From positions 20,586,001-20,646,000 of the forward strand of contig OZ249436.1 in NCBI GenBank assembly GCA_965235115.1: a stretch of 60,000 nucleotides of DNA, written 5' to 3'. Source of the DNA: Laetmonice hystrix (taxonomy: Eukaryota). The position numbers and the translations under genes are program-made. The notes beneath the pieces were generated by a model. The model worked only from the letters and a program-made list of their open reading frames with translations. It was not told the DNA's origin and made no database searches. Below are positions 1 to 60,000 of this stretch, one piece after another (within the stretch, counting starts at the first letter, position 1; the number at the start of each line of letters is the position of its first letter).

Positions 1-1630
1 CATGGCAGAGTGGAGGTGGTGAGACACGACCAACAGCAGAAAGGTACGTATCACACACAAGTCTTGAGAAATACTGGGAAAGGATCTTTTTCTGTGGGGT
101 AAATTGATCCTTGCGTTTGTATTTGGCGCGAACAAGTGGTCGAATAGATATAGAACGCCGGTATAGCCGTGCCTGGACGGGCACATGTCTGATAGGTGTA
201 CCCAGCCTAGGCCTATCTCCCTCCATGCTGTGCTGGAGGACGGTGTGCTATATGTAGACGTCTCAAAGCCCGTGACATAGGATCGTAGTATTGTATACAA
301 ACAACAGCTGTATCAGTTGCGACATTGGGTCGATCCCCATCAGTGAACGAGACCAAGATTCACGGCGTCTGCACAGAAATATGGTGGAGTCTGGTGGTGT
401 CTGCCGGCGCGAACGTGGGCGTGGCGGGCTGGGACAGACGCTAGTCACGTGGGTTGGTGGTTGGTGGGGGGGGGCGCATCATAACGCGCCATGTTAGGTC
501 CTCACCACGCTGGAGCACGAGGAGACAACCCGAAAATACCTGACCGATACGGCCGGCCAGTCGGTGCAGAAACGTATAAAATTGGAATAATTTAATGTCA
601 TTTTCGCCCCACCTCGAGGGAAGGGAGTCTGGCTGGCGCTGGAGTAGCGCACTCAGCACGCGTGGGCCCGACGCCTGGAGCTCCCACGGTCCCGAGAGTA
701 CAAACTCCCACACACGAACACAATCGCGTGCTATCGATGGTGCCTCACTTTGCCCGTAAGCGATCAGAAACCGGTATTATAGTTCCATTCTTGAAAGCTC
801 ATCTCTTCTGCATGTTAAGGCCTCCCTTTGATGATGGAGCGACGGGATAATAGCAGAAAATGTGAGAATACTGTTTTATTTGCGGCATTTTTTGCGTGTT
901 ATAGATCTACAGTTATAATTATACAAGTATTATAGGCCGCTATATGCCTATACATGGAGGCATGTAAACATAAATCCGTAAAGTAGGCTACATTCGTGAA
1001 CATTAAAATGCCACCCAAACCTAAAAGGTTTCGTAGACCGATCAGGTTGATCATTTAGTTACGGATTAAAGCAATCATCGACTAGGCCTATATCTCTCAT
1101 TTCAATGACCCCAAAGTCGGTTCATCTCCAGATGAATTTCATTGGCTGTTCAATACAATGCCAGGTCCACGAAATGAACGCTCACAGATCCTGCACGGGA
1201 CCCTGGGTAAGCCGCAGGGGACCAGGCACCGCTTGCCGAACTCAGCCTATTTCTTTTGAGAATCGGGATTTCCCCGTGACACCAGCCGAACTAGTGGTTA
1301 ATCGAAAGACAAACACCCAGCCTACGTTTAAATAAAGAAATATCACTGCTTGACGCCCCTCTTCGATAGGCATAGGCCTACTTTATGACACTGGTGTAGT
1401 AAGCTAACGAGTGAGGTGGCGCGCATGTTCCTATTTAAGCCCACTCGGCACACCGTTCGACCGACTGACGTAATGTCTCGGCTGTACGACGGAGGGCGCC
1501 ATGTTGGGGGTGGGGTGAGTGGGTGGCTCATTCGGCCCACCTCGGGCCTGTCCGGGCCAGATCCTCTCGACCCTCGCACAGTCGTCACCATGTTGGATCT
1601 TCTTTTATCACGTGACACAACGTGGTCAAA

Positions 1631-1657
1631 ATGGCGACGGCCGACACACCGACAAAG
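1631..1657 (+). CDS. Possible short first coding exon (MATADTPTK) of the BTB gene
   Basis: aaaATGGCG start in a CpG-rich promoter-like stretch with TGACGTAA and TCACGTGA motifs; 27 nt ending AAG|gtgaaa, phase 0, compatible with the acceptor at 4278/4279. Inference only. Confidence 0.3.
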
Positions 1658-2200
1658 GTGAAAGACAAGCAGTGTCTGGCTTGTTTAAAAACAGATCTCC
1701 GCTTGATACCTCTGACAAGTGGATTAGACATCAGAGAAAATCTATTTAGGTCTCTATAGATACTTTTTTAGATGTTGACATTCCTATTGGCATTGTTTAT
1801 CGTCAGACGGAGGTCAACGTTTGTCCCACGGACGAGCTGTCTCACTTGGGATTCCCTCGGGATTCCTTCGGGCGTATTACCTCATTTCTTATGTTGATGC
1901 AAGCTAGTAAAGTCGTATGATTTCATAAATACTGCAAAACCGAATGTGTCGCGGCTGCTAAGAACGATCGAGACTGCAAATCTTCGGAAATTATCCATCT
2001 TTCCCGATGAACAATCCCGCGTCAGGCCGAATACCGACGATCTGTGAACTACTTTGCGCCGTTGCGCACTACGCGAGTTGTGATGTGCCCAAACCCGTGG
2101 AATCACTGTTGGCATGCGAGGTCCGAGACCACAACCGGAAGTTGGGCCGAGGTTTTCCGAATGATCCTGCACGGGACCCTGGGTAAGCCGCAGGGGACCA

Positions 2201-2334
2201 GGGGGTGTCTCAATAAGCGCGTCGAACCATCTGACTGGCGACGAACAGTCTGTCGCATGGACATTGGTTGTTGGGCCTACTATTTTTGGTCCGTCGCAGG
2301 TCGGACGGTCCGACGCGCTTATTGAAACACCCCT
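2201..2334. mobile_element. MITE, PIF/Harbinger-like (~27-bp TIRs, CWG target)
   Basis: TIRs GGGGTGTCTCAATAAGCGCGTCGAACC / GGTCCGACGCGCTTATTGAAACACCCC, flanked by CAG and CTG. An empty-site paralogue lies at ~1187-1244. Confidence 0.8.
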
Positions 2335-4278
2335 GGCACCGCTTGCCGAACTCAATTTGATTGCATTAGATTTCTCCATATCTGTGGGTAAACATTTATT
2401 GATTCATAGTCTAACGTCTTATCTAACCTAACATTTTTGGAGTCATTGAAATGAAAGATACTCGCGGTGATTGTTTTAAGGAAAAACTTGCACCCACCCC
2501 ATCCTAGCCCAGACTCGTACAGCCTTCCAGCTGTGTATAAGAAAACTGAATACTAAATACCTCAAGGATGCATTGATTTAATCCATACAGTACCGTGCAT
2601 AAAGCAGTCTTTAGTATGAGCCGGTTGGTAGAATGGTCCGGTAAAGAAAAGAGAAAGAATGGCTTACAGTTCATCCACATATTCCCTTATTATCAGTGAA
2701 ATTCCCTCACTTGGACTGCACTAGCACTGGCATTGGCTCTTAGCGAGGATAGCGTGTGCATAGTGTATTATACAATGTATAGACTACCGGTATATAGGGC
2801 TGGACTGAAAGCACGTGGTTCACCCAGAAATTTCATAAAACAAGTCCTGAATGAGAATTGTATATCTAAGCACACTCCGCCGCCGATAACAGTTACATAA
2901 TGCGCTGATAAAAGGTATATTAGCATATATAGGGGCATAATGCACTCTTTAAGACTGGGTCCAACTCTTCCGATATTGTTTCGAGTAACCATGATTATGC
3001 CCTCGGTTACGCCTCGGATTTATCATCATGGCATTATACCGGCGCCACGTCGCGATGTCATGCATTATTGTTTCTCTCAGAATGATACCTGCCAGCATGT
3101 AAAACAAAACTGCGGCTAGGACATTGACCGAAAGCTGCAGTAAAGTATCTTGACTTATAAAAGTCGAAACAAATGGATCATGTAATAACCTGCCAGGCCG
3201 AGTCCTATGGGATATAAACTAAATGTGGAAGAGATACACCTACAGGCGGAGACTGACGAGTCAACCTGGCACTCCCCTTAAGAATGATATTGTATACAGC
3301 TGGCCACAGCATGCCCGCTTGCTCAGCTAAATCCGACCCAAGCACTACCGGCTGTCTAATGCAGCGCCACGTGGAAGCGACGCAGACCCACCGTTTGGTA
3401 GATATCTATTATGCTATACGGATCAAAGCCTGACAACTGTACCAGCGGGTGGTGTTTAAATTGTATAAATGTTTGCACAGATGCATGTTGTAGCTAAATG
3501 CACAGCAGTGCTGCAAAACGTCGATGTGTACGCCTATACAGTGCCACAAGGCCCCCCGTTCCAAAGTGCCATACCGGTTCATTGTGTGTGGTATAGAAAA
3601 GTGGTATTCTCACCATGTTTCTAAACTATAAAGGCCTATACTTTTTCAATATTCCGCTGGATCAAATGACCTTTTAATATTACCAACGGAATTATTGTGC
3701 GGTGCGACTGTCCGATTAAAAGTAGCTGAACGCTTCAACTCAAACCGTTGTACAAATATAGGCCGCTATATATTCATACGAATCCGAATAAGTAAACGGG
3801 CACTTTGTGTTGCTCACAATTATCAATAGAAATACACATGTATAGATTGTATCAGGCATTGACAAAAAGTAAGAAGAGATTCACCATTGATGTGGAAGCT
3901 TCGCTTCGCAGTATTTTTAATACTATTCCCGGGTAGACTACCCTCAAGTTCACTTGCAAATGAAACTTGTGTAAATTCTTGGTGAACGATAATAATCATC
4001 GCTAATTCTACAGTGATTTGGAAAAACCTAGTAAGTCGAGTTTTTGTCCAATTTGAGTTAGATTCATTTTTGGACTAACTAGGTTTTGCCCTTTCATACA
4101 GTCCTATACAAGTGATGAGAACTCTACGCAATTCATGGTTATTGACCTGGAAAACCCTAGCGTTTGCATGCACCTCAATGGGAGGAATGGTTTGTTTGTC
4201 CCAGTTTTCTCAAAATGAGGCAAAGTGGATTTGCTATAGGTTTTTCCAGATAATGGCGACACGTGATGTTTGTTACAG

Positions 4279-6438
4279 ATGACGGTGTACGGGAAGACGG
4301 CCACGCTCACATATCAGAGCTGCTCCACGTACGAGACGTTGTGTGGGGCCCTGGACGAGCAACGAACGCTGGGAGAGTTCTGTGACGTCAGATTCCTAGT
4401 TCAGGGCGTGGCCGTGATGGCGCACCGGGCGGTGCTGAGCGCGCGAAGCCCTTACTTCCATACCATGTTCACAAGTAACTTCCAAGAAACTGGCCAAGTC
4501 GACATCGACATGTCTCATATATTTTCGGCAGCAGACAACTTCCGCGAGGTCTTGACGTACATGTACCGAGGCAGTATTGAAATATCAGGAGAAACATTCG
4601 AAGAGATCCTCAACGGGGCGTCTCACTTCCTCATGGAGAAACTACGACTCACATGCGCACAATACATGGTCACCAACGCCGGACCACACAACTGCTTCCG
4701 GATGTGGGCTCTTGCTGATCGTTATAACCTTGATAATGTAACCAGCATATGCAAAACCATGGCGAAAAGCCGATTTCATGACAGTATTATATTTTTACAG
4801 GAGACATTAGCTATTCCATCCGAATTCCTCAGGGTTATCATCAAGGAGGGAATAATGGATGCGACGCCAGTGGAGGACAAACTACGGTTTTTAAGACAGT
4901 GGTTGGACTATGACATGAAGGAGAGGGAACCTGTTTTCAAGGAGATCCTGAAGGCCCTTCTGGAGAGAAAATGCCACGGTGACAACAGGCTTCACCCACT
5001 GTGTTCAAGTATAACCCAAAAGTCGTACCTTAACGTGCTGAAGATGGTCGATTACACACTCAGCGGTCTTCAAGTGAGGGGCCCGTCATACATCCCTGCA
5101 GTGGGGCTGGTCGGTATGGTCAAAGAGAAAGGTTCTCAGGTGGGTTGCTCCCGCCTCAAACTTCTGGCATACATCACTGAACTGAGACGCTGGATGATAC
5201 TGGGAGACTTTGAACATGGTCCATCCGTTGTCTGCAAACAGATCATTGGATTCGTGGGACACTTCGCCGTGTTCAAAGGACGGGACAGCGAACGTGTTGT
5301 CCTGGCAAACTTCAAGTCGGGACTCTGTGAAGAACTTCCAGAGGTGCCGTGGGGAACCATGGACAGAATTGGTCCGCTGCCTCAGTTCTTCTGTTACGAC
5401 GACAAGGTTTTCTGTGTCGTCGACTGGGGCAATGCGTTCACACCGAGTAAGTCATCGGCAGGTCGCTCACAATCTGACAATAATTCAAATAACTCAACAG
5501 AAAATGATCCAAACAACCAACGCTTTTATGTTAACCGGCGTTTGTTTAAGTTAGACGTGACAAACCGGTCGTGGTCTATTGTCTGCGACCTGCCAATGAC
5601 GAATGGCAACGCTGTGCACTTTATGAGATACCAACAACGGCAGCAGTCGGGAAAAGTTTACATCTGGGCCGGACAGCGTCGTGCAGATTCTGGCCCAGGG
5701 GCCGAGGGCCCGGGTTGGATGTGTCTGACCAAGGATGGTGCACACTCGTACAAACTGATCCCACTAGCCACACCCCAATCGGATCCACTTAATGGACGTG
5801 CTGTCACCCTCAGCGGCACTGGCAACAAAATTGTTGTCAGTTCTATGGTTTCAGTATCTTCACAGAGAGTTTATGATATTGTTGAAGGGAAGTGGACTCT
5901 GCAGCAAAAAGAAAAATACGTGAAACCGCCATCAGTGGAAAGCTTGCCGTTTGAAGGTCATACCTGTACGACCGTGGAGATGCCCGGTCCATCGTCCTAC
6001 CTCGCCACTGACTACCTCTATTATATGGATATTCTGTGTCCGTGTGTGTCAAAATTTTGGGGATATAATTTAGTTGGCACGGAACGCAAGTGGACAGAAC
6101 TCCCTTCGCCTCCCACTGAAAGGGTAACAAAGTATGTTGCTTGTCATATTCCTGGCGTTGTCATGGCGGGTGCGAAGGCTGCATTCTACATGGATACAGT
6201 CGATGAAGATCTGGGGCCTCTTGCCATGTTTAGTCTTGACGTAGGCGAAGACTGCAAGAAGAGGGTCGGCCCTCTGCACATGTCTGGGTCGGAGACTAAT
6301 TCTGGTGGGAACTCTTCCAGCGGTGACAACAGCCCACGTCGGGATGACTCCAGAATATCGCCTGGAGTCTCTCGACAAGGGACGTCCAGCCCCAATGTTG
6401 TTGGGCCAGTGCTCAACTTTGTGTGGCCATGGTTGTAA
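4279..6438 (+). CDS. BTB/POZ-BACK domain kelch-like protein (~719 aa in this exon), probable CUL3 substrate adaptor
   Basis: BTB signature FCDVRFLVQGVAVMAHRAVLSARSPYFHTMFTSNFQE and BACK-like NCFRMWALADRYNL...EDKLRFLRQWLDYD, followed by a beta-rich propeller-like C-terminal half. The ATG directly follows the acceptor tttgttacag. Confidence 0.9.
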   Translation: MTVYGKTATLTYQSCSTYETLCGALDEQRTLGEFCDVRFLVQGVAVMAHRAVLSARSPYFHTMFTSNFQETGQVDIDMSHIFSAADNFREVLTYMYRGSIEISGETFEEILNGASHFLMEKLRLTCAQYMVTNAGPHNCFRMWALADRYNLDNVTSICKTMAKSRFHDSIIFLQETLAIPSEFLRVIIKEGIMDATPVEDKLRFLRQWLDYDMKEREPVFKEILKALLERKCHGDNRLHPLCSSITQKSYLNVLKMVDYTLSGLQVRGPSYIPAVGLVGMVKEKGSQVGCSRLKLLAYITELRRWMILGDFEHGPSVVCKQIIGFVGHFAVFKGRDSERVVLANFKSGLCEELPEVPWGTMDRIGPLPQFFCYDDKVFCVVDWGNAFTPSKSSAGRSQSDNNSNNSTENDPNNQRFYVNRRLFKLDVTNRSWSIVCDLPMTNGNAVHFMRYQQRQQSGKVYIWAGQRRADSGPGAEGPGWMCLTKDGAHSYKLIPLATPQSDPLNGRAVTLSGTGNKIVVSSMVSVSSQRVYDIVEGKWTLQQKEKYVKPPSVESLPFEGHTCTTVEMPGPSSYLATDYLYYMDILCPCVSKFWGYNLVGTERKWTELPSPPTERVTKYVACHIPGVVMAGAKAAFYMDTVDEDLGPLAMFSLDVGEDCKKRVGPLHMSGSETNSGGNSSSGDNSPRRDDSRISPGVSRQGTSSPNVVGPVLNFVWPWL

Positions 6439-8283
6439 GCGTGCTTGTTATAGTGTTTGAGAGATTATTAAAGAAGTCAGTGTTCGAAAGCTTAGTGAAG
6501 TCGGTTATAGAAAGCAATCACTAAGCTTCTGAGTATAGGCCCTATGTATAGTTGTGCGTTGAGAATAGAAGACGGCTATTGTTATATGAGGTGTCTTTAT
6601 TCCTACTGAATGGTTATAGAATAGCATTCGGAGTATGGCGTTTTCTCATGGCGACATGCTGACCTGGAGAAGACGTGGTTGGCAGCATTCTGTAATGGGG
6701 CCACCAAAGTGCAATAATTTATTGACGATCCTTTGTGCGATTCCAGGGATAGCATGCGTTCATGTTGTTACAGATAGAGTTTATTTAGATACGTGATTCA
6801 GCTTCATGTACCAGAGTGTTAATAAATTATCTTTATATAATTTAAAGAGCCAAAGATTTGTACGTGTTTTTGAGTCCATACAGGATTTCTAGTACGCAAG
6901 CCCATACCTAAACAGTCGTGCGTGTTTTCGTAGAGGACCTAGAGAACTTATAAAGTTGACAGCAACTTTTGTTTATTTCAGGCAATGTATGTCACATGGC
7001 GTGGACCCGATGTGGAGTACACCATGTGCCATGCATGTCAAGACGAAGAAATCGATCAATGCTCCATGGATTGAACCAGGGTTTAGATCGATACTGCTGG
7101 CAGGAGACTGATGTGCTCATATACAGGATGATCCTGTTTATTCATGTGGTGATGATTGCCATCTAGAGAGGTAAAACCATCCAGGCCATGCAGAAAATCG
7201 TACTTAACACCCCAGTCTATGTGCTAGTTTCGATCAGTTTTCACAAGACCTTAAATCAACGACAAAGGCTAGATTTTCCATCGATGTAAGTAAATAAACC
7301 TAATTGCTTGAAAATATGGGAATAACTTAGGTCTTCCGAGGCTGGAAGGCCATTAAAATATAATTTTTCCTGCATTAGGGATTTATTATTTATCACAACT
7401 GAAGGTCATACTGGTGCAAAGGTTAACAGCCCCCCCCCCTTCACACACACACCTATCTGCCAGCCTGATTTTAGCATGCGCCAACAGGAGCTAACTGACA
7501 CATATTCTCGGCAGACCCACGCACATTTTAACGGGTCGATGTATGTGTCGTGTCATGTTTTCTTCACTGCACCTTATCGATTTCGTCAATATTAAAGTTA
7601 CTAACACACTGTCCATTACTATAGCAGCCAGATGCCCACGATAGATCTATACACAGTTGTACATGTATGTGAGGCAGGCTGGTACCACTGAACAATGCAT
7701 TAGATGCATCAATCTGACTAAAACAGGTGCATATATTTATTTATATGCTTGCGATCAGTCCTTTGATCCAACAATGGCACTAGTCACTCCAAAGGAAGAA
7801 AGATTCATTCAAATCAGCCGAGTCCTGAATATTAATTTTATCGTCAATTTCTACTCACCAAATGACATTTGAAAGAGACTTCTTAGCTGTGGCGCTTCCA
7901 GACGACTGGAGATCGACTGGTTTACATTACAACTGCACCATCACTCGAGTTAAAGCTGATTGTAATCGGTCAAAGACTGTCTTGACTTGTACACCAATAC
8001 TTGTCACATGCAAAGCGGGTTCCTTACATGAATTCTCCCCAATATATCACGACTCAGGTGCAACCGTTACAACCTAAGGTCAAGCTGGATAATAGCAGTG
8101 AGACAAACATACACTTCTTGTAGGCCTCGGATCTACACTATACAAGTACCCGAACCTACAGAGATATATAACATAGGGGCCTACAGGAAATCAGTGTTGA
8201 CCATTCACTTGACAATATGTACCATATAGATGAGACGACCCTGCCTCTGTGTTTATATGTCCGCTGATTGGAAGGAGGGATGT

Positions 8284-8992
8284 AGGTTATATGAGAAAAG
8301 GCAATTACTGCTTCTCGTGCCCCTGCGTTTCGTCAACAATGAGGTGGTCTCTATGGTAGACGCCAGTATTTAGGTCAGTAACTCTTTAAGTCAATTGTTC
8401 TCCCCAGAGGAGGGACGGTTTACTTGGCATCAGAATTAACCAAGACCAACGAACACAAAGAACAGTTGTGAGAGATGGGCCTGGAGCGGCCTCGTCCCCG
8501 GGGAGATTATAGATCGGTCGATGATTAACGGGCACCATGCCGACCGCACGGAGGCGGGCAAGAGCTGCGTCTAATCGGGAACGGACACAGTATCACTTCC
8601 AGCGTCTACTTCTTCTTCTTCTTCATGTTCCTCCAGGACCCAGCACATTACTCATTGCGTGTCAGCCGGCAGGAGTTATAGTCTTAGCCAATTTGGTTTA
8701 AAAAAAATTATAAAGATAGAGATGGGGAAAACAAATCAAGCGTCTTGCTAATTAAGGCATAATTAACGGTTGCCATCCCCATAAACCTATAGGCCTATAG
8801 CTCTTGTTGCAAAAAGTGTGCACTACACTTGGGTTGGGTTTTACAACACCGTATATGACCGATTTTCAAGACAAGAGGTTATATGAGAAAAGGCAATTAT
8901 TGCTTCTCGTGCCGCTGCGTTTCGTCAAGAATGGGGTGGTCTCTATGGCAGTATTTAGGTCAGTAACTCTTTTAAGTCAATTGTTCTCCCCA
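8284..8992. repeat. Direct duplication of ~120 bp (about 8284-8405 and 8876-8992) in the TMEM26 3' region
   Basis: Both copies read GGTTATATGAGAAAAGGCAATTA.TGCTTCTCGTGCC.CTGCGTTTCGTCAA...GTCAATTGTTCTCCCCA. Confidence 0.85.
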
Positions 8993-9052
8993 AGTCAATT
9001 GTTCTTGAAAACCAGCCAGAGATGGACACAGCAATATCTGACCGGTCCAACT

Positions 9053-12000
9053 TCAAAAGTCCTCACCCAAGACATCTTCAAGTTTTTCATCTCTGTCACC
9101 AACGTCAACTTTAGCAGTCGGTCTGGGTGACTGTCCACGTGTCGATGGCTGCTTGCTCTCGCTTCCTTCCGTCACGACACTTGTATCTGCGCTTTTGTCA
9201 TTCTGGGGGCAACTAAGGACGCAGATACGATAGATCTGTAGGCCGATGACTAGAGCGTTCTTGAAGGTGAAGAAGAGGACATTGTAGGACAGCAGTTTAT
9301 ATCTGATCATCACATACATACGTAGGCAGAAGAAAGGAAGGTCCTGAAGACACACCGTGGTGAGAATGGCCCACGTTTCCTTCTCACAACAGCCAAGCCT
9401 ACAACATGTCGACTCTCTCGCTCTGCTGGTCCTCTCGGTCAATGTATGGGTACCCACAACCCTGGTTTTCCTGGCCTGTGTCACTGTCAGTACCAGAGTA
9501 TACTGGAACAGGCTCAGGGACCATGCACCTAAAATCATATAGTTCAGTACCTTGTTGCAGAGCACGTTTTGCTCCTCAAAGAGAACGAAGATTTCCGTGA
9601 TGTCCGAGGCGATGCCGATGTAAACAAAGAGGAGCTGAGAGAGCTGGTCTCGGGAAATGTCACCCTTTGGAAGAATCCATCTGCCAATGATGAGTAAGAA
9701 CAGCAATGTCTGTTCGATGGCAAGCACCCACATCTCTTCACTGAGGGCTTTAAACTGGTCGAGATTAAGCTGAAACTGAAAGAGAACCAATCGGCATGTT
9801 TAGACTTACTTTAATATTGCCCTTCTGGTCAGAAAGAGGGAGTTATAGAGACGGGTATATCTGCAATCTTCTGGAATAGGTCATTTACAAAATGTTACCA
9901 CAGACTTATAGCACGTTGGGCTTCGATGAATAGAATCAGCTTTGGTGGATAACAAGATGGCCACATGGAGGGAGTCAGGTCAGTCAGGCAACATGGTGTC
10001 CAGACCGCATCGATTCGATCCAACCTGCCACTTGAAATTTTCAGACCCCGGTAGGCATATGTCTTCTCGATCTATAATCATATCATATCATATGTAAAAC
10101 GCTCACATTGTTCAGAAATAGACACTTACCCCGTAAAGACCGATAGCCGGGTCATTCCTCTGTGATTTTACGGGGTATATTAAGGCCCCTTTGTCAGCGA
10201 GACTCTTCAATTTCAGCAGCCATATTGCAGGTACGACAGTACACAAATACAGGAGGACAGACGGGCAAAACCTACAATGATGATCACATAGTAATGGCAT
10301 GGACATAGGAGTCAATCGTTTACCGTTTTGGTGGAAAGGCAATCGCGAGTTTAATGAACTTCCCCCATAACAAGCCTTTCAAGCCGAGTGGCATTTTAAT
10401 TTTTTTTACGGAGTGTCTACTGCCAAAGTACTTTGGGTGGAAGACGACCAAAGCGCTATTGTCAAAGTACCAATCAGAAGCTTTGTTACATATGACCTAG
10501 ATTTTTTGGCGCCAAGACTAGGACCAGGAGGTGCCATCTTGACTAGTCCTGCTATAATGAAGCTGGGTGACACGTTTCCAACGGACCATAGCTTTTCTGA
10601 GGCATTTGACCAGTACAAGCAGGGTCAGAATGTTGTTTATCACATATACGCCTCAGAAACTGTGAAGACGTATCTACAAAAACACCCAGGAAGACAAGAC
10701 ATACGGATCCCAGAGGGGATAAGGTTAGTTCATTTCTACATTATTTGACATGATTAACGGTAACTCAGAGCGAAGTTAAAATCATTTTGCCATGATTGTT
10801 ACAGGGGTGCAACAAGGCCAGACCTTAGCTATTACAGATGTGATTATGATACGCCCTACCCCTTGCTGCCACAGTACTTTGGCAATAACAATGCAGCCTA
10901 ACGCCTTGCCCCTTGCTGCCACAGTACTTTGGCAATAGCAATGCAGCCTTAAGCCCTACCCCTTGCTGCCACAGTACTTTGGCAATAACAATGCAGCCTA
11001 ACGCCCTACCTCTTGCTACCACATTACTTTGGCAATAACAATGCAGCCTAACGCCCTGCCCCTTGCTGCCACAGTACTTTGGCAATAACAATGCACCCTA
11101 ACCCCCTACCCCTTGCTGCCACAGTTACTTTGGCAATAACAATACAGCCTAACCCACTGCCCGTTGCTGCCACAGTACTTTGGCAATAACAATGCAGCCT
11201 AACCCCCTACCCCTTGCTGCCACAGTTACTTTGGCAATAACAATACAGCTTAATCCCCTGCCCCTTGCTGCCACAGTACTTTGGCAATAACCATGCAGCC
11301 TAACGCCCTGCCCCTTGTTGCCACAGTACTTTGGCAATAACAATGCAGCGTAACGCCCTGCCCCTTGCTGCCACAGTACCTTGGCAATAACAATACAGCC
11401 TTTAGCCCTACCCCTTGCTGCCACAGTACTTTGGCAATAACAATGCAGCCTAACCCCCTACCCCTTGCTGCCAAAGTTACTTTGGCAATAACAATACAGC
11501 CTAACCCACTGCCCCTTGCTGTCACAGTACTTTGGCAATAACCATGCAGCCTAACCCCCTACCCCTTGCTGCCACAGTTACTTTGGCAATAACAATACAG
11601 CCTAACCCTCTGCCCCTTGCTGCCACAGTACTTTGGCAATAACAATAGAGCCTAACGCCCTACCCCTTGCTGTCACAGTACCTTGGCAATAACAATACAG
11701 CCTAACGCCTTGCCCCTTGCTGCCACAGTACCTTGGCAATAACAATACAGCCTAACTCCTTGCCCCTTGCTGCCACAGTACTTTGGCAATAACAATGCAG
11801 CCTAACCCCCTACCCCTTGCTGCCACAGTACCTTGGCAATAACAATGCAGCCTAACCCCCTACCCCTTGCTGCCACAGTACCTTGGCAATAACAATACAG
11901 CCTAACCCCCTGCCCCTTGCTGCCACAGTACTTTGGCAATAACAATGCAGCCTAACCCCCTACCCCTTGCTGCCACAGTACCTTGGCAATAACAATGCAG

Positions 12001-14624
12001 CCTAACCCCCTACCCCTTGCTACCACAGTACTTTGGCAATAGCAATGCAGCGTAACCCTCTGCCGCTTGCAGCCAAAGCACTTTGGCAATAACTATGCAG
12101 CCTAACGCCTTGCCCCTTGCTGCCACAGTACTTAGGAAAACAATAGAGCCTAACGCCCTGCCCCTTGCTCTCACATTACCTTGGTAATATCTAATCAGAA
12201 ACCATGCCATCTGTCATTTCAGTTAAAATTGATAGACTCTTTGATTATTTCCACTCTAACCATAAACTTTACCATTTATGGCGAAGAGACTGATCAATTT
12301 GGTAAAAATAAAATTGATTTATTGATGAGTGTCGACATTCTTGTTAATTCAGAATGCAGATGCACTCGTGAGAGGAGTGGCACCTCCATCACTCACGCAG
12401 CTCCACGTACCAGACTACCGCCAACATACGTACCAGCAGACGAACCATTCAAATGACTGTGGAGCGAGGGACTGCACAGGGACTGGCCGCGCCAAAAAAA
12501 ATCCAGTGCGACAATTGTCATGTCTGGTTTCATTATCAAGGTGAACAGCTTAGACAACGGAAACCAAAGCTCACAACATCGGTTGACAAATTGTTACTGT
12601 GGCAGCAAGGGGCGGGGGGTTAGGCTGTATTGTTATTGCCAAGGTACTGTGGCAGCAAGGGGCAGGGGGTTAGGCTGTATTGTTATTGCCAAGGTACTGT
12701 GGCAGCAAGGGGTAGGGGGTTAGGCTGCATTGTTATTGCCAAAGTACTGTGGCAGCAAGGGGTAGGGCGTTAGGCTGCATTGTTATTGCCAAAGTACTGT
12801 GGTAGCAAGGGGTAGGGGGTTAGGCTGCATTGTTATTGCCAAGGTACTGTGGCAGCAAGGGGTAGGGGGTTAGGCTGCATTGTTATTGCCAAGGTACTGT
12901 GGCAGCAAGGGGTAGGGGGTTAGGCATTGTTATTGCCAAGGTACTGTGGCAGCAAGGGGTAGGGGGTTAGGCTGCTTTGCTATTACCAAAGTACTGTGGC
13001 AGTAAGAGGTAGGAGGTTAGGCTGCTTTTCTATTACCAAAGTACTGTGGCAGCAAGGCTGCATTGTTATTACCAAGGTACTGTGGTAGCAAGGGGTAGGG
13101 GGTTAGGCTGCTTTGCGATTACCAAATTACTGTTGCCACTGGTGTCCACTTTTTCCAAGTGTTCAATATTACTATACAGATTCAGGCCAAATTACCGCAG
13201 GCTGTTTTACTGTAACTCGCGAAGGAAGTTCTGAAAGGCTTTTTTCTGGGTTACACAGTTTCGCATGTTAATTGGCATCTCCAAATTATATATGCCTACA
13301 TGTATATAAGTAGGCCTACATTACCTTGACTACGTCAGCAAACTTCGAGTATACCTTTTGCTTTTACACCAAAGATTTCCTCCACACCGACAGTTGTAAT
13401 TCTCTATGTCCAATGTGAAGGGTCGTTGGCAATAAAGCTCATGTTCAAAATATAGTACCACTTGACTTCCTGACTTTATTCTGTCAATAAACTTCACGTT
13501 AAGACAGCGTCACCTGACAAAGTACTTCGCCATCGAAAATGTCCCTGTGTGTCATGAAAAAAGTGTGTCAAAACTAAATCCCAGGTCCAGAGATTTCATG
13601 TTTCCAGACAAAAAGGACGTTGGCTCAGTAGGTCATGCTTAGAAATTGTAGTAGGCCTAATCACACTTTTTCCTGTCAAAGTAGGTCTACTTTGGTATTA
13701 AAAACCGTATTGATAGAGGGCGGATGCGGGATTTAGGAAGGGGGCGGGGTTAAGGGAAGAATTTTCTGGGGGAGGGGAGTAGTCATGGACAATTAAGACC
13801 GTTCAATGGTGAAAAAAAGACAAAATTGGCTAGGGGGTTAACTCCCTACCCCCGGATCCGCCACTGATATAACGCGGTAATAGTCTGAACGTCCCCTAAC
13901 AACTTTTGTGCTTTCACACTTCAATGCATGTGTACCCATAGACTTTGGTAACAGCGCTTCCAGACAAAGTTCTTCGTCCACATGATAAAGTTGCTGACAA
14001 AGTACTTTGATACTGAAGCCCACGGTCTTCTTCACAATCGTGTGGCTTTATAATGCGGACACAGTACTTTGTTACATGCATCAACCCCAAGTTGACCGTA
14101 TACATGTTTCTTGCTTTCAAAGTACTTTGGCAGGATCAGGCAACAAGCAGTTTGTAAGCCAGTCGCCCATTGGTACTTTGGCAGCAATTACCCTGGCTTG
14201 TTGCTGCCAAAGTAGAAATACTGTATTTTGATTGGTACTTTGGCAATAGCCTTTTGGTGGTCTTCCGCCCAAAGTACTTTGGCAGCAGCCATTGCCTTTT
14301 TTTTAACGCCTAAGTTGCGAATTGTAAATTTTTGAACGACAGGGAAGTTTGTTCGAAAATGTTCGAAAAAGCATCACGGAAAACTCTAAAACGGATGGTT
14401 TTTGAGCAAACTCATCTCCTAACTCACCATTTCCACTCGTGTCCGTGTCGCCGGACGATGACGATGATGAGTTCGACCACCATGAAGGCCAGTCCAAACA
14501 CAAAGAACCAGTAGAAAGAGTTGCCGAACACGACTGAAGTCCGCCACACTACAATAACCGTGTGCAGCGAGAAGAGAACACGGGGAACGATTGCCGTCAC
14601 CATGGTCCAAGTAATCCTTGCCAT
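9053..14624 (-). CDS. TMEM26: Transmembrane protein 26 (3 exons: 14624-14428, 10271-10130, 9775-9053; ~353 aa)
   Basis: Spliced product MARITWTMVTAIVPRVLFSLHTVIVVWR...HGHEWKW|FCPSVLLYLCTVVPAIWLL...[46 protein letters not shown]...QDLPFFCLR...FFTFKNALV matches TMEM26 family motifs. GT-AG sites keep the frame. Confidence 0.92.
10557..10723 (+). pseudogene. MULE transposase N-terminal exon remnant (ZSWIM3/FAR1-like DNA-binding region)
   Basis: MKLGDTFPTDHSFSEAFDQYKQGQNVVYHIYASETVKTYLQKHPGRQDIRIPEGIR|gttagt follows the MxLGxxFxxxxxFxxxFxxYK pattern of ZSWIM3 and MULE N-termini. It lies just inside the left TIR. Confidence 0.55.
10852..12185 (+). repeat. 50-bp minisatellite array (~26 copies)
   Basis: Unit CCCCTTGCTGCCACAGTACTTTGGCAATAACAATGCAGCCTAACCCCCTA, period 50 (e.g. 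10861 and 10911). Confidence 0.97.
12353..12540 (+). pseudogene. Frameshifted PHD-finger-like exon between the inverted arrays
   Basis: aattcag|...QQTNHSNDCGARDCTGTGRAKK, then one frameshift in an A8 run gives IQCDNCHVWFHYQ|gtga, matching the PHD core IQCDxCxxWFH. Confidence 0.55.
12595..13125 (-). repeat. 50-bp minisatellite array (~10 copies), reverse complement of the 10852-12185 array
   Basis: Unit TACTGTGGCAGCAAGGGGTAGGGGGTTAGGCTGCATTGTTATTGCCAAGG. Confidence 0.97.
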
Positions 14625-14644
14625 GGTCCGCCACTTTACCAAAT

Positions 14645-14880
14645 GGTTCTCTCCTAAAAACTTCACCAAAGATTTCTTTATCAAAACTTCACCGAAGATT
14701 TCTTCATCAAAACTCTCTATATTCTCTATACCAAAAACTTCGGCAAAGGTCTCTCTACCAAAATCGTTACCAAAGGTTTCTTTATCAAAACTTTACCAAA
14801 GATCTCTCTACCAAAAACTTTACCAAATGTTTATCTACCAAAACTTAACTAAAGAAGATAATCTCTACCAAAACTACGAT
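14645..14880. repeat. Degenerate ~25-bp tandem repeat upstream of the TMEM26 start
   Basis: Recurrent TCTCTACCAAAAACTTTACCAAAGA-like units. Confidence 0.6.
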
Positions 14881-16139
14881 TGTTAGAAGAGTCTCCTTTG
14901 GTGGTTGTCTGCTCGTCTATCGCTCAGCAGCGGCAGCGCAATATTTATTCCTGTGGTCTGGATCAACCATAAAGTAACCTGGGGAATTTTATAATTTTTT
15001 TGCCGAAGATAGACCTACTTGTGCCTGCATGAGGTACTGTCAATCACAATTGGTCATTATCTAAATACATGTATCATTCTGGAACCACATGGTATAAAGC
15101 AATATAGTTCTAGAGGCCTATACCAATAATAATATATTATTTATTGCATGTAGTTTGTGGTGGTCTCCATGTACACGCGATGATCGGTAATCATGTGCCT
15201 GCCATATCTTTAAATCATAGGCCTATACGTCATAAACGTCAATATTTTTAGCTACTTCAGAGAGCTGCTCTAAAAACAAGATTCGTCCAGGACAGAAACT
15301 TCCATAAAGCGCAAGGTTCTAGGCAGCATTTCCATGGATTATACGTAACTGGGAATGTAATTATGACGATACCTGCATTGAAAAAAATGAAAATTACTTC
15401 AAAACAAAAGATCATTGGCAGGAGTATTGTAAATCGATAACAACAATAACCTACTCAAACCATTACTCATCGCGACTCTTTCGGACAAGCAGCGAATAGG
15501 GCCCTGGGGTAAACACTTGGCGGATCGTTCATTTATGATCCGTTGCTATGATATGATGACTTGTTGAATGAATGAGCCCAGGTTTGGAGGGTTCCGCTCC
15601 TCTCCGCCAGGCAGACGAAATAAACGGGGGTAAATCATTCGCCTTCATTAATCATAATAAAACACTCGTGTCTGCGATATTTTTTATTTTGGAAAGACCC
15701 AAGACTTGTTGGTTTCTACGTGGGGTTCTCTCATTATTGGGCACTCCCATAAAGTTTACAAGTGCAGATTCGATGTGACAATAAATCCCACTTTGCTTAG
15801 TTACGACAAAACACACTTTGCAGCCTGGGTGGATTGGGGGTGTGGGTCAGGAAGTCCTTTTCTGAAGCAGACCTGTAGATTCCTGAATAATGTACGTCTT
15901 GAACTGTTCCTGACATCACACTGAGGTGAGGCAAGGCAATCTATGGGCATTCTGAATACACACATTATGGAGTTTGTGTACATGCTTGATGGAAGCACAG
16001 ACAACTAGATACGTTGTGGTGATACCACAATGGATCCCATCCCCGGGGTGTCCCGTCCAACATGTTAAGAGAAGCGATAACAATGGTGCTATCATGCACC
16101 CGTGACGACTTATAAGCCTTAAAAGATGCAAATTATGTC

Positions 16140-17960
16140 ATTATGACGAATGAAAGAGCATATGTAACTACCTATTAGTGTTTAATAGTAACTCTGGTTC
16201 TAACCTCAACCATTAACAACTTATATCCCTGAGACAATATGGATGACATCGTTATGACGTCTATGTCACGTGACCTAAAAAATAATGGTCCCAAATGAAA
16301 GAGAATATGACTTCCCATTAGTGTCTAATAGTAATCATGGCTCTAACTTCAACCAATTACAAGTTATATCCCTGACAAAATATGGATGGCATCGTTATGA
16401 CGTCATAGGTCACATGACCTGAAAAATAATGGTCCCAAATGACAGAGCATATATCTGACTTCCCATTAGTGTCTAATAGTAACCATGGCTCTAACTTCAA
16501 CCAATTACAAGTTCTATCCCTGAGAAAATATGGATGACATCGTTATGACGTCATAGGTCACGTGACCTGAATAATAATGGTGTCAAACAAAAGAGCATAT
16601 ATGACTTCCTATTAGTATTTAATAGTAACTATGGCTCTATCTGGCACTGTTTAGAAGTTGTAGCCATAGATAGCTAAACTGACCACTGTTGAAAACTTCA
16701 AGGTCACGTGATTCAACGAATATAGCTCAAATCGCTTATCCCTGGATGATTCTATTGTTATTGTTGACTTGTTAGAGAGTGTTCCCGCCTAATATTGTCA
16801 AATTTTACCAAAAAATGAAGAAGAAGAAACGATTTAACCAATTTGTAAGGTGAGGCCCAGTTCTCCCAAAGGTCAAAGGTCAAAGGTCAAATGAAGGCTC
16901 AGTTTTAAGCATGACCCATGCCTGATTATAGCACCATGATGGGCTTTGGAAATTCTCAATATGAGCTTAAAAATGGCCTCAATGTACAAATCACGTTTGA
17001 CGTCATGACGTCATGACGTGACGTCATGACTGATTGTATGACCTTTCTTTGTCATGGTCAAGGTGTGTATTCAGGAACAATTATGGCTCTGTCTCAAATC
17101 TTTCAAGAGTTACAGCCAGGAATCTTCCAAATGACCTAACTTTAAAGCTTGCAGGTCAAGTGGTCCAGCGAAAATAGGTCAAATCCTTAAAAATAATGGT
17201 GCCAAATGAAAGATCATATCACTTCCTATTTGTATACAATAATAAACATGGCCCTTTAACAGAAGCATCTTCGAGTTATAGCCATAGATATCTAAACTGG
17301 GCACTGTTCCAAATTTCAATGTCACGTAACTCCGCGAAAATAGGTCAAATCGCTTATCCTTGGATAAATTTTGAGAAGCTCTTGTCAGAGAGTCCTTCTG
17401 CCAAAAATTGTCAAGTTTATCAAAAAATGAAGAAGAAGTAGGGATTCAACCGATTTACGACCTAGGACCCAGTTCTCCCTAAGGGCAAAGGTCAAAGGTC
17501 AAACGAAGGGTCAGTCTTTGGCAAGACCCTTGCCCAATCAAAACGAAAATAGGTCAAATCGCTTATCCTTGGATAAATTTTGAGAAGCTCTTGTCAGAGA
17601 GTCCTTCTGCCAAAAATTGTCAAGTTTTATCAAAAAATGAAGAAGAAGTAGGGATTCAACCGATTTACGACCTAGGACCCAGTTCTCCCTAAGGGCAAAG
17701 GTCAAAGGTCAAACGAAGGGTCAGTCTTTGGCAAGACCCTTGCCCAATCAAAACGCCTTGATAAATATTGTAAATTCCGAATATGAACTTTAAAAATGGC
17801 CCCCAATTTCCAAAAAAAATGACGTCACCACGTTACGTCGCGTGACGTCATGACTCATTTTCAGACTTCGTCATGGTCAAGAAGCCTACCAAAGACCATA
17901 CAATTTCAAGATCCCATACCCCTGTAGGGGGATGGGATAATAAATGACGGAAACTAACAG
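16140..17960. mobile_element. Helentron/Helitron-associated-type interspersed repeat with internal tandem repeats
   Basis: About 4 copies of a ~145-bp unit (16150-16700), AAGGTCAAAGGTCAA motifs, TGACGTCA-rich segments and a near-exact ~210-bp tandem duplication (17335-17543 / 17544-17753). The family assignment is inferred from resemblance to invertebrate HINE-type repeats. Confidence 0.55.
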
Positions 17961-18899
17961 ATCGCCGCCACGACTACAAAACAAAGGGCGCGCAATCTCG
18001 CACTGCCACCTATCGAGAGCAAAGAAAACGAAAGCTGCTGACGCCTTCTACCGCCGAGAAAGGCTAATATTTAATAAGTAAGAAACTGGAAAGTGTGTAA
18101 TTGGTAAGGGGGCGGAGGACGGATATTTTAGTTGACCGAGGCGGGAAACACGGGGAAATACAAGATAAAACTCTTCAGGGCTATTGAATATGTCTTCAAC
18201 TGGCGTGTGCGGAGTCCACAAAAAAAACACAAAAAAGCGAACACACGAATGAAATTGCATTCATGAGATCCATAGAAAGGATTTATTCGAGAAATCCGTA
18301 TAGCATGTCCTAATTGACGATTATCAAGAAAAATAATATGAAAGTAAACATTTCACCATATCACAGATTTTGTCATCACAAACGATTTTCACTGATATAA
18401 AAACCAGTCCATGCGCCACACATCCTCACGCCTTGGCGCTGACGACCAGACATATTCACCTACCTCGTAATTTTACACGTCAAGCGATAATATTGGTCTT
18501 AACTTCGGATTTTGTAATTCGAGTGTTACCAAGGAAATTATCCTACCAAGGAAATTATCCTTGGTGTTACTAAGCACGGTGGGTTAAAGACTTGAAATAA
18601 GATAATGGTATCGTGAGCCACTGATTAGTACCTTTGTCTGTGTGCAGTACACGTACCGTCATTACGGTGCCAGTCCATTTCCAGTCACTGCAGGTCATGG
18701 TAAAATGATCTTACCATCTTTAGTGCTGGTATGCCTAGCATAATCTAAGGCCGGTATGCCTATAATAAGGCGCTATGGCAATGATTTTACCTACTCCTAT
18801 GGAGGTGCATTAAACATATGTATTTTGTAAATTTACATTGTGACCGGTGCCCAGTGTACAGTACTGTTCAGTCGACCATATACCCAGTATTATAGGTGA

Positions 18900-21798
18900 T
18901 TAATGTCTCCAACCAATGGCATGTCCGTCCACCATCTGCGGTTCAAGGAACCCACGGAAAGATTGACCGTCACATGTCCATCGAGCTCCGTAACCTGGAA
19001 ACCAACCAACTTCAGTTGAAACATCGCGAATTAGACTCGCTGCAAAATTTACACCGAATCTTCAATATGACAGAGACGTCCTCTAACATTCATACACATT
19101 TCCAGCCACACGGGTGTGCATTTTTTTAAAAATTTATTTATTACGCATTTTGTTCATTTGTAGGAGATACTGATTTAATGACATTTAATGAGATTTTTCT
19201 TACCATCCGTTTGCCGGACCTCGATGACGTGGACATCATTCTAAAGGATTCAACACGGAAAAATCATATCAGTTGAAAACTGTGGATTTTAATTCTACTT
19301 TTTGTACATTCTCCATGTCTTATTACTAGTAAATGCTTCATACACGAATGACAACTGACAATCTAAGTAAAATGGACTTCAGGAGGGTTCAAGACGTTAT
19401 TTACAACTCATTCATTTCTTCGTATGTCTATTTCACACTCTTTCCAGCAACTCAGACGAGACCATGATATACATCATGTTGCAGTGTTAATCAAGAGTAC
19501 AAATAAGATATATAGAGGGAACTCGACTGACGGGTAACTGATGAATGTTGATCCAGTGTGCATCATCCAATATTTTGGCTACGGTCCTGGTCGCATGGAG
19601 ATTCTTGTCTGCCTCCTCTGTTGAAGGCACAAAACGAGAGAAATGATTCTTTTTGCTAGAGCTACGAAGTATTTTAGTGCAAAGATTATGAATTATGGGA
19701 AGGAATTCTGTCGTGAAATAACATACAATAATACCAAAATAAGATAGAAGAGTGAATTGCATATAGAACTCACTGCCTGTGGACACGCCCCACCAGCTTG
19801 ACGACTCGTCCCGGTGACAGTGCTTGGCCAGGGCCCGCGCACCTACAGACAACTGGGACGACGGACTACACAGGGAGCAATCAAAATTTGGGCCTCTTAT
19901 TTCATGAGCATGACAGTACATTAACGTCTTCAAATAGAAAAGAAATATGCGATAGTTTCACAATGAATAACTACGACAGATAGACTTGCTGGTAACAATC
20001 TGCTACCTACATAAAGTCTTAAAGTTGAGAATATTTGCTAAAGCAATATGACACCAGTTGAAAACTATGGATTTTAATTCTACTTTTTGCACATTCTCAA
20101 TGTCTTAATACTAGTAAATGTTTCATACACGAATGACAACTGACAATCTAAGTAAAATGGACTTCGGGAGGGTTCAAGACGTTATTTCCAACGGTATACG
20201 GTACGGTATACACAAAAATGTGCATGATAAAATGTATTGGATAGAAAACATACTTATTGCGAGTTTCAAAAGTCTCCTCCAAAATCTGACGTGGTGGAGG
20301 CCAGAAATCCACGCTTCCCACAGTCTTTCGCATGCCCAGCATATCTAACAATCCACGCTTGCCGAGAATCTATGAATTTGTTCAGAAGACTTCATTTTAA
20401 CTGTGACTTCATTTTAACAGTGCAAGGGCCAAGGTGTTCTCTACTCCATCTCGGGTTTTCATAATTGGTTAGTACATTGCGTCCTTTGATTAACATTTTT
20501 AACTGACAAAGAATTTTATTTCAACCGTTGAAATTTGTCAATGAAGAGTACTGCTTAAAGAGAGTAATACCTATATAAATAATACATTGGTTACTTTTCT
20601 CTCTCTGATATGACTGAATACAAAGGCCAGGGTATCAACAGTCATATTACTGCATTGTTATTCATATTTATCAGTTTAATTCCCTTGAACGTGAAAGAGT
20701 AACAAATATACAATAATACAACAGTTACAACACTGTGGATATCCAAGTACTTCTCCAGCAGGAAACTCACCACTAGAATTTCTCTCATACGAAACATTCT
20801 TTCATCTTCTGATAACATGGACCATAAGCTTTCCAGTCCGTCCCACAGTGGGTTGATGGAGGCAATGTTTGCTGCTCTTCAGGGGAAAAACACACACAAA
20901 AAACCATAGTACAATGTATTCATATAAAAAAAGAAAGATATAAAAGCCAAAGATATCTGCTATCACTGAAAAAGTACTGGTAACAATTTGAAAATTATTC
21001 AAAACATGAACGCCCTTCCATGGACTACACGCCCATCAGTTACATTAAGTGGAACATTTTATTTTAAATTTTAGCCAGTGTCAGATATTCTTTTTCTCTT
21101 ACAGAACCGTTATTGTAGCACCTCACCTCAAGTCTGTGTAAGATTTTTCATCCAATAGGTCATACGTGGGAAGGTCCAGAATTGGGCATCGTCTGGGGGA
21201 TATGGAATGTAAATATTGCTTCCATGCCATGGAAGGTGTTTTATTTACAAAATCAACCTTAGCAGTACTTATTATAATATATTATCGAGACTTATGTAAA
21301 AAAAACAACTAGTTTCTTAGCAAATTAGATTGCAATAGGGTACAGACCCTTTTATTAAGGCAAATAAATTGACTAGGTAATCTGAGAGACTTAGGAAACA
21401 ACAGACTTGGTTTCTATCCAATGTTTCGTTCTATGCCCAAGCTCACGGTATATCGGTCTGGTTGGATATCCTAAGATGCTTGATCTGGCCTCTGGTTCAC
21501 CATTGTCCTCTTTCAGTATTTCCTCTAAGTCCACCTTTTTCAGGAAACCATCAGCTTTAGCCAGTTCAGCTTCAAATACCTGCAATACAGAGTTCTACTA
21601 GTACAGTACAGTGCTTGTACTACATTATATTGTGTTGAATAAAGAGTTTGGGATTTAAATGATGTTTTATAACTGACCAGCAGCAGATCTGATAGTACCA
21701 CAGTTCAGAAAGTACACAAAATTGATATCACATTACTTCCTCTACCTATAAATACTCACCCTTCTCAGGTATTCAGTCACTTCCTTAGCTGCCATCAT
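18900..21798 (-). CDS. Uncharacterised ~269-aa protein, homologous to the non-ASCH parts of plant 'RNA-binding ASCH domain' proteins; toxin-like C-terminal domain (9 exons: 21798-21760, 21579-21407, 21192-21127, 20876-20771, 20369-20254, 19865-19774, 19617-19532, 19240-19204, 18994-18900)
   Basis: Exons sum to 810 nt in frame with GT-AG sites (the exon 2 donor GTCTGT is weak). The product ends LSVGARALAKHCHRDESSSWWGVSTGKEADKNLHA...WINIHQLPNDVHVIEVRQTDGYGARWTCDGQSFRGFLEPQMVDGHAIGWRH*. Confidence 0.85.
19268..20190. repeat. ~135-bp repeat present in two introns of the 18900-21798 gene (about 19268-19405 and 20055-20190)
   Basis: Near-identical CAGTTGAAAACT.TGGATTTTAATTCTACTTTTTG...GGAGGGTTCAAGACGTTATTT copies. 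Confidence 0.85.
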
Positions 21799-22199
21799 TA
21801 GATTAGGTGGACGATTATTTTTTTGGTACCGTAAGTCTGAAACAGAAATAGCAAGGGATGTGTATTTTATTCGATTATGTGGGAACGTAGGTTTCGCTGG
21901 TATAAAAACATAAATTAGGCCTATAACTAATAAACTGTAGTCCAACTCTTGTACTGGCACCATATTCATGCCGCGTCAACCTGGTGCAGCGGTGAACTAC
22001 GTCTACGGCGACGCGTGGCGGCTAAGGCCGCGGACCCCTACACTACAGCAGCCCGTGTGCAGCCGGCGGCAATGTTACTGCCCGTAACACGTTGGTCCTA
22101 CCCTCGATCGCAAGACTTGGTCCAGTTACCGCCTGTGCTAAATAGTGATAGCATGAGAGGTTATAACTAATGACAAACCTTCTAACACCTAACAGATGA

Positions 22200-22417
22200 T
22201 GCAAACGGTAAAATTCTCAACCTTTCTTTCTTGTTGACAGAGGAGTCAACCATAATCATGTAATTCCCCGATCCTAAAATAGACCAACCAATGAAAATAA
22301 AGTTGAGGGATGAATATCGACCAATGAGAACCAGCATCTCTTGTGATGACGTTGGACTTGTCGGTCCCTCGCTCTCGAACAGGGAACCCGTTAGGGGAAT
22401 CCTTGTAAACAAGCAAG
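22200..22417. promoter_or_regulatory. Probable bidirectional promoter between the uncharacterised gene and TEPSIN
   Basis: Start codons are ~620 bp apart head-to-head. Two CCAAT boxes (~22288 and ~22321) and CpG-rich sequence lie between them. Confidence 0.5.
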
Positions 22418-25400
22418 ATGGCAGCAGAAGAGAGTGGATTGTCTGCCACCTTGGACAAGGTTTTATTTGTGAGCAAGGTAAGTGTTCCTCTGCTCCTGAT
22501 TTTAATAAGGAGGTAGCCAATCGCAGTGATGTCTGCCGTAATATGGTGCTTCGTGTCGACTGGCATTTTGAGATGCTTGCAGTGCTAGATCTACAGGTTT
22601 TTCCTCTGACCACGGCAACGGACCACACCTTTATTAATAATTTTCTTGGCTTGGTCTTGCGTTGTTGACATGGCAGATAGGCCTACTGACTTATCATCTT
22701 CCCCGGTCTAGAGATTTGAAATATAATTTCAGGTTCCGTTATTGCTAAAAGCGACTGCTGCTGATGAGACACCTACTCCGGGTTACATGTATCAGGAAAT
22801 CAATGGTTCGTTCCTTGCTTTATCCTTTATCATTAGGCCTATCAGTATCACTATCGTATCAGTTTATGACATTTTTACTTGTACTATTATATTAGTAATG
22901 TCTGTATTATAATTATAGTGTATGTAATGTTTAAAACATAGTCGATCCTGGGAAATAAATGCAATACTATCAGAGATTTAAAGTTTATTATGAGGCTTCT
23001 ATAAAACTAAAGCTTTTTTAAACATTTCTTGTAATATTGTAGGTAGAGTAATTATATCTTGCACCAAATCGCAAATGATCATTACAGCATTCTTCGTGCT
23101 CTCCAAAACCTGTATTACTTGATCCATTTGTGTGTTTGTTAAAAACATATTTTATATCTATTATATAGAGTTAAGTTTGGTGTCGAGTAGCTACTGTCAG
23201 ACCCTGTTGGACTATTTAATAGACCGGCTAGACAAAGACTCCTGTTATGTCAAACTTAAGGTAGGTTTCAGGTTTTATTTAACAGTTGGCCCACCAATTC
23301 TCATTAGTAGATGAGAGCTAAGTTGGAAATATGGTTTCACAACAAAAAACTTTACCAGTGGAAGATGTAATTCCATCACAAGTTTTAAGAGAGGTCATTT
23401 ACCAAGTTGCTTTTCAACATGTAACTAATGAAATTTTTTTTGGAAACATCATAAAGGTCCTCAAAATTCTGCAGTATGTCGTTGAAAATGGCCATCCACA
23501 CTTTCGTGAAGGCTTACGTCGAAACTCCCGTGGAATAAAAGAAGCCACAAGTAGGTATCAATTTTTGTAGCAATCAAGTCATTGTTTAATATCTAGAGTG
23601 TATCTGAGTGGGAGATAGATCTTTCAAGGACAGAATCGCTCTTGCAAAATAAGAAAAGGTTCAGAAGATTACAGAAGTGTAATTTGACATAAATTACATT
23701 ATTACAGTGAATGGACATAGTTACAAGTATATGATAAAAGATTTGTAAAGTTAGAATAATGTTCCATTATTCTATAGAGTATGCTGGCCCCCTAGATCCC
23801 CTGAACGGTAACACGCCATATCTTAATGTCAGGAAGGCTGCTCAGGTACAGTGAACTTTCTGACTTCATGCTTTGTGATATAAATGTAGTTCATACTTCT
23901 TGACCTCTGACAAGTTCACTGCTGATTTAACTTGACAGTTCCAACGCACCTAATTGTTGTTCACTTCCTTTCAGGACCTTTCTCAAGTTCTGTTTGATGT
24001 TAACTCAGGTGACACAGAGATGCCTCAAAAACAGCCACATACTAAGTTGAAAAGCACAGGTAGCAGTATTATATTTATATATTTGGTGACAATTGGTCTC
24101 CACAGCAAGAGGTATTAAACTGTATACAAGATGGTGCACTGACGTGGAAATAACATGACATGTTCTATTTTTATTTCAGGTGGAATGGGTAACATGACCT
24201 CCAGTAATGCTAGCCATGGATTTGGCAGTGTTCAAAACCGACCAACAAGTACGTTTTACTATCACAACTGGCCATAAATTCTGACTCGAGTAACAGAACC
24301 TTACAAATAACTGTTGATAACACTCGTTATACTAGTGCCACTGTGAACAAAACACTATTATATAATGATAGAAAAAGTACATTGCACATTGTGTAAGACT
24401 GGATTATGATATTGTAGAATCTTTGGGTGAAACAATTGTCAGTGGACTGAGGGAACTAGCTGACCGAGTCGTGGAACCTCAAGATCCACGATGGGTGGCA
24501 GAGAAAGAAACCCTTGACCAGTTCAAGGGGGGAGCGTACAAACCTGTCCAGCTGACCATGCACAGTTCAGCAGGGGGCGGTACTGCAGACTGGGAGAAAC
24601 CCCCAACAGGGCCCCAGCCACAGCTGCAGGTGAAGAGTCTGGAAACACATCGATCAATCGTTGGTGAGCACTCAGACTGTAGTAGCAACTTTAGAGTTAA
24701 TAGTTCAAAGTTTTAACTTTTAGAACTACCCCCCGGAACATAGTATTAAATTTGTGGTAAATAACATTGCATTTCTCGTCGAAACCTTCAGTATATTATA
24801 CTAGTATAATGTTGTGATGAGGTACAGATGATGAAGAATAAAATTGATCTATCAGATCTACCTGACATATAAAGTAGTGTTATGAGAAGGCCAAATTATT
24901 ATTTTTTGTGTGACATACCTGACTTACATGATGATAATTTCGTCATGTATTGTATATTAATTTTGGAAGCGGAAGACAGCTAGTATTGCACGGTAATGTT
25001 TCTGTTTGCAGCCCACCGACCAGGTGTTGCGGGTGGTGGATGGGACGAGGATGTGGATTACTTGGAGCGCCCTCTACAGGCCCAGACATCCTCCTCTACC
25101 CTGGTGTTGTCTGGAGGTGGGAGTACCAGCAGCAGACATTCTGATTCTATGGAAGACCAGCCTAACAGTAGTGGGACTGAAGTCATAGACAGGTAAGAAA
25201 CATACAGAAAACTCATGTCTACCATTGGTGAGCATGTTTAATATCTACCTTGAAATGACGTTTTTATTACGAGATATTTTTAACAGCACATAACTAGAAA
25301 TATCCCTGGTTCAAAAATTCAAAATCCTTTTTATCCAGAAAGCTTTCACTAATGCTGGCATTACAGTGGGATTGGTACTTGAGAGCATTTAATACTACTT

Positions 25401-26984
25401 TAAGTTCACTTGAGAACCGTATTTCTTCATGCACCATAGACTCTCCAACATGCAAATTGACAGCTGGAATGCAGAGGAAGAATTAGTTACCGTCTTCGTG
25501 GAAAATCAACAGAGGACTTTGCCATCCAGGAATGATATCAATTCTTTCATCAAGAGGTGGGTTCATAAAGTTCATAAAGAACGCATCAGTCAGTGTTCAT
25601 GAACAATCATTCTTTTCAAAGTTGAAAGATGTAAATTCCAACATATCTGTAATCACTGGACTTGCAATGTATGAATACTGCAATTCTGAATTTCATAATA
25701 AAGATAGTTTGAACCTCCTGTCCCCTTAGTTCTCAGAACATTTCATAGTTTACCTCAAACACTATTGTTCAGCTGTACAACTAAAGGGCCTCCTCCATTT
25801 TTAAGGTGCGGGGAGTTGAATTGTGAGAAGGTGGTGTCCTTATTGAACTCCCACCTGAGGCCACATCAAGAACCTAAGGCCATGGTAAGATCCACCTCTA
25901 TCAATTTATCAAACAATCTTTTAGAGATAAATTTCGCTAATATTGTATAAGGCAGGGAGAGTGTGACTTAGCTCACCTGATTTTAGGCTTACATATGTTA
26001 TAAGTAACATAAGTTAGAACAGGTACTTTGGTTACTTCCTACCCAAGAGAATAATACTTCTCAGAGTTCGTGCCTTTTACTACTTGAGTACAAAAAAATC
26101 TTCTTTTGCAAACTGCAGCGTATTCTGATGATTCTTGACCATCTGATGCGTACAGACCTGGTGACAGTCGACTACATAGCACAGGTGTGCGCCATAAAAC
26201 TTGTTACTATATACAAGGCAGCGCATGGCCAGGCTAAAGCTAAGGCCAGAAAGGTATGATAGTGCTTACTGTTATAGATTTGGTTCCAGCAGTAATTTAA
26301 ATCTGCACAGCCTAAGCCACACCTGCTTTTCTATAGTTTCAAACGGTGTCAAGTATTTTTTCTTAAAGTACAAAGTAAGGAATGGCCATAATGATCTCAT
26401 TTTCAGTATGATTCAGTAATTATAAATAAAGTTATAACTACACTAAACTAACAATAAATACATTTGTTTGGTAGGTGATACGTCAGTTGCAGTTGTTATC
26501 CAATCAAGTTGAGTTATTTCACGGCATGCCACCCATGGCAAGAGACATGAACAAGGGATGTATGACGTTACCACCAGATGGCGACACCACCAGCATTATA
26601 ACGACCAAAGACCTCAATGTAAACCTCGACAACATCACACCACAGGCTCAATCATCGCTCAACATTACACCTCGGGAAGCCACACCTAACACTAGTGCTG
26701 AAAACTCAACCACAGCCGCCGATCCCCATTCAGCACAACCGTTACACTGTATCGAACCAATATATAATGATAAAAAAGATGTCAACGTGGCGACGTGTGA
26801 TGCTAACAGGCGACATTCAGATGGAGCGATAGGTTTTCACGAGTGTACCGCCACAGCCAGTTCTAAAACCGGGTCGCAGAAACATATAGCACACACTACA
26901 CACTCCTATAGTGTTAATGATGAACCAAGCATGTTTGATTTTCTCAATCAGTCGTCCCATAATAAACTTTCACCACAAAATTAA
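22418..26984 (+). CDS. TEPSIN: AP-4 complex accessory subunit tepsin (13 exons: 22418-22477, 22733-22805, 23169-23260, 23457-23550, 23778-23845, 23975-24059, 24180-24248, 24418-24663, 25012-25192, 25440-25556, 25806-25884, 26119-26253, 26475-26984; ~602 aa)
   Basis: ENTH domain VPLLLKATAADETPTPGYMYQEI...LLDYLIDRL...VKLKVLKILQY...GPLDPLNGNTPYLNVRKAAQDL, the motif HRPGVAGGGWDE, and a second VHS/ENTH-like domain FIKRCGELNCEKVVSLL. All junctions are GT-AG and in frame (1809 nt). Confidence 0.93.
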
Positions 26985-27728
26985 CATGGCAGCTATTTCC
27001 AGGCAATTGTTTTGCAAACTATACCAAAATATAAGTATGTATTTGAAGCACCTCATTTTAAAAGTTTTACTTTCTATTTCAAGAGTGCCATGGTCAATTA
27101 GGCCTACTGTGTATTTCGATTTCGATCACTGTTTGCCTATTTTTAGCCAATGCTTTGCCATTACGAATACCATACTGCCATTACTATTTATTGAATGCTG
27201 TATTGGCATTGCTGTTGCTTCATACTGAACGCCACATAATCCATTAAAGGTTTAGAAAAAGAATATACGAGGTATAACGTACCTTTCACCCCAAGCTAAA
27301 TTATGTATAGCCTATAGGTCTAAAATATGATGATCATGCACTGGGCCGTAGCCTATGTGAGAAAAATGAAACCGTAGGACTCCGATATCTACAGGACCCT
27401 GTCTTCGGCAGAGTTTACATTTCAAACCTGTGCGCCGATGGTAATGACGTCGGGGATTTCCCATAACTCAAACTACTACTACTTCCTCCGGGGAACCCCA
27501 CAGGCCACAAGTTTTGAGTACGGAATCGTGGCCAATCGCAAGCAACCTGAAGTGAACAGGCACTGATCCCAGGGGACTTCGGCCGGATATCCAGGGGGCC
27601 CCACTCTCTGCGAGAAATATACAGTGAGCCTTTAAAAAGAAACAGGCATTTAACTTACATAACTGCCCATTAAGTGTAAAACATCTAAGCTCCAAAGAAT
27701 GTAGAACTTGGTCTTTAGTATACATGTA

Positions 27729-27977
27729 CTGCCGTGAAATGACAAAAGGAAGCAAGTCCAAAAGATCAAGTTTCGAGAAATGGGCATAAACAAGTTGTCT
27801 CTACAGTGCAGTTGGATGGACATGCTTCCTTCTGTCATGTGACTGATAGCTTCATAGAAGGATGTTTAGCAGAAATACATCAATTGATAGATAGGACTTA
27901 CTTCCCTGAATCCAAATTTACACTTAAGTCGATTTTGATGAAAGTTGGACTTGCTTCCTTTTGTCATTTCATGGCAG
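27729..27977. mobile_element. MITE, Tc1/mariner-like (TA TSD, ~33-bp TIRs)
   Basis: TA|CTGCCGTGAAATGACAAAAGGAAGCAAGTCCAA ... TTGGACTTGCTTCCTTTTGTCATTTCATGGCAG|TA. Confidence 0.8.
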
Positions 27978-28539
27978 TATAGGCTTTGTCAAGTAAGCTT
28001 TGCCCATACTCAACATTATAAATGTCATATAGCACAATGTATATATATAGTATTTTGATCAGTGAAGTACACATGTAGATTAAACAAAATTTGAGGAGGG
28101 GGACAATCACCCCTAGGCATACTTTATAATTACTGGGTGCATTGGCTGCGGTGCTCTACTCTGAATGCACAATAAATTTCCGAGAATCGCGCTTATGTTA
28201 GTAATGTGGAAATGGTGGAGATTACCAGTACAATCTTTACGAGGGGGAAACATTTAAATACTAGCATCACAGAATAAATGACTTCGGGACCTTTTAAAAA
28301 GTAAAAATCAAGCCTTTCAACTCAACAGTACATTTGTAAGTTTGTACAAGTCAAGAACTTTTGAACCTTGCAAAGTCTGGAATGCGGTGCTACCTGTAAC
28401 TACACTATCTATTGTATGTGAATAAACACCACTGACAACTATACTCTGGTCTTTGACAGTTTATTAGACTGGTTAAATAAACCATCCAGTAAAACTTGCT
28501 ACAGTGAATGTAAGGATCGTTTACCGACTACAGAAAGTC

Positions 28540-28775
28540 ATTACTTGATAGAGCAAAGCAGACTTGTACTGTAGCAGTTGTGCTTGATACAAGCACCATA
28601 CAAAGTTTGTCAGGCAATTTTAAATTTACAGGTAGGTAGATGGCTAATTAATACAACTAATTAATTACTTGATAGAGCAAAGCAGACTCGTACTGTAGCA
28701 GTCGTGCTTGATACAAGCACCATACATGTGAGGCAATTAATTACAGGTAGGTAGATGGCTCATTAATATAACTAC
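28540..28775. repeat. Tandem duplication of ~125 bp downstream of the FKBP gene
   Basis: Two copies of ATTACTTGATAGAGCAAAGCAGACT.GTACTGTAGCAGT.GTGCTTGATACAAGCACCATACA...TTACAGGTAGGTAGATGGCT. Confidence 0.85.
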
Positions 28776-29238
28776 ATGTATATTGGTCTGAAGAAATCGT
28801 CCCAACAAATTATTATAGGCCTACATGTATAATGAAATCTTCTCATTCTCGAAAATCTACTTCCAAAAGTGACATGCATTTTCAATTTCTTGTTCCCTCA
28901 ATATTTTTGCCAATGTATATAAAAAAAATTATATACCATACTCGATATGAACCTTTTGTCAATCAAGTTAAATAACATACACATGTATATTATTCTATTT
29001 GTAAATGTTATTTCAAAATCCTTCACTTTGAAAAAGATAAAATTTGGCAGATGTGTCTGAATGAATCGGACTGTAATTGATGTAATTATGAAGCCATGAA
29101 GTGACTGGCTGAATGCATCATTGATAAAATGTCATTTATGCAAGCGCTACATCTACCAGTGAAGGTAATCTATGTGTACAATGATGATAAAGTCTGGTGG
29201 CCGGCCACAAACAATCCAACCAATGTTGATGTCTTCAA

Positions 29239-31167
29239 TCACTGGATGTTTAAGATCTCAATCTCAAACGTCAGACCTGCATTTGGTGGTATGGTAGAAA
29301 CTGTTAAGGTCAACATGCAATTTTTGGGCACAGGATAAGGTCGGTCTGACGGGCAATTTATTTACATCTAATTTTCCGCGACGCTCCAAAGTTGGTACAT
29401 TGTAATTTGGAAAAGGAAGATATTGTATGAATGGAGGTGGTTTACCATGCAAGTACCGTTACTCCTTTTGTAATGTTACGTGCCATGTTTCAGATTAACG
29501 ACGTCAGACTGTATGCTGATCAATTTTTGACTATTTCAATTATAAGGTCAATAGTTCATCTTACACTTACAGTACTGTCTAAGGCATTATGTTTGACCTT
29601 TTGGTATGCCTTAATGCTTATTTTCTTGTCAGCTCAGAAAAAAGGATATCCCCATGCTGGAAAGCCTTGTGGACCATAGCCTTTATGGCCTGGAATCTTC
29701 AGACGTGATATTTCACCCTGTTTCATTGTAAGGCAGCCTTCATCCCAACCTGAAATTAGACCACCAAAAAACCCTAATGAGCAGGGATTTTTCGAATTTT
29801 ATGCAATTACCGGTATTTGCTCAGTCTTGATTGCACAGGTATTCTCTATTTGTTATCCAACAACTGCAATTGCTATCCTACATTTTAGAAAGTTCTGTAC
29901 GTAAAATGACATAGATCTACATTTAAATGATTTCAGTAATTTTAATAACTTAAGAAATGTTTTTGAAAACATGGATAAATTACAGTTGCATTACTTACCA
30001 GCTATAACTTGTCCTACACCACACTTGAAAGTAAATGGCTGCTGTCCTGGATCTTTCGTGCTGTTACCAAAGATATAATAATTGGCAAATTTGTAAGAAA
30101 ATGACTCCCTCAAAAAACTTATTACATCTCAGGGCTCGAAATACTTGCAAAAAATTGATTCGCATTTGAGTTATCTGCTTTGTAGAAGCAGTAATAGGCA
30201 ATATTTTGCGACTCAGCACGACTCAGCAATAGCCTGATTTTGGCATGCAAATTGTGATGCGATTCTGGTTAATTCGAGCTTAAACTGGGGGTTATGGCAT
30301 AAAATTTGTTTTTAGTGTACATATTATTTTGGGGTTGCACCTACTGATGAGTTTTGCTTTGCTGGCCAACAACATCATCATCCCAGCCAGGATTGTCTTG
30401 TTTGCCATCATGATTGTGTAACCACACACCTCCCCCTCCCCCATCAACCAATTTACATCGATCTCAACAATGACTACCTAATTGCAGAAAAAAAAAATCC
30501 ACGAAAAAACACGGAACTGCAGAAAATTCTCATCCCGGCAAGGGGGTCAAGAACCCCCCTTCCTTTTGGCCCCAATTTTTGTCTTTTTCCCATAGTCTTA
30601 GAGCTTTCTGAATTAACCGTGTCGCCCCCCCCCCCCCACCCCTTTGGCAAATTTCCGCTACAGAGTGATCTGCCACCGCACCGTTTCCAAATTCCTGCTG
30701 GATACCCCTTGAGGGCAAGTCAAGTCAGATTCGAGCTACTATATTATCCCCTAGTGTTTACGCAAGGAACTAGTTTATGTAATGTAGTGCGCGCCCCCTA
30801 GTGGAAGGTATGGAAAACATCAGCGAGCGATAACGGGAGTGAAACGTCAGTCCAAAGTCGGTTACTTGTTATTAATAATTCCCACGCCCCACGACCTCAT
30901 ACGGCCAACAAGACACTAACCTACGCATCCCGGTAGACTACTCTACTGCCCCAGCATGGTACGGCCGACCCCCACGGCGCCCCCCCCCCCCCAAGCCGCC
31001 CGACGCCGACGGCTCCCGGCGCCGGCCCAGCTTACGCCTTACCTCCAGAATTTCTTGTTGGTCTCCGTCAGTAAGCCTGTGCAGTGCACTGTGATGGTGT
31101 CGCCTGCCTTCACCTGACGTCCATTGCTTTGTTGCAAAATCTGCTTTACAACCCCAGCCTCACTCAT
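29239..31167 (-). CDS. FKBP-type peptidyl-prolyl isomerase, plant-FKBP12-like (4 exons: 31167-31043, 30060-29999, 29749-29650, 29293-29239; 113 aa)
   Basis: Spliced product MSEAGVVKQILQQSNGRQVKAGDTITVHCTGLLTETNKKFWSTKDPGQQPFTFKCGVGQVIAGWDEGCLTMKQGEISRLKIPGHKGYGPQGFPAWGIPPNAGLTFEIEILNIQ, with FKBP motifs VI.GWDEG, GYG and IPPNA.L.FEIE. Confidence 0.93.
29294..29649 (-). other. U12-type (minor spliceosome) AT-AC intron, 356 nt
   Basis: 5' site |ATATCCTTT, branch point CCTTAAC (29309-29303) and 3' end TCTAC|. Splicing restores GFPAWG-IPPNA. Confidence 0.92.
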
Positions 31168-31740
31168 GGTGACTGAACTGTTGTCCTTCGCAAACGAAAT
31201 TTACAGCTTTCTTCCCGGTCTGTGGCTGTGTACCCTTGGCTTCGAAAACACCGGAAATGGCAACTACGCATGCGCAGTTACCACTTACGCGGGAAAAATC
31301 GTAGGCCTAGACCGTGAAGTTCGTTTATATTCCACCAGGTGGCACGCGCGGTTGGCAAGAGTGAACTCGGTGAGGGGGGGGGGGGGGGCTAATTTTCTTG
31401 AATTTAGAAGGCACAGCTCTGCCCCCCCTATTTCCCGACATCTGCATGCAGATATAGGCCTAAATTGTGAAGTTGCTCAAAGCATTTAGGCCTCTATAGC
31501 CTATTAGTATTAAAGAAGCCGATACCCTAGACCTATTAGCCCATTAACATTAGCCTAACACCAAGCCCCGTTATAGATATAGGCTGGCCTATAGGCACAA
31601 GGCCGTAGATCTATATTATATTTATAGGTCTAGCTAGAAACTTTTCAGTGGGGGAGGGCAGTCAGGGGCGGATCCAGGAATTTGGGAAATTAGGAATTTA
31701 CTGTGCTCGATATGCGTTTTCCTGGCAACTAATAGGCCTA

Positions 31741-31828
31741 TAGGCCTAACAATCTAATTAAAACTAGATCTTGGTATTCCGCATGCGAAATACCTGAGAT
31801 CTAATTTTAATTAGATTGATAGGCCTAA
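31741..31828. repeat. Near-perfect ~88-bp palindrome
   Basis: TAGGCCTAACAATCTAATTAAAACTAGATCTTGGTATTCCGCAT|GCGAAATACCTGAGATCTAATTTTAATTAGATTGATAGGCCTA, centred on GCATGC. Confidence 0.85.
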
Positions 31829-33017
31829 TGACAATTTTCTGGGGTTTTACAGGGGCAGTTGCCCTCTGCCCCCCCCCCGCTAACTACGGCCCTGATATAG
31901 ACTCTTTAAATCATTATGATGCTGCGTTTCAAGCCCTCAAATAATATTATTGACCCAGAATGCAGTCAATTTTGTATCAGAATTCCAAGCCTTCTCCCAC
32001 ACCCTCAATGTTCGGTGCATTACTTGGTAGGCCTATATCTAATGCCGATAATGTCATGCAGGGAGGCTAGTAAATACTACACTCTCAGGGGCAGGTCCAG
32101 GATTTTTTGCAGGGGGGGGGGGTGGTCATAAGGAAGCGCCGCGCCAAGGGACGGGGGCCATCCGACTGAAAATGTTTGGGAAAATAATAGGGCATAGACG
32201 GTATTTCCCTGCTTCTCAGCATTAAACGGTAGAGCTTTTAGTGCCTTTTATAAAATTCAAGTAAATGGATGAAAATTACCACCTGTCGTTAGCACGACCC
32301 CCCCCCCCAACCCCCAACCCCCCGATTCGCGCATTTATAATTCTTTGATAATGTGCCCACGAGTGTATATATATAAACATATATGCTGCACATATATATT
32401 GTCCTATTGAGTCCTATTGTCCTAATTGCGCCCACTGGGGTCCCTTATTCACCACCATCCCCCCCCCCCCCCCGGGGGGGGGGCTATGTGGGCATAAACT
32501 CTGGCCGTTTTGTCACAGTTTGTGTCGTTCCGTAGGATGAGGGGTCATATGCCTGACGTGTATACGTTCCTATACTAAATATATGTTAGGCATAGGTCTA
32601 GTTTAGCATAATGGCTCGGCTAATAGATCGACAGGGCTTCTTGTGGCACATGATGATTTTCTCGCTGACATCTTTCCTGGTTCATATAGCCCGAAATCGG
32701 TCTATATAGCAATGAATCCATGGCCTGGAAGACATCTGGGCCACTGCAGGACTTCATACTCGCCTACACGTACGCCTATCTAGATTTACAGACGATAGTG
32801 GCTTCCCCGAATACGTCACTCAGAATATTCAGAACAGCTCAGCCTGATGCCACATCCGACACACCCGCGCGAATGGCTTCCATGGCGTCAATGCCATGGC
32901 GCCCTCTGGTGTCAGGAACATTACCCACTCTCCAGCTAAACACTGAACCTTGGGGCCCTCTAGGCATATATAGGCAGGGCCCCTCGACGTGAATTGTGAC
33001 GGCAAGAAGAAGGCAAT

Positions 33018-36000
33018 ATGACTGACAAGGATAATGAAAACAACAAGACTAGAGGAGACAGCAAATCCCCACCACACTGTTCAGGTAAGTAGGCTATTAG
33101 GCCTAGGCCTATTGTCCTATTGAGTTTAACTCAGCTGCACACTTCCAGTCAGAAAAAAAATTCTTTCGCTAAATAATATAAACTGAGGAAAATGTTTTGG
33201 AATTAGGCCATCGATCCTAAGTGTCTTATAAATAACTATAGGGTCTAGGCTCTAACAAGCAGGATAGGCCTAGGACATATAGACTAGGGGGTCTTTTAGG
33301 TAGGCCCTATGTCTAGTAAGTTTATTTGTCAGCATTAAGTATTTCTAAACTTCTACTTTTAAACCACGTAGGCCCAGGGACCTAATTTTTTTTATTAACA
33401 AGTAGGCTATATAATAATTATGGAGACCTATCGTTGGCCTTAATTTTTCATAATTAGGCCTACCAGGGCATCCATACCAAGTTTTCACTGTATTACAATA
33501 ATAGTGTCACCTGCTGCACACCAATTTCATTAAATATGCTTCATAGGTGCTACAATTAGTAATTGTCACCTGCTGCACACCAATCAATGCGTGTAAATGC
33601 CTCTCGACACGTAAAGTGATGACGTTTATCATTTATCTCAGACCACCACCTGAGTGGCTATGACGCCGACGTGGAGACGACGCCAGAGGGCGCCGCACCG
33701 AGGCGCTGCTCGCCGGTTACCGCCAGGTGGTGCTCCGACGCCAGTCCGCCCCAGGCCCGCCGTCGGCGGCGCTGCAGGACGCTCTTCACGGACACCGACC
33801 TCCAACAAATGGAGGACGCCTTCCTGGCCGACCCTTACCCAGATATTCTACAGCGAGAGGCCTTGGCCGACCTTCTGGGTGTCACCGAGGATAGGATTCA
33901 GGTGCGGTTTATATACCACTGATAACCGTTATTAGCGGAAGAAGATATGTCTATATCGGGGGTCCAGAGCTCAGATTGCATGTTATTAAAACATTTACCA
34001 CATTGACTTTGTCCGTTGCAGATTTGGCCTGAAAGATTTGACCTCTTATAGGCCCTATATAATTATGTGCCTTTGGAAAATACAATCCCGATTACTATAC
34101 GATAAATCTACTCGTGCATAGATCTAGGCCTAGGTCTATAGGCGACTCCAGGGAAAGCCTTTTCGAGACATTTATTTCTTTTTCTTTCTCTTTTTTTAAT
34201 AAGGCCTAGATCTATACATTTCCTACTTGAACCCGGCTAGATCCGGTATGTTAAAGGCGTGTTCAGGGCCCGGTTCACAAACAAATTCAAGTCCATTTTA
34301 ATTGACTTGAAGTCAATTTTACTTGAATCTGATTGGTTAAAATGGATTTCAAGTTAATTAAAATTGACTTGACTTTGTTTGTGAACCGGGCCCTGGATCC
34401 GCCCCTGCCAACTTGTTTCCATGTAGGTCTATATAGAGAGACAGTGGCGGATCCAGATCAGGTTTTCACAGTAGTGTCTGGAAATATATTTCACTCCGTT
34501 CTGAGAGTTTATAGATCTATGTTGACCATGATATTTCCAGTAAAATCGCTCGCTTCAGCTGGCATTGCCAGGGTCAGTCGAAACTTCCGAGGCCATTTCC
34601 GGTTGAGAAAGAACCTCGGATGTATATCAGTCCCTATGATACAAACGTAAAACGTCTATGTGAGGAGACATCACCGCTCATGTTCTAACGCCCTGCTGCG
34701 TAGTTCCAACGTATGCCTACAGATCGCGGAAACTTATAGATCTGACACAAATTTAGTGCATTTTGGTTATCCGGTGGTATTGTAGCGGGATTTTAACACA
34801 AATTTCAGTTTCAACAACGTTGAAATCCGCGAATCCCCGGAAGATGTTCATCGGTACTCCTAGCGTCCATACTTGAGCTAGTAGAATCTATTATCTATGT
34901 TATGCGGCCACCATTTTAACTAAATCGGCCACGTGACTCCATCGAATCATGTGACTGGAAGTAGTTCAACATGTGGTTCGCGTGGTCGACTCGAGTTAAT
35001 CGGGCTAGTGGTGTTTCACGCGAACTGCCCAGTGTTGTAGCTCTAGTGACGTCATTTGACCTAGTTCGGTCCAACACGACCAACCCACCCCCTTGGCACG
35101 GATTGCTAGTGTTCCGATATGGCGAAGCTCCCATAAGTCATTGCGAATTGGGGCAGTCAAGGCAAGCTCAATGGGCACCGGTGGATAGGAGCGCCAACGG
35201 CCCCTATCGAGAGACCCGGAAACCATTGAAACTCTAGCTCGGAACACTAGTCGGTTCGTGTGACATGGGTTCATTAACATATTCATGAGCAACACTAGTG
35301 TTCCTAGAGTTACGCACGCGACGCTGATTGGACGAGCGCGGCATTGTGACCTAGAAACCTCGACCTTACTCTGGTCCTCTGCTCTAATGCCGGCTCCGCG
35401 AAGCGAGAGAGTCAGGGGACCCGTCTAGGCCACATCCAAATATGGGCAGTCAGGTCAGTGTGCTGACATCTGGTGGCATCAGCCGGCAGATGTATTTGTG
35501 CCCAGTCCGTATATCCAGATATAGGCCTGTATACGGATAGGAGGAATATGGTGGTCGAGTCTAGAGATGTTGCGATTGAGCCAGGGTAGCGCAGTAGAAT
35601 TTGGAACATCTCAGCACAAAGTAACGTCTGAAATGACATGTCTAAAGTGATATTTTTCAAGCTCTATACGTTATTTTTGATGGGGTTGGTTACAACACCC
35701 GGGACCCCCCCCCCCCCCTTGCAGCACGGAGCCTGGGAGGGGGGTCCAACATTGCAGTCCAGGCGACAGAAATATGGAGAGTGGGAATGCTGGCCCACGT
35801 ATAGACCCTATGCCAATGTCTCGACCATATGAGAGGCGGTGGCGGCGGTGGGGGAGGGGGGGGGGTATCTCCTGCCACCTGTCTGCCACCTGTTCTAAAG
35901 GTCGAAGGTCACTCGCATGTACGTGGAATCCTTATATCCACGTCATAATCCGATTATCCTCGACATCCGGGAACTCTTGCATTGACAGAATTTGATATTT

Positions 36001-36824
36001 TAAGCTGAACTCTGCTTGACCTCGTGTCCGTCGTACAAAGACAAGAACTGCTACTGTTTTTAATTAACGCCGTTTCATTATTTCAGGTATGGTTTCAGAA
36101 CAGGCGGTCCAAACGTAAACGACATCTATTGGGCGGAGGCTCTTCGCTCCCGGCAGAATCAAGCTATCATGGCGGGGCAGACAAACTGCGGCCAGTATGT
36201 CGGCCTAACTCTCAGGTATCACCAGGTAACGATCCCACTCTCAGGTGTCTCCGACAGCCGATTTGGACGGCGACAGACGCGGCGCTTGTGAACACCTGCT
36301 ACCCGCCGTACGGATTATGGACTGTACCTGGACACGTACCGTGGCGGCGGCCGTACGGCCTGACAGCGCCCGCCGTACCTGTCCCGACGCCCTACAGCCC
36401 GGTTAACTTCACTACGTCCAACCCAATCTACCTCGGCGGCCAAGCTCTCTTTCGCAGCGCAATTTCGCCATCCCCACTAACTGCCCGGCTTCCTCCATTT
36501 TGTACCTATCAATGTGACTCACTGACCGACCCTTACAGTAGGAGCTGGTCTGTCCAATCTGGTACGAAACTGATGACGCCAACAAGACAGGAAGTACATC
36601 AGAGGACGAGTTCAAGCGTCGGTGACGCCTATATATCGACTTCGCCCTCTGAAACGTCAACACCAGAACAAGATAGGGACAACTCAAGTAAACGGAGGAG
36701 CCAGCCTGCTGACCCCATTCATCGTGAAGTTAGCAGGAAATTCAAACCTAAACGACCTTGGGAAGATCACCCATCAGTATCTTCTATCCTGTCAAACGAA
36801 CAATCCGTGCTAAACATGCCTTAA
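33018..36824 (+). CDS. Divergent PRD-class (Q50 paired-like) homeobox protein (exons 33018-33084, 33642-33901, 36087-36824; ~354 aa)
   Basis: Homeodomain RRRRCRTLFTDTDLQQMEDAFLADPYPDILQREALADLLGVTEDRIQ|VWFQNRRSKRKR with the PRD-class intron between codons 46 and 47. The first exon is less certain. Confidence 0.88.
34267..34392. mobile_element. MITE, PIF/Harbinger-like, in homeobox intron 2
   Basis: CAG|GGCCCGGTTCACAAACAAATTCAAGTC ... GACTTGACTTTGTTTGTGAACCGGGCC|CTG. Confidence 0.8.
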
Positions 36825-37198
36825 TACCAACACTACTGAGAACTACTTTTTATGGCCGTCCATTCATCCGCACAAAAACTTCTTATCTTGTAACTTGGTG
36901 CCAGAATGGAAAGCCGGCTGCGCATGGACTAGATGTGTAGAGACCGAACTGGCGTGGTCAGACAAGTATGTGTCTTTGTGTACGTGTAAAAACAATCTAT
37001 TGAATTGGTGAGATAAGCTAAACATGATTTCTTTTATATCTTTGTCGGAACTGCATGGTATATGACGAATGTAATCCAGTCGCAACGCAATGAAATAAGT
37101 CTTGAGCTTGTTTTTGATTAGTCAATACCAAGCCAAGGTAATGGTGGCTGAGTAGGAAGTTCTCATTAATCGTTATCTTTTCCAAGTCCACATTTAAT

Positions 37199-37278
37199 AG
37201 AGAGAGATACCTAGTTAATGATAACTCTCAGTATCTTTTAGAGAGATACCTAGTTAATGATAACTCTCAGTATCTTTA
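37199..37278. repeat. Tandem duplication of ~39 bp
   Basis: AGAGAGATACCTAGTTAATGATAACTCTCAGTATCTTT occurs twice. Confidence 0.85.
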
Positions 37279-37509
37279 AGATTGGATCCATTTACAAATG
37301 GCTGAACGCAGAATGTATGGGTCTTAATGAGACATTCAGATAGGACGTTTTTTGATTATATATTATATTATATTGACGTAAAGATCATGTTGAGGATAAA
37401 ATATAAATGCCTTTAGCATTAACTCCTCCTAGAAATATATTCAGACCAAATCCTAATGGTTGTAGTGATCGACACAAAATCATACCGTATCAAACCTGAC
37501 TCTAAATCT

Positions 37510-37912
37510 CATGAAACCATGCATTTCCATATACTACTTACTGAGACTTCTGGCCATGAAACCAAACATTTCCATGTACTACTTACTGAGACTGTCTGGC
37601 CATGAAACCAAACATTTCCATGTACTACTTACTGAGAGTGTCTGGCCATGAAACCAAGCATTTCCATATACTACTTACTGAGACTTCTGGCCATGAAACC
37701 AAACATTTCCATGTACTACTTACTGAGACTGTCTGGCCATGAAACCAAACATTTCCATGTACTACTTACTGAGACTGTCTGGCCATGAAACCAAACATAT
37801 CCATGTACTACTTACTGAGACTGTCTTGCCATGAAACCAAACATTTCCATGTACTACTTACTGAGACTCTTTGGCCATGAAGTCAAGCATTTCTATGTAC
37901 TACTTACTGAGA
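37510..37912. repeat. 45-46-bp minisatellite (~9 copies)
   Basis: Unit CATGAAACCAAACATTTCCATGTACTACTTACTGAGACTGTCTGGC. Confidence 0.95.
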
Positions 37913-39398
37913 CATGACACCAAGCCTGAGTCGCCAGCTCGAGTGAATCGGAGCTCTCCAAGTGAGGCCAGAGTTATTCATATCAATAAACCTTGCCTGT
38001 TGTAGTTATAGCCTGATTCTTAGTCTCATTTCCATGTACTACTTACGAAAGACTGCCTGGGTCCAAGCTTGACGACATGTGAAAGTAAAGGTTCCAGTCG
38101 ATAACTCTTCTACAAAACTGAATTCTAAGAATTTAGGGAGTACTGGCCTGGTTGTATCCCATCCCATTAAAACTAAACCTGTTTCCTCAGGTAATTATGG
38201 GATTTCTAAAACGCACTGTATGCCTTCATTTAGGGACACATGGCAATCCAGCGAGCATTGAGTACAGACTGAACCCATGATATTGAACATTTATGCGAAA
38301 GCCATCCCTGGCGATGTACATTATGAGTAAATTACTTTGGACATCGGTATAATGGGTGGACCCAGAGCGCGATGTCGAGACGTCAAGAACATTTACCTAC
38401 TGAATTATTTCAAAGCGATAGCGAGTGTGGCGGAGTGCATTGTGTGTGCAGGCGCCGAGTCGATTCGCGCATATCTCGGGGAAATTGTCGCATTACTCCC
38501 GACCGTACCGGCATGTGTGCTTAAGTCGGCAGATACCAGCGGTATTACGAATATATGGCTGGCTTACACACAGTCTTCACTGCTTTACAGACAGGAAATC
38601 CGACAAGGAAAATAAATAAAACGAATAGGCTCGCTTACAAGGCACGCTTTATGTCAGAGTAAAAGAGGATAAATGTCATCAGTAAAGTGGGGCTGTGGCA
38701 GAGAGCTAGATCTCGACCCCGATAAAAGGCGACCCTTTATTGGCACGTCTTAGTGCAGGCTGACGGCCACTAGTCCACCGAGGTTGACTGGTGACCGTGG
38801 CTGGTATACGGCAGACAATGCGTGCAGCTCTGTGCCTGTAGCTCGCTGAGACTGGTATCCACTGCCTACACGTCGGGAGGAGAAGGCAGTTAGTGGGAGA
38901 CGGAGGATTTCCTCAACGATATCAGTCATTGTCGCCTTGCAGCTGGTGCTATTTTACCGCTGGTGCTGGTTTGTGGTGCTGGTGCTGGAACCGCTGGTGC
39001 TGGCGGTGGTGGTGGTGGCGGTATTGGTTAAAACGAGAGAGAGTGAGCAGATGCTGTTGACGCATAATTGTTTGAGGGTGTCTCCCCACTTGGCTGGAAT
39101 TCACGGATGGTAATGACGGTGGCGATGCTACTCCTCCCGTCACCAACACACCGCTCAGCACGTCGCATTGACCCACACACCTTCCTCCAGCGTCGGTTCC
39201 TCCATGCTCCGAGATATTAGCCCGGTGCCGGTGGTATTTAAGGGTTCGTGCTCCGTGATGGCCTGATTGGCGGGTCATAGATTAAGTCTACCACGTAACA
39301 AGGAAGAGACGGTGTATAGCTACACCATACGGTATACATTACACATTGATTACGTCTCAGGCCTGTCACCCTGCGTCTGAACTACTCGACTCGTGACA

Positions 39399-39824
39399 AT
39401 GGTTGGCGGAACACGACCTATGATCAGGACGAGTCACGAGGCCCGGCGGAGATCGAGCGTGGCCGTGATGAGTGTCACGCCAGACCAGCTCCAGTACCTG
39501 AGCGTGACGGGCACCGACCCGCACGGCCGCCCGCCATCCCCCGACAACAGGCGGCCTTCGTTCGGATCGGACGGGAAGATGACGCCACCCTCCCCCCTCC
39601 CCGGCTCCCGGAGGGGCTCGTACGTCGGCCCGCCACTGCCCAACGGCAGCCCTTCTCCAGCACGTAGGAAGTCGGCCTTCAAGGACGGCAAACCGCCTCT
39701 CAGACGTTTTGACACTTTTAACATGGAGCTCAAGAACAGTAGAATTATCATCACGTTGATAATAGTCTGTGGATGCTGCCTGCTGGTGGCTGTCGTTTCC
39801 TATGCGGTCAGATCCTATCTGTGA
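39399..39824 (+). CDS. Small uncharacterised tail-anchored membrane protein, paralogue A (~141 aa)
   Basis: Single coding exon after acceptor gtctcag (39360); GC-rich codon usage; C-terminal hydrophobic segment IIITLIIVCGCCLLVAVVSYAV; amino-acid-level similarity to 54555-54950. Confidence 0.8.
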   Translation: MVGGTRPMIRTSHEARRRSSVAVMSVTPDQLQYLSVTGTDPHGRPPSPDNRRPSFGSDGKMTPPSPLPGSRRGSYVGPPLPNGSPSPARRKSAFKDGKPPLRRFDTFNMELKNSRIIITLIIVCGCCLLVAVVSYAVRSYL

Positions 39825-40544
39825 TACTGTTTCATGGTCAGAAAAAAATACAAGGAGCTGGAAAGCAAAAGCAACTACCGTATTCGGGCTTCTACATGTT
39901 TCTCTGAAGGACTTGCTTGAACTAGTCGCCCGTCTTGGAACCTGTATACACCTGTTGATATAGTGACTGATCTCCTATAAACGTTATGCAGCCAGTGATA
40001 TACGAACATAAGGAATATGCAAATAAGGTCAAGTCATGACGGAACTATATTCTCATTCCTGATTCACAGACTGCAAAGACCTACTATTTTACTTCGCATG
40101 ACGTATGATGGCAATATAATGTGCAGAGGCTTATTACATGTCCGTAAAAAAAACCGTCGCTATATACTCCCTTAACGAACGCGAGGACGGAAAGCAAGAG
40201 TGTACAGTAGCAGACCTACCTCCAACACAATGGTCACGTATCTAGGACGTAACGCTATATGAGAACTAACGTTGACGGACTCGCTTCACGTAATATTAGG
40301 ACACGGAAGGTGTTTGTATGAGGCGTGACGGTATCTGGTGCTTCCTGGTAACAAATCTTTCGTCTGTACGCATTGCACACACAGGCTTACATGTACATAA
40401 AGCCTAGATGGAAAAGTCCGAACATGTATACATACTTACAGATAGGCCTGCATGCATAGGCCTACATACATAATATACAAACGTGAAGAAGTCTATACAT
40501 TCATACATGTAGACTACATGCATAGCCTACAACATAAATGATTT

Positions 40545-41480
40545 ACATACCTAGTCCACTAAAAGCCTCCATGTACACCCACACATACGTACCTAGTCCA
40601 CTACAAGCCTCCATGTACACCATACATACCTAGTCCACTACAAGCCTCCATGTACACCCACACATACATACCTAGTCCACTGCAAGCCTCCATGTGCACC
40701 CACACATACATACTTACTCCACTACAAGCCTCCATATGCACCCACACATACATACCTAGTCCACTACAAGCCTCCATGTACACCATACATACCTTGTCCA
40801 CTACAAGCCTCCATATACACCCACACATACATACCTAGTCCACTGCAAGCCTCCATGTGCACCCACACATACATACCTACTCCACTACAAGCCTCCATGT
40901 GCACCCTCACATACATACCTAGTCCACTACAAGCCTCCATGTGCACCCACACATACATACCTAGTCCACTACAAGCCTCCATGTACACCCACATATACCT
41001 AGTCCACTACAAGCCTCCATGTACACCCACACATACATACCTAGTCCACTACAAGCCTCCATGTACACCCACACATACCTAGTCCACTACAAGGCTCCAT
41101 GTACACCCACACATACATACCTAGGCCCCTACAAGCCTCCATGTACACCTATACATACCTAGTCCACTATACAAGCCTCCATGTACAGCCACACATACAT
41201 ACCTAGTCCACTACAAGCCTCCATGTACAGCCACACATACATACCTAGTCCACTACAAGCCTCCATGTACACCCACACATACTTGTCCACTACAAGCCTC
41301 CATGTACACCCACACATACTAGTCCACTACAAGCCTCCATGTACACCCACACATACATACCTAGTCCACTATACAAGCCTCCATGTACACCCACACATAG
41401 ATACCTAGTCCACTACAAGCCTCCATGTACACCCACCCATACATACCTAGTCCACTACAAGCCTCCATGTACACCCATGT
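40545..41480. repeat. 38-44-bp minisatellite (~22 copies)
   Basis: Unit ATACATACCTAGTCCACTACAAGCCTCCATGTACACCCACAC. Confidence 0.96.
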
Positions 41481-44400
41481 ATAGATCTGCATGCCTAGGC
41501 CCTACAAACCTCCATACATATAGTGGTCAACAGGGTTCTATTAGATCACAAGGTCTGCACTTCAGTGTCGTATTATACCTTCCAGTAGTCAGTAGCGACT
41601 GCGTTTAACAAAATTATACAAAACTATTTTCTTAAATATATATATGTAAACACACAGCACTAAACACCTCAGCAGTTTATGTATTATAGTTTACTCTGTT
41701 TTAAAGATTACTATGTAGATTGCCAGAATATACTTGAATGCAATATGTAAAATAAGTGCACGTAGTTAGTGCCCTGCTGGCCGGGAGCGCCATGATGTAT
41801 TATATAGTGATATTTCTGTCCGAGGGCGTTCTACAACACCATAAACGACATTAGAGCCTCGTTATTATCTCCTTCTCTGTGACTGGCAAGTAAACTCTAC
41901 ACATCTACTTAGTGTTGTTTTTATTACAATTTCCTTATGGCGTCCAATCAATCCGTCCCATGGCGTGGAGTTGTATCTCAAATTGCAGCGTGTATGAACC
42001 AGATATCAGATGGATTCATTAAGGAGATTGTGAAGCGTACATTGTTTGCCTATTGTCCCTGCAGATTTTAAGTTAATCCCGATATGCACACATGAACTAA
42101 CATTTATACCTATAGATCTATAAAGTATACACAAAGGTATATTTCCTTAGTGCATATACTGAGTTCACGAGGACGAACGTCTCCACATGAAGATATATGT
42201 GTATAATATATGTATCTGTCCAAATCTAAACTCTAAATGCTAAAATACTAAAATACTTACTCAATATCAATTAAAACCGATTCATATCGACATGTTGGTG
42301 TCGGTTTTTGCCTCAAGAGCAGGCATACATTTTAATCAAGTCTAGAACATTACACTGATCCACTGGAAAGATTAGTCTTCGTGATAAAATCTCTCTTGTA
42401 CCATTTGACAATCTGCCATGCCCATCGCGAGGAGTTGACATTTTCTTTTCACATAAATTGGGCCCATTAGCATCTAAAAATATTGAGTTATTCCCCGCGC
42501 GCGCCCAGAAAGGACTGTCGGGATTTCTATTGTCGACAACATTCTATAGTGCGCTATATTTCCTTCTCGCCGACAACTCGTCTATATAAAGATTCCACTA
42601 TGTTCACGTCTTCGGTTCAGCATGTGAGTGCTTGATTCCGAAATAAATTTAAGCATTTTCTTCGATACTGCCCTGCCGTAGCCACCAACGGAAAATGACG
42701 GTTCTGTCTTAAGTTCTTACTGGATAAAAGCTAGGTAATAAACGTTGCACAGAAACTCTTTAACAGATGATTCCGTTGAAAGCGCTAATTTTCTACGATT
42801 TTGTATGTTCAGGTATAAAACTGAGTTGTTACCAAACCACACAAATAACACAAAAATTACTTGGCAAACTTCAGGAAATGTTTTCCATCAAACTTGTGGA
42901 TTAGCCTTAGTTGAGGTTTTATATCTAAGAGAGAAAAGGCATGCAAAAATAAAATATGAAATGCTACTCAAGTCTTGATAATTACCGGTAAGAAAAATGG
43001 TAATCGGCATGCCAAAGACCAGTTTGTCGTGCATAATGATGCCAACTTTCCCAAGGCAATTCCAAGGCCATTCTCCTCTGTCTTTATCAAGGAAGCTCTC
43101 CCTCCGCAGGTTCCTTCGTCAATCACATACGTTATCTAGAGTTACCTAATCATCTCCGTGATGATCTGGTGATAAGAAGTCTTTTAAGTAGCGATGCAAA
43201 CCCCTCGGAGCTACTTACCACCCTGATAGGGCGATGTACATGAATGGGATGTTGAGATCAAACAGAACGGGTGCTGTGATACGACCACCGTCCCCAACAC
43301 TATACATTCATTACGAGAATTGTCGAGTTCCCAGGCCGCCATTACTATCTCCTGTTCGCGTCGCTTGCTGCCAGGGCCATAGATTTATGAGATTACCCCT
43401 CAGTTCTAATACAGTGGTTCCGTGGTTCAACTTATTACATGATATTTGGCTGAAATAACACATTCTAATGCTCCCATATAAAACTCTAAAATCTGAGGGG
43501 AAAGGTACAGATCAGTGATCTTTGTTTTAAGAAGCGGTATGAGGCCCTCTAAACTGCTGAAAATGTAAAGAAAAAGAACTCGCAATGTTTTTTTCTGATT
43601 TGCTTCAATAACAGAGATGCGTCTAACAGGAAAATATTATTTTGAAGGGGAAAAAGAAGAAGAGAAAGCAATGCGTTTAGTCCTGTCAGCTTCTGTCGGT
43701 CTTGTATCTGAACGCTGCACAAATGTCAAAAACAAATGAAACACAGTGGTCGGCGTAATTAGTGAATGGTATAATCATAATGACGGCAGGACGATTGTAT
43801 ATGTAAAATTACATCCTTATTGTAATCTGAGCTTTACACAGGAACTATTGGACAGAACACAATATGGGCACTTCACATTTCTGAACGATGACAAGAATAA
43901 AACTGCTGAGCCGCCATGACGTGCGCCATGGCGACAAATAGAACACAATGTGGTCGAGTTGATATAAAGAGTGACCCAGGAAAATTCAGGATGGGAGTTT
44001 ACATAGTACTTCTACCTACTATTCATAATAATTAATTTCAACCCTTTTCAACACACAGGTACATAATGTGTGTACACATTTACTACATAGGAGCGTTCGT
44101 TTACGACATTATAGTACTCTCTTTGCTCCCCAAAATTTATTATATAATAAATAATGAAATATTTCATGCTGAATTTAGCTGGGTCACCCTATTATCGTAT
44201 CCGGGACGTGGATAATGAGAAAAGTGGCAAACACATGATTATAAAGGTTCGGTTATTATTGCAATGGTTACTATGGTAACTATAGGTGTCAAGGCTCGAA
44301 TTAAATTAAATCGCTTGGGTCGAAATGATCAAGGACCTATTTTGTTGATCTCACCCCTCCCCCCCCCCCCGCCCCCGCTCTTACCCGCGAACTAGGACTA

Positions 44401-47400
44401 TACTGTAAAAGGCGCACGCACGAGCCGACCGTGGGGATTTGGTTCCAAATCTCGTGTAGCAACCAAATCGCCTACAGCAACCAATCAGGTACCTCATTCT
44501 CACGTGACCCTAGGCAGGGTGTCATCTTTTAAATCTTTCCAGCCGAGCGAGTAGCAGGCTTATAGAGGCGGGTACCAGAGCTGGGTTCAGCGTTATCTCT
44601 CTCCACATCAATATTACAAGGTAAACTGTCTTTACACCTGACCGTCAAGTCGCTTCTGAAGAATACTCATTGACGCTGCATGGCTATCATTCACTTTTTG
44701 TCTCTAACCATGCATTTAATCTAATTTAATTTATGAGTTATGTATGAGTTAAACGATACAATAGCCATACTCGTTTCCATAACCCCCCAACTCATTTTCA
44801 TAAACGATGTCGGCTTCAGCACAGCGGTTCGTAAGTGTATCTTATAATACACGACAACGCCACATAAATAATGTGTCATCTCTCAACATGGTCTGCCGAC
44901 GAAATGGATAATACGGCAGGGATGCCAACGTTGGCAGATTATACAGCGAGATGAACAATCTGGAAAGGGAACAATTCGCCGGAAGCCACATTGGATGTCA
45001 TATTTGATTATTGCCACAATCACCGCAAGTCGCCGAATTGACTGAGGACTAATCCCATGCATGTCCTTGGGTATAGCTCTGAGTGAAAGAATAAAACATT
45101 TCTGCTTCAGGCTCCAGGGCCCAAGTTTTAATAATCACTCCATCAACAATACTCTCAATTGTAATTTAGTTTTTGGAAAATCTGGTTGTAACCAAGTCGA
45201 TGCTGCTCTCATCCTGCCTGTCCCTATGGGTCATGATAGAATGGAACAACCTTTGACGACTGACTCTCTAAGTCCGGGCTGGTTTGCTGTTTGTGTATCG
45301 CAAACATTAATTGTATTTTAATGACTACTGACTAGATATTTGTTAGGTAAAGATAATTATGTCGGTTTTACATTGGCCCCAACGATGTCGATCAATCCGT
45401 AGATCTAGGATTTCTTTTGATAGGTGTCTAATGATATACGGAACCATCACGCCCCCACAGATATAAAGTGATTGTGGTATGCATACTAATTTCATCCCGA
45501 CAGGCCTACTAATTCCATTCCCGACTTGGTTCAATTATAGGGACGCACTTAACGCCAACGATTGTTAGTGCTTGTGTGGATTATGAGTTCGATCGATCGT
45601 AAAATCGTTGGATATTGAAGGTTGCGCGGGGGAAAGTATCAAGGAACTTTATTACTTTTGGTGGATTCTTTTATAAAGCCAGAATGACAGGTATTGATGA
45701 ATCATCCCTGGCGACCGAAGGATTATTTAAAGTAAAATAAATATGGTTACTAAACATTCCATTATATTCAAAACGACTTTGCTATTAAATGACAAAAGAA
45801 GGCTACGAAATGCAGGCGTGCCTTGAAGACAAAACTATCAGAGTTGGTCACATTGCCGATCATTGTCCAGATTGACAGCCCGGGGTGACACTATCAGTAA
45901 AACTCCGCTCCCAATCCCCTATAATTACCGTACCCCTGTCGTCAGATTGGGCGCGGCTTTCCATCACCCCATAGTCACGACGGTGACGTGTTAGCTTAAG
46001 GACGAAATCTACGTCTCGGCGATTGCCTCATGGACGAGGTAATATGCCAGCTAACGAGGTCAAACACAGCCATTCTATCACACTTATAAACGTCACGTTC
46101 TCACAGAGAGGCGACACTGGTTTCCAAATCACTCCGTCTACTGAAAGCCTATCACGTGACTGCTATGCGCGCAGACGGCGTACGTATTTGGGTTTATAAA
46201 TCTGATGAAGGAAGGAAAGCAGTGAAATCGTTCTCATACTGGAGAGAGTATCGTGAAGGGGTGAATAACGACTACCTCCTCTTGATAATCTACGACGCAC
46301 GCGGGCCAGCCTGATTGCAAATCCAGACTAAAATGATAGATCTGAGCGAGGACCATTGCTTGTGGCAACCGTATATCTCGAGGAGGTGTCCGTTTTTTCT
46401 ATATTATCGTTTTCCTGTATTGATTTTCTGAAATAAAATCCGCCAAGGCCCGGCCCACGTCGGTGGTCACATTTGATGTGACCCCACACATCGGTTTCCA
46501 GCCCCCTATCCGAGATGGTTTTACATTGGCGAGAACTGACCCCCTGACCCCATGGAGATTTATTAGGCTCCGGTCTCCAGGCAGGAGGAAGTCTTGATGT
46601 GTTTAATGTCATGGTGCCCCGCACAATCTTAAAGGGAAGTATGGAACCTTTTTAATATCAGATTCTATTTCGTAAATAACGCTGACCAAAGACAAACATT
46701 ACAAATCAAAAAGAAAACTATGCTTTTCATTGCGTATCATTGGGACATACGACAACAATGCATTGAAGCGTATAGATCTAAATCAATTATGAGTACAGGC
46801 TACATACAAAAGGTAGGCCTATATTTCATCATTCGTACGATGAATCCCCTCCCTCTCCACATGCTCGCATGAATTCAATCAGTTCAGACGCCGTCTAGTT
46901 GGCGATAGGATTTGAGCGGCCGGTTTTCCGAACTGAAACTGCGCACTCGATTTGGTCTCCTCGTGATCCGATTACCGCCATGTTCGGCGTGCATGAAACC
47001 AATAGATTAACACAATTTACATAAGGGTCCAACCCTAATGGAGCTGGGATGCCGTCTTTATTGGACTACCTCTAGTGTTTCAAGTTTGACAATATTTTAA
47101 TATTATATCAATGACTTCTTGTAATTCTCCCTAATAACATTTCTACATTTACACTGATCGCTTCTCTGGTGTGCAATAATAACCAATCTACATTCTTTGA
47201 TATGAAGATATGATTAACGGTAATTCTGAAATGTTAATGATATGATAATAACTTTAGAGATCCAGATTATGAGGTTATGCCGTGCACTAAAATAAACAGG
47301 GTCTCCTTCCATCCATGTGTGTCAGTCTCCCAGGATTTATCATACTTCATTACGGTTGTTAAGTTGGTTATGTTGCAGTTATCTCGTCACAGAGACCTTT

Positions 47401-47837
47401 ACATGGTACAAAGATTTATCTACAATGTTTTTTTGTGCCAGAGAACATAAAATGACGAGCCATGAGCAGTTTAAAAGATGCTATCTCATCTTTAGAAGCC
47501 GTGTAACGGTTACACAACTCAGCCAGTCGCAGGCCACCTTTGTTAGCGCTCCCTGGTGGTAAATGTTGTCGTTAAGGAGGGTTATCATTCCGTATTACCA
47601 TGGTCCTCACAATGTAATCCGGGAACGCAGCTCGCTTGTATGACTTTAATCTCCTCCTTGTCATATCTGCTGATGTATGGAATTTAAATGGCTTCATAAT
47701 GAGATATTTTTCTCGCTGCCGATGTGCGTTATTTGGTCGAAACTAATCGTGACGAACCTGAAGTCATCCATGGGATTCAGCCAGGCTCGTGGGCGTTCTT
47801 TTTATTCCTGGAGGTGGGTTGTGGTTGTTATCCATTT

Positions 47838-47838
<1 letters not shown>

Positions 47839-47870
<32 letters not shown>
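47839..47870. repeat. (GA)n microsatellite
   Basis: Direct reading. Confidence 0.95.
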
Positions 47871-47873
<3 letters not shown>

Positions 47874-49104
47874 CCCTTTTCCATGAATAGGGTAATTCTA
47901 TGGCTGTAAGAACGGTTGGAAATGCCATAAATATTTTAGTGAAATCATTTTGAAATTTTGATAATCATTTTGAAATTCAAAGACTTCTTGATTACCCTGT
48001 CTTCCCTTTTTCTACCCTGGTTGTTGTCTTCCCTTGTGATTTTTAAAATTTAATAACCAGAAACGAAGCACACCACACTGACACAAAATGGCCTGACCAC
48101 ATGAATTTTGGTACTGCAAATATTGCAGCATCCCAGTTTCTGACAGCTGTGATGTTTTTGCTTAAAACAAAGTCACTGTGTTTCTTTAAGTTTCCTTCAT
48201 TAAGTAAAAGTAAATGAGCAAATGACCCCGACTACTTTAGGGAAGAGAGATGGGAGACAGAGATAGAGAAATAGAGAGATGAGAGAGAGACAGAGAGAGT
48301 TCACTACCAGTTGTACGGTAATGGATAAGATGAGGGAAACACGCTCAAGTATAGCCCATCTATCCCTAATTCTAGATCCAATCATAGGCCTAAACAGGAC
48401 ACACTTTTGGTCTAAAGAAATTAAAAAAAAACATCGCCTCGAAGAAGAAGAATAAGGACATTTTCAATCGACTGACCCAACAGGCTGTCCTCCACATATT
48501 CCCTTAAAGACCTAGAGCTGCCAACATGAAAACATTGTTTTATCGAGCCTTTCCACCTAGTTCTATTCACAAAAGAAAACTTGGTAATAGCGTCTGCAGA
48601 AGCAGTTAACCCAGTTGTTACCCTCAGACCGTAAGAAAATCTGGTAGAAGAATGAGTTGTAGAGCTAGTGAAGTTAATCAACCATCTGGGCCCCAACCGC
48701 TCGCAGAACTGTTCTCTGTCATGGCTGATCTTACAATATATCTGAAGTGATTCGGTTACGTTCAACAGTCGGCTCGGTTCAGCCAACAGTTTCAGACGGC
48801 GACCGGGGTTTCCCGGCGAATCTCCAATAAATCCATGGTGGTTAAAATATAGAGCGCAGGCATATTGATTTTTGGAAATTGTTTTTTTTCCACTCTAAGA
48901 GCTTGGTCTGACCTCGAGTGGCTTCTCTTCGACATTGAAGTAACTCTCTATCAGACAAGGTCCTCGACATGATCGGCGCTTTGAATGTTATACACTTGAA
49001 GGTACATGGTTCGCAGTTGAAAACTGATAGAACTTGGTTTTCTGAGATACGGTACACAATGTGACATATACTCATGACCTTAGATAATGTAAGACAGGTC
49101 CCTA

Positions 49105-49648
49105 AAATAACACGGACATACAGGTGGTAAAGATGTTTATCATGACAAATAACACGGACATACAGGTGGTAAAGATGTTTATCATGACAAATAATACGGA
49201 CATACAGGTGGTAAAGATGTTTATCATGACACGGACATACAGGTGGTAAAGATGTTTATCATGACACGGACATACAGGTGGTAAAGATGTTTATCATGAC
49301 AAATAATACGGACATACAGGTGGTAAAGATATTTATCAGGACAAATAATACGGACATACAGGTGGTAAAGATGTTTATCATGACAAATAACATGGACATA
49401 CAGGTGGTAAAGATGTTTATCATGACAAATAACACGGACATACAGGTGGTAAAGATGTTTATCATGACAAATAACATGGACATACAGGTGGTAAAGATGT
49501 TTATCATGACAAATAACATGGACATACAGGTGGTAAAGATATTTATCATGACAAATAACATGGACATACAGGTGGTAAAGATGTTTATCATGACAAATAA
49601 CATGGACATACAGGTTGTAAAGATGTTTATCATGACAAATAACACGGA
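49105..49648. repeat. 42-bp minisatellite (~13 copies)
   Basis: Unit AAATAACACGGACATACAGGTGGTAAAGATGTTTATCATGAC. Confidence 0.96.
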
Positions 49649-50092
49649 TGTGTTTCTCCTAAATAACCTCACAGATTAAACGGAAACTCATCGTACGATG
49701 ATAATCATGTTTTATTGGTTCTCTTACATAATCAAACGGACTGGTCCGTGATCCGTGTCTGTTCGTAAGAACGAACGGTTTTCATAACAATGGACCACGT
49801 ATATATTGACAATAACACAACAATCCCTTATAAGATTTCTGAATATTAAATATACCAGACAGTTCTGGGCTGACGAAGACTTGCACTCCTCTTATAAACG
49901 GCTCCACTAATCGAGTCACTAATCGAGTGGATTCCTTTGGTTTGGTTTGGTGACGCTGCACGTGTTAAAGTCAACATCTGTGCGTGTTCCTTCATCTCGA
50001 GTTGGTCCGACATGTTGATACTTGGCAGTCTACAGGGATCGATGATCGAACACATACTGCTATAAAGCTGTAAGACATCAGGCATCAGGCAT

Positions 50093-50830
50093 CAGACATG
50101 GGCCTGTACTGACTCGCCTTGTTAGACATGGGGCTATACTGACTCGCCTTGTTAGACATGGGCCTGTACTGACTCGCCTTGTTAGACATGGGCCTGTATT
50201 GACTTCCCTGGTTAGACATGGGCCTGTACTGACTCGCCTTGTTAGACATGGGGCTGTACTGACTCCCCTGGTTAGACATGGGCCTGTACTAACTCGCCCT
50301 GTTAGACATGGGCCTGTACTGACTCGCCTTGTTAGACATGGGCCTGTACTGACTCCCCTTGTTAGACATGTCCTGTACTGACTCGCCTTGTTAGACATGG
50401 GCCTGTACTGACTCACCTGGTTAGACAGTACTAACTCGCCTTGTTAGACATGGGCCTGTACTAACTCGCCTTGTTAGACATGGGCCTGTACTGACTCGCC
50501 TTGTTAGACATGGGCCTGTACTGACTCGCCTGGTTAGACAGTACTAACTCGCCTGGTTAGATATGGGCCTGTACTGACTCACCTGGTTAGACATGGGCCT
50601 ATACTAACTCGCCTGGTTAGACATGGGCCTGTACTGAATCCCCTGGATAGACATGGGCCTGTACTGACTCCCCTGGTTAGACATGTGCCTATACTGACTC
50701 CCCTGGTTAGACATGGGCCTGTACTGACTCCCCTGGTTAGACATGTGCCTATACTGACTCCCCTGGTTAGACATGGGCCTGTAATGACTCCCCTGGTTAG
50801 ACATGGGCCTGTAATGACTCCCCTGGTTAG
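50093..50830. repeat. 30-bp minisatellite (~25 copies)
   Basis: Unit GTTAGACATGGGCCTGTACTGACTCGCCTT / ...CCCTG. Confidence 0.96.
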
Positions 50831-51780
50831 AAATCGCGATGTTTTGGCGAATATAATTATGGTATAACATTCTGTAGCTTGATAACTGTGCAGTCTGTTC
50901 AACAGGTCCAATACCAAACCAAATCTGACCAAAAAATAATGAATCCTTACGAACACGTTCTCCATATTGCAAGGGTTATGTATGTAGTTTTTTGCGTGTT
51001 TCTTTTTCAAAAAAATGGATCGGCATCAGTTCCTAATGACAGCACACATAAAGCAGGACGGGTGGCAGTCATAGATCTCCTACACTAAATCACGTTGACG
51101 TGTAGCATTCGTTGTGAGCTGTCCTAGTGAGACAGAAGGTCAAGTGATCGAGCCAGCAGTGACTGAGAGTTTTCCTGACCAGATCCTGATTAGATGTGCC
51201 GTACGTGACGCTGTCTGACGTGCCCGGCGTGTCTTCAGACCACTGGTCTCGGCACGATCTGTATGGATCAAAAACAACAGGTTCGTCTCATTAGTTCATT
51301 TCTATTCCGTACAACTGATCATCAAGTTCGTTTAGATATTTTGGCTTACAGAGAGCATCAAAAGACCCTACACGGTCGGCTGGGGTAATTTCCGTGGTCT
51401 TGCTATTTTACTGTGATTCTAACTTTGAAATCAAATCCCACTCGGCAGTACTTGCTGGCCATTTTCTTGTTTTTTTTATACTTTCAATTCTAAATCGCAT
51501 TATTTAAATTATTGATTCATTCGTTTGTCCGAGATCATATTTAATACACGAGAAATGGAGATATTGAATGTTTGCCCGACATCTTTTGTTCCCCGTACAC
51601 CCACTTAGAGTTAGTATTTAATTTGATGTTTGATGAAAAGGTAATGGCTGGTACGGTGGACGACTCATATTCATTAGTTTACCCACGGTGCCTGTAGTAT
51701 AGTGCAGTGCTCAGGCATTAATAGGATTTTCCACCAACCAACTTGGTTCACACGGGGCGTTCACCCATCTACAGTCTGCA

Positions 51781-52510
51781 TACTGAGTGTCACAACCAGC
51801 CCATATAGGGGGCTAGTGGAGTGTCACAGCCAGCCCATATGTAGGGGCCTACTCTATCAGGTACTGAGTGTCACAACCAGCCCATATGTAGGGGCCTACT
51901 CTATCAGGTACTGAGTCTCACAACCATCCCATATATAGGGGCCTACTCTATCAGGTACTGAGTCTCACAACCAGCCCTTATGTAGGGGCCTACTCTATCA
52001 GGTACTGAGTCTCACAACCAGCCCATATGTAGGGGCCTACTTTATCAGGTACTGAGTCTCACAACCAGCCCATATGTAGGGGCCTACTCTATCAGGTACT
52101 GAGTGTCACAACCAGCCCATATGTAGGGGCCTACTCTATCAGGTACTGAGTCTCACAACCATCCCATATATAGGGACCTACTCTATCAGGTACTGAGTCT
52201 CACAACCATCCCATATATAGGGGCCTACTCTATCAGGTACTGAGTCTCACAACCAGCCCTTATGTAGGGGCCTACTCTATCAGGTACTGAGTCTCACAAC
52301 CAGCCCATATGTAGGGGCCTACTCTATCAGGTACTGAGTCTCACAACCAGCCCTTATGTAGGGGCCTACTCTATCAGGTACTGAGTCTCACAACCAGCCC
52401 ATATGTAGGGGCCTACTCTATCAGGTACTGAGTCTCACAACCAGCCCATATGTAGGGGCCTACTCTATCAGGTACTGAGTCTCACAACCAGCCCTTATGT
52501 AGGGGCCTAG
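51781..52510. repeat. 47-bp minisatellite (~15 copies)
   Basis: Unit TACTGAGTCTCACAACCAGCCCATATGTAGGGGCCTACTCTATCAGG. Confidence 0.96.
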
Positions 52511-53199
52511 TGATACGTTATCAGGTGAAGCCACTTCCACGTCGTGGTTCAGCGGAACGATAGAGATTAATTGCTCCTCGGGTCCCTAGATCTGTTTGCC
52601 ACTATTACTAGTCTAGTTCATAATTAGGCCTATACACACAATTCTGCAGGTGTAAAATACGCCGTGGAATCCTACGTATGTAATAACATAGATTTAACCC
52701 CTTCCGATTATTACTAATACAAATGTACATAAACGTTGGTGGCAACGACCGCCACACATTCTTTTTCCCGGGCCCGCGCGATAAAATGCCACTGTTAACT
52801 ATTTACCCCATGTATTTTTACTCACTGGCTTGCGACTAAAACATCTCAACTTATGGGAAAAGAAACTGGCGTTTCATACAATCTTTTTGAAGCGTTTGTA
52901 TAACCTGCCCTAATTTGTTTCATATATTTTGCCGACGTTATAATCAATTGTGAAATATGATAATCTGGCCGCGGCTGTCGGCCATTTAATGGAGCAGTCG
53001 TTGCGGCCGTCAGGAACAGGACGGCCCGTTGTTTGCTGAAGGCGCCAATGTCCGCCGACTATTTATGCATCCCGATTCTCATTATACCGAGAAGGCAGGA
53101 AGTAGGCGAGGAACAGATGGACAAGAAAACACTATAGATTCACTGTGTCACACCAACAATATTAATACTACAACTCGTCACTCTCTCACTGGCAATGTA

Positions 53200-53454
53200 A
53201 ATAGTGAACGGTTGTGTTTTATTTTACACTCTCTGAATAGTGAACGGTTGTGTTTTATTTTACACTCTCTGAATAGTGAACGGTTGTGTTTTATTTTACA
53301 CTCTCTGAATAGTGAACGGTTGTGTTGTATTTTACACTCTCTGAATAGTGAACGGTTGTGTTTTATTTTACACTCTCTGAATAGTGAACGGTTGTGTTTT
53401 ATTTTACACTCTCTGAATAGTGAACGGTTGTGTTTTATTTTACACTCTCTGAAT
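53200..53454. repeat. 36-bp minisatellite (7 copies)
   Basis: Unit AATAGTGAACGGTTGTGTTTTATTTTACACTCTCTG. Confidence 0.96.
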
Positions 53455-54554
53455 GCAATTGATGTTGTACGATATTATGGACGTTCTCATATCGCAGTGA
53501 TTAGCAAACAGGCAGTGGTCACGCCGGGCCCCAATCACCATCCGTCAGATACGTGGACGGACCCACTCAATGCGGGCTCGCCTGGCAGACGACACTGTTT
53601 GCCTTTCGCCGACCGCCACTCAATGAGCTCTCATTTGATAAGATTTGACAATGAAGAAAAACCAAGAGAGGCTCTGAGAGAAAATACGAGACGGAGAAAA
53701 AATATGATGTGTAAATATTTATAAATTCTATTAGGCAACAGAGCAAGAAACGTGTTTTGGGTACAACATCATATTTGACCTTACTCATTTAACAAAAAAA
53801 AGTATTCTGGGCTGGACATTCAACGTTACTTCACCGATTAATGGTACATTCAAACCTAGGATCAACCCAGAAAACGTTGGAGAACTTCGTCTCCTCATTA
53901 AAGAGTTAACATACCTTAATTAATCCCCACTTACCTGTCCTATTCCCGAAAATTGTCTAATCGATAACACAACACCCCTATCAAAACCAGGTCGTGTACC
54001 TGTCACATTTTGAATAGGACATGCTGAGCTGTTTGAAATTTGAAATTTTATGCGCTAGGGAATAGGACAGGTAAGTGTGGGGGGGGGGGGTTAAGGTATA
54101 CCGACAGCCATTCCGAGATCTAGAAATCCGTCCTGCGGTTTCATTTTTACGTCGATCAAATATTTCACGAAGGAATAAAACATAATACCTTTGATACTCC
54201 TTGACCTTGATGAAGACCTGGTAAGACAAAGACGAGCTATCAGCGGCAGCCACCTTGACATCCGGTTCGTCTGGCGGGAAAACAAAGGCTGGTCCAACAA
54301 CGTACCTTCAACAACATCACCAACACGTTGTATTCATCAGATGGCATGCCTCCCGCATTACTTCCACAACTAGGATGTAGATGTTGTGTGTAACTGGTGG
54401 CCGTGTAATTCCTTAACCAGTGATGCATACTGGACAATGTACAACTTCACCGTCAACGACAGCGGCTATAATGTAGCTAAACGATGGCACTATGGCTTCT
54501 ATAAGGATAGGCCTACTGACGCTGGATGACTGACTCTAAGCTGTTATCTCCAAA

Positions 54555-54950
54555 CTAGAGTTTTAAGTATGACTTTACAGCGTAAGAAAGCAAAATAATA
54601 AGCATTCCGCATCCACATATGATAAAGAAGGTTGCCCAGATACTACTCCTTCGTATCTCCATATTGAATGTGTTGAATCTTTTTAATGGAGGCTTGGGCC
54701 GACGGCGGGGCACCAATGGACTACAGTTTGCCGGTGAGTTGGCAAGGGCCTGGAAAGGTGGGCCCTTTCCCGGCAGCGCCCCTAGGGAGGATCGGCGCAC
54801 ATCGCTCGACTGCGCCGACCCTTCGAGCCCTGGAAGCGATGGCCGATGTTGTTGCTGGCTGAGGGCTGCCAGATACGCGGCCTGTTCAGCGCTGGCGGTG
54901 GCGCTCGATCGCCTTCTCTGCTCATGACTCGTACGAATAAATGTCCTCAT
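54555..54950 (-). CDS. Small uncharacterised tail-anchored membrane protein, paralogue B (131 aa)
   Basis: accATG start; C-terminal hydrophobic segment IWATFFIICGCGMLIILLSYAV; shares conserved blocks with 39399-39824. Confidence 0.8.
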   Translation of the reverse strand: MRTFIRTSHEQRRRSSATASAEQAAYLAALSQQQHRPSLPGLEGSAQSSDVRRSSLGALPGKGPPFQALANSPANCSPLVPRRRPKPPLKRFNTFNMEIRRSSIWATFFIICGCGMLIILLSYAVKSYLKL

Positions 54951-57038
54951 GGTCCCCTATGGTCCTATCTCCACCTCAGTACCTGCCTGGGTATCGTGTC
55001 CAATTCTACTGATGTATATAGCACTCATAGACTCGGCGGTGGGAGTACGTTAGAACTCTGCAGTGACATCAAATAGAAATCCGACAGCAGCTTCACGGTG
55101 ACAGTATGTAGGCTTGTAGCAAAAAGGCAAATAATATTGCCGCTGGAGAACACACCTGCGGGGTAACCCGATAAGGACAAGCTTCCAATTTCAGATGCCA
55201 GCGTGCGGAACAAGGCATTTCACTATATCTCTCAGTCATGCATAAATGTATATCGTCGTTTAGATCTCTTCAATAATAGATCTTCACACTCTACGGCCGT
55301 CCGTGCTTGCCCTAACTGAATCTACAAGTCACCCCATGGGCGATCACACCGCCAGGGGTTCACAAGTCATTCCCTCCTCGCCAGCCTGGAGCACGTGTGT
55401 GTGTGGGTGTGTGTGCCGAGCTGCGTCACATCCCGCCTCCTCCTGTAGTTTGGTCTGCACGTCACCGGGACGGAAATCCGTCGACGATTTCAACCCTTCA
55501 ACACTAAGAAACTCGTGACCGTATTTTCTCCGCGCCTCCGTTCACGGCGTCGATCTGTTGTCAATACATAGAGTCTACTCCACGATTTAGAATGCTGTTG
55601 ACGGGTCGAAGCGACAGTTACATGGGCAGGCTATTTTCTCGCTTGTCATGAGTGGTTCGCTCTGATTAAGGTCCCAGAAACGATCGATACGACCGTGAAT
55701 AGCAGACGATAGCTCCCACCCGCCCAGGTCCACTGTCACGTCGGCGGTGACCGGCCACATCCCGCGCCGAATGCTGACTCAGACACTGATTCCTCTCTTC
55801 TCCTATCTTATTGGTGTGAATTAACGACGGCAGCCGACGAATACGTAATAGGGACGCGTATTTCCAAGTTGCTGCATTCCTTGCCGGGTGTTAGACGCCT
55901 TGTAGCCTTTCAATATGTCAGCCTGTTGGCTGTTGATGATCACTGACCACCTGGCTGTGGCTGACGTATATCCAGGCGTCAGGCTCGAGGGTCGCGCTGT
56001 CCAAGCAATTTGACAGGCCCCTGCGGAGAGCTTATTCCCTGCGAATAGATTTCGCAGGATCTTTGCCTACTACACGAAAGGTCTCTTGGGGGAAATGGAA
56101 GGCGGAAGTTAATCTCATGGCACTCGGTCGCCAGGGCCGCCGGATTTGAAGGATCTAAAACGTGCCAAACGCGTGTAAGCCTATAGGCCTGCATCAAAGG
56201 CCATTGCTGGCTGGTATCATAGAAGTGTAGAAAAATGAATTTGTAAAACGAGTGCAGGATTAATCATACTAATGAGAATTCAAGATATTATATCCGATAT
56301 AAGGAGGCCGAAACCTCACAGGATTCATAAATCTCTGGCTCATAAATCCCCTTGCTGCCTAAAGCCATATATATCAATCCAATTTGTCTAAATACTACAC
56401 CTAAACTCTCCACGTAAATAGGGTAATTACATAAAACAGACTGCTACTCCAATACCGAAGTAGCAGTGGTTAGCCAATTCAAGAGCGCCAGGACGTATTT
56501 CAACGCCACTGGTTGGTAGCCCGACAAAAGATAAATCGAGAATTAAGCAACGCCCGACGCTGACGCCACTTAGTCCGAGCACGCACCGTCTCCTTCTGGT
56601 GTAATCGCTTTCAGGGATGAGGAAGATGTTATCGTGTTTTAATTTCACAAAAATACGTCAGCTTTTAATAATCGGAGAGCGCCTCATCAATTGAGTGAAC
56701 AAAGCCCGTCTACAGGCAGCAGTGGTACGGATTGCAGACCGCACCATCTCACCAGCCAGTCCGTCCTAGACGGTGGATAAAGTATGATAAATAACATGGA
56801 CCCCTTAAGCTGGGATCCAATTTTCTCACGAGGAGCAGCTAGATACACATTTGCATGTTGTATGAATAGCCTAATTTCGTCTGACAGGTACATGTATCTG
56901 TAAGTTATCAGTGAAAAAAATGTAGTGGGTGCTCTGCATGCTACCCGTAAGTGGAACCATTTCCTAGTAGCGGTTCATCTGTGGCCCTTAAACAATATCT
57001 GCAGACTTTACAAATACAGAGCTTTATGCCGGAGAACC

Positions 57039-57040
<2 letters not shown>

Positions 57041-57129
<89 letters not shown>

Positions 57130-57139
57130 GCAGGCAGGC

Positions 57140-57180
<41 letters not shown>
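57041..57180. repeat. Compound (GA)n-(GACA)n microsatellite
   Basis: Direct reading. Confidence 0.97.
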
Positions 57181-57238
57181 GGGGGAGGACACATACACAA
57201 AGTGTTGATACATTAACAGTTGGGTCTCCTCTAGTTAA

Positions 57239-57775
57239 AGGTAATATGTCACGAATTTCAAATAATACGTCGTGTTTCAGCAAAAATATTTCTGTATTGC
57301 GGTTCTCCGATATGCTCCAAAGGTCCCCTACCTGTTTATGTAGCTTTGGGCGGTATTTTGTAAAAATAAAATCGCCAATTGTTAATTCAGTCACTGAAAG
57401 TGACACATTTAGATTCCGAGACCCCGGGATTTGCAGCCGGCTGTGTTTTGCACCCTTTTCATACCATCGGCGGATGAGCCATTATAGTCCCACTATCATT
57501 TTATAGATTTGTTATTTACTTATTTATTTACTTATTTGTTTATTTATTTATTTGTTATTTACTTATTTGTTATTTACTTAGATGGCGGACTCACCGCACT
57601 TTGCGGACACTGCAGCTAGTTTTATTCATTTGTCCACATTAGGGAGAATTTCACAGCTGTCTATACTCGTAGTATGTGTTAACAGAATCCAGATGAAAAA
57701 CAATCAGTACGTCAGTGGTGAGCAGGTAAGCAGAAAACTAAAGATTTCGGTCGATACCCCCGTGACATATTTCCT
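57239..57775. mobile_element. Kolobok-like MITE (TTAA TSD, ~15-bp TIRs)
   Basis: TTAA|AGGTAATATGTCACG ... CGTGACATATTTCCT|TTAA; contains a (TTTA)n-like tract at ~57507-57580. Confidence 0.7.
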
Positions 57776-58242
57776 TTAAGGGAAGCTTTCGCTAAAAATA
57801 TGGTTTGCTTGATCACAATTTCTCTTTCCGAACAAAGCAATTTATATTTAACCAGCATGGAGGAAGCAGCCGATACAATGGCATTCTTCTCCTCAATGAG
57901 TGTGTGCTATGGTTGCGTGACACTATCAGTTCTTACCACATCCCCGGGCTGTGCGAGAGAAACCGTTCTCTGATCCATGTTAGTCAAATTCTGCAAACCT
58001 CAGCATCATTCCCTTCTACACGCACGACCCTGTGTCTGTGAAGGCGTTGTCTGTACGCTGTTCTGATACGGACCCTATTTAGTAAACTATTTCTACCCCG
58101 ATTTACAATTTTGAAGCTGTAAAACATAAAACCTAACACACGGTGGGTAATCTCTCCTGCCGCCGACTGCCTTGGAAACACACCAGTGACAACATATTCA
58201 TCTTGCTCGGGGGACAGAAAAATCACGTTCACGTATTCAGTC

Positions 58243-60000
58243 ACCAACCCAGGCTAGTGGTGGTATTCCCAGCTCCACACACCACTATCCATCAGTAAAT
58301 GATTTACTCACGGAGCTACCTTACCAACCCAGGCTAGTGGTGGTATTCTCGTGATTCCCAGCTCCACACACCACTATCCATCAGTAAATGATTTACTCAC
58401 GGAGCTACCTTGCCAACCCAGGCTAGTGGTGGTGGTATTCTCGTGATTCTCAGCTCCACACAGCACTATCCATCAGTAAATGATTTACTCACGGAGCTAC
58501 CTTGCCAACCCAGGCTAGTGGTGGTATTCTCGTGATTCTCAGCTCCACTGTGACACCATCCATCAGTAAATGATTTACTCACGGAGCTACCTTACCAACC
58601 CAGGCTAGTGGTGGTGGTATTCTCGTGATTCTCAGCTCCACACACCACTATCCATCAGTAAATGATTTACTCACGGAGCTACCTTGCCTACCCAGGCTAG
58701 TGGTGGTATTCTCGTGATTCTCAGCTCCACACACCACTATCCATCAGTAAATGATTTACTCACGGAGCTACCTTACCAACCCAGGCTAGTGGTGGTATTC
58801 TCTTGATTCCCAGCTCCACACACCACTATCCATCAGTAAATGATTTACTCACGGAGTACCTTGCCAACCCAGGCTAGTGGTGGTATTCTCTTGATTCCCA
58901 GCTCCACACACCACTATCCATCAGTAAATGATTTACTCACGGAGCTACCTTACCAACCCAGGCTAGTGGTGGTGGTATTCTCGTGATTCCCAGCTCCACA
59001 CACCACTATCCATCAGTAAATGATTTACTCACGGAGCTACCTTACCAACCCAGGCTAGTGGTGATATTCTCGTGATTCTCAGCTCCACTGTGACACCGTC
59101 CATCAGTAAATGATTTACTCACGGAGCTACCTTACCAACCCAGGCTAGTGGTGGTGGTATTCTCGTGATTCTCAGCTCCACACACCACTATCCATCAGTA
59201 AATGATTTACTCACGGAGCTACCTTACCAACCCAGGCTAGTGGTGATATTCTCGTGATTCTCAGCTCCACTGTGACACCGTCCATCAGTAAATGATTTAC
59301 TCACGGAGCTACCTTACCAACCCAGGCTAGTGGTGGTATTCTCGTGATTCTCAGCTCCACACACCACTATCCACCAGTAAATAATTTACTCACGGAGCTA
59401 CCTTACCAACCCAGGCTAGTGGTGGTATTCTCGTGATTCTCAGCTCCACACACCACTATCCATCAGTAAATGATTTACTCACGGAGCTACCTTACCAACC
59501 CAGGCTAGTGGTGGTATTCTCGTGATTCCCAGCTCCACACACCACTATCTATCAGTAAATGATTTACTCACGGAGCTACCTTACCAACCCAGGCTAGTGG
59601 TGGTATTCTCGTGATTCTCAGCTCCACTGTGACACCATCCACCAGTAAATGATTTACTCACGGAGCTACCTTACCAACCCAGGCTAGTGGTGGTATTCTC
59701 GTGATTCTCAGCTCCACACACCACTATCCATCAGTAAATGATTTACTCACGGAGCTACCTTACCAACCCAGGCTAGTGGTGGTATTCTCGTGATTCTCAG
59801 CTCCACACACCACTATCCATCAGTAAATGATTTACTCACGGAGCTACCTTACCAACCCAGGCTAGTGGTGGTGGTATTCTCGTGATTCTTAGCTCCACAC
59901 ACCACTATCCATCAGTAAATGATTTACTCACGGAGCTACCTTACCAACCCAGGCTAGTGGTGGTATTCTCGTGATTCTTAGCTCCACACACCACTATCCA
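58243..60000. repeat. ~89-bp tandem satellite (about 20 copies, runs off the window end)
   Basis: Unit CCAACCCAGGCTAGTGGTGGTATTCTCGTGATTCTCAGCTCCACACACCACTATCCATCAGTAAATGATTTACTCACGGAGCTACCTTA; period 89 (59763 and 59852). Confidence 0.97.

Follow-up and report, generated by a model that had tools for sequence, protein, structure and literature searches.

A conserved, unnamed family of small tail-anchored proteins with PKA-type sites, proposed as regulatory subunits of membrane transport

A convergent pair of paralogous genes

The window analysed here, the whole 60,000-nt stretch of DNA, contains two genes, A and B, which lie convergently on opposite strands, 14.7 kb apart, at the places and on the strands originally predicted. 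They had been described as single-exon ORFs, which applies to their coding parts. The features of both genes are as follows.

39399..39824, + strand: coding sequence of gene A (P0001), 141 amino acids, ATG to stop
39414..39461, + strand: A, N-terminal extended kinase-site motif, residues 6-21, acceptor Ser20
39462..39689, + strand: A, disordered Ser/Arg/Pro-rich linker with RRxS sites at S54, S74, and S92
39690..39743, + strand: A, juxtamembrane block, hydrophobic-x-R-x-x-T (T106) plus N-x-[ED]-[LIV]-[KR]
39744..39809, + strand: A, single predicted transmembrane helix, residues 116-137
39810..39821, + strand: A, C-terminal tail of four residues
39336..39360, + strand: A, candidate splice acceptor of a putative 5' untranslated exon, AG at 39359-39360
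54555..54950, - strand: coding sequence of gene B (P0002), 131 amino acids, ATG to stop
54900..54950, - strand: B, N-terminal motif, residues 1-17, acceptor Ser16
54696..54899, - strand: B, variable linker with an RRxS site at S55
54642..54695, - strand: B, juxtamembrane block, hydrophobic-x-R-x-x-T plus a further RRxS (S103)
54576..54641, - strand: B, predicted transmembrane segment, residues 104-125
54558..54575, - strand: B, C-terminal tail of six residues

No third copy of the family was detected in the window. A candidate at 47422-47520, which resembles the N-terminal motif over five residues (tblastn E 0.096, profile E 2.8), has neither the arginine run nor the helix and was rejected. 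None of the 20 haplotype differences listed falls inside the coding sequence of A. The three available sequencing runs, from one sample of one study, consist of contigs and bear on assembly and haplotypes only; their depth is flat across coding and non-coding DNA.

An in-frame stop codon (39378-39380) lies upstream of the ATG of A, and within the 200 nt ahead of this ATG every one of the ten AG dinucleotides is cut off from it by an in-frame stop. Before the ATG of B, 14 of 15 AG dinucleotides are blocked in the same way, and the exception is purine-rich (pyrimidine fraction 0.26). Among 37 sequences of the family described below, Met is found 16-20 residues ahead of the acceptor serine (the serine counted) in 34 and is followed by Arg in 30, and each of the eight ORFs that are much extended at the N-terminus carries an internal Met at the same register. 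An annotated gastropod gene, from Batillaria attramentaria, begins at the same Met as A and B. The in-frame stops after the AG dinucleotides and the family-wide Met register indicate that neither A nor B is the last exon, joined in frame, of a larger gene, an outcome that had been named as counting against the original prediction. An acceptor-like AG (pyrimidine fraction 0.63) precedes the ATG of A by 38 nt, with an in-frame stop in between, and makes a 5' untranslated exon possible. This AG would also suit a reading of both ORFs as last exons of larger known genes, with the cytosolic part as a linker before a C-terminal anchor, a reading to which the blocked AG dinucleotides, the conserved Met register, and the start shared with the gastropod gene leave hardly any probability.

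The two proteins are paralogues with common blocks, as had been proposed, with 58 of 143 positions identical (41%, E 4e-29) in a single BLASTP comparison. When the gene regions of A and B, together with their ORFs, were compared by blastn (word size 7), a single 26-nt match (E 0.39) was returned, located outside the ORFs. Within the 60 codons of the two conserved blocks, 27 of 38 identical residues are encoded by different codons, and the differences are distributed over the three codon positions as 24/9/42. Values of pN and pS in these blocks are 0.25 and 0.93; synonymous sites are saturated (dS not estimable), and the ratio is given as pN/pS, which amounts to 0.27 in the blocks and 0.50 over all 127 aligned codons. 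The block ratio, with its saturated pS, confirms the predicted purifying selection on the protein with diverged DNA. We regard it as practically certain that A and B are real genes; their duplication is ancient, and in the family comparison each has closer relatives of its own.

An unnamed family missing from Pfam

Searches recovered 37 relatives beyond A and B, giving a family of 39 proteins. Relatives of A show 62-84% identity, and the closest relative of B (P0007) shows 64%. A profile scan of 1.84 billion representatives, made with HMMER and no length limit, yielded 32 matches of 95-202 amino acids, none of them named. The Pfam cut-off was reached by none of the 39 proteins, their weak matches differing between members, and a PDB profile search gave no match, the best being K2P-channel helices with E values of 2.9 or worse. 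These results uphold the original description of the family as unrecognised: it is an old animal family, unnamed, conserved, and missing from Pfam. Resemblances to Sec61-beta, RAMP4, TRIQK, and InaF were considered and discarded, a Pfam match to them being found in none of the 39 proteins.

The sole named relative is BaRGS_00007115 of Batillaria attramentaria (KAK7501684.1, P0041), a distant, hypothetical protein from the gastropod mentioned above. Like A and B, it has the N-terminal motif in the same register behind the same start, seven RRx[ST] sites, and a C-terminal helix; unlike them, it is without a juxtamembrane motif, block profiles made from the six closest sequences score it no higher than background, and its link to the family rests on its first 21 residues. 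In the ESM Atlas, two different members led to the same three arthropod clusters (112-128 amino acids, 0.77-0.82), which share no common Pfam family and are taken as leads only. Pattern scans of prokaryote and virus collections based on the six closest sequences, which reach close relatives only, brought up 4 stretches in viral contigs and 16 in genome contigs, and none of these proved to be a relative. The one of 17 stretches in metagenome contigs that passed (L001) matched the juxtamembrane motif over a short length, with a stop behind it, and was taken as chance. A search of the main texts of accessible papers yielded nothing on the motif strings of the family, the gastropod locus tag, or descriptive terms, apart from one unrelated entry.

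Kinase sites, membrane helix, and tail

The layout common to the family runs from a Met through a 13-residue extended kinase site, which ends in RRRxS, and a basic, disordered linker in which RRxS motifs are scattered, to an LxRxxT next to the membrane, a single helix conserved on one face, and a short tail. In 37 sequences, the N-terminal motif has a hydrophobic residue at position -11 (36/37), arginine at -10 (33/37), serine at -8 (33/37), histidine at -7 (27/37), and glutamate or aspartate at -6 (35/37). The acceptor is serine in 36 sequences and threonine in one, never a non-phosphorylatable residue, and in 17 of the 37 it occupies position 16, counted from the Met.

With RRRSS counted twice, A contains five RRx[ST] motifs versus 0.34 expected by chance (P 0.0005) and B three versus 0.29 (P 0.003). 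The original prediction of a pair packed with RRxS sites thus holds for A and fits B (S15/S16, S55, S103) less well, and RRGS and RRKS, which it had placed in the middle region of both, are found in A and not in B. Over the 39 sequences, which are related and were found with an RRxS-containing profile, so that motif counts are not independent events, RRxS occurs 169 times versus 11.9 ± 3.3 expected from shuffled cytosolic parts. RRxT is not enriched (6 versus 5.2 expected); the corresponding values are 8 versus 3.3 for KRxS, 10 versus 3.4 for RKxS, and 18 versus 11.9 for the reversed SxRR, and proline at +1 was counted 0 times versus 1.4 expected. In the unalignable linker alone, RRxS is present in 36 of 37 sequences, with 93 motifs versus 7.1 expected, and the number of motifs stays the same although their places shift. 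Patterns for PP1 (0 versus 2.6) and calcineurin (0 versus 1.0) are not enriched in the 39 sequences, nor is Ser/Thr-Pro (95 versus 82.7), and 14-3-3 mode I is hardly enriched (15 versus 11.1). The net charge of the cytosolic arm ranges from +4 to +17.

Arginine at -3 and -2, the preference for serine, the lack of proline at +1, and the disordered cytosolic region confirm, at the motif level, the PKA-type signature that had been proposed. Judging by these motifs, the family proteins are very probably substrates of a basophilic, PKA-type kinase. PKG, RSK, Aurora, and PAK kinases recognise RRxS as well, and PKA therefore remains a candidate kinase. In solved complexes of PKA with substrates, the kinase is contacted by the arginines at -3 and -2, by a hydrophobic residue at +1, and by the side chain at -7, which is Tyr in RyR2 and Arg in phospholamban (10.1101/2023.10.24.563811).

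Of the 39 proteins, 29 carry the pattern hydrophobic-x-R-x-x-S/T in the 22 residues directly ahead of the helix (3.6 expected), and the other 10 lack it. The pattern precedes an uncharged stretch of 22 residues in A and 24 in B, with 19-residue Kyte-Doolittle means of 3.06 and 2.37, respectively, and a hydrophobic segment no more than about 30 residues from the C-terminus is seen by hydropathy in all 39 proteins. The highest other window reaches 0.56 in A and 0.11 in B, and a value above 1.2 was found only in the N-terminal extension of P0033 (1/39); because these windows are low, hydropathy alone predicts neither a second membrane segment nor a signal peptide. AlphaFold2 modelled A as a single confident helix (113-140) with no other structure. 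The layout, with one C-terminal helix and tails of four (A) and six (B) residues, is that of the tail-anchored proteins originally suggested, the topology being predicted. A model of four copies of A residues 95-141, computed with the alignment not used, scored 0.02 and is not weighed for or against self-association.

The conserved positions of the A helix are I116, T119, I122, V130, S134, and Y135. In a 36-row alignment, S134 is serine in 32 rows and alanine in four, V130 is valine in 31, and T119 is threonine in 21 and isoleucine in 10. Conservation along the helix follows a 100-degree periodicity (P 0.013), with a power of 47.0 at 100 degrees versus 49.5 at 180 degrees, which suggests a modest helix-face signal. 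The tail consensus is [RK]-x-Y (R/K in 33/36, Y in 21/36). The extended N-terminal site, the second site at the juxtamembrane LxRxxT, and the conserved helix face come from the family comparison and make the case stronger than the original prediction could. Two further traits that had been predicted were not borne out across the family: palmitoylation at CGC, which occurs in 3 of 39 proteins, the cysteines lying mid-helix and the membrane segment being Cys-free in 16 of 39, and basicity of the short tail as a general trait, its net charge ranging from -4 to +4.

Proposed function and alternatives

By analogy with known systems, we propose that the A/B family may represent tail-anchored, PKA-switched regulatory subunits of a membrane protein, most likely an ion pump, a channel, or a transporter in the plasma membrane or ER, a reading to which we give a probability of about 45%. 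That the helix binds a specific partner is, taken by itself, probable. The C-terminal helix would be inserted in the secretory pathway with the N-terminus in the cytosol, as suggested by its length, its strong hydrophobicity, and the often neutral or acidic tail, and its face, with polar T119 and S134, would pack on the partner together with the juxtamembrane block. The basic cytosolic arm would hold the unphosphorylated state through electrostatic contacts with the partner or acidic lipid. Phosphorylation by PKA of the extended N-terminal site and of the scattered linker sites would neutralise the arm stepwise, relieving or changing the effect on the partner, and a CaMKII/PKD-type kinase acting on the juxtamembrane LxRxxT could provide a second input. 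No pump or channel was found among the neighbours in the 60,000-nt window, and Pfam and PDB searches connected the proteins by sequence with neither a regulin nor a channel subunit.

The closest parallel is with the SERCA regulins (phospholamban, sarcolipin, the sarcolambans, and another-regulin), which share with A and B a C-terminal helix, a cytosolic N-terminus, and a short luminal tail (topology predicted), a second, CaMKII-type threonine, and, in part, the [RK]-x-Y of the tail. As in phospholamban, a PKA-type site lies near the N-terminus, and the acceptor at residue 16 in part of the family may be a coincidence. Phospholamban is described as combining PKA Ser16, CaMKII Thr17, and an inhibitory helix in one protein (PMC10058886). 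Phospholamban, sarcolipin, and the sarcolambans have 52, 31, and 33-45 amino acids, respectively. Unlike these regulins of 31-52 residues, A and B are 2.5 to 4.5 times longer and carry a linker of 60-80 residues with several more RRxS motifs, and their threonine site lies by the membrane instead of adjoining the PKA serine. The family also lacks the regulin motif WLL, and the [RK]-x-Y found in most members is only part of RSYQY. No regulin family was among the Pfam matches of the 39 proteins (E up to 10) or in the PDB searches; short targets limit the power of both. The A/B proteins would resemble phospholamban in design and do not belong to the phospholamban family by sequence.

Three other systems offer partial likenesses. 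FXYD1 (phospholemman) is a Na,K-ATPase subunit with a signal peptide, a luminal N-terminal FXYD motif, and cytosolic C-terminal sites. A and B may be compared with it as small single-pass subunits with PKA sites; unlike FXYD1, they have the opposite predicted topology, with the helix at the C-terminus, neither signal peptide nor FXYD motif, and no Pfam match. The R region of CFTR is a multisite PKA regulatory segment, and the A/B arm is likewise a disordered basic segment with many RRxS motifs, of which the number counts for more than the position, whereas in A and B it forms a separate protein with its own anchor instead of a part of the channel. PKI-type pseudosubstrate inhibitors have a non-phosphorylatable residue at the acceptor position, unlike the serine or threonine found throughout this family.

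The same features were weighed under other explanations. In one of them, which we consider unlikely, the proteins are trafficking adaptors or client-specific chaperones whose helix escorts a client from the ER, and RRRxS is an arginine-based retention signal silenced by phosphorylation as in TASK channels. Three arginines precede the acceptor serine, one above the need of PKA (37/37, partly by construction, the motif being anchored there), and COPI binding of TASK-1/3 is reported to be abolished by phosphorylation (PMC4760375). Xport-A, the Drosophila chaperone of rhodopsin-1 and TRP, is similar in size to A and B and is described as a 116-residue tail-anchored protein with a disordered cytosolic N-terminus and a near-C-terminal helix, through which it binds its client (PMC10663829). 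By the same description, however, Xport-A is specific to insects and makes use of a 24-residue luminal domain, which is missing in A and B with their tails of 4-6 residues; moreover, the classical internal 14-3-3 pattern is close to its expected count, and a retention signal leaves several further RRxS sites of the linker unexplained.

A membrane-tethered PKA sink or scaffold, in which there is no regulated partner and the sites hold or buffer released PKA catalytic subunit and thereby set a cAMP threshold, would account for the many RRxS sites per protein and for conservation of the N-terminal motif over 13 residues, far beyond catalytic need. The nearly invariant hydrophobic -11 position is where PKI docks. 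The acceptor residues nevertheless mark a substrate and not a pseudosubstrate, and a plain anchor would need no conserved polar helix residues; we hold this to be quite improbable. Slightly less so, but still doubtful, is that the family is a remote branch of a characterised one, for instance of the regulins or of a small membrane protein with a known role in arthropods or nematodes, that has drifted past the reach of the searches. Short low-complexity proteins quickly lose detectable similarity, two members share the arthropod Atlas clusters, and the tail consensus resembles the start of the sarcolipin tail; the member-to-member variation of the weak Pfam matches, the PDB search that reached only K2P-channel helices, the Atlas clusters' lack of a common Pfam family, and the absence of any name among the 32 profile matches argue against it.

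A more specific form of the regulatory-subunit reading is that the family is the invertebrate functional counterpart of phospholamban, of independent origin or diverged past recognition, widespread in lophotrochozoans and possibly present in arthropods, whose helix face binds a calcium pump or channel and whose detachable multisite arm converts cAMP and calcium/calmodulin inputs into graded changes of its activity. We think this improbable as it stands; if true, serotonin and cAMP would be joined directly, by a connection missing so far, to calcium handling or excitability in the muscle and neurons of worms and molluscs. Vertebrate kinases steer pumps and channels through small single-helix subunits, and to our knowledge few such subunits are known outside vertebrates and insects. 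A role as pump or channel regulator would give lophotrochozoans a new path by which cAMP can act on membrane transport. Small membrane protein families without a name are frequent in the genomes of invertebrates, and the surprise is therefore limited until a partner is found. Should the proteins regulate neither pump nor channel, they would still constitute a conserved gene family absent from Pfam, and one old enough to have separate paralogues.

Two genes of one family

The proteins A and B, paralogous small proteins of tail-anchored layout in an unnamed family, are encoded tail to tail on opposite strands:

39399-39824, + strand: ORF A (P0001), 141 aa
54555-54950, - strand: ORF B (P0002), 131 aa

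Both proteins align over their full length with 41% identity (E 4e-29), and the two conserved blocks named in the original prediction are present in this alignment, confirming its observation of a related pair. In line with its expectation of dN/dS well below 1, pN is 0.25, pS 0.93 and pN/pS 0.27 over the 60 codons of the conserved blocks, with pN/pS 0.50 over all 127 aligned codons; dS could not be estimated because synonymous sites are saturated. Different codons were found at 27 of the 38 identical residues in the blocks, and in a blastn comparison the coding sequences of A and B showed no similarity. A and B are real genes. A six-frame search of the window with both proteins and the family profile found no third copy. 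An 88-codon frame (47296-47559, + strand) has five residues resembling the N-terminal motif of the family; it carries neither the arginine run nor a helix and was rejected as a chance likeness.

The assembly around A was confirmed by gapless contigs from three runs of one sample over 37950-40500, one of which spans the region in a single piece. None of the 20 listed differences (12 substitutions and 8 indels) falls inside ORF A, against 3.3 expected (P 0.026, or 0.045 if four clustered differences are taken as one; three more in the spanning contig, listed without position, are outside the 20).

That A and B are merely the last exons of larger genes is very improbable, given upstream in-frame stops and a family-wide methionine register. 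All ten AG dinucleotides in the 200 nt upstream of the A start codon are separated from it by an in-frame stop, as are 14 of 15 in B, where the remaining AG is purine-rich. Counting from the acceptor serine of the N-terminal RRRxS motif (included), a methionine precedes by 16-20 residues in 34 of 37 members, by exactly 16 in 17, and is directly followed by arginine in 30 of 37, a register to be read knowing that gene callers begin proteins at methionine by construction. In each of the eight library ORFs that carry a long extension, an internal methionine sits in the same register. A 5' untranslated exon is possible.

Extent and relationships of the family

The family is larger, and its patterning sharper, than the original prediction could see. 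A single-sequence search gave four relatives (62-84% identity); a profile of these with A and B, run against 1.84 billion representatives, gave 32 matches (E <= 0.001, 95-202 aa), and two word-index searches added four further members. Besides A and B there are 37 sequences, 35 of which reach E <= 0.001 in some search; P0037 (E 0.084) and P0042 (E 0.039) were retained for their N-terminal motif. Counts omit eleven near-duplicate cluster members, and N-terminal counts also the fragments P0014 and P0024. Profiles of the N- and C-terminal blocks from the six closest sequences ranked 25 and 29 of the 33 others, respectively, higher than every one of about 990 shuffled controls, so the family link is more than low complexity.

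One group of a midpoint-rooted tree held A with P0003-P0006 (support 100/97), a second held B with P0007 and P0010 (99/97), and the node joining them had 92/83, under the tool's mark. Identity is 84% for A with P0003 and 64% for B with P0007, compared with 41% between A and B. Each is thus closer to its own relatives than to the other, which argues that the duplication predates the split of the relatives' lineages; judging from divergence, these relatives probably come from other species. Clusters were checked for 24 relatives, and a single label proved informative: BaRGS_00007115, a hypothetical protein from the gastropod Batillaria attramentaria. This protein is tied to the family in the weakest way: it matches the wide profile at E 2.2e-5, its alignment covers 21 N-terminal columns, and on the narrow block profiles it scores at background level. 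A lophotrochozoan range is likely, though the labels behind it are thin. P0001 and P0039, a distant member, had the same three arthropod clusters at the top of their ESM Atlas results (0.77-0.82; clusters of 128, 112 and 114 aa with 73-86 members and no Pfam family in common), a lead towards a possible arthropod branch.

Protein design and proposed function

The N-terminal consensus is M-R-x-x-[ILF]-R-T-S-H-[ED]-Q-R-R-R-x-S-hydrophobic. Relative to the acceptor serine (n = 37; register anchored on RRRx[ST], one row shifted by one), a hydrophobic residue occupies -11 in 36, R -10 in 33, T -9 in 29, S -8 in 33, H -7 in 27, E/D -6 in 35 and Q -5 in 27. A Ser/Arg/Pro-rich linker, predicted to be disordered, follows; the AlphaFold2 model has a sole helix at 113-140. 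The cytosolic part carries a net charge of +4 to +17 across the family. A juxtamembrane hydrophobic-x-R-x-x-[ST] motif occurs in 29 of 39 members against 3.6 expected, and [ED]-[LIV]-[KR] comes after it in the block; LxRxxT is a CaMKII/PKD-type consensus. The single helix has 19-27 uncharged residues (hydropathy 2.4-3.4), with I116, T119, I122, V130, S134 and Y135 (numbering of A) conserved; conservation is periodic at 100 degrees (P 0.013), with equally high power at 180 degrees. CGC occurs in three of 39 members, and in 16 of 39 the helix lacks cysteine. The tail is mostly short, [RK]-x-Y, with net charge -4 to +4.

RRxS was counted 169 times, whereas composition-preserving shuffles gave 11.9 +/- 3.3; this and the motif counts that follow include overlaps and, the sequences being related, non-independent events. 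RRxT (6 vs 5.2), KRxS (8 vs 3.3), RKxS (10 vs 3.4) and reversed SxRR (18 vs 11.9) were counted in the same way, and no RRxS site had proline at +1. In the linker alone, which is unalignable, RRxS occurred 93 times (7.1 expected) and was present in 36 of 37 sequences. PKA-type kinases read Arg-Arg upstream of serine, and the RRxS core is also read by other basophilic kinases. At the level of sequence, the direction, Arg-Arg and serine specificity of the motif match the PKA-type preference; for the PKA-substrate contacts at -3, -2, +1 and -7, see 10.1101/2023.10.24.563811.

The best-supported reading, to which we give a probability of about 45%, is that the family may be a phosphorylation-switched subunit of a membrane partner. 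The helix face and juxtamembrane block would grip the partner and the basic arm would maintain one of its states; a cAMP rise would lead to multisite phosphorylation and release of that state, with the juxtamembrane threonine as a second input. The proteins are predicted to reside in the plasma membrane or the ER, since a long hydrophobic helix whose tail is neutral or acidic does not suit targeting to mitochondria or peroxisomes. The proposed switch resembles that of phospholamban as presented in PMC10058886; from regulins, A and B differ in size and sequence, the sarcolamban comparison coming from 10.1101/2020.07.19.211243.

The proteins could also be trafficking chaperones that use an arginine-based signal as a retention switch, an unlikely alternative (compare the systems in PMC10663829 and PMC4760375), or, more doubtfully, a membrane-tethered PKA sink. 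Between these in probability, and also improbable, is a remote branch of an already known family: none of the 39 members reached the Pfam cut-off, their weak matches being spread over unrelated single-helix families, the best PDB match had only E 2.9, and motif strings, locus tag and descriptive terms retrieved no literature on the family in the papers covered. The family is unnamed and built on a known design.

Surroundings in the window

The surroundings are animal-type, with a BTB-BACK gene, a TMEM26 exon and an intron-split homeobox:

4267-6438, + strand: BTB (E 2.6e-26) and BACK frame, 723 uninterrupted codons
9053-9799, - strand: TMEM26 exon (E 1.1e-54)
10854-12189 and 12595-13133 (within 10371-13136): inverted pair of 50-bp-unit arrays, 400-bp spacer
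19487-19957 (-), 24372-24716 (+), 26475-26984 (+): exon-like open frames
31741-31827 (88 bp) and 34256-34403 (149 bp): imperfect palindromes
33623-33901 and 36087-36824, + strand: paired-class-like homeobox gene

The homeobox gene lies 2.6 kb upstream of A on the same strand; its intron (donor after 33901, acceptor at 36086) cuts the recognition helix just ahead of VWFQN, and its best solved matches are the DUX4 and aristaless homeodomains. The C-terminal 490 residues of the BTB-BACK frame had no Pfam match. The three exon-like frames read like exons of further genes and had no Pfam match at E <= 1. Just downstream of the TMEM26 exon, 8284-8406 repeats 8876-8992 at 90%. The inverted arrays look like a fold-back or Mutator-type element, and the palindromes are possibly small transposon remnants. 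A weak ZSWIM3_N match (E 1.3e-4, below cut-off) adjoins the arrays. Among frames of at least 90 codons, the spacer between A and B (40544-53454) holds no recognisable gene; it contains five minisatellites with periods of 42, 42, 30, 47 and 36. An 89-bp array at 58265-60000 continues past the window end.
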